DNA of 64,000 bases from Trichosphaerium sp. ATCC 40318 (lineage: Eukaryota > Protista > Tubulinea). The notes below the pieces were generated by a model. That model ran no database searches. It had not been told where the DNA came from and saw nothing but the letters and a program-made list of their open reading frames with translations. The stretch is from the NCBI GenBank assembly GCA_038496445.1, contig JALMLS010000461.1, positions 62,001 through 126,000 on the forward strand, read 5' to 3'. The translations under genes and the position numbers were made by a program. Shown one piece after another: positions 1-64,000 of the stretch. Numbering within the stretch: position 1 is the stretch's first letter; each line of letters starts with the position of its first letter.

Positions 1-3000
1 GTCATAATCAGGCATATCATCTTGTTTTTGTGTTTTATTGCGATTATTTGCTGATGCTGAAGCGACAGCGTCACCCAAAGGTATTTCACTCAAATTATCT
101 AAACAACATTGAGAAAAAGGTTTGAACTTTTTTTATCTTTTTTTGTTCGTTACCCAGGTAATCTACGTGACGACTTAGTCCATTAGTTTCTCCATCATGA
201 GCATTTGAATGCATTTCCACATCTTGAAGAGATAAATCATCGCTACTATTACTAGTACGTCTTCTTTTTGGTTCACTCTCAGAAGGATGAAGGTTTGCAT
301 CTTGATCAGAATCATCTCGAGGGCGCTTATTATTATCTCTGAAAGCAAAGCGTCTAATGTGTGTTTGAGGTGATACAACATTGCCTTGAATAAAATTAAG
401 TATTAGAAAGTAATAAATTAGAGGAAGAAAAAGCGAAAAAACTATTGTGTACCTGCATCATCTGTAAACTGAGTTTTTGGTTTAGCTGTTGGAAATAAAT
501 GAGCAGGCCCAACTGTAGCTCTTGCTTTTTTCCCTGCAGAAGCAAGGACCCTAGCATTATGTTCACGAACTCTCTGTGGTGTATGAGGAACCTTAATTGA
601 TAAGTTAGTCCAGCCCGCAGTAGTAAAAGAATCAAGACACTTACTTCTGGTAACTGGAAGTTAAGATCAAAGTCATCAGATTCGTCTACACTTTCATTTC
701 CATCACCACCCAGAAGAATACAAGATTTAGAAACGCTATGCTTCTTTTTAAGCTTATCTATTTCTCTATCTCGTTGAAACCAAAGTAGACCCATCTAAGG
801 CAGTGTCAATGAGAAAATAGTAAAAAAAGATGTCATACTTCTTTTAGAAACTCATCCTTTAGCTGTTTAACTTGCTCTTTCAGTGCCATGTGCTTCTCTT
901 GCTTTAACGCTGTATATTTTCTATTTATAGCCTGAGCTGCATTTTCGAAAGAGTCTGTATTTGAAGATGAAGAAGGAGCAGATACATCGTGATTGGAAAC
1001 AGTTCGTTGCAATACTTTTGAGCTTTGTGAGCGTTTTGATGGTGGCGGTGTTTTTTGTAATACTTCTGTTTCTGGGAGATCCTCTACGTCCCAATGTGTT
1101 TGATCAGGTACAGGTTTAGGAGTATATGCTTTTTTTTTATGTACAGAGCTTATAACTCCTTTAGGTTTTTGAATATAAGGTTGAGTTTTCTCAACTCTTC
1201 TTTGTTCCAACATTGTATCCTCTTCACTATTGTTTTGTATCAAAGAATGCTTCTTGTGCTTTACTTTTAATGATTCACTCTGATCTTTATCATCATCATC
1301 ATTGATACTACTACTTGAAGATTCTGAACGCTTTCTTGGACGTTTGGAGTCCTTGGATATATCTAAAAGTTCATTAGAAGAAATCAGTTGGTGAAAAGTA
1401 AATTGTTTTTCTTCGAACCATTTAATAATTTTGAGACATCTAAAGAACTCTCTGATTCTTGTGGAGGCTCGGTATCATCTTTAGTGGTATTCTTGCGCTT
1501 TATTGAACGTTTAGGTAGATCATCTGTTATTGCAGGAGCAACTACTTCTAAGAAGACTCAGTACATTATGTCGTGAGTGCAAGGAAAGCAACATACCCGT
1601 CTCATCTAGTATTTCTTCTTCTTCTTTACCAGAGTCATCTTGAATACCTTCCAGTACATTAAAATCTTCTTCTTCTTCTGAATGAATACTATCCTTTTTC
1701 TCATCATCTGATGCTTGTGTTAAATCGATAAACTGAGAATCTGGCTTCTGAGATGAACTCTCAAACTCTTCCCTATACTCAACATAAAAAACAAAAACCA
1801 TCCGCATTCACTCAAAAAGAGAGCGACACCACTACGCACATATCGTCAAAATTGATGTTAATATCATCGGATTCATTACCATGATCTGATTTTGATTTTT
1901 CTTCTTCGTCATCATTAATCACTTTCTTTTTATCTTTGTGTGCAGTTTTGTAATCATAAGTCAATAAGTCATCATCACTCTCATCTGCAATAGATATAGA
2001 AGTATTTGCTATATCCTTACTATTATCAGCAGCGCTAGTTTCTCCTACATCGCTCATCTCATCCAGTAAAACATTCAATTCTTGCTCCTAAGAATAAACT
2101 CTTAGAACTTTCTTCAATTAGTTTAAACACAAACCTGTTCTGCGAACTGAGTGTCGCTCATGCGATGCTTGAGTTTATGCTCTGTTGAATTAAAATGAGG
2201 TGGTAGCTCGGTTTCTAGATTGAAAGTGAGGTTCTAGTATCCATACAAGGTCTGATTAGATTACCATCGTCAACGCCAGCAATAAAAGAAGTATCTTCTG
2301 GTTTTTCACTTGATGTATCCTTTTATCATCATTAATCAACGTCAAAACAATGTAGCTTGTACCACTGCTAAGTCTCTTCGTAATTCCCCGCTACTTCGCG
2401 GAGAAGGTGAGTTTCTTCCATTATAGCTATGCTTTTTGCTGGAACGAGCGAGATCAAATAACGATAAACCGCTAGATCAGTCAACCATAGCACAAAAACA
2501 AAAACAAGAGTAAACCTGTACCCAGATGATCTTTTTGCAAGAGCACTCTCCTTGAACTTTGGTGTAGGATCTACATCTCTCAATGCCTACATATTAATAA
2601 TGAGATTAAAATAGTCTTTGTTTAAATAGCCCTACCTGACTTGTTCCATAGTTGTTTTCATCTAATTCGTGTCTAGTCCTGGCAACCTTAGCAAAAATTA
2701 TTATTCTGTACATTGATACTATCTTCTATCGTACTCCAGCAGACCGCAAGAGGTCAGAGGGACCGCGTGTGTCATCTTTTCTGGAGATTGTATTTGTTGC
2801 TTTACTCTTTGGTTTCCTGCTTGTTTTCTTTTTAGAGAACACTTCGCTCATTGATTCCTCATCTTCAGATGTAAAAGGCGAAATATCCCTTGCAAGTAAA
2901 GAATTCTTTTTACGCTTAGGAGGTTCGCTAGCCTGCATACAAGATTTTATTAGGACAATATGAGATTTTAATTAAAGATATTAAAAAACATTTACCTTGT

Positions 3001-3795
3001 CCATGCATTTATTCACGTGACTCAAACGTCGCCCAACTGATAGTTTACTTATGTCCTTATCACACGTAGGGCATATGCATTCATCATTTTGTTTGTCCAA
3101 ACACTTGTTTATGTGCTCTTCACGAGACTAAAGTTGGATTATTTAGTTTTATTTTGTTAGTTAAATTGGATAAAAAAGACTACAAATTTGGATCACGTGA
3201 TTAGGTACCTCGATGGATAATTTTGTTATATCTTTACTACATACGTAGCATGATATAGAAGAAGTACTTGACGCTGAACAAAAGTGTGAATACGAGCAAG
3301 TAAAAGAAAACGAAAAACTTGTTTACCTTTTGACTTTTCTGAACGTTTATTTGCTTTTTCGGGTGTCTAATAGTCATGTTATCACGTACAGGTTGTATAT
3401 CTAGTACGTACTGACATCTCCCAAAACAGTTCTTCATCAGAGCCTCCGTTTAAGCCAAAATCTGAAAAAATATCTACCAAAACGATTAAACGCCACAGAA
3501 ATGGATACGTTGATAGTCTTTACGCACTTGGCGTATTTTTATTTGAAGATTCATCGCCTACAAAACGTTAATTGATTTCAATTGTTTAATATTGCCTACT
3601 TGACGATTTTTGGGATCCCAGGTGCGAATTTACAGGTTGTTTACGCGATTTGAGGAAGCGGTTTTTTAATTCCTTCCCTTCCGCTTTTTTCTTCTCTGTT
3701 ACGCTCAATCGTTTCTTACCCGAGCCAGGTGTACTATTGGAAGCCCCAGAAAAATCACGCGCGTTTGAATTTCCACTAAAACGAGTACCTGACAT
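1..3795 (-). CDS. SLX4-like structure-specific endonuclease scaffold (multi-exon, 3' end beyond window start)
   Basis: Exon at ~3000-3128 reads SREEHINKCLD...CPTCDKDISKLSVGRRLSHVNKCMD (tandem UBZ4-type zinc fingers). Long acidic/Ser-rich low-complexity exons follow. The frame at the window edge ends ...DDMPDYD, resembling the motif preceding the SLX4 SAP domain. Start taken from ORF 3586..3795. Confidence 0.5.
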
Positions 3796-4164
3796 AATAA
3801 TGCCTTATATTAACTCGCCTAGCATACCATAGCGCACCCATTAATCGCGCTGTCATAAAATTGCGCTGTCGGATGTTAAGTCACATTCATAAAATTTCAC
3901 TTTTTTCCCTGTTTCCTGCTACTTATTTGCAGCAACTCATTGGGCTTTATAGCCACCGTGGTTATTGCTCTTCTATGCTTCCATTTTTTCCACATTTAAA
4001 CAAGTTATGCACTATTGAGAAAACAAATTAAGTCATCACGTGACAAACACAAAGCTGCTATTGTCATATAAATAACTTGTCCTGGGAACAGCGATTGTAC
4101 GTTTTATAGCGTTATATTATTACTCAGACTATTCAGGATTCAGGGTCTGCAGTATTGCTTTACT

Positions 4165-6350
4165 ATGACGCTACAACAAATATTAATATTCGCGCTTGTA
4201 CTGTGCTTCTGTATACCTAGCGATTGTGTAGAATTAACATCTTCGTGCGTTTGGAACAACCAGGTTTACAGGCTGTACAAGGTTACTAATGAGACCGAGA
4301 ACCCATCTTGCCCATCAGGTAAGAGATTTATAAGCTAGAATCTGTTTTAGTTCGTAAGTAAATTTTCCAAAAGGATCAACTCCGCTGGTTATAAATAGCG
4401 CATTGGAGGCTTCTGTGATGTCTTTATTTCCTGTACGTATTACTGAGAAAGTCCGGTAGCGCGCTAGTAATCCAAATGTACATAAATTTTCTCAGTACAA
4501 GATTGGGCCGTGTTTAAAGCGCCAAGTTTTTGAAACTTGGTATCATGTTTGTTCTTATTTTTAACGCTAGGATCTGCGCGTTGAAGGGCATGTTGAAAGT
4601 GATTCATGGCTCTGGAGTGATGATTCGCCTGCACACAGAAGTATAACCACATACCAATTTCCTGGCGCAGTGTGTGCCAACTACGCTACGTTTAAAGGCG
4701 GGGTACAACACGCTACCAAACTGTATTTTACTTTTCGTCCACCACGTGATGAATACAATAAGTCTTATTAGCGCTTTTCCAGAGAAAATTCTGTAGGGAC
4801 GTTTGATTGATTGTTGTTAGGCTTTGGATAATGGGTGTGACGCGGATCACTTTGTATGATAATAGTAGGTGTAGTGTGTTACTTATACCCTACTTAGGTT
4901 TGTGAAGCTACGGATCATTATTCTACCTTGAATGTTAGTAATCCATGTGTTGACGTGGTGCCAAACGTGCCGTGTGTTGAATTTCAAGGCAAGAAAAAAA
5001 CCTATTTCTTTATTAACTGTGTTCCTTAGATCACTGCTATACTTCAAATATATCTAAAAATGAATTATCATTTATTAAAGCTCAAGGTATGTACATTAAC
5101 GTGATGTTCAGAAGTTATCAAAGACAATCGTTTTCATTTCGAATGAAAAAAAAAGCTTGAACTTGTAAAATAATTTACTTCATTAAGGCTTGTGTATGAA
5201 ACACGGAGGATATATGGTTACTCTAAACTCTCTGGAAGAATTCAATTTTGTTAACAATAAGTCAAGAGAATCAAAAAATGTTTGGATAGGGCTAACAAGC
5301 CTATTTGATAAAGCTGACGAGTTTTCATGGGTACTTTTTTTTTTGATGTTGCACGTGGCATAAAAAAACAGTGTTCTTTCGAAAGCACATTTTCTATTGT
5401 TTACAAGGCCATGATACACTGATTATTAATTTTGTGGGGTTATTTTGTTATTGACGTGTAGTTAAACAAGTTGGCTTTGTAACTACTTAACAAGGATCTG
5501 TTGCATTTATTTACACGGAAATATAGGACATAACAGAAGAAGAGACAACGATTGGTAGTAATACTAATAGTGCACCGTGGGTAGAAGGTCAACCAGACAA
5601 TAGGGTCGATTCAGAAAATTGTATTTTATGGTACAGTTTTTGATTTTACTTGTTTGATAAGAATTTAGGTCTAACACTGGATGGGAGGATTGGCCTTGTT
5701 ACTTTGATAGCGGACAAACTCGAGGACCTTTTTTTCCGCTTTGTGAGATTGATACAACGCTCAGAGTTTATGGTACAGTTACTTAAATATTCCCGTACTA
5801 ATTTTGATAAACCAGGTGACTTTATACCTTCAACAACCACTGTGGAGTTTACTGACATAATAGTAACTGGTACTTTTTTCTACAGATCATATTTAGTTTG
5901 GCTGTTGTATTAACCGCTGCTAGGTAACGTTACGCTATCAAACACAGTATTAGTTCCGCTAAAGAATGAGACAAAAATAATAGTTAGAAATTGCCTTCAA
6001 GGTTCTTTTTCTGTTGATGCATCTGGATTACAAGCACGTTCAATAGCAATCAAACAACCGTTTCTAACATGAATCAGGAACTCCACTTGCAAATACAACA
6101 TGCCAAGAGCTGTGAAGAGATACCAAATCCACAGGTAACGCTAAACGATAATCAGTGCTTAGAAATCAGTCGATCCACTACAAAATCACAGTCTACACTT
6201 ACCTTTGAAGCAAGGCCATGTAATAAGAAGAGCAGTTTTCCTTTATGGTATATATGGATCATATTAGCAGCGTTGATGGTGTTTGCTGTTGTTGTAGCTG
6301 CTATTTATGTATTGTTCTTTTGTCAAAATAAACAGAAAATAGATGCTTAA
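4165..6350 (+). CDS. Type I membrane protein with C-type lectin-like segment (multi-exon)
   Basis: Signal-peptide-like start MTLQQILIFALVLCFC. Exon near 5570-5630 reads APWVEGQPDNRVDSENCILW and the next reads WEDWPC (CTLD WxxGQPD/WxDxxC motifs). C-terminal TM helix LWYIWIILAALMVFAVVVAAIYVLFF then stop at 6350. Confidence 0.5.
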
Positions 6351-7057
6351 TTAATCAAATTTACCAAGAAAAATGAAATTTACGGACCGTTCAATTTTAG
6401 GTGGACGTTCAGTGAAATTTGTTATGTCATGTAGGTAATCACGCATTTAATATTGTACTAAGATCTGTCGTACTCGCCCTGATAGTTTCTGTGCCAATGA
6501 CTTGATGCCTGTATGCACTCACAAACGTGTGAATTTTAGTGTAATCCAGCAAAGCCGCGAGGTCACTATCTGTCACATATGTATTGCAAAAGGTGGTAAA
6601 CCAATAATGCTTTGCCAGAAAGCTAGTTTTTTTTATCACTAATTATTATTTCTTCGCTGTTTATCTCACGTGCCATGTTTCTATCGTATTTATAACATTC
6701 ACAGTGTAAGAACTTACAAGAGTATGTATTAAACAACAAGCCGTACAAGAAAAGTTAAACAATAACAAACCTTACAACACTCACTTCCTACCACTAAATT
6801 CTTACAATTCCAACATGTTCTAGTTTCAAATCCGGGTCAACTTCAAAATGTTTTTCCCTAAAAGCTTCCGGGTGAACTTTTTCGAAACAATCTAATGTTC
6901 TACGCAATTTACACTTTGTACACTTCCAATCAACAGTTTTACATATCACCGGAAAAAAATAAATCCCCGACCATAGTCCACACTCGGGTAAAAATAATGG
7001 CTTGTGAATTTCGCACCATTTCTGGCCTAATCATTTTATAAATACCCCCACTACGCA

Positions 7058-7893
7058 ATGGAAGATGTAGATGAAAAGCAAGAGCTTAGTGATATTATAA
7101 AAGACGTAGGAGTTGTTGAATCCATGTTAACATGGGGATTCTGGAGGTTTATGGTACCTAGCATGATTAACAAGTTCTTCTATAGAGCACTCTATCACGA
7201 GTACGCGTCAACAAACGTCATACAGTATAACTAAGTTTTTTGTAATAGTCGAGTGTATCGGGTTGGCTCTATGGCACCACAAGCTACTGTAACAACGGTA
7301 TCATCTAAAGGAAAGGACACGATTGATTTATTATCATTATCAAAAGGTACAAAGTTTAAATTGACTGTTGCTTACTCTTCTCTCCCGTCAGAAACTCCGC
7401 TAGTCATCAGTTTTGGAAGCTACACGTGACCACCGTGGTCAAACACAACTGGCAGATTGCAATCTCTCTCCGAAAAATGGAAGGGCAAAGCAGATGTCAT
7501 TGTGGTTTACATCCTAGGTACATTCAACGTCCACGTACATACTCTTAACGAAATGTTTAGAAGCACATGCTTCAGATGGATGGAAGTTATCGGGTAACGA
7601 AGTATGTTATCGTATGCCCAAGGATATTGAAGATCGCATTGGTATCATTGAAGACTTTAAAACAAACAACCCAAACTTTAAGGTTCCAATATTTGTTGAT
7701 CTTATGGATGATAATGCAAACAAAGCATACCAAGCTCTACCAGAGAGGTACAGTTTTTATCATATGACTGTGAAGTTGATCACATGTTAGGTTGTACATA
7801 CTTAAAGACAAGAAGATAATGTACAAAGGGGGTGAAGGTCCTTTTGGCTACAAGCTATCAGAGGTTGATGCTTGGCTAGAGCAAAATCTTTGA
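7058..7893 (+). CDS. DIO: Iodothyronine deiodinase-family selenoprotein (5 exons; in-frame TGA at 7427-7429 read as Sec)
   Basis: Spliced translation gives TPLVISFGSYT-U-PPW, VYILEAHASDGW and VDLMDDNANKAYQALPERLYILKDKKIMYKGGEGPFGY. All are hallmark deiodinase motifs, and the TGA is at the catalytic Sec position. Confidence 0.9.
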
Positions 7894-7934
7894 TACTTCT
7901 ACTACACCAAGAAACAATTCAACTGACAGAGAGT

Positions 7935-7985
7935 ATTTCTAGTGATTGTATTGCTTTAAACGTTATTACATTGACAATTGTGACA
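7935..7985 (+). promoter_or_regulatory. Candidate SECIS element in deiodinase 3' UTR
   Basis: GTGAT core (7942-7946), 11 nt, AAA (7958-7960), imperfect stem TGTATTGC/GTTATTACA, then TGAC (7972-7975). Spacing fits a eukaryotic SECIS but helix I is weak. Confidence 0.35.
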
Positions 7986-8162
7986 CATGACAAAATAAAT
8001 ATTCTTTACAGTTTTAACTCGCCTAAAAACACTAAATGCAAACATAACTGTCTGCTTTTCGCGAACATAATAACATTATGACTAATTTTGTTTTCATTTA
8101 TTCTGTTTGTTTGTTTATACAAAGCAATAAAAAGTGTACTATGATAAGTCTAGACGGCAATG

Positions 8163-9110
8163 TTATACAATGAAATCTACCCTTACTACATGTGCACCGG
8201 TTGCCTGGACACCCTCTTTTGAAGTTGAGGAGCAACCATACAGGGTTATAGTGTGTACACCTGCCAATGCTTTCAATCCTTCATCTGTCACGTTTGTCTC
8301 TTGTAGATCAATCTCATGTACACCAGCCAATGCTTTAATGCCTTCATCTGTCACTTTTGTGTATGATACATCTATAGTATGTACACCTGCCAATGCTTTA
8401 ATGCCTTCATCTGTCACTTTTGTATATGATACATCTATAGTATGTACACCTGCCAATGCTTTAATGCCTTCATCTGTCACTTTTGTGTATGATACATCTA
8501 TAGTATGTACACCTGCCAATGCTTTAATGCCTTCATCTGTCACTTTTGTATATGATACATCTATAGTATGTACACCTGCCAATGCTTTAATGCCTTCATC
8601 TGTCACGTTTGTATATGATACATCTATAGTATGTACACCTGCCAATGCTTTAATGCCTTCATCTGTCACTTTTGTGTATGATACATCTATAGTATGTACA
8701 CCTGCCAATGCTTTCAATCCTTCATCTGTTACGTTTGTATCTTCTAGATTAATCTCATGTACGCCAGACAATGCTTTAATGCCTTCATCTGTTATTGATT
8801 CACAAAAAAACAAATTGATTGTATGTACTCCCGCTAGTAACCTCAACTGATTGTCGTTTACATCTCTATACCCATTGAACAGAATGGCTGTATTCTGCAA
8901 TAAAGGACTGCCAGAAAGCATCATCACCTCGGTACTGCTTTTAACAATAATTTGACCATATCCGACGTGGTTATGGACAATATCCCGCAAGAAGTGGCAA
9001 GTTTGTGCGGAACGAAGTGTAAAAGTGCCTTGTTTGAGAATATGAACTATTAGTTCAACGGGGAGCGCGACAAGGTCACTAATGTTCTGGATAACCTCTT
9101 CTTCATTCAT
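8163..9110 (-). CDS. Intronless F-box-like + leucine-rich repeat protein, copy 1 (315 aa)
   Basis: N-terminal LVALPVELIVHIL (F-box-like). Nine 21-22 aa LRRs xIxLxxTxVTDEGIKALAGVH, six of them near-identical TIDVSY units, then a capping repeat. Confidence 0.9.
   Translation of the reverse strand: MNEEEVIQNISDLVALPVELIVHILKQGTFTLRSAQTCHFLRDIVHNHVGYGQIIVKSSTEVMMLSGSPLLQNTAILFNGYRDVNDNQLRLLAGVHTINLFFCESITDEGIKALSGVHEINLEDTNVTDEGLKALAGVHTIDVSYTKVTDEGIKALAGVHTIDVSYTNVTDEGIKALAGVHTIDVSYTKVTDEGIKALAGVHTIDVSYTKVTDEGIKALAGVHTIDVSYTKVTDEGIKALAGVHTIDVSYTKVTDEGIKALAGVHEIDLQETNVTDEGLKALAGVHTITLYGCSSTSKEGVQATGAHVVRVDFIV
8240..8830. repeat. 63-bp coding tandem repeat (LRR units)
   Basis: Units such as tgtacacctgccaatgctttaatgccttcatctgtcacttttgtrtatgatacatctatagta recur with 63-nt period. 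Confidence 0.95.
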
Positions 9111-9674
9111 TTTGCTAATATACGCTCGAAACGTGGCTATGTTTGTTATTATGTTATTGTTAGATGATCGGAATATTTATTTACAGTACGTTGACTAAAT
9201 TCGTTTTTTCCTCAACTAGTAACAACCGACAATAACGCTAACCACCGAAATCAACATACAAAATGAAGTCTAGTATACAGGTAGGCTACTGTTTTGAAAG
9301 CAGTAGTACTGTTGTCTGTCTCATTTCAAGTTTAGAGGCTTTTAGCAAAAAAAATCCATGTTTTACCTATCTGTCGCTTCTGACAGAACTTGCAAATCTC
9401 ATATATTTAAATGTGACCTGCCACTGCGCTTGTCAAGTCTAAAATTTCTTTTTTGTGAATCTAGCCTTTTCAAACCACGTGATTTAACCAGCCCATATGT
9501 AGATCATGCACATGGGTAAACATAATCAACTAATATGATATCTATACAACTCAATTTTAACAAGTAATCTGACTTCACAAGACGAAATATTTTGTGTTAA
9601 GGAAGGGTACTTTCGGACTTTTAGTTTTATTTATTGTATTTACATTAGTTTGTATTTGTTTTTTGTTTGTGTTT

Positions 9675-12600
9675 TTACACATGATCGCTTCCCTTCATGG
9701 TTACTTTTTTAGAACGACGTATATAATAAAACCATATACAAGCACCGACAATCACAATGAGAAATGTATAAAATAGCAAAGCGTAAGCATTTCCTAGTTC
9801 AACTGCAACAAAAGCTGTTTGTCCATCAATAAATGCATTAGCATCTGCCTCTACAGTTCAAATGTTAGAGACAACGTTGAACATTAGATTAAAACATGAC
9901 GTACGTGTTCTAGCTACAAATGCATCCACTGTTGAATTACTTACAGTTGGGACTTCAGGAAGACTGAAACTTGATGGTACAATATTATCAGTAAGAAGTG
10001 ATAAAGCCGGTCCAACAGAGCTATAAAAATTAAGCATGGATTTTTATCAATATAGTGACAAAGTGTTTTAACATACCGTAAAATATTAACGATATCATCG
10101 ATTCTTAGAAGACAAGATAGCAAGCTTTCAAATATATCAGCTAAGAAACTTGTGATAAATCTACCAAGCTCATCTGCGAGGTCACTACAACAAGTTAGTA
10201 AAGGTTTGAGATTGTTTTTAATGCTTACTCTTGTATTTCTTCTATTCGATCTGCAACGCTATTCAGCGCCCTATCTACAGACTCCATTCCGCTGTTTGTG
10301 TTCTTTTTAGTTTCAATCAAAGACTGGATATCACGTGAGCACTAAGAGTTGAAGTAGTAAAACGTACATCAGTCAGATTTTGAGCATAGATATCATTTGC
10401 ACTGACAATCAATTGGTTCACTTCAACTCTTACATCTTCAGCAAACGCCCTTACATCTGTATCAATCCATTTATCTATTTCAGATGATGCCGCGTTGATA
10501 CCAGCGAGATATGCATGGAAGAATATAATTGTAAGAATAGAGATAGCAACAAGTGCAATAGCAGGCTTCCAGATGAGAAATTCGATACAATACAAAGTTG
10601 GCACTTCTTCTGGTTTTTTACTACAAACAGAGATCAGTTTTATGTTATTCCAAAATGTTTGTTGTATTCTTACCGTGGACGTCTATTGATTTCTTTGATT
10701 TTTTTTCTGTTGTTTAACCACCGAGTTACTTCATTTGAATAATACAAGAATGCCCAAGTTCCAAAGATTGCAATGATGTTGAGAATGATTAAACCGTAGC
10801 CAATGAAACGAACAATATTGACAGCATCGTCATAAGGTTCAAAGTCCAAATCATCACAAAATTGTATCTCATTGTATTCTGGTACTGCGAAAGGAACAAG
10901 TGTAGCATTTATAACGTCTTGCCTTTAAGAAAAAAGTAAGAAAGAGACTGGAGTAAATACCAGTTGACTAAATACTCACTTGATAGCTTCGACTTCGTCT
11001 GTTAAGAGATCATCAAGAAGTCCTTTGACAAAGTCTGCTAAAGCTTCTTCAATCTCATCTGAAGATGGTAGATTCAAACCCTTTAAACACGTCAATCAGA
11101 CAAAACAAAACAGACAAGGACGTACAGATTTAGGCGCTACTGGAGTAAACTCAATTTCGCTTTCATTAAATCCAATATTGGTCAATCCAGTGTTGTTCAC
11201 TGTAGAGTTATTGTAAACTTCTATTTCGTTGGAGGTCGTATCAAGTTCATCTGTAACATCTTGTAGAATCGCTTCAAGTTCTGCATCACTTAGCTGTTCC
11301 ACAGATCTTTTAAAACCAAAGGCGCCCTTGATTTTATCTCCTGTATCTTTCAATGTATCCAACGCTGAATCCAACAGCTCAGTTCTATTTAACGGTTAAC
11401 TAAAGCTTGATATCGCACGTTATCACTTACATTGGATTGAACAGAAGTACCATAGCGTCATAACCACATAGGAATATTCTCATTTTCCCTGAAATAAGAA
11501 ATATTGCGACCTGAAGGCATAATGTCAGAATTGTGGCAACTTAACCGATGAAAAGTGAAGAAGTTAAAGCGTACGTCAACTGCAACGAAAACACCATCTA
11601 GAGCTAAGTCTAAACCACTAGTAGTTCCTGTTTTTATAGTATCTGATATGAAAGCATTCGAAGTTTCTGCCAATATCACGTGAGTGTTTACAACATTTGT
11701 TGATGTGATTTCAAGATCCAAACAATTATTCAGTATTTGTGTCTTTGTTGACTCAGCGCTCTGACTTAGGTTGTTCAAAAACAAGATATTGGAACCCCTT
11801 TAAGTAGAAAGTTATAAATCTGAGAATGAACGAAGAGTTACGTACAAGAGTATCAATAATGTACCAATGTACATGTGCCAGAACATCCTACAGCCGTTCG
11901 CTTTTGTACCAACGTACTTAGGATGTTTCTGAGATCCAAACTTTCTCTTGTTTTTTCGTCTACCACCTTTGGTGTAACTATTCTGTTGAATATGTTGTGC
12001 GCTGTCATTTTCTTGTTCGTCTTCATATGAGTCATCACTATATTCAACACGTTGAGGTACAGGCTGTGAGAATTGGACTTGATTGTTAGTATCACCATAA
12101 ACTATTGCTGGAGGTTGAGGTGGTGAAGTCATTGGTGGTGGAGGTGCTACCAATCCTGGTGGCGGTGGCTAAGCGGTACAGTTAGATCAATATACAACCA
12201 AATTGATTGAAACTATTCGGTCAGTACTTACTGTTCTCCTTTGATTAGGTATTTGAGGGTAAATACTGTTCTCATTCGATGGTGTGTTGTGGGTGCCTGT
12301 AGTGTTGGATGGCGTGTTTCTGTTATTGTTTGTAGCTTCTTGATTTTTGGTAGGTGCTTTCTTTCCTGACGCCGCAAGGCGCTTAGACGACGATGAGACT
12401 TTGCTCTTCTTTGTAGACTGCTTTCTATCAATAAGTGGGCCATCACCTGTTTCTTTCCGGCTGCTTTTTGGAGATACTTCCGGCAATGCTGCCCTTGCTT
12501 TACGAGCAAACGAACTACAGAAGAAAAGTTTGTGGTCCGTTTTTAAAAGGGTCACGTGCTCACTTACCTTGATCTCAATGAGGACTTCTTCTTGCTCTTA

Positions 12601-12976
12601 GGAGATTGCTGGACCTGTTCACTTTCCGGATGTTTTTGGGTGCTACATACAAATCTTTAGAAGAGATCTTCTTTTCCCAAGCGTACGTTTTTTTACTCTT
12701 CTTTGGCTTTGGACTCTTGGGAGAGTCTTTACGGAGTAACCCACTCAAACCTGTCGTGAAGTTAAATTTACGAACACTTAAGTCGTTACATACGTATATG
12801 ATCCTGTGGATTTTCTGTGTGTGACACCGTTTCTTTGTTCTACAACACATGTCAGACATAAAAGCGAGCAAGTTTTTTTTCGGGAGTTTTTTGGGAGTGT
12901 TCTTTCGTACAATCAAGTCTGCGTTTGGTTCAGTGTTCCAATTACCGCTAGCGGTAATGCCATGATTATCTGTCAT
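9675..12976 (-). CDS. Prm1-like multi-pass membrane protein (putative cell-fusion protein), copy 1, multi-exon
   Basis: Disordered N-terminus, then PKYVGTKANGCRMFWHMYIGTLLILL-GSNILFLNNLSQSAESTKTQILNNCLDLE...VAIFLISGKMRIFLCGY, VPFAVPEYNEIQFCDD, further TM helices, IFESLLSCLL and a final TM. Order of TMs, helical ectodomains and cysteines recalls fungal Prm1 (recalled family pattern, not searched). Confidence 0.6.
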
Positions 12977-13439
12977 TGTTGCTGTATTCGTAACAAGTAC
13001 TTATACACTATGGATTATGAGTCAATGTTGTTCTTGGTGTTTTTTTGAATGTTTGCCTTCTCCTCAATCAAGTGATCACGAACTTTCACTTTCAAAAACC
13101 TACACAGAACCTAAAGAACCTCTCAAGGGCTCAATTACGCTTTAACTACGCCATATAAGCCATCACGTGACTTTTGTGATGGTGTACGTGATAAATTACA
13201 CGATAAAACACGATTTCTCCAAACCAGTTTAATATTCATTTAAAGAGTACAGGGGAATATCAATTTACCGGGGAATCATTTTGTTTTCTTTTCATGAGGA
13301 TGATGTGATCTTTTTTTTCCTTTTTTCTGGTGAACTTCACGTGAATGGTTTCTGCGTCAACTTAACTACATAATCTCTTACACACAAAGACAAACACATC
13401 AACAGAACAAAAACAAACTCCTCCAAACGATAAAGAACA

Positions 13440-14301
13440 ATGACTCAAGTACGTGATAGATATCAACACGTGCTTGGTAAAACAGTTTTACTTTGTTGCT
13501 CTTTTTTTCGCTCTTTGTTCGTGTTGTTTACCAATGATACAATAGATTGGCAAAGATCTTTTCTACAATCAAAACAATATCCATGAAGTTGTACCAACAA
13601 TTGAAAGATTAACAAAAGCTATCAAAGGAAAGACAGAATATCAAGCCATTGGTTATTGGCCATTTCATCAGTTCAGATACAAAATAGGCATGTCTCTTGT
13701 TCAAGCGGCTTACAAAACAAGTTACATGAATCTCCTTATTGAGAATAAAAAAAATGGACGTCCAGAAACAGTCTACTTAATCATCTACAGTGGTCAAAGA
13801 GGTGAGTGTAAAAATCATTCTTTTTTGTTCGTTTAAAGTTCTGAGACAGTTGCTTATTTGGTGTAGGACCAATTGGTTTTCCAAGTCACTGTATCACTCT
13901 CATTCTCAACGGAGATCAAAAATATGTCATGGGTCAAAAGAAGGCAACAGGTCCAACCCAAAGAGATATGGTAAGCGCTTTTAATTGTTTTTAAACAACA
14001 CTCTTAGTATGCCATCTAACATTGTGTTGTAAAGGTCCGTTTGGTACCTCGTGATAAAGGAATAAGTAAAGTCATATTATGTTTCTCTGTTGGACGCAAG
14101 AATATTGTACCTTTTGCCAAGATGTTAAGGAAGTACACTAAACTCGCTGGAAAGAACAAAACAAGCCTCACTGGTGCCTCTCTTCAAAAATTCGATGATC
14201 CACAACTACAAGCAGGATATCAACAAGTTGTTGAGAACGCTGAAGCTCCTAAGGGCAAAAAGAAAGATGACTCTGATTCTGATTCTGAATCTGATTCTTA
14301 A
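13440..14301 (+). CDS. Hypothetical basic protein with acidic DS tail (gene B), copy 1, 4 exons
   Basis: ATG at 13440, GT..AG introns, spliced frame MTQ-IGKDLFYNQ...KKKDDSDSDSESDS. Conserved with mostly synonymous changes in the 33606-34457 copy. Confidence 0.75.
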
Positions 14302-14579
14302 ACACATTGTAAAACAATAACAAATAAACTCATATTTAAAAAATCTACAGTTGATACTTGCGTCATTATGTTGAAAGTTGGCGAGCAATGATCCGAGACT
14401 CATCAGGCCCCTTGATAGTCCGATACATTACGCTATAAATTATGTAAAAAATCTTGTTATCCCTCTGTACAAGCAGAGTTCTTTCAAGCTTAAGCTGCTT
14501 CCACAACTATGCTAAAATGGACGAAAAATAATTTAACATAACAACCGTTAAACCAAAGTATTTACAAGGCTCAGCAAGT

Positions 14580-15880
14580 TTATTTTTTGTTGTTCTTAGT
14601 TTTCTCTCTCTTCTGTTTTATCAAACACCTTAGAATATCCGTATTCTGTCCCAAACACTGGTGTATGAAAGGATCCTATTAGTGTCATTTCTGATCCAAT
14701 AATAATAAAAAAAAAAGTAGGATTGACATACATTTAAAGCATCTGAAACTGAGTATCGGTTCTCACGATCTTTGATGAGTACCTTACTCATAAATTCTGT
14801 AAATCTAGTACTCCATTTTTCTTCTTCGTTCAAAGTTGGTGGTGGATCATTCAGGATACACTCGAAAAACTACATGCAGTTAAAAAAAGAACATTACAAA
14901 AAAAAACATGTGAGCGAAGAAATACCAGCACTATTGAACATCTACATATATCGGCCCTAGGTGGATAAATCTCAGCGAGCTCTATTGCAGTGATACCAAG
15001 TGACCACATATCAGTCTTAAACTAATGACGTGTTATAATATACTCCTTTACATATGTGAAAGTACAGTAGTCTTTTCTGCTACTAACTCTTCAGGTGCTA
15101 TCCACAAAGGTACTGGATATAATTTCTATGATGAACATTACAATCTGTATCAACAAAAACAAAACTGTGTGCACCTTCATTAGATCATGACCAGGTTCCA
15201 ACAAGCCACCTAGGAATAAGTATTACCATAAGATAACTAAACTGTTGTCACAGCAGAAAAGTGTTTTGTACCTATTTTAACTTGAAATGAACAAGTTAAG
15301 AATATCTTTCCTTAAAACACAAACAACAGAGTAAGTTCAGTTAAACGGTGACAATGAGTGTGTAATATTAAAAGAGCACAAAAATACAACATACGAGCAC
15401 CAATTTGCCTGTATCTTATGCCATGTTTGTGGAGTATCTTCAAAGCAGAGAGAGTACAAAACAATACAAGAGCAATCTGTGATTCACTCAGAGGGAACTG
15501 ATTCCTTTTCATTATGTCCTCAAATGAACCAAATTTATGGTACTTGGAGACTACCTTTTTAAACAACGAAAGTGAGAAAGGACAAACAAAAAAATAAGCA
15601 ATGTACGTAAGTCAGTTTTGATTTAGCCTCAGTACGTATTATCTTCGCAAAGTACGAATGACTGCTTTTGAGGCTTAGAAATTCGAGTTTATCATGATAG
15701 AAGTCTATTTCCTCTTGACAATGTAGATCAACTGTTCTAATAACGACAATTTTTCCTGTTTTCGTCTGTTTGCATTTGAAAAGCTGGGTATTCCTTTAAA
15801 CAAACGCATTTTGAGTAAAAATAGATCAAACAAAGCACATACACTGCCAATTTACTTAAAACTTCGAATCCGTTAAGCAT
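14580..15880 (-). CDS. STE20-like protein kinase-fold protein, probable pseudokinase, copy 1
   Basis: Contains LSESQIALVLFCTLSALKILHK, PLWIAPEE, KTDMWSLGITAIELAE and PPPTLNEEEKWS. Catalytic motifs are replaced (VVIR, YRQ, IGG). Confidence 0.75.
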
Positions 15881-16023
15881 ACGTTGTAACTAAACTACAG
15901 AGACTGTTTTATGACGAAAGCACTACAATTGTTGACCAGCACACTAAAAACTCGAGATTTTTACGAACAGTATAATTTCTGAGATGTGAAATTGCTTTAT
16001 TGAATAAAACGTTGCTTGCTGAT

Positions 16024-16875
16024 TCACGTAGTGGTTGTACTCTTTTTGAAGCATTCTTTTCTAACAGCGTTTAGAGCTGTAATCCACTTTGCAGCATCAA
16101 ACAGTGCCAATATAATCATAGCAATCAATGCGACTCCATCAGTTGCAAAGATGGCAACCAGTTTAGCAGTGAGAATCAATCCCCATTTCAACCATTTGAG
16201 TCTGAAACAAGAAGAATTAGCAACAACAATAATAAAAAAACTGCTTCGATCGTGTGTACTTACTTTGTTTTCGTTGAGTGCTTCTTGAATTGGTTCTTGA
16301 GAGCTTTCAGTATTTTTTTCGTTGATATTGCCTTTATGAATCCAATGATTGCTTTAGCTTTTCCTTTTTCACTTGTCGCCTAAACAGATGACTGTTAGTG
16401 TGTGCTACCAAATGTATATTTACGTACTTTCTTGATAGCTAAGAAAGCTTTCTTGAACTTTTCTTTAGGATCTTCCTCTCCATTCATGAGTTCCTCAGCA
16501 GCTCCGCCAGCAATCTCGTCAGGAATCCCAATCATTTTCAGGACCATACCTAAGTGACAATACAGAGTCAGTGATAAACGCTTTAGAGAAGGCAAAGGGA
16601 GAAGGGTACTTACGAAAAGTAGCAATACCAAATTTGATCAAAGCTTTTTGGCATTTATTTCCACGTTGTGCCCGGCCGAAATCTTTGTCAGTAACTGGTT
16701 TCACTTTCGTGATTTCAGTCCCTTTTTCCTTTAGAGTCTTTTTTTGCTCCTCAATCGCTTGTGCAAGTTCTGTCCTGTCAGCTTTAGGAACAGTTTCCTT
16801 AAACAACTTGATGGCTTTTTCCAAATTGTCCTTTAGGGCTTCTTTGTACAGTTTAGTGTATTCTTTTTGAGACAT
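16024..16875 (-). CDS. Lys-rich helical protein with C-terminal hydrophobic hairpin (gene C), copy 1, 4 exons
   Basis: Spliced frame MSQKEYTKLY...LKWLKWGLILTAKLVAIFATDGVALIAMIILALFDAAKWITALNAVRKECFKKSTTTT*. Confidence 0.7.
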
Positions 16876-16939
16876 TTTCTATCCGCTGCAAGTTAGTTTT
16901 TGAATGTAAAGTGTATTCTCTATTCGCACTTGTTAAGAG

Positions 16940-16967
16940 GTTGTTGTTGTTGTTGTTGTTGTTGTTG
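16940..16967. repeat. (GTT)n microsatellite upstream of gene C
   Basis: About nine GTT units; a degenerate (CAA)n counterpart lies at ~34913-34936. Confidence 0.9.
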
Positions 16968-17979
16968 CGTTTTGTTTATGTTTTGTTAAGCAAGGTGTCA
17001 ATATTTTCAAACTGTAGAAATTCACCTGAAGTTTGTGATAGTATCGTGAACTCCCATTTCCTCCGGCAATTGGTAACGTGTAAACTTCTTGATTGCTAGA
17101 CATAGCTAAACGTATATTTCGAGAAAGTAACGCTACAATGCTCCCATTTTTCTCCACTTTTTCAAAAAATTCACGTGAAATAAACACGATCATAGACATT
17201 TGTTTACTATACTGTTGACTTCTGTACACGAAACATGTACAACCATGTTGTGTACATAATCTCAGAAAGTTCGGTAATTCATATGAATATCACGTGATAC
17301 AAAATAAATTTATTATCCAAAAAAAAGATCACAAAATTTGGGGTGTAGTTTCTAACCTTACAAACACTCGCAAATCATATTATTATGGCACATCATCAAT
17401 TTTTTTGAATCACTGATATGAAATATTGGGAATGTCATGTAACACGTTTTTTCACGAGCACGAACTTTCGCGCCACGTTTTTCAAAACTTTGCCTTGTTG
17501 TAATACGGTGTATCACAAGTTTTAGTTGTCTACAAGCCAGTGTAGTCACTTAGTAGCTCAAATACAGGAGTAAGGTTGAACTGTTTCATGCTGTGTCTGT
17601 TTGCGGAAGGAAGATAAAGAATAAGTAATGTTATGCTAGAGCCGGCCGAACATAACATTATCTTGAAATACTATGCTCCTACAAGCCACAGCAGTCACTA
17701 TTGTGCGTACCCTCGAGTCAAACATTAAATAAATACTACCAAGGTATTCACTTTAAAATATGGTTGGTTTATAAAACATACAGCTGCAACAGCATATTTA
17801 TTTTAATGTTTGACTTGAAGGGTACGCACAATAGCAAGAAATCTAAACATGAGGCGAATTAGTTGTATCAAGAGGCATTTTGGATAAAATAATCTCGCAA
17901 TACTACCGCTCCAGTACGTCCACAGTGATCAGTGAGATAAAAAAGCAAGTGGTTCTGTCAAGTTTTATTTATTATGTTA

Positions 17980-18700
17980 CAATCTCTTTTTTTCTTTTTT
18001 TTGGAATACGTGCGTCTCCTATCCTTTAAACGTCAATTCTTTGCTTTTAAGTGAGAGTTAAAATTACTGTATTTACAGTAATAGCAAAATGCCGCGAAGG
18101 CAGGGATAAAATACGCCTTACAACAAGAAATAAGAAAAAAATTTGCGCCGAAAAAATAGGACAAACGGGGTTTTACAATCCATGTCCCATTGTTGCTACG
18201 TCGTTAAAAAAAATACTTACCAGACAATCTTACCAATCAAGTCATCAATGCACCCACATATACAGCCAATAAACCCTAAGAACACCAGCAATACGAGTAA
18301 GCCAACACGCACCCAATACCAATCGATAGTTGAGTAATTGCAACTCGCTTTTATGCACGGATAAAATATGCACAAACAAAAAGTGGTATCCACGGATAAT
18401 GCACACTATAATATTTTCTAAACGCTCACTAGAGCGTTGCTGAGGCCATACAGATGAACTTGCAAAAGTAAAAAAATAGTTGCACAAAAAAAGAATTTGC
18501 TCTTTAAACGAAGCGACAAGCTTTTTAATAGCATCTGTAGCGTATACATGCAGATTCACCAACGTAAAGAAGAGTGAGGTATTTTAGGAAGCGACAAGAT
18601 CACTTGTTTTCGAAGTCGGACACCCTAGCACAACGATTCAATTGTAGATAACTTCTTTACATCTCATAGTGAATATTACACTTGTTAGCTTGAGTTACCA
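17980..18700 (-). CDS. Possible small multi-exon membrane protein
   Basis: Minus-strand exon-like segments YWVRVGLLVLLVFLGFIGCICGCIDDLIGKIV and AYFIPAFAAFCYY with flanking splice-like signals. Start and stop not resolved. Confidence 0.3.
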
Positions 18701-19174
18701 AAGGGTATTAGATAAATTAGCGCTATGATTAATCCGTGATAATCTACTACGCCCACGCATGCGCTGAAGCGCATTAAATAAAATTTTCCGCGCCGTAGCA
18801 CCGATCTGGGTAAATCACGTTTCAGAACACGTTTGCCAACCGAAATTAGCTTTAAACATTCGCCACTTGTTCATAAACGAGTTGACGAGTTAAATAATCG
18901 CAGTTTCGGCATTGCTTATCAGCGAGATTAAGCGCCAATTTTCCGCCTGCAGGCAATTTATAGCGACAAAAGAAGGTAAAAGCTACTAACACTACATCTA
19001 AGCGATACTGGTGTTTATTTTCGTACATGGAGTATTGTTACATATCTTGCTAAAGGCACAAGGGCTTTTAAATGATATTGGGTTTAATCTTTTTAGCGTC
19101 TATATGCCCAGCAATGATTGATGCAAAAGGAACAATGGATGCAAAGATGAATCAAAATATAACGAACAAAGGTT

Positions 19175-21234
19175 TTAGTCTTTCTTTGGATTCTTAATTA
19201 CTCGAACAAGTCCCTCTGTACCAATAGTAACAACAAAGCTACCATTACCAGACCAAGCTAATCCAAGTATACCTACAAAGTGTCATTACCACAAAACGTC
19301 AAAAAAGATCCAAAACGATCGAGTTTTTTTACAACTTCCAAAAAAATTCAACAAACGAAGACTCCACGTACTCTCATGAGTATCCTTCAAATCAAGTAAC
19401 TTCTCTGCTGTATCTCCATCATAAAGATACATATCACCACCAGAACAAGCAGCAATAACATTGAATTTTTGGTCAAAACGAACACGATCAAAGCATTTCC
19501 CACTTTCTGGGTGAGATATCTCATGAAGTAAACTAGGATCACCACTAACAATTTTTTCAAGGTCATTATCATAAATACGTAGAAGACCATCCTTAGAAAC
19601 TAAAACAAAAAAAAAAGGTCAAAACAAACTCAAAAAAAAACCCCAACACAGGCTCATCCCATTGAAAAAAACACAGCAACGTACCAGTTGCTACACGCTT
19701 GGTATCACCAGAAAATGATATACCATAAACAGCTGTTTTATGACCACGGTAATAAGTCCTTGAGTTCTTAGGGATACTCTTAAACGCGCCAGTACCATCC
19801 AATTGCATCTCCCACAACTACACAAACAGTATTAAGCACATGCTCGGTTACCAAATAACAGTATTTATAAATACCTTAACTTCATTTGTTTGAGCTGCAA
19901 TAGCGATAAAACGTGCATCAGAAGAAATAGCAGCGCTATACATGTATGAGACAAAAAATCAACAAATCAAAAAAAAAAAATGGTGATGTTTTTCGTACTC
20001 GTTGTTTGACATTTGATGTGATGCAATACGAGCAAGAATATCTCCTTTAGTATTACCAAGAGTTACATTAACATCTATTAGGATTATTAGGATCACATAA
20101 TCTGATAAGTAAGTGAGAGAAATGTACCTTTACTAGATGCAAGGAAAAATTGCTTAGCAGAAACGATATTTGTTATTTCGGATTTAGACAAGTTATCACG
20201 GGTAGTAGTCAAACGTTTATAGTATCTACCGTTTGAATTACGCTAAAGATAGACAGTCAGCGTACGTAATACGCAACACAAAGCGAGAAAATAATGTGAA
20301 ACAAATAATGCCAAATTGTTGGCTTATACGCAAGCTATCTCAGTATAAATAGTACAAACACATGTTTGTACTTATACTTCATATATTACTTGATAGATTA
20401 AGTGTATAAATGAAAGGTGTACCTTAGTGCTGACGCGATAAACAGAAATTGATCTCGAGAAATCAAAAGCAACAAACAAGTACCTAGTTTTTTTTATTAG
20501 TGTTAAAAATTGTGACGTTGCCTATAGACTATACACTATATACGTACTTGCAATCAGTAGAAAACTCACAAGCTGTGACATTCTCATTACCAAAGTCAAT
20601 ATCATAACTCGCCCTACAGCACTGTCTTAGAAATCATTCAAAACAATTTCGAAAAAAAAAGAAAAAAAAAAGACGTTGAACGTACGGGTTTGTCTTTGAG
20701 AGAATGTTTTTCATTAGATAAATCCTCCCTGAGTAACCACGTTGCATTACGCCGATCATTTCAGCGTTTTTAGATACAGCAACGGAAATCAACGGTTTCT
20801 TACCTTATTGGAGCACGTTAGATGTATCACGGTGAGAAAAGCACGCGGGTACAATAACACGCCACTATGAATAACGACATTGCCGCTTTTTGCTGAATTT
20901 TCTACACGTACTCGTAAACTGACGTAGCTCAAGCTCTATAGTAGCAGGTTTGAATTTAGGCGCGGCTGAATGCTTTTGTTTCTATAAACGAAATTTAGAG
21001 GTAAAGATTGACACGCAATCGCTAAATATGTGCTGCCAAGTGACGGAAAGTACGTCGTACCTGCTTTTTAGAGTTTTTTTTCTTTTTTTTCGTTTCTGGC
21101 TCAATTTCTGGCTTTTGTTCCTCAGGTTCTTCCTCTGGAGGCTTAAACATCCATAGCATTACAAACAGAACAACAAAACCTGCCACGACAGCAATGACAA
21201 CACCATAATCGTATAACAAATCAATAGACTCCAT
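19175..21234 (-). CDS. TBL2: TBL2-like WD40 protein with N-terminal TM anchor
   Basis: N-terminal TM VVIAVVAGFVVLFVMLWMF followed by a Lys-rich linker. WD repeats include RGHKTAVYGISFSGDTKRVAT-SKDG. Confidence 0.7.
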
Positions 21235-21362
21235 CTCCTACACTGCAATTGAACGGAGGCGCTATTAGATTGCGTCTACCTATTTTTACTGGCTCGGATG
21301 ACGGCAGTTTTGGTCTCTTTCATTCTACACCATATTTTCAGTTGAAACGTGTATAAACCAAA

Positions 21363-22253
21363 ATGGTACATTAGCGACTCCTTTTTGTGCTCCAAATAAT
21401 TACTTGGGTAGAGTGAAGTCGAAAGTTGGAAAGAAGCCTTTGCTTTGTTTGACAGGGACGGTGATGGTAGCATCAGTGTCGATGAGCTTGGCACCGTATT
21501 TAGAGCATTGGGTACGCGCCATAGGGCGTTATATGCGCATACGCGCTTATACTGCAGTGCTATTGCTCAAACAGTTGTTAGGCCAAAACCCAACTCAGGC
21601 TGAAGTAGAGGATATTAAGAGTTCGGTTAGCTCCGGCACTGTCGATTTTGAAACTTTCAAGACGCTAATGAACAAACACAAAAAAGACCCGCCTCTAGAG
21701 CAGGTACCAGAATTATCAATGCAATTTTAAAAGCTTATCGGCATTTTTCAGGACATTCGCACAGCATTCAAAGTGTTTGACAGAGAAGGTACGTGTTATA
21801 TTATTGCAGCAAAAGCGGCGTAAAAACGCAAAACTAGCATTTTTGTTTGCTCTTTTGCCGCGAAGTTGATCTTTTTTTGCTTAAAACCCCGCTAAAAAAT
21901 TCTTCAAGGCAAGGGTGTTATTTCTAGCGTCGAATTACGCAATATTTTAACAACGATGGGAGAGAAACTCCAAGATGATGAAGTACGACTTAAAGAAGAG
22001 CGCCTTTAATTACTCTGTACAAAAGAAAACGTTTTAGTTGTTATGAAAAGTGACATTATGGAAACGACAACAAATACTTTTGGAGTATTTGTTTTTCTTT
22101 CGTTCCCTTTTTGTTTAATCTCTTCGTATTGTGCATCTTTGTTTAGCGTACTAATATCTATAGGTTGATGGTATTTTGAAGGCTGTTGAGAGAGATGGTA
22201 AAGTAGCTGTTACTGACCTTGTCCAAATCCTTATGAAACCACAACGGAAGTAA
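21363..22253 (+). CDS. Calmodulin-like / myosin light chain EF-hand protein
   Basis: Spliced [37 protein letters not shown]...[29 protein letters not shown]. First exon is ATG only. Confidence 0.9.
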
Positions 22254-22642
22254 TTTTAGACTATCTTTAACTTGTTTAATTACCTATTTGTCAAATAAAA
22301 CTGCCTAATGGCAGATTTACACCAATCATCGTCTTTTCTTTTATTTAAAAATGAGTGACGCTCTTATAATACGTTAAATACTCCAGCGTTGGTGATCAGC
22401 TATTTGTAGCTCACCAGCGAACAAATACTGACGGGGAGACGTCAGATTTGGCGCGTTGAAAGCGTGAGTCAAAAGTGGGTCAAGTTAGTAAGCTTTGTAG
22501 TTTGGTAGCGTGGAAGAACGCATTAGCAGTGATTTGGCGCCTCTTTTAGGCAGATTTGACACTTTGGGGAAACTTACAATTATTCAAGCGTAATAACCTC
22601 TCTAAAACCTACAACAACGTACCTAGTATAAGAAGTCACCGA

Positions 22643-25600
22643 ATGCTGCGATTATACGCGAAAAATAAGGTTTTTTCAACACAACGCGTAACACGCCAGC
22701 ATACGCGTTGGTTGCACGCAGATATTGGGTCTTTGACAGTATCGAGAGCATCATGGACAATTGATAAACAAGACACTGCCGTTGAGTTCAAGTTCGATTC
22801 ACAGCTTCAACTTGGTGTTTTACGAAGGCCTGCGGGTAATAGAGGATGGTGGATAATGAGTAAGGGAGAAGAATTGGTTGTTAACAAATTCGACATTACG
22901 TTTGAATGGCCGTTTCAAAAAACCGTTGACGAGCTCTACGAGCTCTCTGATGAATGTAGAGAGCTTAAGGAAAATAAAATAGAGGTAATTAAAAATACTT
23001 GGATCACGTGGCTGATCATCTAGTTCAACAGAATTTAAACTGTAATTCGTGTTTTTTTTTCCCTTATTTTTCCTCTTTAGGCTGTTCCTGTGGAGAAGAT
23101 TGCTCATCACTTTTACGCACTAAAGCCTAAAGATGAAAAGAATGCTAAAGTATCTCCTTACGCACTTGCAAAGCACATCTGGGGCAAAGGTACGTGTTGT
23201 AAACTAAAACAATTTATATTTTGAGCACTCTCTTCTTTCTCTCACTTCTGTACGATTTCTTCACTTGGTTCATACTCATGTAGTACATTATAATTTATTA
23301 AGGACTCTTTAGAGCCAACAATCAATGAAGTTTACGCTGCACACATGTATTTAACGGAGAATACAATATTTTTTTCAAAGCGTGTTAGACATATTGCTTT
23401 GTTTACTGTTAGATCTCCAGAAGAGGTATTACGTCTGAAAAGAGGTCGTGCAAGGGCTAGAATGGTTATAAATGCTCGATCTGACTTTACTGGGAAATTA
23501 CATGAAATCCTTAACGGAAACAAACAAGTTGAATTTACGCAGCTTGATATGACCTTCCTTGAAGAAATAAAGTTGCATGCTATTGGCTCAAATATTGTAC
23601 GTACTAATGACTATTTTTAAGTCTCAGAATAACATCTAAAACACATAAAAAGAGTTGTACAACAACTCTAATTTTGAATGAATCGTTTTTGGCTAAGTTT
23701 TTTATTTATAGGCAAATGAAGGTCTCGTGTATCAGTCGTTCTTACAAGTACGTACATATTTATTCTTGTTTTTTATTTTGCTTTGCGTGGTTTTTCTAAC
23801 CACGTGAATTAAAGCCATTGGGGTTTGGTCGTACATCAAGAGAAGCATATGAGCTCTTGATGCAACTTGGCGTTTGGGATGACGAGGAAAATCCAGGTCT
23901 AGCAAAGTACGTCTTTTGTGCCTCTTACTACCAACATCAATCCACTTCTTGCCATTATGTTATTGCTACTACGTTATTGCTATATAGTGGTCACTGTTCT
24001 TATTTTAATTAGATGGGAAGGCTGGCCTCTAGAGTTTTCTCAGTACCACAGAGAGATCACTAAAAATTTTATGGATAATGTCCCTCCTGATGACCTTGCG
24101 TATGTTGGACGACTTAAATATATTGCATCATTGTGATTCTTCCTATATTAGCTAACACGTGTTTTTTATAGCCACGCACGTTCAGACATTAGTGAACCAG
24201 TATTCGGTATTGTTTCTGACTCTGGGTTCATTGAAACAGCTTTCTCTATTGATCTTACAACGAGTTATGAAGCTAGAGAGATATCTATACATGTACCAGA
24301 TGTACCGCGTTTTATTCAAGCTGATAGTGAGTTATGTAAACTTGCTGCTGAAAGAACAAATGATATAATTATTGCAGATAGAACATATCATATGTTTCCT
24401 GATCCTTTGGCTCATAATCTACTTACAATACAAAACGATTGTCCTTCTATTACATTCCGTATTATTGTTGATAATCTAGGGAATATAAAAGAGTTTAGAG
24501 TAGTCCCTACTACTATAAAACAAGTTATTAAACTTGAGTATAAGGATGTTGATGCATTGCTTTTCAGAAATGAAACTGGTATTGATGGAGATAAGACTAG
24601 TGTTCCTGTCATTGAACAGTTGTTTCAAGATCAACTTGAACAAATTGCAGAACTTGTTGGATTGAGGAGGAATGTACGGGTATCAAAAGGAGCTTTAGTA
24701 TTAGATATGCCACAACCTTACGCAAACATTAGAGACGGTACACCAAGTCTTGCTTCCGGATTTTTGTTTTTTTTTTGTTTTGTTCTGTACTCACTTAAGC
24801 TTTTAGGTACTCTCGATTTTGGTGTTAGATTTGAAGATTCTAATGCACGTGGTGTCATGGGAGAGCTTGAACTTCTTGTTGCTGAAGTAGCTGGGTATGA
24901 CGAGCCACTTTTTTAGAAATTTTTAAACATAATTTTGGTGTTGATGTTTTATGTAGGCATTATCTGTCAAAGAGTCGAGTTCATGGTATTTTTAAAGGGC
25001 AAGAAAAACCTGAGTATATGAGTGATAAACTTTCAGCGCAGGTTAAAAGACAGATTGTTAGAGGTAAAGAAAAACCTAGAGACCATTTTTACGTAAAAAC
25101 CTAGCTCTAACTTTTTCCATAGAAATTAGACAGAAATCAGGTCGACCTAACCCAACTCATAATGAGCTTATGATACTTGGATACAAGCGCCAACAAAAGG
25201 CTAACCCTATAACATACTCTATTGAAGCACAACAATATTATGGCCTTGGATTGGAAGTATACAGTAGCAGTTCAAGACCTATTTCAAGATTTTCTGATTT
25301 ATTGGCGTTACAACAAATACATTCGATCATGGCTAACCGTGAAGCTGCATACGATGCTCAAACAGTCATTAAAATCATCGATAAGTTCCATATGAGCATC
25401 ACAAAGTGTGAAAGGCTTATGAAAGACTCAACAAGATTCTGGACATTATTCTCTTTGAAAAGAAGTATGGATGAAAAACCAGGTCATGCTTTAGTTACAT
25501 CTGCTCTTATGCTTGATGTTAATGCTCCTGAGCCTCTTGTATTCTTACAAGACTATGGGTTATATGAGAATATGGAGGTACCTTCTATAGCGTCAGAAAC

Positions 25601-25817
25601 GTTAAAGAACGGAGATGTTATTACTGTCAGTATTGAACGTATTGATCCTTTCTTTGATGTTGTTATTGTTAAAGAACTTGATAAGAAGAAAGCAAAACAG
25701 AGCCATCCTAATATGATAAAGATGAAACCTAGGACCCCTACTGCTAAGAAGAACTTACCTAAGAGGGATCCTGATAATAGACACAAGAAGAGAGGTCGTA
25801 GAAAAGCGAGACAGTGA
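22643..25817 (+). CDS. RNase II/RNB-family protein (Dss1/CYT-4-like), likely mitochondrial, catalytic motif degenerate
   Basis: Basic presequence-like N-terminus MLRLYAKNKVFSTQR. RNB-type motifs IHVPDV, YHMFP, YYGLGLEVYSSSSRPISRFSDL and an S1-like C-terminus. Confidence 0.75.
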
Positions 25818-26441
25818 ACACAAACAAAATAATAAAAAAATTCTTGAAACTGGAACACAAGCTTTGTTTTTAGTAGTGGCGCTCTAGCTTATCGCACGTT
25901 TCAATTAACAAATGAATAACGCTAACGAAACAGCTTCACAAATGTAAAAAATGGGAAAACGTTCAAATCACGTGCAAGGTCAGACGTAGCCTACGATCAC
26001 CCGCAGACACCGGTGTTATACAAGTTGTAAAAGAGGCATGAATCACTGCACGTGGACTTGTTGTTCTTTTTCGTTACTATCCATACAGTGTAACCCCTAA
26101 GTAACTTGGGATACTACCAGGAGTGTACGGGGCCTTCGTAACGTGTAACAGGGTCGTTCCCTCAAAACTGCCAAGCTATGTGCCAGGGATTTTTCCCAGG
26201 GTATCAACTACATAACAACAAACAAAACGCGCAAGAATGGAGGTGATGGTATTTTTTTTTGAAAAAACGGTACGTTTTGATGACGCTTCGACTTTTACAG
26301 TGACTTCTACCCTGAACACTAACATGTATTAAATTAAGGTTGCTATACACGCTACAGATGAAATGAAGGCGACTTGGCTGTTTGTTGAGAACAATGGCGT
26401 TGACTTGAAAAACATGTGATGTACGTAAAAACACTGTTGGT

Positions 26442-29053
26442 ATGACCGACAAGAGTCCGTGTAGGTTAATAACCTTAATATCATCAGTTTTGTTGGGTTC
26501 TATAAGCACGATATGCTTTTGCGCTGTAATCATACTGCTCGTTATCCCTATACGTACTGGTAGTGTTAACACAACCGGGAGGCGTCTGCTATCAACAGAA
26601 GACCAGATATTTGATTTAGATTATACAATATGCAATGAAAGCTACTATGACCTCCAATGGCACGTGCTTGAAACGTCTTAGGAAGATGACGCTTGGCCTG
26701 TAACAACTTTAACACATGACAACATTGCTTTGATTTTATTGATGTATTACGTTAGGTACTCACGTCCCTTGTATCTTGTTGGTGTATTATACACTTTTAT
26801 CGCATTGGCGGTGATAACGGATACATACTTTGTAGAGGCTCTAGAAGTTGTTATACATAAGTTTGGCATTGCAGAGAACCTGTACGTACTAGTTTTTTAC
26901 CATTTATGCTTAAATAAGTTACAGAATAGGTGCTACTGTGATGGCATTAGGATCATCGTTTCCTGAACTAGTTACCACTGTGATTGCTGTCTTTTTCGTG
27001 AAGGTGAAGTTTTTTTTCTTATCAGTTTTGTTTTGGAAATGTTTTGTTGGCTTCTGTTCGGCTGATTGGGTTGTTTAGACCGATATTGGGATAGGTACCA
27101 TTGTGGGGTCAGCAGTGTTTAATTTGCTGTGTATTTTGGCACTTACGATAAGTTTCGGCAAGGGTAAAGAAGGTGAAGGTAATGAAGGAGTGGAGCATGA
27201 TATTCAAGTTGAATTTCCTAACTTTTTTATTAGCAACAGTAGCTATTGATGCTTTACCTTACAGTAGAGGTACTACGATATAAACCATTATAAAAACTTT
27301 AGAACAAATATATTTTTATTGTAGTCACGTGAGAAGGCGGACAACGTTTCGTTTTTTTTGATTCTGAAAACAGAAATTTTCTTGTTTCTTTGAGAATAAA
27401 GACTAATCCTTGTTTTAGATTCTCTTTTTTACTTGGTAGTTGTTTGTGCATTGTTTCCAATGCAACGCACCAAGAATGTAGAAACGTACGTTACAAGAAA
27501 GAAAGAAAAATACATATTTTATCATTCCTACTTACTACCTCTCTAACGCTATTTTTTTCATGTTATTATAGTGCTTATTCTGCAGTTTTACTTTCTCTAT
27601 TTGTTGCCTATCTTATCTTGCTTGCTTTTTGGGGTACACTTGTAAAATACGTACGAGGCAAGTACATAAAATTGATGATCAAAAAAAGTCTTTTTTCTCA
27701 AGTTTACTGATATGTAGGGTGTTTAAAACGAAGGAGGGGCGAAGAGTATAATAACCTTGTGAATGAGGCTGAATTGACAGCAACTGACTCTGAAGCTCAA
27801 TTGATACTTGATAAAACTGAAATAGAAACACTAAATGAAGACTTCGATGAACATTTTTTTGAAGTTCCTGAAAGTCTCTTTGGCTGGATCTATTTTTCAG
27901 TTTCGTTTCCTATTCAACTCATTTTTTTCCTTACTGTTCCAAACCCACGGTTTAAAAGATGTGTAAGAAAGCCTCTACTTTCTCATTTTTTTCTTTCTTT
28001 TTCCTTTTTTTTTTTTTCAAGATCTCTTTCCCTTACTGTATGTACAAATAGGTTGCTTGGTGGCCATTGACTATTGCAATGTCAATATTATGGATAGGCG
28101 TAGTGTCTTGGTTTATGGTTGGATGGGCTTCAAAGGCTGGCTGCTTGTTTGGCCTTGAACCGTATACGGTAATTTTTTTTCCTTCTGTTTTTTTTTGATC
28201 TGACTTGGTTCTCCTCCTTGTATGTTAACTTTAAACGTAGGTTGGAATCATTCTAGTTTCTATTGGTACAAGTGTACCTGAAGCAATGGGATCATTCTTT
28301 GCTGCGCGGTTAGTCTTTTTCTTTAACTACATCAACTGTGAACCAAATTGCTTGAAAGCATTCGTTTTTCCTTTTGTCTTCGAATTATTTTTAATAATTT
28401 TGTATTTCAGGCGAGGCTTGATTGACATGGCTGTTTCTAATGCCTTGGCTTCAAATATTTTTGACACATTACTTGGGTTGGGTTTACCTTGGTTTTTACA
28501 TAATGTTATTTATGGGAGTATTCCAATAGAATCGAATGTAAGTCACTGTACTTATTTTATTTTTGTATTTTTTTTTTGTATGAGACCTGGGTTGTATTGA
28601 GCTTTTCGTGCCTAAGTATATTTTGGTTTGGGTTCTCATGAAAATTTTTGTTAATTACGCTTTTGTAAAAACACGTGATTATTACGACAATACATGAAGC
28701 TCTTTTGTTCTTTTTTTTTTTTACTTTTTACTTTTCTTGATATCTTACTTTTTTAGCAAATTGTCGTTCATGTTATCACTTTACTCGTGTTAACTGCTGG
28801 AAGTTGGATTGTAGTTTTATGCTTTAAATTCAAGTACGTCAAGATTAATAAATTGCTGTCATATTTGTGCTCCTTCTTAAGAACCCTAGACCTTGGCGGT
28901 TTGTTGGAATTGGGTTCTTTGCTCTGTATTTGGTATACGTTGGTTACAGCTTGGCATACGACTATGGATTGGTTCCCATGTGATCCTACTATTATCGTAA
29001 TGTACTCTATTCTGAAAGAAGATAACAACGAGGAGAACGACAAACTATTGTAG
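26442..29053 (+). CDS. K-dependent Na/Ca exchanger (SLC24/NCKX family)
   Basis: Alpha-1 repeat GATVMALGSSFPEL...IGIGTIVGSAVFN and alpha-2 repeat IGTSVPEA...MAVSNALASNIFDTLLGLGLPW. Confidence 0.9.
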
Positions 29054-29546
29054 AGAAAACACTTCATGAGTAAACTAAAGTAAAATTATAAGTTTGAAAC
29101 ATATTCGTTTACATCTAGCAGTATGTTTACTACCAATACCATTTTGTGTAAGCAGGTAGAGTGGTATTGTAAGTCAACGATACAAATCTGAAAAAAAGTT
29201 TCCTAGCCCGATGAAAGACAACGAAATACAACACCGGTTTGCTGAATTTGTACACAGAAAATAAAGTTTACTTCGGTAATTAAATCTACAAAACAGTAGC
29301 TCAAGTGTTAAAAGTCTGCATCTAAACTTGAAATGAGACAGACAACAGTACTACTGCTTTCAAAACAGTAGCCTACCTGTATGCTAGACTTCATTTTGTA
29401 TGTTGATTTCGGTGGTTAGCGTTATTGTCGGTCGTTACTAGTTGAGGAAAAAACGAATTTAGTCAACGTCCTGTAAATAAATACTCCGATCATCTAACAA
29501 TAACATAATAACAAACATAGCCACGTTTCGAGCGTATATTAGCAAA

Positions 29547-30632
29547 ATGAATGAAGAAGAGGTTATCCAGAACATTAGTGACCTTGTCGCGCTCCCCGTT
29601 GAACTAATAGTTCATATTCTCAAACAAGGCACTTTTACACTTCGTTCCGCACAAACTTGCCACTTCTTGCGGGATATTGTCCATAACCACGTCGGATATG
29701 GTCAAATTATTGTTAAAAGCAGTACCGAGGTGATGATGCTTTCTGGCAGTCCTTTATTGCAGAATACAGCCATTCTGTTCAATGGGTATAGAGATGTAAA
29801 CGACAATCAGTTGAGGTTACTAGCGGGAGTACATACAATCAATTTGTCCAGTTGTGAATCAATAACAGACGAAGGCATCAAGGCATTGGCTGGAGTCTAT
29901 GACATTGGATTATCACAGACAAACGTAACAGACAAAGGCATCAAAGCATTGGCAGGTGTACACAAAATAAATTTAGATTTTTGTGAATCAATAACAGACG
30001 AAGGCATCAAAGCATTGGCAGGTGTATACAATATAGATTTAGATTTTTGTGAATCAATTACAGATGAAGGCATTAAAGCATTGGCTGGTGTACATGAGAT
30101 TGGATTATCAAGGACAAAAGTAACAGACGAAGGTTTGAAGGCGTTAGTAGGTGTACACTCTATCTTTTTATATGATTGTCTATCGATAACAGACGAAGGC
30201 ATCATCAAGGCGTTGGTTGGTGTACACAATATTGATCTATCGGGAACAAAGGTAACAGATGAAGGCATTAAAGCATTGGCTGGTGTACATGAGATTAATC
30301 TAGAAGATACAAACGTAACAGATGAAGGCATTAAAGCATTGGCTGGTGTACACACTATAACTGTATCATACACAAAGGTAACAGATGAAGGCATTAAAGC
30401 ATTGGCTGGTGTACATGAGATTAATCTAGAAGATACAAACGTAACAGATGAAGGCATTAAAGCATTGGCTGGTGTACACACTATAGATGTATCAGGAACA
30501 AAAGTAACAGATGAAGGATTGAAAGCATTGGCAGGTGTACACACTATAACCCTGTATGGTTGCTCCTCAACTTCAAAAGAGGGTGTCCAGGCGACCGGTG
30601 CACAGGTAGTAAGGGGCCCAGACTTATCATAG
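29547..30632 (+). CDS. Intronless F-box-like + leucine-rich repeat protein, copy 2 (361 aa)
   Basis: First ~100 aa identical to copy 1. Eleven heterogeneous LRR units plus the same capping repeat. Confidence 0.9.
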   Translation: MNEEEVIQNISDLVALPVELIVHILKQGTFTLRSAQTCHFLRDIVHNHVGYGQIIVKSSTEVMMLSGSPLLQNTAILFNGYRDVNDNQLRLLAGVHTINLSSCESITDEGIKALAGVYDIGLSQTNVTDKGIKALAGVHKINLDFCESITDEGIKALAGVYNIDLDFCESITDEGIKALAGVHEIGLSRTKVTDEGLKALVGVHSIFLYDCLSITDEGIIKALVGVHNIDLSGTKVTDEGIKALAGVHEINLEDTNVTDEGIKALAGVHTITVSYTKVTDEGIKALAGVHEINLEDTNVTDEGIKALAGVHTIDVSGTKVTDEGLKALAGVHTITLYGCSSTSKEGVQATGAQVVRGPDLS

Positions 30633-30930
30633 TACACTTTTTATTGCTTTGTATAAACAAACAAACGGAATAAATAAAAACAAAATTAGTCATAATGTTG
30701 TGTTTCTTGCACATGCTCCTTAAAAAACAAGCCACCAAAATTAATAATAATCATAAATTATGTTCGCGAAAAGCAGACAGTTATGTTTGCATTTAGTGTT
30801 TTTAGGCGAGTTAAAACTGTCAAAAATATTTATTTTGTCATGTGTCACAATTGTCAATGTAATAACGTTTAAAGCAATCACTAGAAAATACTCTCTGTCA
30901 GTTGAATTGTTTCTTGGTGTAGTAGAAGTA

Positions 30931-32095
30931 TCAAAGATTTTGCTCTAGCCAAGCATCAACCTCTGATAGCTTGTAGCCAAAAGGACCTTCACCCCTTTGT
31001 ACATTATCTTCTTGTCTTTAAGTATGTACAACCTAACATGTGATCAACTTCACAGTCATATGATAAAAACTGTACCTCTCTGGTAGAGCTTGGTATGCTT
31101 TGTTTGCATTATCATCCATAAGATCAACAAATATTGGAACCTTAAAGTTTGGGTTGTTCGTTTTAAAGTCTTCAATGATATTGTCCGTATCATTCAAGTT
31201 TGCTAATCTTTGCAACTTTTTGCTGTTTGTGACTTTTGGTTTTTGTGTTTAGTCAGATCTGACAGATCTTGCAACTTCTGCTAGTTCTTGCAAGTGTTAG
31301 TTCTTGCAAGATCTGTTAAAAACTACAAGATCTGACGTATCTTGTCAGTTCTGGAACAAACTAAATCCACTTGTACAGGTACAACGCATACAAATTTATT
31401 GCGACACCACGTGCTCTTAACCACCATTATTTTATTAGTTTAGCAGTTCTGTTGACGTCCTCTAAGGTCCAGCAGTTGTCTCCTATACTCTAAAACGAAT
31501 TATTACGCTATGTTATTACTGTACACTCAGCGCAAGATACTTTGGAAGCGCTTGGAATTTTCTTTGAGGTTTTAGCATTATCTCACGTTTAACTCCTCCT
31601 GACGCCTGAATATGTGCCAGTATTCGCTCCTGGTGCTAGTAAGTTAACATGTAAATTATTGTTAATTTGTAGCCGTTTTTATGGCTCCTTGGGGTAAGTA
31701 GTAATGAGAGCGCACCTAAGTAAAATACTGCGATCGTCTTGTTACATGATATGACTTTGACACAGTGCTTTTCATCTTGCCTTAATGTACATAAGGACGG
31801 CCAGCACGGTACATTGTCACGAGTTATAGAATGTGATGCAATCACATTGCACCGGTTCCGCAAGTTGTAATCAAAGCTGTCAGTTCTTGCAAGAACTATC
31901 AAAACTGACAAAATCTGACAGAACTTCCAAGAACTAGCAGAACTTACAAGATCACACCGCTTGATACTTCTGCCAAACCTGTCGCAAACTTAAATGATAC
32001 GGACAATACCAATACGATCTTCAATATCCTTGGGCATACGATAACATACTTTGTTACCTGATAACTTCCATCCATCTGAAGCACGTGCTTCTAAA
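30931..32095 (-). pseudogene. Deiodinase pseudogene (exons 4-5 only, interrupted by TIR element)
   Basis: Reverse complement of 7556-7893. Homology ends at the intron-3 acceptor, so exons 1-3 with the Sec codon are absent. Exon 4 is split by an 826-bp insertion. Confidence 0.9.
31181..32006. mobile_element. Non-autonomous TIR DNA transposon (MITE-like; TA target duplication, Tc1/mariner-type)
   Basis: 23-bp TIRs TTGTCCGTATCATTCAAGTTTGC / GCAAACTTAAATGATACGGACAA (1 mismatch). TA duplicated at 31179-31180 and 32007-32008 relative to the empty site in the intact gene. Subterminal CTTGCAAG/TCTGACAGA repeats; no transposase ORF. Confidence 0.92.
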
Positions 32096-32477
32096 TGCGA
32101 TAGTTGTCTAAAAAACGAACGAAACGAGTCTCAATTTCTTGTAATTTTCTCAAAACGTTTTGCAAAAAGACTACTTTTTTGACCGATATCTATAAAGGTA
32201 TGATCGAAAAACCACTACGAAAGTAATTATCATTCGAAAAAAAAAACCCCTAAAAATGGAACCTTCTGTAGTTTTGAAGTTAAATTTTTTATTTTCCTTC
32301 TAATACTTCACATACAACCTACACAAGCATTATTAGAAATCCCACAACTTTTTTTTTTTGTAACGAACAAAGGTATAAATTTACAACAAAAACATTCTTC
32401 TCTCGAGATGCACAACCATAAGTTGTTTGTGTCCTGTCTTACCGTATGTCAATGTACCAACTAACAATCTATATTTC

Positions 32478-32550
32478 GCGGGTTCGAATCCCGCCTCCCC
32501 TGCAAAAGGGGAGTGTGCCGAGTGGTTAAGGCGTTAAAATGCTAATTTAA
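32478..32550 (+). tRNA. Circularly permuted tRNA-Ser(GCT)-like element (3' half precedes 5' half)
   Basis: T-arm GCGGG-TTCGAAT-CCCGC (32478-32494); acceptor 3' strand CTCCCCT + G (32495-32502); CAAA linker; acceptor 5' strand AGGGGAG (32507-32513); D-arm GCC-GAGTGGTTAA-GGC; anticodon arm TTAAA-ATGCTAA-TTTAA (GCT at 32541-32543). Confidence 0.6.
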
Positions 32551-32752
32551 TAATTCTTCGTGGTGCCGGTACGTTGGCTACAACTCAAGGCCGCCTGAAA
32601 TGTCAGGCGGTAAGGGCTCACGACGCTATCATCTCTTATTTTTTTCATAAAATCGGAAGCAGTGTTACAAAGTTACAGCTTGACTTTTGCTGAATAAAGT
32701 CACCGCTTTTTTTTTTACGGCTTTGTTCCGCCTTTAGTCATTCTCCCTACCA

Positions 32753-33403
32753 ATGGCAAAGCGAAAGATATCAGTAGCGCATAGGGAGCGTATAACACTA
32801 TTGTCTGGGTTACCACTTGAGCTATTAGAAAGTGTTTGGAGATCAGAACCTGAAATATACACTAAATGGCCTCAATTATGTTGCAGTTGCGCTAGAACTT
32901 CGAAATACGATGATAATTTAAAGAAACATGGCGTGTGGAACTATTTCTCTTCAGACATCACCAAAAGAGGTAATCACCAAATAGTACAAACAACGGCGTA
33001 CTGTAACGGCCTTCTGGAGGGTAAATGCGCGAAGTATCAACATAACGGCAATCCAGCAGAAATTGCTTGTTTCAAAAAAGGACGAAAACACGGTGAGTAC
33101 AAGATTTGGTGGGCTGATACTGATGTATTGAAAATGCACTGCTTTTATAAACATAGTAAATTACATGGTCGTTACAAGTACTTCAATGAAAGCGGAGATT
33201 TAATGTGTGACTTTAATTATGAAAATGGAGAAAAACATGGAAAGTGTACTAGTACTGTTTATAGACAGACTTTGGTAATCAACTATGAACATGGTAAGAA
33301 GCACGGCGAATGTGATACTAGGTATAATGGAAGGTGGCTTTATAATCACGGTGTTCCTATCCAACAAGTTGATGGTCATAATAAATACCGAGTGTTACAC
33401 TAG
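32753..33403 (+). CDS. Intronless F-box-like + MORN-variant repeat protein (giant-virus-like)
   Basis: N-terminal LLSGLPLELLESVW. Repeats GRKHGEYKIWW, SKLHGRYKYF, GEKHGKC and GKKHGEC. Confidence 0.8.
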   Translation: MAKRKISVAHRERITLLSGLPLELLESVWRSEPEIYTKWPQLCCSCARTSKYDDNLKKHGVWNYFSSDITKRGNHQIVQTTAYCNGLLEGKCAKYQHNGNPAEIACFKKGRKHGEYKIWWADTDVLKMHCFYKHSKLHGRYKYFNESGDLMCDFNYENGEKHGKCTSTVYRQTLVINYEHGKKHGECDTRYNGRWLYNHGVPIQQVDGHNKYRVLH

Positions 33404-33605
33404 CAGCTTTTTTTTGACATACTGTGTTTTACGTTCGGAATCTAATAAGAATACCTAAGGAAAAGGTACTATGCCAATTTTTAGTCGAACATTGAGAGCT
33501 ATCATAGGAATTGGCTACCTGTATTCAATGCTTTGCCGTAATAAAACTATTGAAATACACAGAGCTTGGTGTTTATTCTTAAAATACAAACTATTTACAA
33601 AGTTT

Positions 33606-34457
33606 TTAAGAGTCAGATTCAGAATCAGAATCAGAGTCGTCTTTCTTTTTGCCCTTAGGAGCTTCAGCGTTCTCAACAACTTGTTGATATCCTGCTTGTA
33701 ATTGTGGATCATCGAATTTTTGAAGAGAGGCACCAGTGAGGCTTGTTTTGTTCTTTCCAGCGAGTTTAGTGTACTTCCTTAACATCTTGGCAAAAGGTAC
33801 AATATTCTTGCGACCAACAGAGAAGCATAATATGACTTTACTTACTCCTTTATCGCGAGGTACCAAACGGACCTTTACAACACAATGTTAGATGGCATAC
33901 TAAGAGTGTTGTTTAAAAACAATTAAAAGCGCTTACCATATCTCTTTGGGTTGGACCTGTTGCCTTCTTTTGACCCATGACATATTTTTGATCCCCATTG
34001 AGAATGAGAGTGATACAGTGACTTGGAAAACCAATTGGTCCTACACCAAATAAGCAACTGTCTCAGAACTTTAAACGAACAAAAAGAATGATTTTTACAC
34101 TCACCTCTTTGACCACTGTAGATGATTAAGTAGACTGTTTCTGGACGTCCACCAGGTTTATTCTCAATAAGAAGATTCATGTAACTTGTTTTGTAAGCCG
34201 CTTGAACAAGAGACATGCCTATTTTGTATCTGAACTGATGAAATGGCCAATAACCGATTGCTTGATATTCTGTTTTTCCTTTGATAGCTTTCGTTAATCT
34301 TTCAATTGTTGGTACAACTTCATGGATATTGTTTTGATTGTAGAAAAGATCTTTGCCAATCTATTGTATCATTGGTAAACAAACACGAATAACAAGGAAA
34401 AAAAAATAAAACTGTTTTACCAAGCACATGTTGAAATCTATCACGTACTTGAGTCAT
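33606..34457 (-). CDS. Gene B, copy 2
   Basis: Inverted near-identical copy of 13440-14301 with an intact frame. Confidence 0.75.
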
Positions 34458-35000
34458 TGTTCTTTATTGTTTGGAGGAGTTTGTTTTTGTTCTGTTGATG
34501 TGTTTGTGTTTGTGTGTAAGAGATTATGTAGTTAAGTTGACGCAGGAAATATTCACGTGAAGTTCACCAGATTAAGGAAAAAAGATCACATCATCCTCAT
34601 GAAAAGAAAGCAAAATGATTCCCCGGTAAATTGATATTCCCCTGTACTCTTTAAATGAATATTAAACTGGTTTGGAGAAATCGTGTTTTATCGTGTAATT
34701 TATCACGCACATTATCACAAAAGTCACGTGATGGCTTATATGGCGAAATTAAAGAATAATTGAGTCCCTTGAGAGGTTCCTTAGGTTCTGTGTAGGTTTT
34801 GAAAGTGAAAGTTCGTGTGATCACTTTTTTGAGGAGAAGGCAAACATTCAAAAAAACACCGAGAATAACATTGACTCATTTACCTCGCGCTTAACAAACA
34901 TAAACAAAACAAAACAACAACAACAGCAACAACAACCTCTTAACAAGTGCGAATAGAGAATACACTTTACATTCAAAAACTAACTTGCAGCGGATAGAAA

Positions 35001-35859
35001 ATGTCTCAAAAAGAATACACTAAACTGTACAAAGAAGCCCTAAAGGACAATTTGGAAAAAGCCATCAAGTTGTTTAAGGAAACTGTTCCTAAAGCTGACA
35101 GGACAGAACTTGCACAAGCGATTGAGGAGCAAAAAAAGACATTAAAGGAAAAAGGGACTGAAATCACGAAAGTGAAACCAGTTACTGACAAAGATTTCGG
35201 CCGGGCACAACGTGGAAATAAATGCCAAAAAGCTTTGATCAAAATTTGGTATTGCTACTTTTCGTAAGTACCCTTCTCCCTTTGCTTTCTCTAAAAGCGT
35301 TTATCACTGACTCTGTATTGTCACTTAGGTATGGTTTTGAAAATGATTGGGATTCCTGATGAGATTGCTGGCGGAGCTGCTGAGGAACTAATGAATGGAG
35401 AAGAAGATCCTAAAGAAAAGTTCAAGAAAGCTTTCTTAGCTATCAAGAAAGTACGTAAACTATATACATGCACCTGTGGGTAGCACACACTAACAGTCAT
35501 CGTTTAGGCGACAAGTGAAAAAGGGAAAGCTAAAGCAATCATTGGATTCATAAAGGCAATATCAACGAAAAAAATACTGAAAGCTCTCAAGAACCAATTC
35601 AAGAAGCACTCAACGAAAACAAAGTAAGTACACACGATCGAAGCAGTTTTTTGAAATTGTTGCTAATCCTTTTTGTTTCAGACTCAAATGGTTGAAATGG
35701 GGATTGATTCTTACTGCTAAACTGGTTGCCATCTTTGCAACTGATGGAGTCGCATTGATTGCTATGATTATATTGGCACTGTTTGATGCTGCAAAGTGGG
35801 TAACAGCTCTAAACGCTGTTAGAAAAGAATGCTTCAAAAAGAGTACAACCACTACGTGA
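35001..35859 (+). pseudogene. Gene C, copy 2, with +1 frameshift in exon 1 (or homopolymer sequencing error)
   Basis: gatcAAAAtttgg at ~35241 versus gatcAAAtttgg in copy 1. ORF ends KIWYCYFS*. Confidence 0.6.
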
Positions 35860-36006
35860 ATCAGCAAGCAACGTTTTATTCAATAAAGCAATTTCCATTT
35901 ACGAACAGTATAATTTCTTTAACCATCAAGGTTTTCAATGTGTAGTACTGGTCAACAATTGTAGTACTTTCGTCAAAAAACAGTCTCTGTAGTTTAGTTA
36001 CAACGT

Positions 36007-37508
36007 ATGCTCAACGGATTCGAAGTTATAAGTAAATTGTCAGTGTATGTGCTTTGTTTGATCTATTTTTACTCAAAATGCGTTTGTTTAAAGGAATACC
36101 CAGCTTTTCAAATGCAAACAGACGAAAACAGGAAAAATTGTAGTGATTAGAACAGTTGATCTACATTGTCAAGAGGAAATAGACTTCTATCATGATAAAC
36201 TCAAATTTCTAAGCCTCAAAAGCAGTCATTCGTACTTTGCGAAGATAATACGCACTGAGGCTAAATCAAAACTGACTTACGTACAACGCTTTTCTCGATT
36301 CAAAAAAACCAAAGGACGATTAATGTCAGGTTTTGTTACTTAGTAATTGCCATTTTCCACGTGAGCTTCAGCTATTGTGTGGTATCGGGATAGCATATAA
36401 AGATCTCAAGTGTACGCAAAGTCCTTATGAGATTGATATTAAACAATGTGCAAAGCAACAGAGTGCCCACAATGGTAGTTACTAGTAGCAAAGCTTACAT
36501 AACTTTGGCTTCTTATTTTTTGTTTGTTCTTTCTCACTTTCGTTGTTTAAAAAGGTAGTCTCCAAGTATCATAAATTTGGTTCATTTGAGGACATAATCA
36601 AGAGGAATCAGTCTCCTCTGAGTGAATCACAGATTGCTCTTGTATTGTTTTGTACTCTCTCTGCTTTGAAGATACTCCACAAACATGACATAAGATACAG
36701 GCAAATTGGTGCTCGTATGTTGTACTTTTGTGCTCTTTTAATACTACACACTCATTGTCACCGTTTAACTGAACTTACTCTGTTGTTTGTGTTTTAAGGA
36801 AAGATATTCTTAACTTGTTCATTTCAAGTTAAAATAGGTACAAACACTTTTCTGCTGTGACAACAGTTTAGTTATCTTATGGTAATACTTATTCCTAGGT
36901 GGCTTGTTGAAACCTGGTCATGATCTAATGAAGGTGCACACAGTTTTATTTTTGTTGATACAGATTGTAACGTTCATCACAGAAATTATTTCCAGCAGCT
37001 TTGTGGATGGCACCTGAAGAGTTAGTAGCAGAAAGGACTACTGTACTTTTACATATGTAAAGGAGTATATTATAACACGCCATTAGTTTAAGACTGATAT
37101 GTGGTCACTTGGTATCACTGCAATAGAGCTCGCTGAGATTTATCCACCTGGGGCCGATATATTTACATGGCAGGTATTTCTTCGCTCATATGTTTTTTTG
37201 TAATGTTCTTTTTTTAACTGCATGTAGTTTTTCGAGTGTATCCTGAATGATCCACCACCAACTTTGAATGAAGAAGAAAAATGGAGTACTAGATTTACAG
37301 AATTTATGAGTAAGGTACTCATCAAAGATCGTGAGAACCGATACTCAGTTTCAGATGCTTTAAATGTATGTCAATCCTACTTTTTTTATTATTATTGGAT
37401 CAGAAATGACACTAATAGGATCCTTTCATACACCAGTGTTTGGGACAGAATACGGATATTCTAAGGTGTTTGATAAAACAGAAGAGAAAGAAAACCAAGA
37501 AAAAATAA
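36007..37508 (+). CDS. STE20-like pseudokinase, copy 2
   Basis: Inverted copy of 14580-15880 with an extra ~225 bp in intron 2. Confidence 0.7.
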
Positions 37509-37629
37509 ACTTGTTCAATGCTGTAGGCTTTGTAAATACTGTGGTTATGCAAAAGGTTTCTGCAGTGTCTTGCCTATGTTTAGCGTTGTTGTGTAAGCGC
37601 CAGTTAAGAAGCTCCTAATGACACAAAAT

Positions 37630-37850
37630 CCGGCAAAGATCTTTTCTACAATCAAAACAATATCCATGAAGTTGTACCAACAATTGAAAGATTAACGAAA
37701 GCTATCAAAGGAAGACAGAATATCAAGCCATCGGTTAAGAGCATGCCTCTTACACAACCGATTTTATCATTGGTAAAGAAGACGAACAATGAGCTAACTA
37801 TTTTCCCGGCACGTGCTGCTTAAATATCGAAACCTGAGTCATTGTTTTTG
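37630..37850. pseudogene. Third, fragmented copy of gene B (exon-2 piece on +, exon 1/start on -)
   Basis: 37630-37737 matches 13548-13655 in the same orientation with a 1-nt deletion. From 37836 the sequence matches the gene B start and promoter in inverted orientation. Confidence 0.8.
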
Positions 37851-38263
37851 TTCTGTTGATGTGCTTGTGTTTGTGTGTAAGAGATTATGTAGTTAAGTTG
37901 ACGCAGGAAATATTCACGTGAAGTTCATTAGATTAAGGAAAAAAAATCACATCATCTTCGATGAAAAATGATTCCCCGGTAAATTGATATTCCCCTGTAC
38001 TCTGAAAAATGAATATTAAACTGGTTTGGAGAAATCGTGTTTTGTTGTGTAATTTATCACGCATACTAGGTTTGTTATGACTCAATTACAGTGTAATCGA
38101 GTCCCTAAGAGATTTGGTACGTTTTATGTTGGTTCTTGAAGGTGTAAGTTCACGTGATCAATTTTTTAATGTCAGGCAAACGTTAAAATAAAAAGACCGA
38201 GACTAACATTGACTCATGTAATATAAATACAAAGCATACAAGTACCAAGATATACAACCACAT

Positions 38264-41200
38264 ATGACAGATAATCATGGCATTACCGCTAGCGGTAATT
38301 GGAACACTGAGCCAAACGCAGACTTCATTGTACGAGCACAAACAGAACACTTCCAAAAAAAAAAGTTGTTCCGTTTTAATGTGTCTGACTTGTGCTTGTA
38401 GAATAACGAAACAGTGTCATACACGGAAAATCCCCAGGATCATATACGTATGTAACTACTTTAGTGTCCGGGAAAAAATAAAAACCGGGTTAATTAACTT
38501 TTACAACAGGTTTGAGTGGGTTGCTCCGTAAAGATTCTCCAAAGGATTCAAAGCCAAAAAAGAAGATTAAAAAAACGTACGCTTGCTGCAAAGAAGATCG
38601 CTTCTAAAGATTTTATGTAGCGCCCAAAAAAGGACCCAAAAACATCCAGATAATGAGCAAGCCAATCAGTCGCCTAAGAGCAAGAAGAAGTCCTCATTGA
38701 AATCTGGGTAAGTGATGAGCACGTGACCTTTCTAAAAACGAACCACAAACTTTTCTTCTGTAGTTCGTTAGTTCATAAAGCAAGGGCAGCATTGCCTGAA
38801 GTATCTCCAAAAAGCAGCCGGAAAGAAACAGGTGATGGCCCACTTATTGATAGAAAGCAGTCTACAAAGAAAAGCAAAGTCTCATCATCGTCTAAGCGCC
38901 TTGCAGCCTCAGGAAAGAAAGCACCTACTAGAAATCAAGAAGCTACAAACAATAACAGAAACACGCAGTCGAATGCTACAAGCACCCACAACACACCATC
39001 GAATGAGAATAGTATTTACCCTCAAATACCTAATCAAAGGAGAACAGTGAGTACTGACCGAATAGTTTAACAATTATATATCTAACTGTACCGCTTAGCC
39101 ACCACCGCCACCAGGATTGGTAGCGCCTCCACCACCAATGACTACACCACCTCAACCTCCAGCAATAGTTTATGGTGATACTAACAATCAAGTCCAATTC
39201 TCACAGCCTGTACCTCAACGTGTTGAATATAGTGATGACTCATATGAAGACGAAGAAGAAAATGACAGCGCACAACATATTCAACAGAATAGTTACACCA
39301 AAGGTGGTAGACGAAAAAACAAGAGAAAGTTTGGATCTCAGAAACATCCTAAGTATGTTGGTACAAAAGCGAACGGCTGCAGGATGTTCTGGCATATGTA
39401 CATTGGTACATTATTGATACTCTTGTACGTAACTCTTCGTTCATTCTCAGATTTATAACTTTCTACTTAAAGGGGTTCCAATATCTTGTTTTTGAACAAC
39501 CTAAGTCAGAACGCTGAGTCAACAAAGACACTCATATTGAATAATTGTTTGGATCTTGAGATCACTTCAACAAGTGTCGTAAACACTCACGTGGCATTGG
39601 CAGAAACTTCGAATGCTTTCATATCAGATGCTATAACAACAGGAGCTACAGTTGGTTTAGACTTAGCTCTAGATGGTGTTTTCGTTGCAGTTGACGTACG
39701 CTTTAACTTCTTCACTTTTCATCGCATTAAGTTGTCACAATTCTAACAATAATGCCTTCAGGTCGCAATATATATTATTTCAGGGAAAATGAGAATATTC
39801 CTATGTGGTTATGACGCAATGGTTCTTATATTCAATCCACTGTAAGCGCAACTTGTGAAATCCCACATTTTTAACCATCAAATGTAGTAACGAGTTATTG
39901 GAATCAACATTAAATACATTGGAAAGTACAGCCAATACAATCACCGGTGTCTTTGGTTTTAAAAGATCTGTGGAACAACTGAGTGATGAAGAACTTGAAG
40001 CAATTCTAAAAGATGTTACAGATGAACTTGACGCGACATCTAACGAAATAGAATTTTTCAATAACTCTACTGTGAACAACACTGGATTGACCAATATTGG
40101 ATTTAATGAAAGTGAAATTGAGTTTACTCCAGTAGCGCCTCAATCTGTACGTACCTTGTCTGTTTTATATTGCGTGATTGATGTGTTTTAAAGGGTTTGT
40201 TTCTACCAGCTTCAGATGAGATTGAAGAAGCTTTAGCAGACTTTGTCAAAGGACTTCTTGATGATCTCTTAACAGACGAAGTTGAAGCTATCAAGTGAGT
40301 ATTTAGTCAACTAATTTGTACTCCAGTCTCTTTCTTACTTTTTTCTTAAAGGCAAGACGTTATAAACGCTTCAATTGTTCCTTTCGCAGTACCAGAATAC
40401 AATGAGATACAATTTTGTGATGATTTGGACTTTGAACCTTACGACGATGCTGTCAATATTGTTCGTTACATTTCATTTGGTGCAATCATTCTCAACATCA
40501 TTGCAATCTTTGGAACTTGGGCATTCTTGTATTATTCAAATGAAGTAACTCGGTGGTTAAACAACAGAAAAAAAATCAAAGAAATTGATAGACGTCCACG
40601 GTAAGAATACAATGAACATTTTGGAACACAGATTACAACATAAAACTGATCTCTGTTTGTAGTAAAAAACCAGAAGAAGTACCAACTTTGTATTGTATTG
40701 AATTTCTCATCTGGAAGCCTGCTATTGCACTTGTTGCTATCTCTATTCTTACAATTATATTCTTCCATGCATATCTCGCTGGTCTCAACGCAGCGTCATC
40801 TGAAATAGATAAATGGATTGATACAGATGTAAGGGCGTTTGCTGAAGATGTAAGAGTTGAAGTGAACCAATTGATTGTCAGTGCAAATGATATCTATGCT
40901 CAAAATCTGACTGATGTACGTTTTACTGCTTCAACTCTTAGTGCTCACGTGATATCTAGTCTTTACTCGAAACTAAACAGAACTTAAACAACGGAATGGT
41001 GTCTGTAGATAGGGCTCTGAATAGCCTTGCGGATCGAATAGTAGAAGTACAAGAGTAAGCATTAGATACAATCTTGTATATCCTTATTAACGGTTCTTTA
41101 GTCAGTTCGCAGATGAACTTGCGAAATTTATCACAACTTTCTTAGCAGATATATTTGAAGGCTTGTTATCTTGTCTTCTAAGAATTGATGACATAGTTAA

Positions 41201-41606
41201 TATTTTACGGTATGTTAAAACACTTTGTCACTATAAATAAATCAATCTTACTTTTTGTAGTGCTGTTGGACCAGGTCTGTCACTGATTACTGATTTAATT
41301 ATTCCATCGAGTTTCAGTCTTCCAGACGTCCCAACTGTCAGTAACTCTACAGTTGACACATTTGTAGATAGAACACGTACGTCATGTTTTAATCTGGCAC
41401 TCAAAGTTGTCTCTAACATTTGAACTTTAGAAGCAAATGTTAATGCATTTATTGATGGACAAACAGCTTTTGTTGCAGTTGAACTAGGAAATGCTTACGC
41501 TTTGCTATTTTATACATTTCTCATAGTTATCACTGGCGCCAGTATATGGTTTTATTATATACGTCGTTCTAAAAAAGTAACCATGAAGGGAAGCGACAAT
41601 GTGTAA
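38264..41606 (+). CDS. Prm1-like membrane protein, copy 2, multi-exon
   Basis: Inverted paralog of 9675-12976. The indels checked are in frame, and splice sites are conserved. Confidence 0.6.
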
Positions 41607-42027
41607 AAACAAACACAAAATATGAAACTAATGTAAATAAATTATAAAGCTTACTAAGACAGCACATTTTATTTGCTATCAAATACATTGGATCTGATGG
41701 ATAGCCTATTCATTTTTAAGCACTGTGATATTTTCATCCATGTGCGTCATCGACATATGGCTATCTCAATTTTTCATAAGAAATCCATCTCAGTTGCCAT
41801 GGCAAACTTGAGCTTTACCATATGTTGTATTAATACAACGATGTCTTGCTTGGCATACAAATTCACGACCTTATCCTTGTCAAGCATAGTCCATTTTTGC
41901 ACCAGTTTTGCACTTATAATACTTAGCGCTTGTTGGAAAGTGGCGTTGGTACAGTTTAGCTCACAGTTAAGTTGAGCTTCACGGCGATCGTTAAGTTTTG
42001 TTGAATAACGTAAACAAGGCCTTACCG

Positions 42028-44099
42028 ATGTCAACACACATCCTCCTGTTATTAATTATAGGAGCATCTTTAGCGCTTAAATCAAACCCGCTAAAAGAGT
42101 ATGTATTCTCACCAGACCCAACGTATGTCACGTTTCCTCTATTAATTAGCACTTATATATTTCAAGCTACAAATGGGAAAAAGTTTCCTCATTCACTGGG
42201 CCAGGTTTCAATGCAGATGTATTGAAATTAACTTCTCAAACGTGGTTAAAACCTGATGAGGTGTCCGAAACAGTTTGGGAGCATTATCTTGTAATGTAGG
42301 CACAACAAAAGCAATTTTTTTTTTTTCGAACACTTTTCTTCCAAACAGCGTTTCAATCACGTGATATTCTAAAAATTACGTCAAGCGCTACACCAGACGT
42401 AGTAAAATACGATAATGCTTTTCTTTACGTTACAGGAAGTTCAAATCCACTAGGTAACCCACCAACAACGTACGAAGACTGTCTTTATCGTCCCTGGACT
42501 AATGGCTTGTTATAGGATTGATCCAATAGCCTTGCCAATTTTAATGGAAAGTTCGGTTGTGGCTATCTTATATCAAGTACCAAACCAGCCGTTGGTATTC
42601 GCAGATGATCCTAAAGGACCACTAAAGAGATATGAAGGTAAACGGTTAAAGTTCAAAAAACCTTTCGCCAAAAATAATTTTTTAAGATGCTCTGATCGCT
42701 TTCACTTGGTGGGATTTTGCACATAACCTAGACCCTATGATCGTACGTACTTAGGGTTGGCGACAGCATTAAAAAGATCCTAAGACATTTTATTAAAAGC
42801 TGGCAAGATTGCCAATGGTAAAATCGGTTGTTAAAGCAATGGACGCAGTCCAAGAGTATTTCCAAAAGAAACAATCAAATGTAGAAATTAATACATTTGT
42901 TGTCGCTGGTGCATCCAAGCGCGGGTGGTGAGTTCCTCTTTCGTATTGTGTGCCCATTATTTTTATTGAATCGTTTAGGACTACATGGCTCACGCCTATT
43001 GATGAGCGTGTGATTGGTATTGTACCTGTTGTCATTGATGTTTTGAATGCTGTAAAGTCGATCAACCACCATTGGAGAGTACGTCACACGAGATGTTCCT
43101 GTATTTTTGTTAATATATTTGTTGCTTTAGGTTTATGGATTCTTCAGCTTCGCTTTGAACGACTACGTTGAGATGGGCACTATTGGATGGCTCAATACGG
43201 AAGAGGTTCGAAACAATTTTTTTTTGTGGGATTTTTCTTCTTACTTCCTTAGACTACTGAAATGATGAATATTATCGATCCCTTCGAGTACAGAGACGAA
43301 TTTACTCTACCAAAATATATTGTAAACGCTGCTGGTGATGAGTGAGTGACTTTTGAAAGAACTTATTATTAAATTATTGCATATTTTACTGATCAACACA
43401 ACAGATTCTTCCTACCCGACAGCAGCCAGTTCTACTATGATGAACTCAAAGGAAAGAAAAATATAAGATATGTACCTAATACTGGACACAGTATGGGCGG
43501 AGAAGCTGGTATTTCGGCTGCGTAAGCAATTCTTTGAATTCAGTAAATTATTAACTGGTATTTTTTCAAAATAGCATAAGCGTTGGTACATGGTACTATG
43601 CCTTAATGAACGATATCAGCGTCCCTGAAATATCTTGGGAAATCAATAAACATACTGGAAGAATAGTTGTCAAAACTGAAGTCCTCCCATCGGCAAGTAG
43701 TACTCAAAATTGAAAGACTTAGTTTTAGCTAACAAAACCTTAAACTTTTAGAAAGTCCTAATGTGGCAAGCTTATAATCCAAGAACACGTGATTTCAGAG
43801 CAAATCCTAACCCAATCCCATGGACAAGTACCGAACTAAGACGAGAGAATGATGGAACATACATAGGAAGACCACAAATTCCAGAAGAAGGTATTAAACA
43901 TACATACTTACGAATTGTTTTAAGTTGACTTGTCTTAGGTTGGCGTGCAGCTTTTGTTGAATGTCATTTCAGCATAGATGGCAGAGAGTTTATTCAAACC
44001 TCTGCTGTTTCTGTAGTTCCTGACGTGTTGCCTTTCCCACCTTGCGGATTCCCATGCGAATGTAAAGATGACTGCCCACCTGGACCTCCTGTACACTAG
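42028..44099 (+). CDS. aprA: Secreted PqaA-type / Dictyostelium AprA-like protein
   Basis: Signal peptide, then [61 protein letters not shown] and RYVPNTGH. Confidence 0.85.
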
Positions 44100-44243
44100 A
44101 TTTAATATGAAATAAATCTAGTTAACTCATTTGCCTATTATTTCTATCCTAAATACAAGTAAACCCAACACTCTTTGTTATTTAGTATTTCCTAATGTTG
44201 AATTTGATGTAGTGCATCGTTAAATAGTACGGTAGTTGTTTAT

Positions 44244-46962
44244 TTACAAATAATGTACAGCAACTGCTGGCCTTTTTTTTCGGATTTCGGCAACTGTGCT
44301 GCTCCTAACACGTGTTCCTGTTATTGATAATAGTTGCAAGCACTCCGCATCATTATCTTCGAGAACTCCCTTAACAGCAGAATCATCAACACGTTGGCAG
44401 TGCGGTACGTGAAGAACTTGTAAGAAGACAAACACTTTTAATATCTTTGCAACACTTCCTAAAAAACAAAGTTATTACATGAGTTTTATACGTCACGTGA
44501 TCAATAAAACGCGAAATTAGAATAAGCAATGAAGTCACGTACCAGACCGTATGTCAGTGTGTCCTAAATTGAGTACAGTGAGACGTCTATGAAGGTTCGT
44601 CTGATTCAGTAAAAACTCTATTCCTTCATATGTAATATTGTTGTATGGAATAACAAGAGAGTATAAGTTTGTACATATTTCTGCAATGTCTTTTAAGTTC
44701 TTATCTACAAGCCCTGTCTTTCTAAGATTCAAATGTCGAATATTGGTAAGCTTCCTTAAGAGCGGAATAAAATCATCAAATGGACAAGAACAATGGCTCA
44801 AGCTTAAATTACAGAGTCTATGGGTGATGCCATTGTCTTCTATAGCTTTATCAGACGGTACGAAATCTGTTGGATTAACATCTAAGGATGTGAGATTAGG
44901 TAGTTTTGTGAGAAGGTCATCCAAGTTAGGCATTGTCAGTGAAGAATCAGGCAAGAAGCACCTAATGAAGTTAAGACTTAGCAGACATGACAATTTTGAA
45001 GAAAACAAAAAGCAAGAGAGCATACCCCATGTGGAGGTACTTGAGTCTTGTATTTTTTTGAAGAGCGGTGCTTAGCATAGGTAATGTATATGAAGGTACA
45101 TTTTGAGAGATATGCAAAGTTACTAGATCCTTAAGACAACTCATGTGAGGTCCAAAAGCTGATTCATCCCAGTCTTGAATATTTAAAAACTGTAAGTTTG
45201 GAAACGCTTTAACGATGCCCATCATAGACCTAAGTTATTATAAACAATACAAAAAGGTTAATTAGGTTTATGTGGTACTCTGAACTGCATGTTCTGATTC
45301 CAGCAACCTCAAGAGATGTCAAACGGCTGTTCGAAGAAACATCAACAAAACATGTTTCATCAAGAGTTCCAGTGAATGATACGTATACATCAGTTAATTG
45401 ACGGCATTTTTTAAATAATTTTGATACAGAAGCGTTACTAATAAATGTCTTTGAAGCGCAACTAAAAAAGATGAGTTAAAATCTTTGTGTTGATGAAGTT
45501 AAAACAATACTTACAAAATCTCCAAACCTGGACAGCCATCAATGAATGCATTGCATACCTAATTAGTTATGTTAAATAGTGCTAGTTTTAGCGTATTTAG
45601 TATAAAAAGATACGCACTTGTGCATCTAGATTGACCTTAGAAGGGGTTAGAGCATAAAGAATTTTGGATTTAGACATACTTTTTTAGGAAGGTATATTTC
45701 TCGTAAATTAGAGCATGAGTTCGCGATAATAGTCATAATTCTGGCTGTAGCGGGAACACTTAATATCTTAGTACACCTAAAATGAGAGCGTTGTCAGTAT
45801 CCGTAACATTGAAAACCCATTTACCAAAGTTGCTGTAAATTAACACAATTTCTGAAAATGTTTGACATTCCCTCTTCTGAAAGCTGTGCTATAGAGATGT
45901 TTTAAACTTTGCTAACAATAATATAATTATTTTTGAAACTACAAACCTGATTTTGTTAGGTCAAGCAATGTAAGGTTTGTTTGGAGGGCAAGAGCAGCTT
46001 CTACTTTTGGATTCAAAATCCTGTATTTTTAATAAGTTTAAAACGCAATCAAGGTCTTTCTAGCTTGTTGCACATACTTTAATGATGCTATTTTTAATGA
46101 AACAAGATTTGTGCATGTCTTGAGTAATGTTTCAAAAGCGCAAGACGCTTCAACTAGTGAGGATACAAAAGCATTTGACCTAAGAAAAAAGTTAATTTTT
46201 TGGTTTCAACAAAGAAGTCACAATACACGTGTGACGAATGTTCATCCGTACTTTGATATGTTCAACGCTGTGAGTGATGTAGTATATTTTGATAATGTAT
46301 TGAGATAGGGATACTCAAGAAAAGGACACCCTCTCACTTGTAAATCAAGAAGTTTTGACCATTTTGGAATTATTGATTCCAAGTGTTTTGACTTTAATAC
46401 TCTGCTTTGATTACATGTAAACCTCTTAACGTTTGAGCACTTTTCAAGAGTCATCAGTACTTCCTCTGTAACACATGTCTTTGTGATATTGACATTCGTG
46501 AGTTGAGGGTTACACTAAACCCAAAATCAGTCACCCAGTCAGATGTATAAACCAGTGTACCGACAAATAAGCGATCAAAGCCTTTGAACTGATTGTACTA
46601 AGTCCGAAAAAAGAAACGTCTGTGACGTTTGGACACATGATTGGTAATTTCGCTATTGTAGAGTCTGATATACCAGTTCGGATACCTGAGAGTTTCAATC
46701 GGCGTGTTCCTTCGTCTAAAGAGTATAAATAACTGTATTTCGCGTATTAATCCCTTTTTAGTACAATTAGATGTATTATTAATGGCGTACTGAAAAATAA
46801 CGGCAAACAGTCGTCATCTATCTCGGAATAAGATGCCAAGTTAAAGAATATGCGTTTAAGAGCGTGAGCAGGTAATACGCTAAAATCTACCCTTTGCTTT
46901 CTGTAATAGTCAAAATTTTGTACTATGGTATCCTCACAAAGCTTCACAAGGTTCTTTGCCAT
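44244..46962 (-). CDS. RNI-like (FBXL/AMN1-type) LRR protein, multi-exon
   Basis: Cys-containing LRRs such as LTNIRHLNLRKTGLVDKNLKDIAEICTNLYSLVIPYNNITYEGI. N-terminal MAKNLVKLC. Confidence 0.75.
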
Positions 46963-47560
46963 AACCAGCCGCCTTTAGACAGAAATTGTGTAAACACTTA
47001 AGGAAGTTTGACACTGTTCACTGAAAATAAAAACAAGAAAAATGTCATAAACGACTTTTAGTGTGACGTGTATGCCTCAGAATTTTCTCACTTTTACTTC
47101 GAGAATAATACATCCAACCCAGCTACTATTGCGTTTGTAATACTTTATGGTGAAGGAATAAAATTGCCAAAAAAATCAATTGGCAAACTAGGATGCAAAG
47201 TAAAACTCCTGGATAGCATAGTCGTTACATTATTGTAATATGTGATTACAGCAATGTGTACGTACGTTTTGTTAATATTGCACGGCAAAAAGTGACAATC
47301 TTTGTCTCGTGCGGCTTCTTGTTTCTTTTGTCACTTTAGTAAAACCTCTCGTAATGATTAGAGAGAAACGAGGGAAGAGGAACTCCCTTACACTATTTAA
47401 ATCGATAGATAGCGTGATTGCTTGAGAAGCTACTGGGGCTGAAGGCTCCGGATCAACAGGAGCACTTGAAACTCATAATGGTGAAAGTTGTATCTTTCTT
47501 ATTCCTCCTTAACCTAGTTAAGCTAGGTTCTTCAGGAACAGTTGTCAAGACAACGTAACA

Positions 47561-48181
47561 ATGGATACAAACGCTGATAATAGCTGGGAGCTGGACGATC
47601 CGACAGAAACTGCACTGAACAATAAATATACGTTTTACTTGCCATCACACGAAGGGAAAGCGCTTTTAAAACCAGGAGACAACGTCAAGCTTATTTTCAA
47701 CGATTTGACTCCAGATGGCGGAAGAGAACGCATGTGGGTTACAATAACAGAGCGAGACGGTGATAACTTTACTGGTACTCTTGCAAACCACCCTTACGGC
47801 TTTTCAAGCTTAGATTTTGGACATATCATACATTTCGAAGAAAAACATATTATTTGTATGGGGATAGACGATCCAAACGACGGGGATGACTTGATACAAA
47901 AATATCGGAAAAGGTGCAATGTTTCGCGTCAATTACTCCTGGAAGGTAGTAAGATTATGTGTTTGTATAGAGAGGAGCCAGAGGATAGGCCTGATGAGAT
48001 GTACCCTGACAGTGGGTGGAGGTTAAGGCATACAAGTGATGATAATGTTGAATGCTCGTTTGAAGTGGCGTCTTTGGGACTAATGTTAAACAGGAATGAC
48101 AAGTTCTTAAGTTTTCTTGACGAACCAGTGGGTACAAAGTTGTGTTGGGATGAAAAGTCACAAGAGTTTAAACACGTGTAA
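47561..48181 (+). CDS. Intronless DUF2314/DUF2185-like protein (bacterial-type, candidate HGT)
   Basis: ERMWVTITERDGDNFTGTLANHP (YegJ/DUF2314-like) plus YREEP...DSGWR (DUF2185-like). Confidence 0.75.
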   Translation: MDTNADNSWELDDPTETALNNKYTFYLPSHEGKALLKPGDNVKLIFNDLTPDGGRERMWVTITERDGDNFTGTLANHPYGFSSLDFGHIIHFEEKHIICMGIDDPNDGDDLIQKYRKRCNVSRQLLLEGSKIMCLYREEPEDRPDEMYPDSGWRLRHTSDDNVECSFEVASLGLMLNRNDKFLSFLDEPVGTKLCWDEKSQEFKHV

Positions 48182-48503
48182 CCTATGAATTGGTATAGGA
48201 AATAAAAGTTAATTTACAAAGTAAAAGCACGGAAAAGGTTTTGTACGGTGGAATCAAATCAAAGGGTGCAAGCACTCGCATACCACTGTGATGTCATTTT
48301 ACGTCAGAAATGTCTATATTGTCTAGAGTGTGGTCAAATACAACATATCAGTTTGGCTGTTTGAGGCCTTACTTAACATGAACAAGTTTTTTACTTTTTA
48401 CAAGTGTATTTTTGGCCTCTAATTAAAGTTGGCAAAGAACAACTGGGGCTATCCCGAAGAAGGTGTTGTTATAATGTACATAAAGCTATTTAAGTGACTT
48501 TAA

Positions 48504-50569
48504 CTAAAGTTTAGGTCGTCCATTGTTGTTATTATAATTGTTGGCTTCTGACCACAAATGAATATTTTCTTTTGTTCGTCCCAAATGGTTTAAATACACA
48601 TAAACATCTGTACCAAAACCATCCATACCTATGTACCTTGATTAAGAACAATAGAAACTAATTTATAAATACATACTCAGCAACTTAATATCTCCTCCAA
48701 AGTAACGTGCATAAACTCTTGCAACAGGGAGTCCAAAACCTGGAAGAAAAAAAAAAGTGTAAATTTCAGTAGATTTAACATTATGAGCACAGTACCATAA
48801 CCAGCAAATGTATCATGAACATTAGAAGGTTCTTGAGCACCTTTAATAATATTAGTTAGCTATACAACGTTCGAAAATATATCATACCTGACACTCTCAT
48901 TGCCATATCAGATGTTGTAAAAAAATATCTAAGGGAAAAAAAGGCATTAGCAAACTCGTACATCTGAAACGTCATGGCTAAGTAAACAATATACGTACTG
49001 CCATATTTTAGATATATCACTACGCTTAATTCCACCCTATTAAAGTCATTAACTCTATCATAAAGCGAAGCAAAATTTACAAAATGAATTCAGCCAAAAA
49101 TTTCTTATTTCTTTGAACATACACCCTTGTCATGTATCTTCATTGTAATATCTTCTTCTCCTTTTGAAATAATTATCTTAACAGGAGGTAACTCCTACCG
49201 ATCTGTCAGTTAAAATTCACAGTACTCAATAATTGAGTAACCTCTTTATCCTTGTGAGTTTCGATCACAGCACGCATTGAGTTTTTTAGTAGCTCGAATA
49301 AAATATGATATAAATGCGATGGTGCATAAGAGAAAGTTTGGCTCAATTCACCAAGTAAAACAACGTCTGGGGATTCCCTATGTCATAATTAAACGAGGCG
49401 GTATTCTCATATACGTTCACACGCACCCATACGTGAGACTACAAAGATGCTTTGCAGCATCAATTGCTAACAAATGTTAAAACAATTAGTTTTAACAGAG
49501 TACCGTCTACCTGCTTCTGCAACATCAGCTGGGTTACAACGCGTTTGAATTGCTCCAACAAAACCCTCATGAGAGTATTCTGGATCTCCTATAAGATCGA
49601 GATGCTGTACCTAAAATAAAGTTAACATTTCCGCAACAAAAAGAACATGTTCCAAACTTACTTGCAGTAACCTCGTGCCAACTCTTGAGTTCAAGAATGA
49701 ATCGAGCATAGGCTTAATAGAAGGCTCCAATATCTCTAAAAACAGAAAAACAGAATGTCAGAATATCACGTGATAAGTGTAAATAGGTAAAGCCGAGAAA
49801 TAGAAATTGTTCAACAAAATAATTTACCATTGGCACGCTTTCCATTACGCTGTGTATACTCCATCAAACCTTTAGCAAGTGTAGGAATAACCTCGTCATG
49901 ACGATCTCTTATATTACGAACAATATTAGCAAATTCATCAATCTTATCTACTAAACAGTCAAAAGTAAGAAAAAAGAATCAAAAATAGAAAAAAAAGTCC
50001 AAAAAAAAAAACATGAAGAGAAAAAAGGTATTTTTGAAGTTACCGCTATCAGGTGACTCAGAATCAATTAAATCCTTGCAAGTGTCAAAATACATTTCAT
50101 GAATACGCTGTATAGCAGGCATATCTATTGTTTAAGGTTATTCAAAAGGAATTTTAAGCGTTTTGATTTTAAACTTACCTGCCAAGCCGTTTGGAAGAGC
50201 TTTGATTAATTCCACATGCCTACAGTAGCGTATACGAAATTCTCGGTGCTTAAAATAATCATTAGGCGTCTATTTCACAAAAGATACCAATAGTATCGTT
50301 AATCATCGCTCTAGAAGCGAATATAGCGAAAGTAATGCGCACCAAGTGTTGACTTGAAAGTACTTTCGTTTTGGGAGTTCTAATATACGTTAGCGCTCAG
50401 TATCCATGCGTTTTCAGCGGCCAATCCCATTTTTGGGGCGTTAACGGAATTCTAAGTTAGAAGCGTACTTTATCTCTCCAAACTGTACCAAGTCGCGTAA
50501 ACTGACTCTGTAAGGCTCTTGCTTGGCGTATTCAGCGATTTTAGTAAGATACCGCGCTTTAGCTAACAT
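48504..50569 (-). CDS. Mitochondrial pyruvate dehydrogenase / BCKD kinase family
   Basis: [42 protein letters not shown]-like segment, [22 protein letters not shown] and [10 protein letters not shown]. Confidence 0.9.
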
Positions 50570-50708
50570 ATTCGAATAGAGTCGCCTGTGATGAATTGTC
50601 TAGTACTAAAATTAGAGCTACGACACTCTGTACTCGATTGATACGTTTATTCAAAAAACAAACAAGACTTGCGTTGAAAATTAGAGCTTGAAAAAATATA
50701 CCCAAATT

Positions 50709-52498
50709 CTACAAAGCAGATGTCAGCAATCCTTCTAATTCTTCCGTGGATAGTTTAATTGGATTTCCTTTCATCGAACTAGACTTTGAACCCTTTGTAA
50801 TAAGTTCATTAAAATGACTTTTGTTAATCCCATATGTGCTCAAACCAGGAACTTCCATTTTTGAACATACATCATTTATCCACGCAACAGCATCCTACAT
50901 ATATCCTTAAATTTACTCCAGAATGCATACTCTGGCTCATAGAAAACTAAGGCTACTTACAGCTGCTGTAGCATCATCGCGACCAGTGAGAACTCTGCCA
51001 AGTTCGTCATACTTTGCCAGAGCAACGTTTTGTGGTTCTCTCGCCTTAACACTACGTTACTAAAGAAAGATTTAAAACTAAATCAAGACGCGAACCTTGA
51101 GTAACTTTACATTCAGTTCGATCACGTGAGGTAATAGTGCTGCACAAACGCCACCTTTGTTAAAAAAATTAGTATCAGATTTCTTCAGTGTAAAACTGTA
51201 CCATGTGAAGCTTTAGGAAACATGCCGCCTAAAGGACCAGCAAACCCATGAACAGCGCCTAACTTAGCATTGGCTAGAGCTAACCCGCCAAAGAGCGACA
51301 CAATAGCCATGTCCTAGAATGAAGATAAATAATTTTGTAAAAAAAAGTAGCAGTCATACTTCTCTTGCGTCAAGATCATCTCCATTAGTATAGACACGCA
51401 TTAGAGATCGCTTTGCGTATCGCAATGCTACACAGTGGGTTATTGAGCTTAACGTAAAGAAATTACTGTACCTTCACGGCAAATAGCATCTGTTAAAGGA
51501 TTTGCTAAATGTGTAGTAAAAGATTCTACAACTTGTGTAAACGCATCCAATCCTTAAAGGGTGTTCGTTAGATTTTACATATATTTGGAAAGAATTCCGA
51601 ACCTGTATCACGTGTAACAGACTTTGGTGCAGACAATACGAGCTCAGGATCAACAAGAGCAATATCTGGTATCATGGACACAGCACGCAAACTTACCTTC
51701 ACTTGAAAAATGTTAAAAAATACATCGACGCAAAAAATGAACCGCTAGATTACCATGATGTTCGTCCGACCTGAGACGTGGCGTTAGCAATCATAAAACT
51801 TTAGTACAAAGGAATACAAACCTTAGCACTGCGTTTTTCGTAACTTCAGCACCGGGACCAGATGTTGTAGGGATGGCAATGTACCTAAACCATGTCAACG
51901 AATTAACTAATTTTCCGTTTCTCAAGAAAAAAAAACAAACACGTGACAACATACGGTAGTGATTTTTTTGTGACCTTGAGACCTTTACCAATTACTTCCT
52001 ACGCTAGTGTCACATTGTGTAAAGGTGGAGGGACCGAGGATGTACCATGTAATCTAACGGTTCCCCACCATTTGTTACTAGCATTGCTACTGCTTTACCA
52101 AGGTCTACAGGGCTTCCACCTCCCAATCCAATGACAATATCCGCCTTTGAAGCTCTAGCAGAAGCTGTTGCTTCCTTGGCCATGTTTGTTGATGGCTCAC
52201 CAGTAACAGCAAAGGAAGTAATCCAAAAAAGAGTTAGTTAAGAGTTAGGAAAGCGAGAAAAAACTTTTGAGCGGTTACGCGTTAGATTTTACTCTAGTAC
52301 CTTGTAATCGCCTCCTAACATTTTGCATAATTTATCTACGAGGGTTTTACGTTTGCCCGTAAGCACAAAGACGTTTTTGCCATCTGTGAGCTGCTTGATG
52401 TATTGAGGCACGTCATTAAACTTTCCACGCCCAAATATGATCTGTGTAGCTGTTGCGAAACTGTAATTGAAGTACTTAGATGGTTCACGACTGGTCAT
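50709..52498 (-). CDS. Iron-containing alcohol dehydrogenase
   Basis: FATATQIIFGRG, GEPS, IGIGGGSPVDLGKA, IAIPTTSGPGAEVTKNAV, ANAKLGAVHGFAGPLGG and SSSMKGNP. Confidence 0.92.
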
Positions 52499-52635
52499 CT
52501 TACTTTTCTGTTTACTGTCTTTCAGATAAATTCACATTGCGTTTTACGCAGTTTCACAACAAAAAACCGCGTTTTATATTCGTTGACTTGTTTGTCTTCA
52601 ATCGCTCCGTTGTCTACCAAAAGCGCTTTAACATT

Positions 52636-54033
52636 ATGTACAGACGACGTTCAGGAGGTCGATTCGGCCTAATGATGCTCGCAATTCAAGGTTCGCTACT
52701 GCTGACTCATTGATTGTTTAACTCCTCAAAGTCATGCGCGTTGGCGTACAGAATATCCCACCAGTGACTTTAATGATTTTGGTAGCATGCTCAGGTAACT
52801 TTCCTTAAAACAATCCTCCTACTCTTTAAATAGGCTAACACGGCATGCAGGGATATATTTTAATCCTTTAAACTGGGCAATACCTCCGTTAGGCGCAGCA
52901 TGCCTTCACGCAGCTGCTATTTATTACCACAAACAATGTACGCTTGTTTTTAGAGTTACTGATTGTCCGCGTTATTGACTGATTTAAAAACAAGGGTTGC
53001 GTCTTGTCCTTGGCGCTTTTTATCATGCCAATGATATGCATTTGTATTTTAATATGTCTAGTTTGTTGTGGGCACGTGATTAATTTTTTTTCTGTTGACA
53101 TTTTAAGAGATTTCTTACAATGTTTTAGAAAGGACGTTTCCTTGAACAACATTATGGAACAATAAAATTTGGTGTTATGACAGGTGTATTTACGCTATTG
53201 TCGAATACTTTGTATGTCGCTATGGCACTTTCTCTAGCTGGTTTTGGTTATGGCAGGTACTTGGTTTTTGTCCATTTTTTTTTGTTATTTGTAGCGCTAT
53301 GAAACGTTAACTATTTTTATTCCTCTATTACTTTTGTGTGGATTCTTTGAATATACAGCAATACGTGACGCTTATGCCGTCTGACTTTTATCACAACGCT
53401 TTTTTGTTTTCTATGTTTGCAACAGTTCAACATTTAATTACTCCTCAGCTTCCAAAACACGTGCGCTGTTGGTTTTTCAGCAGTGCTTTTTGCATACAAG
53501 GTTGTATTGCAGCACAATACCCCTCATAATTCGAGATTCTTGGGCATAATACCTGCAAGTTTATTCTGTTCTTGATTTTTGTTTAACATTAGTTTAGATT
53601 CCTACCAAATATATTTACTGGGCAGAGTTAGTGTTCATTCAGATGGTTTATCCACAAGCTTCACTTCTTGGACATCTATGTACACTTTTATTATCCTTGT
53701 AACAGTCACTAATGTTTTGTTCAAAGCTGGGATACTGGTCGGTCTACTGTACGCTCAAGGACCACTTGAAACCGTTGTGGATACTTTGAGTTCGTTTATA
53801 ACAATGTACGTTCTTGCTTTCACTAACGCTACCTAACTGTTATACTAAGGCCTCCAGTACCACGTTTGAGAGGGCCTTATGGTGTAAGAGATGAGCATCA
53901 GTACACGTATGCTCGTGGTACTGCTCAGAGAAACAATCAGCCGCAACAACCACAGCAACCAGAATTATCAGCTGAGGAAATGCGAAGACAGCGTTTGGTG
54001 TACCTGACCAATAATCAAAGAGCCTTACGATAG
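52636..54033 (+). CDS. RHBDD1: Rhomboid protease RHBDD1/RHBDL4-like
   Basis: Spliced IPPVTL, FYHANDMHLYFNM, CAVGFSAVLF (catalytic Ser), WAELVFIQ...SLLGHLSGILVG (catalytic His) and a C-terminal EEMRRQRL VCP-binding motif. End approximate. Confidence 0.85.
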
Positions 54034-54126
54034 TCAAACATTACTACCAGTGACGGGAATGCCCTTGTAAATAAAAAAAGAAAACCGTTGACTTTGTACT
54101 CAAAATTTAAAGTTAAAAATACAACA

Positions 54127-55663
54127 ATGGAGGCGAAGGAGTTAAAAACTAATATCTCTCTTGAAAGTAAAAATATCAATGCAGACTTGATAGCATTATG
54201 TAAACAAGTGTTTGATGATTGGAAAGATGTGCCTGAAACAGGATTTAAAATAAATACGTTTAACGAAGGAATTACAAATACTTGTGCGTGTTGTGACTAT
54301 ATAAAGGCGTTTTTGTGCTTATGCAGCCGATTAGTATTTAGACTACGTGTTAGTACTGATGCGAGCGTCAAGGCTGCTCTCGTTCGTGTTTATGGCGTTG
54401 GAACCGAAAAACTCATAGATCGCGATGCTGAAATTAAGGTACGGAACGCTTTGCATGTGTTTATGACTACGAGCTAACCAATTGTAGATTTTAAAGGCAA
54501 TAACCAAAATTGGTACATAAAAGTTCAAGTCTTTGCTTTTCTAACAATACACTGAAAGAATCTGTCGGTTGTCAATTATATGGTTACTTTGATAACGGTT
54601 TGGTTTACGAGTTTATAGAAGGCAGGAGTTTAAAACCAAAAGGTACAACCAGGTTGTTGCATGCCTATAGCATAGACGTCTTTCGCGTACTATCATGAGC
54701 TTTACTCACTGGATTTTTTTATGTAGAGCTGCCTGATTTTATGATTCCAGCCGCTGTTGAGATGGCAAGGTGGCACAAGGTAGTACTTCCAGAGGAGATG
54801 GGTGAAAAGAAGGCTTTAGTGTGGGCTACAATGAATAAATGGCTAAAAGCGCTTCCTGAGAAGTATGATAACCCTGAAAAGGCCAAGAGATTTGCAGAAA
54901 AAATAGATGTGGCTTGGATTAAGGCAGAATTAAAGGTAACGGTTGCTTGATTCAAGACATTAAGTGAATGACAGAGAAGCTGACTTATCGTTGTCTTTTA
55001 GGACATGCAAGATAAGCTATCACATTATCCTGTAGTGTTTTCTCATAATGATACCTTGGCTATGAACCTAATTTTGTTACCAAACGAGAAAGAAATACGG
55101 TATGCTTTTTGTAAACACGTAGTTGACACCTGTCTACTTGACATTCGAAACTGACTTGTACTTTAGTTTTATTGACTATGAATATGCTAGTTATAACTAC
55201 AGAGCATTTGATATGTACGTGCAAAGGTCTAAATACAAATCTAAATCAATGTTTTTAGAGCGAATCATTTTCTGGAATGGGGTGGCTTTGAATCCGACTA
55301 TGAAGCTGTTCCTACTAAATACATGCAATATGACTTCTTTGAAGCGTACTTTAACGAGTTAAATGGTACACTCAAGCACAATATCAACCGTCCATTAAGT
55401 CAACAACTGACTTAACATTAGGAAAAAAACCTTCCGAAGATGAACTCCATGCCTTCTATTGCGAAGTGTCAAAGTTTCAATTGGTACACCATTCGTTTGT
55501 AGTTAACTTATTAATATTATATTAGGTGTCTTTGTTCTTCTGGGGTATATGGTCGCTTGTTCAAGCAGATGAAAGTAAAATAGACTTTGATTATCTAGAA
55601 TATGCTATTACCCGTTTTGAGTATTATAAAACAAGCAAAGAGAGGTTAATGAATGTAAAGTAA
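54127..55663 (+). CDS. Ethanolamine/choline kinase
   Basis: EGITNT, LVRVYGVGTEKLIDRDAE, VVFSHNDTLAMN, FIDYEYASYNYRAFD and FDYLEYA. Confidence 0.92.
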
Positions 55664-55922
55664 ATGAGCATAAAGTATTTAATTTTCATGTGAAATTTGT
55701 TGTTGCAATATCACAAACTAGAAAAAAACAAGAAAGTCAATGTATTAACACAAGGCAGTAAAATTAACGTTGTGGTGACTCTGTAGTAGGTCAAGATAAA
55801 CGTATTCACGTTTAGGCAACTAGGACCCAAAACTCATTAACACTGCCATGTTACAAGTTGACAGAGGTTCTGTTAGCAATGACATGTATTTGTTTATTAT
55901 TTTTTATGTTCATAATTTTTAA

Positions 55923-57880
55923 TCACAAGCTCGATCCATTATTAAGCCAATAATATGTACCGTATCCTATCCAACTAATAGCTACTACAGGACCAAGTTT
56001 TTTACTCAAAAAATGTATCATGATAGCAGGGTAACTGACAGAATCGATCTTGTATCTAGCATAAAATTAATAATGTTGTTGCAAAATGACAAAAAACCAC
56101 TTTTGTTTGTTGTTTACCCCATACGCCATGTACCACCGTTAAACGATGTTTTGGCAAATAATTCAAGAGGGTTACGAAGATGTGTTGAAGGACTAGCTGC
56201 GGATTTAGGGTTACGCAAATCGTGTATCATCAAAGAAGTCATTAAAAGTCGTGTTGTATCCTGTTGGAAAACTTCAAAAGGCTAAACGAAAAAACAACCA
56301 TTAGCACATGCACTGCTTACTCTTTTCAAAAAACCCTAACGTACAGAAAAGTACTGCATTCCATCAAAACTCCATCTAAATTGCCAGCTACTTAAAACAG
56401 ATTTTGTAGCTGTACTTGGAGCAACATTGCTTGATACAGTGTGACCCTAATAAACCGTTGTTAAAACTTTCAACTTAGATGTAATGGCTTCATTTTTGCA
56501 GTTTTTCTTTAATAGATGTACCTCTTTGCGAGCAATCATACAACGCCACATCTGGAGTCTCTTTGCAAGAGCATAATTAGGACCTTGATCATAGACTAGA
56601 GAGTTGACATAACTCAAAGATTCACCGTCAATAGCTCTAATAGGTTTTCTTGCATTTGAAACAATGAATCCTGGGTTAACCATTGATAATGGTGCACATG
56701 CTGCTTTGAGTAGAATATTCTTCATATCAAACTTTGAAAATTGTTTATGGGCGGCAACACGTGCTTCATCTATCGGAAAAAAAAAGGAAAAATTAGCAAG
56801 GCTCCAAGTTTTGAACTTTTTTGAGAACACCACATACCTGGTACGACAAGTACATCCATTGGTGTATTAAGGAATGATAAAGCACTGTCAGGGCGAAGTC
56901 TACAAAGTTCCTAAAGATTCTGTATTAGACTTACAGTCAGAAGGTCAAAATGAAAGAAAAAAGACTGCACTTACCTTTGTAATGACATCGCAAGCGACTG
57001 CTATCCTTACAAATGCCTCACCACCCATATAAACATAATTACCAACAACCAACCTCTTGTTAGGATACAATCCCTTTATCCAATTAAGTATCTCAGGCAC
57101 TTGAAGCAATAAATTGCAACCAGCATGTTTACTCAACTCTTCATCAGAAGAATCTTTTCCAAGTGGCTTGCTCAAAGGAAAAGTCATTGTACCACGTGAC
57201 TTTCTTGCTATCTTTATTAAATGATCCCAAGTAGCCTCACGGTCAATATCAATAGCGATTATATTAGCGCCAAGCCCCAATAATGTCTCAAGAGGTCCCA
57301 TAGCCGAAGTCGCTCCAAAAATGACAAAAAAAAAATCTGATAAATCAAGCCATTCAGGGTGTTCTGAAACCATTAAAATAGCTTCTAAAGCATCCTTTTC
57401 GATCGTTCCTGCATCTGCCCATGTTTTGAGCTGTGCTTTAAGCGCTCTTTGGTGTAAAATCTTCCCTTCGTATGGGATAGCTAATTTACGCCTAGAAGGC
57501 GATTTAGCGAGTCCCTGGCCTTGTATTTTGTATGTATGGAATGTTCCTGGGAGTTTAACCGTCTCTGCCAAAGAATAGGCTTTTCCGTCTCGGATAAACT
57601 CGATATGGTTATAAACCGACTCTAGACCAATGGTAGCAGCGTTCATAGCGGCTTCAGGCGATTTTAGGCTTAGTTGCACGTGCTTCTCAACGAACTCGCG
57701 ATAGTTGTAACGCCAGTTTTTGGTGGCCTTCACACGGTTCGATGTAGCGCCTGAAGGGTCTAGAGAGTCAAGAACAGCGCTCCAAACTTTTTTTTGTACG
57801 AAAGTTGAAGTGCGGTTTCCTTTGGCGTCGGTAATGAACTGTATTCCAGAGAGAGGTCGTTTAGCTTCTTGTTTGGCCAT
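55923..57880 (-). CDS. Uncharacterised Rossmann-like protein with C-terminal hydrophobic segment
   Basis: Long exon with VIFGATSAMGPLETLLGLGANIIAIDID, then QGPNYALAKRLQMWR and SSNVAPSTATKSV. Confidence 0.7.
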
Positions 57881-58529
57881 TTGGTGATGGTTTCTGAGGA
57901 AAAGTGAGAAATGGAGTAAGAAACTCACAAAAGCAATAAAAAACAGTGTGAAAATCGCGAGAACGCGTATGAAAAAAGATTGCTAACGGATTTAAACAGC
58001 TGTTCCCAATTTTAATAAGCCGCGCTGTTTATAACTAGCCAGACGCTCAAACCAGCGAATACTAAGAGTACAGCCGTTTAAACGAGTTTGTAAAGTAAAA
58101 ATCCCAAAAACTTGGTACTCAAGTACAAGAGTACTATCAAGCGCTTTAATGTAACATATTGACGTAGTAGAACGGTTTGACACATGTCTTCGCTCGTTTC
58201 GGTAATAACTCTTTTTAAGAAAGCGTACAATTGTTAATATTTATCCAGTAAGTGTCTCTAGTATGTGTTGGAAGCTAATATCAACTCTGCTTCGCTCTGT
58301 TTACGTCAGCACAAGTACACTAAGGCAAGCTTTCTTAACTAATTCGGTATCTATCGTTTTACCATTGTTTTCAAAGTTGTCATCGTTCAGGGCGTACTTA
58401 TTCATCTTACAGTTACAGTAGTGTATAACGACACGTCAGTAGCACGTACATTAGTTCAGAATAGGCAAAAAAGCGCCAGTTTTCTGAATTCTATTCAGTT
58501 TCTAAGACATTGCGTGATTACTCTAATAC

Positions 58530-58850
58530 TACGTTGAGCTAGATAGCTGCGTTATCCGTCTTGACAAAGGATATTTACTTCGATATGAGAATTAGCAAAG
58601 TATCACGTGCTTTACTTCAAGTTATTTTTGATAAGAATGATTCTAAAAAAGGAGAATGGACTGGCAGTACCGGCAGTATCATAAAGCATTACTTTTTCGA
58701 AAACGGAGTTTGTCATGGTGAGCACAAAGAAACAAGTCATAAAGGAACTCTTCTTGTTCATTGGTATTACAAACATGGAATACTTCACGGAGAATATAAG
58801 AGGTACTAAAAAGGTAAGTTGTTGAGACGAAGGGCACAAAAAGACATGAC
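58530..58850 (+). pseudogene. Degenerate MORN-variant repeat gene fragment (virus-like)
   Basis: ENGVCHGEHKE and YKHGILHGEYKRY*, same repeat type as 32753-33403. No proper ATG and a premature stop. Confidence 0.55.
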
Positions 58851-59473
58851 AACAAAAAACAAAAAAAATATACAAAAAGTGCAACGCCTCAACACTTTGT
58901 ATGAGAAGGTACTTGCTGTACAGTTTAACAAAATACAAACTATTGGTGACATTGATGTATCCAATATACCTGATTAATCACATGGAAGTGGTGGGAATAA
59001 AAACGAGTTCAGTAGTTTCATTCTCTATTCAAAAGTCGTACAAAACGAACCAACTACACTAATAAGTGTGCTACAGAATACTACAACACTAAAAAAGCGT
59101 ACTCCAAAACGCCAAAAAACTGCAATTGTGTCAAACTCAAAAAAAAAGATCGGCAACTTTATGCAACCACTAGAATTCTTATGAACCTTGACGCATCTTC
59201 TGTTGTTTAGTCTAGTGTTATATCAAATAAGGAAACAATAAATTGCGTACTACGTTGGTTTAATTATTAGGGAACTCCGAACAAAGTAGCAACAACAATG
59301 ATTCTATTGCCTGTTTTAGAACTTGGTAACAAAATTTTTTCTGTTGTTAGAAAAAACGAATAAACTTTTCATAAGTCAACCTTCGTCACGTGTCATTTCG
59401 TTAAAAAAACGAAGTAGTACATAGCCGCTTACCATTATACGCCACCTAAACTACCTATAACTTCAAGCCTATC

Positions 59474-62070
59474 ATGCCTGTGAGAGATTCGTTGTTGTGC
59501 TCTTTTTGGCCGACTTTTATAACTGTATTTATTTGCTCGGTAAACACCATTACAAGTGAGTCAAGCTTGCTCGATACTATTCCATAAGTTAATATAAACT
59601 AGTAACTACTTCAACCGCACATCCTTGCGGTGACAGGTTAGAGTGTTACGCAAACACGCAAGGTGCATCAGAGATACTATTGGGTAACTTCCCGCATACA
59701 TTGAACGATAATATACTTGTTGCTAAAGATATCACTATCAGATCAAGTACGTTAGCTGATTTTAGTCACTCTTAACTTTCTCGCTTTAGACGCTACCGAA
59801 CGTGGAGTCATCACGTGTAGCAGGAGCAGGCGTATATCAACCGACAATAGCAACTTGATTATTGAAAGTGTTGAAGTACGTGACTGTCAACTAGAAATCA
59901 GTGGCAACAACGTAACAATTAGGTAACGAAATAACAATTCAACTTTTGAAAAACATTTGTTTATGCTAAATTAGATCTTCTGTTTTTAAACAATACAATG
60001 GAAATAGTGGAAGATTTGGCGCTGTTCGTATAAGTGACTGGTATGCTGATTAGCCGCATAAAATTGTGTACTGATTTGTGTTAGTGATACTGTAGTAGTA
60101 GAACACTCTTTGTTCGGTGATAATACACCACATAATGTTCAAAGTGACGATACATATGGAGGAGCTATATTGGTTGAGAATATTCATTCAATCACTATTC
60201 GCCACTGTAACTTTACAGACAATCAAATAGAAAACAACAATAGCCCTAATAGCGACGATGAAAGTTATGGTATGGCTTCCTTTCTAGTACTCAAGCCTTA
60301 ATGTATCGTAGGTGGCGCATTGTATGCTGAGAATATCGAAAGGGTAAACACTTTTTTTACAAGGCAAAGTATTCTTAACATTGATCTAGTTTGCTTTGTC
60401 TCATTCGATTTTTTCAAACAATAAATTGCTATACAATTCAGGCAGCAGTACGCTTTTTCATCCGGTATCGGGGAGTACAACTTACACCTTCCAGATGAGG
60501 TCACTGGTGAAGGAGGTGCTTTGTACATTGGAAGGAGCGTATCAAATGCTATTATTGATGGATGTTTATTTGCAAACAATTCTATTACAGCAACAGTGGG
60601 TGATATAACAGCAGAGGGTTGTAGTGTGTATACGCGTTCTCCTTTAACAATTGAAAATACAATATTCGTTGGCAGTTCATGCGATGAAGTGAAAATGTGT
60701 GTCATCATTTTACTCATTTGCATACCTAACTAAAGTATTCTACAGGAGCAAAGGAGTTGCAATTTTCACAACAGCTGATAGCTTAATACTAAAGTACGTT
60801 CTTAGTTAAATTCAATGGCTATTTTATCACGTGTTCAATTTTATTTGTATATCTAACGCCTTCAAGGAATACTCTAATTGAATCACCAGATGGTACACTG
60901 AAAAGAGTTACAACACGTTGTTTCCTATGCTAACAAATGAACAGAACAACAAGATCCTGACATTGAATGTAGCAATTCTCAAGGAACCTTGTCACTAGAT
61001 AACTCTATAATATGCTCTATGCAAACATCAGTAGTCAGTAAATGCACTGTACCGGGAGGTATACATTTATCAACGTAATTTGAAATGATATTAAGCTGTT
61101 TAGGTGTGGTGATATGTGATACATGTATAGGTGGTGAACAACAGTGCTGCCAAGAATCTTTTCCTATGTTACCATTTGATTATAGCGTATGCGTTGTCCC
61201 TACGATTGCTCCAACACCTCAACCTACCGGCCCACCAACAGTAGCACCGACACAAGTTCCAACAACGGTAGCGCCCACTTCGGCAGTACCAACACCAAGT
61301 ACAAGTATGTTTGTTGTCTATTTCGCTAAAAAGGTTTGTCTAACTTTAATAGTTTTCTGTACTGACACAGATTGTCTCGATTGTGGCGAAAACCTAACAA
61401 GCTGTAATTTCACTGGACACGTGCTTATTGGAGGCGAAATAATTGTATCAGATTCAATCATTATTGATGGTGATTTTATCAATAATGGAGTTACAACTCT
61501 TGTCTTTGGTCAAGACAACTCTCTTGTAGTCACTGGTGCGCGCATAAAATCGTTGAACTCTTTGTGAAGGAGTACAATCATCTAACTTGCGTTTGCTAGG
61601 TTGTGTTTCCATTTCAAACGGAACTTTTAAAGTTGACATTTCTGAAGTTAATCCTGAAGAAAGAGATCGTATCACTATCATTCAATCAAACTGTATAAAC
61701 GGTACAATTGAGACTGTAGGAGGTAATACTTGCTTTGATGCATTACAACAACTTCAAGGAGACTCGTAAGTAACTTTGATGTTGACCTATTGTGGTGCTG
61801 ATAATATCAACAGGTTGCAAATTGTATTCATCCCAAACAACGCTTGCGAGAATAACAATGCTATTGCCATATCAATCGGAGTAATAGCTGGGATACTAAT
61901 CATAGTACGATAATTTAGTTAGGAGTCACATACTGATACCAATGTAGCTTGCCATTGTGTTTGTGATTGTAGCCTTAACAGTGCCCAAATTCCGACAAGT
62001 AATAACGCCATACAGAACATACAAAAAGAAACAAACAAGTACAATGAGAGAAGTAGATGACGACTTGTAA
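59474..62070 (+). CDS. Cell-surface beta-helix (pectin-lyase/POMP-repeat-like) protein with PT-rich stalk and TM helix
   Basis: Signal peptide; GGAI/GGAL and FxxN motifs; PTIAPTPQPTGPPTVAPT stalk; TM IAISIGVIAGILII..LAIVFVIVAL. Confidence 0.75.
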
Positions 62071-62729
62071 AAAAAACCAAAAAAACCGGATGTAATAACG
62101 ATCTTAAATACAATCAAAAATTAAGTCACGTGAGTATTACGTGCTCAAATATTGGTGTCTGTTTATAAGTGGTCGCTAACACTGACAAAGGTTGAGCTCT
62201 TTTGTTTTATAAGCATAGAAATGGCCGTTTTCAGAAAAAAACATAGTTCACTTGCTGAGCCATTTGAAACCTACAATAAGCAATCTCAAAACAACTTTTG
62301 CCTACGTTTCAGTTTTTTGCACAAAAACAAAAATCTTAAAGAGCGGAACTTGTTTTTGTTTCACAAAGGGCTTGCAGAGATTTTACTTTGAAATTAATTA
62401 ATATTGTTATGCTTTCACAAACGGAACAAATTTGTTTTTTTGTACACTGGCTACTTGCGAATACAGCACTGCTTGCAAATATGAAATAATAATTGCGTAT
62501 TACGTTGGGTTAGTATTTCCCAAAGTGAAGATTCTATTGCCTGTTTTGGAACTTGGAACACATATTTTTTCTGTTGTTGGAAAAACTAATGCTAAGTCAA
62601 CGTTCGTCGCACGTGTCATAGTGTAAACAACACATATCAGTGAACTTGCTAACTGTACCGTGTAAGGCCGTCGCCGCATACAATACATACGGCTAAACAG
62701 GTATCAAGCTAAATCTTTTCAAGCCCATC

Positions 62730-64000
62730 ATGCCTGTGGTAAATCCTGTTTGCTAAACACCTTTACAAGTGAGTCAAGCTTGCGATTTCTCGCCCACGTA
62801 TTAATTAATCTACACTAGTAACTACTTCAATAGTACATCGCTGCACTAATAACTTAAACTGCTATGCAGACGAGTCAGGTGTGTCAGAAATATTACTAGG
62901 TAACTTCGACCACACATTTGGCGCTAATATAGCTGTTGATAAAGATATCACTATCAGATCTAGTACGCTACAGCTGATTTAACTTCCATACTTAGTGTTC
63001 TCGTTTTTAGCTAATACTGAACGTGGAGTTGTCAGGTGTAATGGACAAAGCAGTATATCAACAAACGGTAAAAACTTGATTATTGACACCGTTGAAGTAC
63101 GTAGCTGTCAACTACGAATCGATGGGAATGAAAACGTTACAATTAGGTAACAAATCTGTGAAAAGAATCAAGCTCAAAACTTGTGTTAACGCTAGATTAG
63201 CAACTGTGTTTTTAAAGATTACAGCGGAAATCATGGAATATCCGGTGCCGTTCATATAACCAATTGGTACGGCAGAGAAGGCTCATTAAGTTTCTGTCTA
63301 ATTTGTTTTAGTGTCAATGTAGAAGTAGAACACTCTTTGTTTCATAATAATCAACCGCAAAATCTTCGATCCTATACGACTCAAGGGGGAGCTATGTTGG
63401 CTAAGGGCATTAATGGATCGCTCATTATTCGCCACTGTAACTTCACAAACAATGACATAAGAAACAATGATAGCCCTGACACATTCGACAACAGTTATGG
63501 TATGCCTTGCTTTGCTATTCGCTTATCAAGCAAAATAATACTTTTTAGGTGGAGCACTATACGTTGATGACATTCTCCAACAGGTAGACCTTGTTCCGTA
63601 CCACAGAGTGGCTTAACATCTGTATAGTTTGCGTTGTCTGATTCGTTTTTTCGGAACAATAGGTTGCTATACACTTCAGGCAGCAGTACGCTTTTACACC
63701 CTGTATCAAGCATTCAACTTACACTTTTCCAGCTGCAGTTACTGGTGAAGGAGGTGCTTTGTACATTGGTAAAAATGTACACAATGCCACTATTTCTAGA
63801 TCTTTGTTCAAAAACAATGCAATACACGCTTCTGTGCCTGGAGTTACTGCGAAGGGTTGTAGTGTATATACAGATTCAAGGTTAACCATTGAATACTCTA
63901 TTTTCGATGGTAGTAAATGCGACGGAACAATGAGGTGCACATCATTTTACGTACCAAACTAACCAAATTATAGCTGCAATTTACACATCTGACAACTTAA
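62730..64000 (+). pseudogene. Tandem paralog of the beta-helix surface gene with frameshifted signal-peptide exon (runs off window)
   Basis: Same exon layout and upstream homology (62480-62620 vs 59230-59400). Exon 1 has a deletion giving MPVVNPVC*. Confidence 0.55.

Follow-up and report, generated by a model that had tools for sequence, protein, structure and literature searches.

Two PRM1-family paralogues, most likely of the amoeba Trichosphaerium, and their possible role in cell fusion

Prm1 is the best-conserved plasma-membrane fusion factor of the fungi, where it aids the merger of the membranes of mating cells. It is usually discussed as a substitute for HAP2, a proven gamete fusogen that the fungi have lost. 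Loss of Prm1 causes a defect in plasma-membrane fusion in all organisms tested, i.e. S. cerevisiae, N. crassa and Cryptococcus (PMC2868043, PMC5720818). Yet Prm1 is not a proven fusogen even in yeast (PMC6504885); its biochemical activity is unknown, and yeast prm1 mutants also lyse, with calcium-dependent phenotypes (PMC2868043, PMC5720818). The membrane spans of the Cryptococcus protein lie at residues 67-87, 352-371, 433-455 and 647-688 (PMC5720818). In yeast Prm1 a hydrophobic, non-spanning domain of loop 1 that contains charged residues adjoins the dimerizing Cys-120, and Cys-545 lies where loop 2 is most highly conserved (PMC2868043).

How far does the family extend? A recent genome-wide study counts Prm1 among the fungal novelties (PMC10406608), and no Prm1 was detected among the Amoebozoa in a previous inventory (PMC5892394). 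A PRM1 of Trichosphaerium, TRSP15481, is listed among the plasmogamy genes in Table 2 of Tekle et al. 2023 (PMC10521059). It was detected in the three medium-sized single-cell transcriptomes only, and other sex-related genes were detected in these too (PMC10521059). The Trichosphaerium genome is also reported to have HAP2, and cell fusion was not observed in the cultures (PMC10521059).

We have analysed a stretch of 64,000 nucleotides of DNA, here called the window, that contains two Prm1-like genes. Copy 1 was analysed exon by exon, with the related protein P0001 as a full-length stand-in. The genes and the exons of copy 1 are as follows.

9675-12976, minus strand: Prm1-like gene copy 1, placed by its splice sites and phases, with exons colinear with P0001
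12976-12911, 12839-12794, 12750-12687 and 12642-12568, minus strand: copy 1 exons 1-4
12514-12232, 12168-11846, 11797-11575 and 11510-11431, minus strand: copy 1 exons 5-8
11384-11126, 11080-10980, 10922-10674 and 10620-10368, minus strand: copy 1 exons 9-12
10323-10229, 10184-10077, 10020-9905 and 9850-9675, minus strand: copy 1 exons 13-16
38264-41606, plus strand: Prm1-like gene copy 2, an intact paralogue of the same 16-exon structure, running away from copy 1

On the minus strand copy 1 begins with an ATG at 12976 and ends with a TAA stop at 9677-9675, so that the gene bounds given in a preliminary description of this DNA are exact. The exon-by-exon model has a coding sequence of 2517 nt, encoding 838 amino acids plus the stop, in 16 exons. 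The 15 introns that separate these all have GT-AG borders, measure 43-71 nt and are consistent in phase. Exon 13 begins at 10323, with the acceptor ...atatccag directly before it; with a start at 10341 instead, copy 1 would gain six residues that P0001 lacks, and copy 2 would seem to contain a stop.

P0001 was identified by an exhaustive phmmer (HMMER) search of 1.84 billion proteins with exon 12 as the query, and is the one true relative found there. The other two matches, P0002 and P0003, are repeat-rich and unrelated. P0001 has 801 amino acids and derives from the JGI transcript L001, which is intronless and carries a poly(A) tail. Its alignment with copy 1 (tblastn E 2e-99) follows the order of all 16 exons, and the identity across exons 6-16 is 48.5%; exon 12 taken singly is 52% identical. 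The two copies in the window share 87.4% identity over 3862 columns (blastn). Every exon of copy 2 is open and the splice sites are kept. Between the copies the exons are 92.3% identical without a gap, and the introns 88.6% identical with 99 gap columns. The dN/dS ratio is 0.28 (dS 0.18), and both paralogues are under purifying selection. The alignment of P0001 in exon order, with segments that abut at every predicted junction, together with the open exons and the dN/dS of copy 2, place copy 1 beyond chance, and the gene is thus confirmed as real. Other duplicated genes of the host surround both copies in the window.

The protein is laid out as follows.

12232-12976, minus strand: exons 1-5, the cytosolic N-terminal part, with many Lys, Ser and Pro residues and a probably disordered structure
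11776-11889, minus strand: membrane span 1, interrupted by intron 6, following a basic stretch and P-K-Y-V-G; residues 238-256 in P0001
11433-11613, minus strand: a hydrophobic stretch of loop 1 with charged residues, formed by the end of exon 7 and exon 8 and terminating in a Cys (IFLCGY)
10739-10816, minus strand: membrane span 2 in exon 11, hydropathy 2.12, following VPEY...FC and followed by a Lys/Arg-rich cytosolic turn
10503-10580, minus strand: membrane span 3 in exon 12, hydropathy 2.36
10077-10184, minus strand: exon 14, a part of loop 2 that is conserved and hydrophobic and contains the LLSCLL Cys (C694 in P0001)
9720-9788, minus strand: membrane span 4 in exon 16, hydropathy 2.27, after which the protein ends in a short basic tail

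All the motifs quoted in the preliminary description are present in copy 1, in exons 6, 7, 8, 11, 14 and 16. The P-K-Y-V-G motif is in exon 6, directly ahead of span 1; NNCLDLE is in exon 7 and IFLCGY in exon 8. VPEYNEIQFC precedes span 2 in exon 11, LLSCLL is in exon 14, and the C-terminal span is in exon 16. The hydropathy peaks define four spans, in exons 6/7, 11, 12 and 16. The corresponding spans of P0001 (238-256, 507-525, 575-593 and 768-786) are separated by loops of ∼250, 45 and 170 residues. In the N-terminal region clear conservation with P0001 is limited to the first ∼40 residues.

The hydrophobic and presumably non-spanning stretch of loop 1, conserved across all three sequences, lies ∼80 residues past span 1, and exon 8 has a Kyte-Doolittle hydropathy of 1.29. 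Its counterpart in P0001 is 311-338, with the cysteine at C338. In loop 2 the cysteine of LLSCLL is located ∼70 residues ahead of span 4. Both the loop-1 and the loop-2 cysteines are kept in all three sequences, i.e. copy 1, copy 2 and P0001. N-glycosylation sequons are concentrated in the two long loops, and Lys/Arg-rich segments lie on the opposite side of the spans. Both ends of the protein are probably on the same side of the membrane, and judged from this distribution the two long loops would be directed outward. An AlphaFold model of P0001 residues 215-801, made from the single sequence, is all-helical, with a pLDDT (41) that is too low to use.

To which family does the protein belong? 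P0001 has a precomputed match to the Pfam family PF27758 (PRM1), listed without the mark of a weak or faint match, which corresponds to E ≤ 1e-5. Its three nearest clusters in the ESM Atlas are fungal PRM1 (scores 0.92, 0.90 and 0.90, with 202-212 of 256 features in common), and eight of its ten best named matches there belong to the PRM1 family or clan. Together with the Prm1-like layout these results bear out the Prm1-like assignment made earlier. The membership of the window gene in the PRM1 family is supported indirectly, the profile match sitting on its full-length relative P0001. A scan of ten window exons gave no match to any Pfam family with a library that lacked PF27758.

Might P0001 instead be another multi-pass protein, of the prominin or tweety kind, that gives PRM1 signals by its similar overall build? 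Such proteins also have several spans and two long helical, glycosylated outer loops. In the Atlas list the named family that follows PRM1 is Prominin, whose cluster stands at rank 9 with a score of 0.82, and the Atlas recognition value of P0001 is low, at 1499 compared with the 2300 typical of known families. Nor is there a pairwise match to fungal Prm1. Exon 12, being a single exon a weak probe at this distance, matches no fungal protein at E ≤ 1e-3 among the 1.84 billion searched with phmmer, and the Prm1 likeness is therefore visible at the profile level only. Word searches with P0001 residues 215-801 and 600-760 (the latter at E ≤ 10), a weak test at such a distance, recovered only P0001; a word search with exon 12 gave no candidates. 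Scans of metagenomes and viruses found no further relatives, and a sequence search of the PDB returned nothing relevant.

Against this, the profile that does match P0001 is PRM1. The preliminary description had named prominin, tweety and DC-STAMP as the rival families. All three are in the Pfam library, and neither Prominin (PF05478), Tweety (PF04906) nor DC-STAMP (PF07782) matches P0001 at E ≤ 10. The Atlas list is headed by PRM1 clusters. Prominin has five membrane spans, whereas the amoeba protein has four, with its ends predicted on the same side. We therefore regard a protein of the prominin or tweety kind as very unlikely.

The window has a GC content of ∼37%, and this and the style of its introns fit the published genome of Trichosphaerium sp. 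(PMC10521059). The carrier of the genes is most likely this marine amoeba, and the earlier view that the host is not a fungus is supported by this agreement and by the lack of a fungal match to exon 12 at E ≤ 1e-3. That the genes are fungal, carried on a contaminant contig or transferred recently from a fungus to the amoeba, seems very unlikely. It is true that Prm1 is otherwise known from fungi, as its designation as a fungal novelty implies (PMC10406608), and that a GC content of ∼37% and short introns are also compatible with some early-diverging fungi. Yet a fungal gene should have many fungal Prm1 matches, and among 1.84 billion proteins exon 12 has none, its sole relative being a JGI transcript. 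The 15 introns are of host style, the two paralogues have diverged and lie amid other duplicated host genes, and GC and intron statistics agree with those of Trichosphaerium (PMC10521059). An ancient transfer from a fungus is possible.

Since the host is most likely Trichosphaerium, the Prm1 family probably reaches beyond the fungi. The earlier proposal of an extension of Prm1 beyond fungi is in this respect supported, and was partly anticipated by the listing of PRM1 in Table 2 of PMC10521059.

Taking the evidence together, we consider it probable that the window carries two paralogous PRM1-family (PF27758) genes in a non-fungal host, most likely Trichosphaerium, whose products facilitate fusion. 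Each copy would encode a protein of ∼838 amino acids with a long, probably disordered cytosolic N-terminus and four membrane spans, and with two big helical loops of ∼250 and ∼170 residues that would face outward and are probably glycosylated. By analogy with fungal Prm1 it may form a dimer in the plasma membrane, possibly with disulfides between the conserved cysteines of loops 1 and 2. At a contact between cells the protein would then help the apposed bilayers to proceed to a pore rather than to stall or lyse, acting as a facilitator of fusion and not as the fusogen itself. A part in the fusion of gametes or trophic cells is inferred, as are the dimerization, the timing of expression and the topology. 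The suggested connection with sexual or parasexual fusion is of the same conjectural kind.

A true member of the PRM1 family might have some other job in the amoeba, such as maintaining the integrity of the plasma membrane, organizing that membrane during phagocytosis, fragmenting the multinucleate cell or constructing the cell covering. The absence of observed cell fusion in Trichosphaerium cultures (PMC10521059) would fit such a role, as would the HAP2 reported in the same genome, so that Prm1 is not required as the gamete fusogen. The lysis and calcium-dependent phenotypes of yeast mutants, and the unknown activity of the protein (PMC2868043, PMC5720818), leave room for it. On the other hand, a plasma-membrane fusion defect is found in every organism tested (S. 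cerevisiae, N. crassa and Cryptococcus), and the listed Trichosphaerium PRM1 appears only in medium-sized cells, alongside other sex-related genes (PMC10521059). We consider a job unrelated to fusion to be rather unlikely, and favour the facilitator of fusion.

A clear PRM1 member in an amoeba that reportedly has HAP2 would push back the origin of the family or indicate an old transfer, and the presence of both in one amoeba would argue against Prm1 and HAP2 as simple alternatives. A tentative extension, which we would not yet lean towards, is that Prm1 did not arise in fungi but was an old fusion component already present in the ancestor that amoebae share with fungi and animals, retained in a few amoebae beside HAP2, widely lost elsewhere, and duplicated here; the paralogues might then pair with each other in a dimer held by disulfides, or each might have its own partner or stage of life. 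The two copies would provide a concrete pair of markers in the search for a fusion or sexual stage of Trichosphaerium, the existence of which has long been disputed. The advance is moderate, in that the family is known, its mechanism is unknown, and the gene was already listed in one paper (PMC10521059).

How do these genes compare with what has been described? TRSP15481 probably comes from the same genome, and possibly corresponds to copy 1 or copy 2. In PMC10521059 it is an inventory identifier only, and neither its sequence and domains nor its topology and phylogeny are analysed there; no second PRM1 copy is mentioned, and the occurrence outside fungi passes without comment. The amoeba differs from the fungi that have Prm1 in that it is reported to keep HAP2 and has two Prm1-like paralogues. 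Its protein differs from fungal Prm1 in the probably disordered N-terminus of ∼215-235 residues, and the spacing from the charged residues to the loop-1 cysteine looks longer than in yeast Prm1. The likeness to fungal Prm1 is at the profile level, the searches with exon 12 and P0001 giving no pairwise match to any fungal protein. S. cerevisiae Prm1p, N. crassa PRM1 and Cryptococcus Prm1 share the PRM1 profile (PF27758) with P0001, and the fungal proteins likewise have four spans, loops of similar length and a short turn that joins spans 2 and 3, as judged from the span positions in Cryptococcus (PMC5720818). Like the Cys-120 region of yeast Prm1 (PMC2868043), the loop-1 stretch of the amoeba protein is hydrophobic, contains charged residues and is followed by a cysteine, and like Cys-545 the cysteine of LLSCLL lies within a conserved stretch of loop 2; by position, both are putative equivalents of the yeast cysteines.

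The Prm1-like gene can be assembled exon by exon on the minus strand, and the window contains it a second time, transcribed in the direction leading away from the first.

12976 to 9675, minus strand: copy 1, modelled from three-frame translation and splice signals
38264-41606, plus strand: copy 2, the second occurrence of the gene

In the splice-signal model copy 1 is divided into 16 exons by 15 introns of 43-71 nt, all of them GT-AG, with the donor GTACGT frequent among them. The exon phases are mutually consistent, and the summed exon length of 2517 nt corresponds to 838 codons plus TAA. The limits given in the preliminary description, 9675-12976, are exactly the ATG and stop of this model, and the motifs it listed are all found in the exons. 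Thus P-K-Y-V-G precedes span 1, loop 1 contains NNCLDLE and IFLCGY, VPEY...FC precedes span 2, LLSCLL lies within loop 2, and a terminal span is present.

Single exons served as queries in the database searches with the gene. An exhaustive phmmer search of 1.84 billion representative proteins with exon 12 (84 aa) gave one convincing match (E 6e-21, 52% identity), an 801-aa protein designated P0001; two further matches were repeat-rich proteins with no relation to the gene. P0001 is encoded by a 2477-nt JGI contig of sample 3300016894 (Ga0186627_100778; GC 40%), the source of the gene's only close relative. With its single unbroken reading frame and terminal poly(A) run, the contig is a transcript. 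In tblastn against the window P0001 covers copy 1 in order from residue 1 to ~790 (E 2e-99). In per-exon local alignments exons 6-16 align in order to residues 177-784 at 48.5% identity, and adjacent segments of P0001 abut at each predicted splice junction, so that the splice model of copy 1 is independently confirmed. The same comparison led us to revise the acceptor of exon 13, which now starts at 10323. Copy 1 as originally described is a confirmed observation.

To which family does the gene belong? P0001 is assigned to PF27758, the Pfam PRM1 family, by the precomputed annotation of the protein database, and in the contig look-up the match carries no mark of weakness, corresponding to E <= 1e-5. 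A feature search of the ESM Atlas with P0001, whose output names PF27758 as PRM1, places three fungal PRM1 clusters at the top (0.92, 0.90 and 0.90; 202-212 of 256 features in common), with Prominin as the next distinct family at 0.82. This ranking is supportive, not decisive, because the recognition value is low. A Pfam scan of the copy 1 exons and P0001 gave no match, which is uninformative for PRM1 since the library lacked that model. It did include Prominin, Tweety and DC-STAMP, the rivals named at the outset, and none of these matched P0001 at E <= 10. A single-sequence structure model was of low confidence, with a pLDDT of 41. The Prm1 reading of the preliminary description is supported, and the gene is very probably a member of that family.

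The host had been taken to be a non-fungal protist, and this too is supported. No fungal protein matched exon 12 among the 1.84 billion searched, nor did word searches of the protein database return one; many fungal Prm1 matches would be expected of a fungal gene, so this points away from such an origin. The GC content of the window (36.8%), and the short introns and many exons of copy 1, match the draft genome published for Trichosphaerium sp., a marine amoeba, in which GC is 37.69% and introns average 75 bp and number 8.7 per gene (PMC10521059). The evidence from the window points away from fungi, while its amoebozoan look falls short of proof.

Prm1 has been counted as a fungal novelty in a genome-wide study (PMC10406608), and a survey of fusion genes recorded no PRM1 from Amoebozoa (PMC5892394). 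However, in the genome paper on Trichosphaerium, PRM1 stands among the plasmogamy genes of Table 2 as TRSP15481, detected in the three medium-sized single-cell transcriptomes, without analysis or comment (PMC10521059); the parts of its supplements available to us do not mention TRSP15481. We found no other report of a non-fungal Prm1 in literature on Prm1 in amoebozoan or other non-fungal taxa. The gene adds to a known family a member from a lineage where none was expected, and is partly foreshadowed by one table entry. If the P0001 transcript comes from a cultured marine protist, the family would have a second carrier outside fungi.

Every exon of copy 2 is open and its splice sites are retained. 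Between the copies identity is 92.3% over the exons, which align without gaps, 88.6% over the introns, with 99 gap columns, and 82.6% over the upstream regions. Summing Nei-Gojobori counts across the exons yields a dS of 0.18 and a dN/dS of 0.28. Together with the open exons and retained splice sites, this ratio indicates that both copies have been maintained by selection since the duplication. They lie within rearranged, inverted duplicated blocks.

7643-9339 with 31180-29318: inverted duplicate block
9637-13416 with 41639-37842: inverted duplicate block containing the Prm1 gene, 87% identity
13017-14313 with 34879-33594: inverted duplicate block
14551-15598 with 37546-36512: inverted duplicate block
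15596-16991 with 36291-34889: inverted duplicate block
8163-9110 (minus) and 29547-30632 (plus): pair of LRR_6-type repeat genes

Block order differs between the arms (7643-16991 and 29318-41639). The other blocks are 94-95% identical, and the lower value of the Prm1 block suggests that the blocks differ in age or that the flanks were homogenised afterwards. The second copy and the duplicated neighbourhood are newly described here. Upstream of the gene lies a segment of ~400 bp that is present three times (13017-13416, 37842-38220 and 34481-34882). The LRR_6-type pair is identical over the N-terminal ~100 residues, followed by repeat arrays with internal tandem units of ~63 nt; the long mirror ORFs opposite are probably not genes.

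Further genes lie elsewhere in the window.

24152-25817, plus strand: two long exons of an RNB-domain (RNase II / Dis3-like) exoribonuclease gene
47561-48181, plus strand: 206-aa single-exon ORF; Imm33 and DUF2314 domains of bacterial type (Pfam E 7e-9)
59541-60713 and 62754-63950: repeat-protein gene with 'GGA[IL]...' motifs, in two diverged copies (71% nt identity)

The Imm33/DUF2314 ORF may have entered the amoeba genome from bacteria, and its product has no identical match among recorded proteins. The 'GGA[IL]...' motifs are reminiscent of polymorphic-membrane-protein or pectin-lyase-like beta-helix repeats.

What might the Prm1-like protein do? By analogy with fungal Prm1, it would be a dimeric plasma-membrane glycoprotein placed at cell-cell contacts, and would aid apposed bilayers onward to a fusion pore as opposed to stalling or lysis, acting as a helper of fusion and not as a proven fusogen (PMC6504885). 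Such a role is possible, if somewhat short of probable, and membrane upkeep with no tie to fusion is a serious alternative. HAP2 is reported for the Trichosphaerium genome, and no fusion of cells was seen in cultures of the amoeba (PMC10521059).

The layout can be compared with that of the fungal proteins. The hydropathy profile of P0001 peaks at 238-256, 507-525, 575-593 and 768-786, separated by loops of ~250, 45 and 170 residues, and the copy 1 exons have four matching spans; Cryptococcus Prm1 has four spans, at 67-87, 352-371, 433-455 and 647-688 (PMC5720818). N-glycosylation sequons of P0001 are concentrated in both long loops, and Lys and Arg are enriched before span 1, in the turn that links span 2 to span 3 and in the C-terminal tail, a distribution that would place both long loops outside the cell and the protein's ends in the cytosol. 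In yeast Prm1 two cysteines form a functional disulfide-linked dimer: Cys-120 adjoins a conserved, mostly hydrophobic but non-spanning stretch of loop 1 that contains charged residues, and Cys-545 lies where loop 2 is most conserved (PMC2868043). Elements of both kinds are present in the amoeba proteins, at comparable distances from the spans, and are kept in copy 1, copy 2 and P0001; they are candidate counterparts of the yeast elements by position.

Follow-up and report, generated by a model that had tools for sequence, protein, structure and literature searches.

Our results indicate that the genome of the protist Trichosphaerium sp. ATCC 40318 carries a small, expressed gene that spells a complete tRNA-Ser(GCT) with its back half written before its front half. 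RNA data showed that the unit is transcribed, cut open at the usual tRNA end and given the usual tRNA tail, but no joined form of the two halves was seen in the contigs to which the RNA analysis was limited. The unit lies in the 64,000-nt stretch analysed here (the window; contig JALMLS010000461.1, positions 62,001 to 126,000), and its features are collected in the table below.

Features of the permuted tRNA-Ser(GCT) unit, in window coordinates, with the basis for each
Position (strand)	Feature	Basis
32374..32380 (+)	TATA-like box TATAAAT, preceded by a T11 run at 32349-59; probable upstream promoter	Sequence; 33-39 nt upstream of the RNA 5' end seen at 32413; promoter function inferred by analogy with permuted tRNA genes of C. 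merolae
32413..32477 (+)	Leader, 65 nt; 5' strand of the leader-trailer rod; 32466-75 can also form a weak AAT-CTAT-ATT hairpin	Adapter abuts 32413 in the X1 and X2 contigs; pairing from the constrained fold
32448..32458 (+)	5' strand of the 11-bp terminal helix (GTCAATGTACC)	Pairs with 32568-78, two G-U pairs
32478..32494 (+)	T-arm, carries the B box; 5-bp stem GCGGG/CCCGC at 32478-82/32490-94, loop TTCGAAT at 32483-89	Sequence and Rfam search
32495..32502 (+)	3' acceptor strand CTCCCCT (32495-32501) plus discriminator G73 (32502); site of 3' end formation	RNA in X1 and X2 ends G32502-C32503-C, then the adapter; the genome reads G-C-A-A-A-A
32503..32506 (+)	Intervening sequence (linker) CAAA, closing the acceptor stem in the primary transcript	Sequence; still present in the colinear contigs of X3 and X4
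32507..32513 (+)	5' acceptor strand AGGGGAG	7 of 7 Watson-Crick pairs with 32495-32501
32514..32533 (+)	Connector TGT (32514-16; one nucleotide more than the usual two), Ser-type D-arm GCC-GAGTGGTTAA-GGC (32517-32; A box), G26 (32533)	ARAGORN draws a 4-bp D-stem with a T:G pair instead; the permuted and the readable normal Ser-type genes in the metagenome loci have TG only
32534..32550 (+)	Anticodon arm TTAAA-ATGCTAA-TTTAA: 5-bp A-T stem, 7-nt loop with A32 and T33, anticodon GCT at 32541-43	Sequence and ARAGORN
32551..32645 (+)	Trailer, 95 nt; 3' strand of the rod, with helix strand 32568-78, hairpin 32590-32611 and T7 run 32639-45 (Pol III-type stop)	Sequence and fold; the X3 contig covers it to 32620 with changes compatible with the fold

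We first re-examined the initial annotation, which had described a circularly permuted tRNA-like domain with a loop-closed acceptor stem inside a larger structured RNA. This observation was confirmed base for base, including the 11-bp flank helix, the hairpin at 32591-32610, the T-run and the weak variable-arm-like hairpin. ARAGORN found no tRNA in the native 64 kb, but after swapping the halves it called tRNA-Ser(gct) for 373 of the 1248 junction combinations tried. In support of this, 0 of 2949 random places rearranged with the same geometry gave any call, and a window-wide scan for a T-arm plus a loop-closed 7-bp acceptor found only this unit with a D-arm behind it. Every stem is fully paired, the D-arm and the T-loop are identical to those of the eukaryotic Ser-type genes that we recovered from metagenome loci, and T33, A37 and G73 are kept. 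The oddities are the extra nucleotide between positions 9 and 10, and A32, which is unusual for tRNA-Ser.

The flanks of the tRNA body are also structured. The 234-nt stretch folds with z = -5.2, and the leader and the trailer zip into a long interrupted rod: their pairing gains -13.1 kcal/mol against -3.5 +/- 2.1 for shuffled sequences, and 0 of 300 shuffles reach this value (z = -4.6). The rod leaves the tRNA body where class II tRNAs carry their long variable arm. Since the algal permuted tRNA genes carry a bulge-helix-bulge (BHB) motif, we scanned leader against trailer exhaustively for a 3-nt bulge, a 4-bp helix and a 3-nt bulge. Only weak matches with 2-bp flanking helices were found, at places that make no tRNA; hence no BHB motif is present at any sensible position.

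We next asked whether the unit could be the junction of a head-to-tail tRNA array, an organellar insert, a dispersed repeat or an assembly artefact. The initial annotation had named an array junction or an organellar insert, or the lack of a transcript and of a conserved homologue, as conditions that would refute it, and these conditions were not fulfilled. There are no other tRNAs in the 64 kb, the unit is single copy in the window, and the flanks show no residual likeness to the missing halves, since 450-471 of 500 shuffles score as well in local alignments. GC content is flat at 36-38% across the window, and the same colinear order appears in independent contigs of three studies. We found nothing in favour of this explanation, and it is very unlikely. 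Around the unit, the downstream ORF had no exact protein on record and its homologues are distant, a neighbouring LRR protein resembles giant-virus LRR families, and no TROVE-like ORF was met among the ORFs scanned in the window.

A search of JGI metagenome contigs for an exact homologue gave no match. A looser scan (B box to Ser-type A box, 21-30 nt apart) gave 35 metagenome and 6 viral loci, but none is an orthologue: they are tandem tRNAs, algal-type permuted Ser units, or viral YrlA-like units without an anticodon arm.

New evidence came from RNA-type libraries. Two runs of one study (X1 and X2) each contained an adapter-flanked contig, with depths of 239 and 90 and zero depth on the flanking DNA, that runs from 32413 to 32503 plus one non-templated C. 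This molecule is the leader, the T-arm and the 3' acceptor strand, ending in G-C-C followed by the adapter, whose first letter A could be A76. The acceptor loop is therefore opened at the discriminator and C-C(A)-tailed while the 65-nt leader is still attached. Colinear, precursor-like contigs that span the linker were found in two further runs, X3 (32473-32620) and X4 (32446-32568). One of them is from a relative about 96% identical, from a sponge sample, that keeps the layout; none of the three listed differences falls in 32473-32560, and they fit the fold.

No back-joint, circular form or joined tRNA appeared in any of the four runs, although all four consist of contigs, which drop rare forms. 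The 5' piece (32507 onward) was not seen in X1 or X2. Moreover, the X1/X2 contig runs unbranched from the leader to the CCA end, so no equally abundant RNA shares this 3' half with a different upstream part in those libraries; note that this comes from contigs only, and that graph cleaning and reverse-transcription blocks on modified tRNA could affect it. We also considered whether joining the ends of the X4 species (32568 to 32446) could give a maturation product. This would generate a 50-nt variable region with a 6-bp stem and connectors of 10 and 18 nt, which is not tRNA-like, and was rejected. The possibility that the X4 joint is a spliceosomal intron, with ends GT..AC and a nearby AG unused, was rejected in favour of a reverse-transcriptase jump, which remains unproven.

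Taken together, our best but still tentative reading is that this is a self-contained small-RNA gene encoding a complete tRNA-Ser(GCU) in circularly permuted order, broken in the variable-arm region, with its RNA 5' end at or just upstream of 32413. What the analysis shows is the presence of the unit in RNA-type libraries, the opened acceptor loop, and the 3' strand ending at G73 followed by C-C(A), with one C that the genome does not encode, on a molecule that retains its leader. We infer that RNase P and RNase Z (or nibbling) open the loop and that the CCA-adding enzyme tails it, yielding a nicked, two-piece tRNA clamped by the 7-bp acceptor stem and the rod; the roles of the TATA box and of the T-run are likewise inferred from sequence. 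That the rod is then removed and the ends joined in the variable arm, by a route that does not use a BHB motif, is also an inference without direct evidence; the product would be a tRNA of about 85-87 nt that reads AGY codons. Against this reading, besides the missing BHB motif and joined product, the paired 65-nt leader and 95-nt trailer with an extra hairpin exceed what a processing signal needs, and the only variable arm that a joined product could form is a 3-bp A-U stem.

The interpretation given in the initial annotation was thus supported only in part. Its first reading, a permuted tRNA gene with an unusual junction near the variable arm in a new lineage, fits the anatomy and is strengthened by the RNA evidence for the cut and tailed acceptor end, but two defining features of the algal family, the BHB motif and a circular or joined product, were not found, the latter in contigs only. 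Its second reading, a tRNA mimic with a capped acceptor stem like the bacterial YrlA RNAs, was wrong in that the cap does not stay closed in the detected RNA.

A mimic is nevertheless not excluded, and a lasting eukaryotic counterpart of YrlA-type Y RNAs is the main rival, although we consider it unlikely. In this view the nicked, CCA-tailed, rod-bearing molecule is the end product and does not decode; the rod and its hairpin would form a platform for a protein (Ro60-like, La or another), and the tRNA body would recruit tRNA-binding factors. In support of it, YrlA is the best Rfam hit in the region (22.1 bits, E = 0.057), the layout of T-arm, loop-closed acceptor and D-arm with paired ends matches, the rod runs from the first to the last nucleotides of the transcript, the leader-bearing CCA species is the only assembled form, there is no BHB motif, and the extra U after G9 and A32 are odd for a working tRNA. 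In addition, Mycobacterium smegmatis YrlA, which has a 7-bp acceptor stem, is cut by RNase P and its 3'-end fragment is CCA-tailed, exactly the species seen here. However, the score is far below the YrlA gathering score of 69, which nothing in the window reaches, the unit keeps a perfect anticodon arm, and we found no report of a Y-like permuted mimic in eukaryotes.

Another possibility could be a working two-piece tRNA, in which the halves are never joined and the nicked molecule, with the rod acting as an oversized variable arm, is serylated and used in translation. The CC(A)-tailed 3' piece with its leader intact is abundant, the rod leaves the body at the one place where class II tRNAs tolerate a long arm, all Ser identity features visible in the sequence are kept, and tRNA halves can stay base-paired as nicked tRNAs in cells (PMC10159003). 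However, an interrupted rod of about 35 bp with a side hairpin is several times longer than any natural variable arm and, by inference from ribosome geometry, should not pass between the subunits, and the 5' piece was not seen. We regard this as quite improbable. Equally improbable is a transcribed relic, still recognised by the end-processing enzymes but without function, whose CCA-tailed piece is a by-product on its way to decay. The extra nucleotide in the 8-10 connector, A32, and the lack of a BHB motif and of a joined product in the contigs would fit it. Conversely, every stem and every conserved tRNA position visible in the sequence is intact, the unit has its own TATA box and T-run, leader and trailer are complementary over their full length, the listed differences in the related sponge-sample sequence fall outside the tRNA body and fit the fold, the tail is C-C(A) and not the CCACCA decay mark, and the RNA is abundant in two samples.

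In the papers that we could search, permuted tRNA genes are reported from only a few algae, one nucleomorph and one archaeon, all with a BHB motif and thought to mature through a circular intermediate. Here the same gene layout occurs in a non-algal protist, but the break is at a position not yet described, the cutting signal is missing, and the acceptor end is matured before anything happens at the break. One possibility is that eukaryotes have a second, unknown way of cutting and joining tRNA pieces. The other, which is possible but doubtful, is that the pieces are never joined and this organism keeps natural two-piece, CCA-ended tRNA-shaped molecules clamped by a long leader-trailer rod, either as working split tRNAs or as the first eukaryotic counterparts of the YrlA-type mimics, a layout so far known only from bacterial and phage Y-like RNAs. 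Since standard tRNA finding reports nothing here, the tRNA set of such genomes would be undercounted.

The closest known systems are the circularly permuted tRNA genes of Cyanidioschyzon merolae, Ostreococcus/Micromonas and the Bigelowiella natans nucleomorph (Soma 2007; Maruyama 2010; PMC3978253), which include Micromonas pusilla Ser(GCT) and the B. natans Ser genes with 5-bp intervening sequences. As occurs in these genes, the 3' half lies upstream of the 5' half on one strand and in one transcript, a short intervening sequence closes the acceptor stem (4 nt here, within the described range of 1-74 nt), a TATA-like box lies upstream and a T-stretch downstream, and CCA is not encoded but added after transcription; class II tRNAs (Ser, Leu) are over-represented among them. 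In contrast, the junction lies in the variable region (44-48) and not at 15/16, 20/21, 37/38, 50/51 or 59/60, the BHB motif is absent, the leader and trailer are very long and fully paired, no circular or joined form has been shown, and the CCA tail is on a piece that still has its leader, so the acceptor is processed first, whereas in algae the circle forms first.

The YrlA Y-RNA-like tRNA mimics of bacteria and phages (Rfam RF02553) share the permuted body and the pairing of the 5' and 3' ends into a long stem. In most members the acceptor stem stays a closed loop with no free CCA end, whereas here it is opened and tailed, as in M. smegmatis. YrlA has no anticodon loop and its terminal stem stands in for the anticodon stem, while this unit has a full GCU anticodon arm, its rod leaves from the variable region, and its setting is eukaryotic, with a TATA box and a T-run. 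In the split tRNA genes of Nanoarchaeum equitans and other archaea (PMC3218864; PMC2237900), two tRNA pieces are also held together by complementary leader and trailer sequences next to the break, but there the halves are separate genes joined in trans through a BHB motif, whereas here there is one colinear transcript and the pieces arise by cutting the acceptor loop. Finally, in the tRNA-like small RNA mascRNA, cut from the long MALAT1 transcript, tRNA end-processing enzymes and the CCA-adding enzyme also act on a tRNA-shaped module that is not an ordinary tRNA gene, and cut tRNA halves can also stay base-paired in cells as nicked tRNAs. mascRNA has a degenerate anticodon arm and is not permuted, and nicked tRNAs arise by damage in the anticodon loop and not by gene layout.

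We first read positions 32200-32900 and indexed them base by base, which resolved, all on the + strand, the elements listed in the table below. The observation made in the initial annotation held: every statement that it made about the sequence was confirmed, including the three oddities, namely one nucleotide too many between positions 9 and 10, A32 and a very short linker. Its interpretation, a permuted tRNA gene or else a YrlA-like tRNA mimic with a capped acceptor stem, was only partly supported, as described below.

Coordinates of the permuted tRNA unit, of the predicted leader-trailer pairings and of the ORFs examined
Feature	Position	Strand	Detail
TATA-like box	32374-80	+	TATAAAT, behind a T11 run
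Leader	32413-32477	+	65 nt
T-arm	32478-94	+	stem GCGGG/CCCGC, loop TTCGAAT
3' acceptor strand	32495-32501	+	CTCCCCT
Discriminator place	32502	+	G
Linker	32503-06	+	CAAA, four nucleotides
5' acceptor strand	32507-13	+	AGGGGAG
Connector	32514-16	+	TGT
D-arm	32517-32	+	GCC-GAGTGGTTAA-GGC
G26	32533	+	
Anticodon arm	32534-50	+	TTAAA-ATGCTAA-TTTAA
Anticodon	32541-43	+	GCT
Trailer		+	95 nt, ends in T7
T7 run	32639-45	+	end of the trailer
Predicted pairing	32460-63 x 32561-64		
Predicted pairing	32448-58 x 32568-78		11-bp helix, also in the initial annotation
Predicted pairing	32444-46 x 32579-81		
Predicted pairing	32436-40 x 32613-17		
Predicted pairing	32429-33 x 32622-26		
Predicted pairing	32424-25 x 32630-31		
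Predicted pairing	32418-22 x 32635-39		
Predicted trailer hairpin	32590-32611		9 bp
Alternative pairing	32437-44 x 32608-15		second pairing of the initial annotation
ATG of the MORN-repeat ORF	32753		
LRR_6-repeat ORF	29547-30632	+	
LRR_6-repeat ORF	8163-9110	-	
ORF with Imm33 and DUF2314 matches	47561-48181	+	Imm33 is a bacterial-type immunity protein domain

Next, we analysed whether this arrangement could have arisen by chance. ARAGORN found no tRNA in the native 64 kb, and Rfam found nothing at gathering scores. However, when the segment 32507-x was placed in front of y-32502, ARAGORN called tRNA-Ser(gct) for 373 of the 1248 x/y combinations, over a wide range of variable-arm lengths, and drew a 7-bp acceptor stem and 5-bp anticodon and T stems. 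The same rearrangement at 2949 random places of the window gave no call. In addition, a scan of both strands for a T-arm followed by a loop-closed 7-bp acceptor found this unit and a few AT-rich chance hairpins with no D-arm, and the 234-nt stretch folds with z = -5.2.

Another possibility could be that the unit is an artefact, a tRNA-array junction, a repeat or an insert. The flanks are no more like the missing halves than shuffled sequence is, the unit is single copy in the window, and base composition is flat at 36-38% GC. We therefore consider an artefact or array junction very unlikely. The unit lies between an LRR gene and a MORN-repeat ORF. Of the two LRR_6-repeat ORFs, only the one on the + strand was searched, and its nearest Atlas clusters are LRR/F-box families of giant viruses (Nucleocytoviricota), which fits an amoeba-like host but does not prove it. 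Note that an ORF with Imm33 and DUF2314 matches is also present in this otherwise eukaryote-like window.

To analyse the flanks, we fixed the four tRNA helices and folded the rest. The leader then pairs with the trailer along its whole length, and the trailer also carries a hairpin, so that the first and last nucleotides of the transcript are brought together in the predicted fold. The resulting rod leaves the tRNA body between the anticodon stem and the T-stem, where Ser and Leu tRNAs have their long variable arm. The pairing gain is -13.1 kcal/mol, compared to -3.5 +/- 2.1 for shuffled leaders (0 of 300 reach it). The second pairing proposed in the initial annotation exists, but loses to the hairpin in the best fold. 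A scan for bulge-helix-bulge (BHB) geometry found nothing convincing.

We then compared 901 bases around the unit with four sequencing runs. Note that all four consist of contigs, so depth and absence must be read with care. Runs X1 and X2, two samples of one study, each have a single contig made of an Illumina adapter, positions 32413-32503, one further C, and then the adapter that begins AGATCGG. Word depth is 239 and 90, and depth is zero on all other DNA of the 901 bases. The genome reads G-C-A-A-A-A after the acceptor strand, while the molecule reads G-C-C and then A, which may be A76 or the first adapter letter; at least one C is therefore not templated. Since the contigs of the other two runs, X3 and X4, cross the same place and agree with the genome, a strain difference is unlikely. 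The records of X1 and X2 do not state that they are RNA; we infer it from the sharp adapter-flanked ends, the silence of the flanks and the added C. This molecule is the leader plus T-arm plus 3' acceptor strand with a CC(A) end, so the acceptor loop has been opened and the CCA-adding enzyme has acted while the leader was still attached.

Run X3, a sponge metatranscriptome, holds a colinear contig, 32473-32620, with 5 other letters and one gap, from a relative about 96% identical that keeps the same unit. The three listed differences are C32567T, A32580G and one A fewer in the hairpin loop at 32598. All three lie in the trailer and fit the predicted fold, being a new U-A pair, an A-U pair turned into G-U, and a loop change. 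None of the listed differences falls in the tRNA body, and the two unlisted ones lie near the contig ends. This suggests that a related protist lives in a marine sponge sample.

Run X4, a small template-switch cDNA set, holds the switch oligo followed by 32446-32568, joined directly to 32751, 2 nt before the ATG of the MORN-repeat ORF, and running on into this ORF (32751-33000+). The skipped part, 32569-32750 (182 nt), has GT..AC ends and no shared letters at the joint, and an AG at 32736-37 is not used, so it is not an ordinary intron. The contig reflects either an unconventional splice or a reverse-transcriptase jump. The simplest account is that reverse transcriptase reached the 5' end of the MORN mRNA near 32751 and jumped onto a separate small RNA ending at 32567/68, whose 5' end is at 32446. 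If so, a trimmed species with the acceptor loop still closed exists. Its two ends lie at opposite ends of the 11-bp helix on opposite strands, which is the topology of a splicing-endonuclease cut, but the helix is 11 bp, not 4 bp, and joining those ends would give a 50-nt variable region that does not look like a tRNA. None of the four runs shows a back-joint, and none shows a molecule that starts at 32507. As to the 5' piece missing from X1 and X2, a filter leaves some records out of the data, and modified bases may stop reverse transcription.

Our results thus show the permuted order of the halves, the presence of the RNA, the opening of the acceptor loop and the C-C(A) tail on a leader-bearing piece. 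The enzymes are inferred by reference to those known: RNase P would cut before A32507, RNase Z or nibbling would trim to G32502, and the CCA-adding enzyme would then tail it, the two pieces staying together through 7 + about 35 base pairs. Any later event on the rod is conjecture on present evidence. We tentatively favour, at somewhat less than even confidence, the view that the nicked molecule is an intermediate of a working tRNA-Ser(GCU), whose rod would later be removed and whose ends would be joined by a route that does not use BHB, because the anticodon arm and all the sequence features that we could read as Ser-specific (G73 and the Ser-type D-arm) are intact. That the molecule is a working tRNA that is never joined is unlikely, as is the possibility that it is a transcribed relic.

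A further possibility, which we consider doubtful although it is the main alternative, is that the molecule is a lasting tRNA mimic of the YrlA kind. YrlA is the best Rfam match, at 22 bits against a gathering score of 69, but YrlA has no anticodon loop, and its terminal stem stands in for the anticodon stem. Most members keep the acceptor closed. The Mycobacterium smegmatis RNA, however, is cut by RNase P and its 3'-end fragment is CCA-tailed, and the CCA end found here therefore does not decide between a pre-tRNA and a mimic.

Next, we searched metagenome and IMG/VR viral contigs with the spacing pattern of a B box followed by a Ser-type A box. This recovered permuted tRNA-like units with a T-arm, a loop-closed 7-bp acceptor and a Ser-type D-arm, no anticodon arm, and ends that pair (loci L009:3011-3123, L021, L038, L024 and L036). 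L009 and L024 sit inside dense tRNA arrays by Rfam, while L038 and L036 are viral contigs. The layout is YrlA-like, but L009 and L024, the two checked, score below the Rfam YrlA gathering score. The search also recovered algal-type permuted Ser units. Permuted Ser-type tRNA units in environmental contigs were L011:840-960, L035:100-200, L006, L008, L015, L018 and L033, of which L011 is a Ser(GCT) broken at 37/38, with an 8-bp leader-trailer helix next to the break. The metagenome locus L030:130-340, read in the minus-strand orientation of its contig, has the same architecture as our unit, with a 13-bp terminal helix, a permuted tRNA body and a full anticodon arm; it differs in having C33 and GTT, and is followed by a terminator-like hairpin and T7. 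Every permuted unit recovered in these collections, and every normal Ser gene whose connector can be read, has the usual two-nucleotide connector TG, so the extra T here is a real peculiarity.

Finally, we compared the unit with the permuted tRNA genes already described. One review (PMC3978253) lists 34 of them, from one red alga, four prasinophyte green algae, the Bigelowiella nucleomorph and Thermofilum pendens. Their junctions are at 15/16, 20/21, 37/38, 50/51 or 59/60, their intervening sequences are 1-74 nt long, and they have a TATA-like box, a T-stretch and a BHB motif at the junction. They mature by cutting and joining to a circle first, followed by RNase P and RNase Z, and then CCA. 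A 2026 review names no lineage beyond algae and archaea, and literature searches for permuted tRNA in amoebae, Amoebozoa or protists found no report. The unit described here shares with these genes the layout, the promoter and terminator arrangement, the short linker and the added CCA, but it fails the BHB test, has a junction at a new place, and shows the opposite order of steps.
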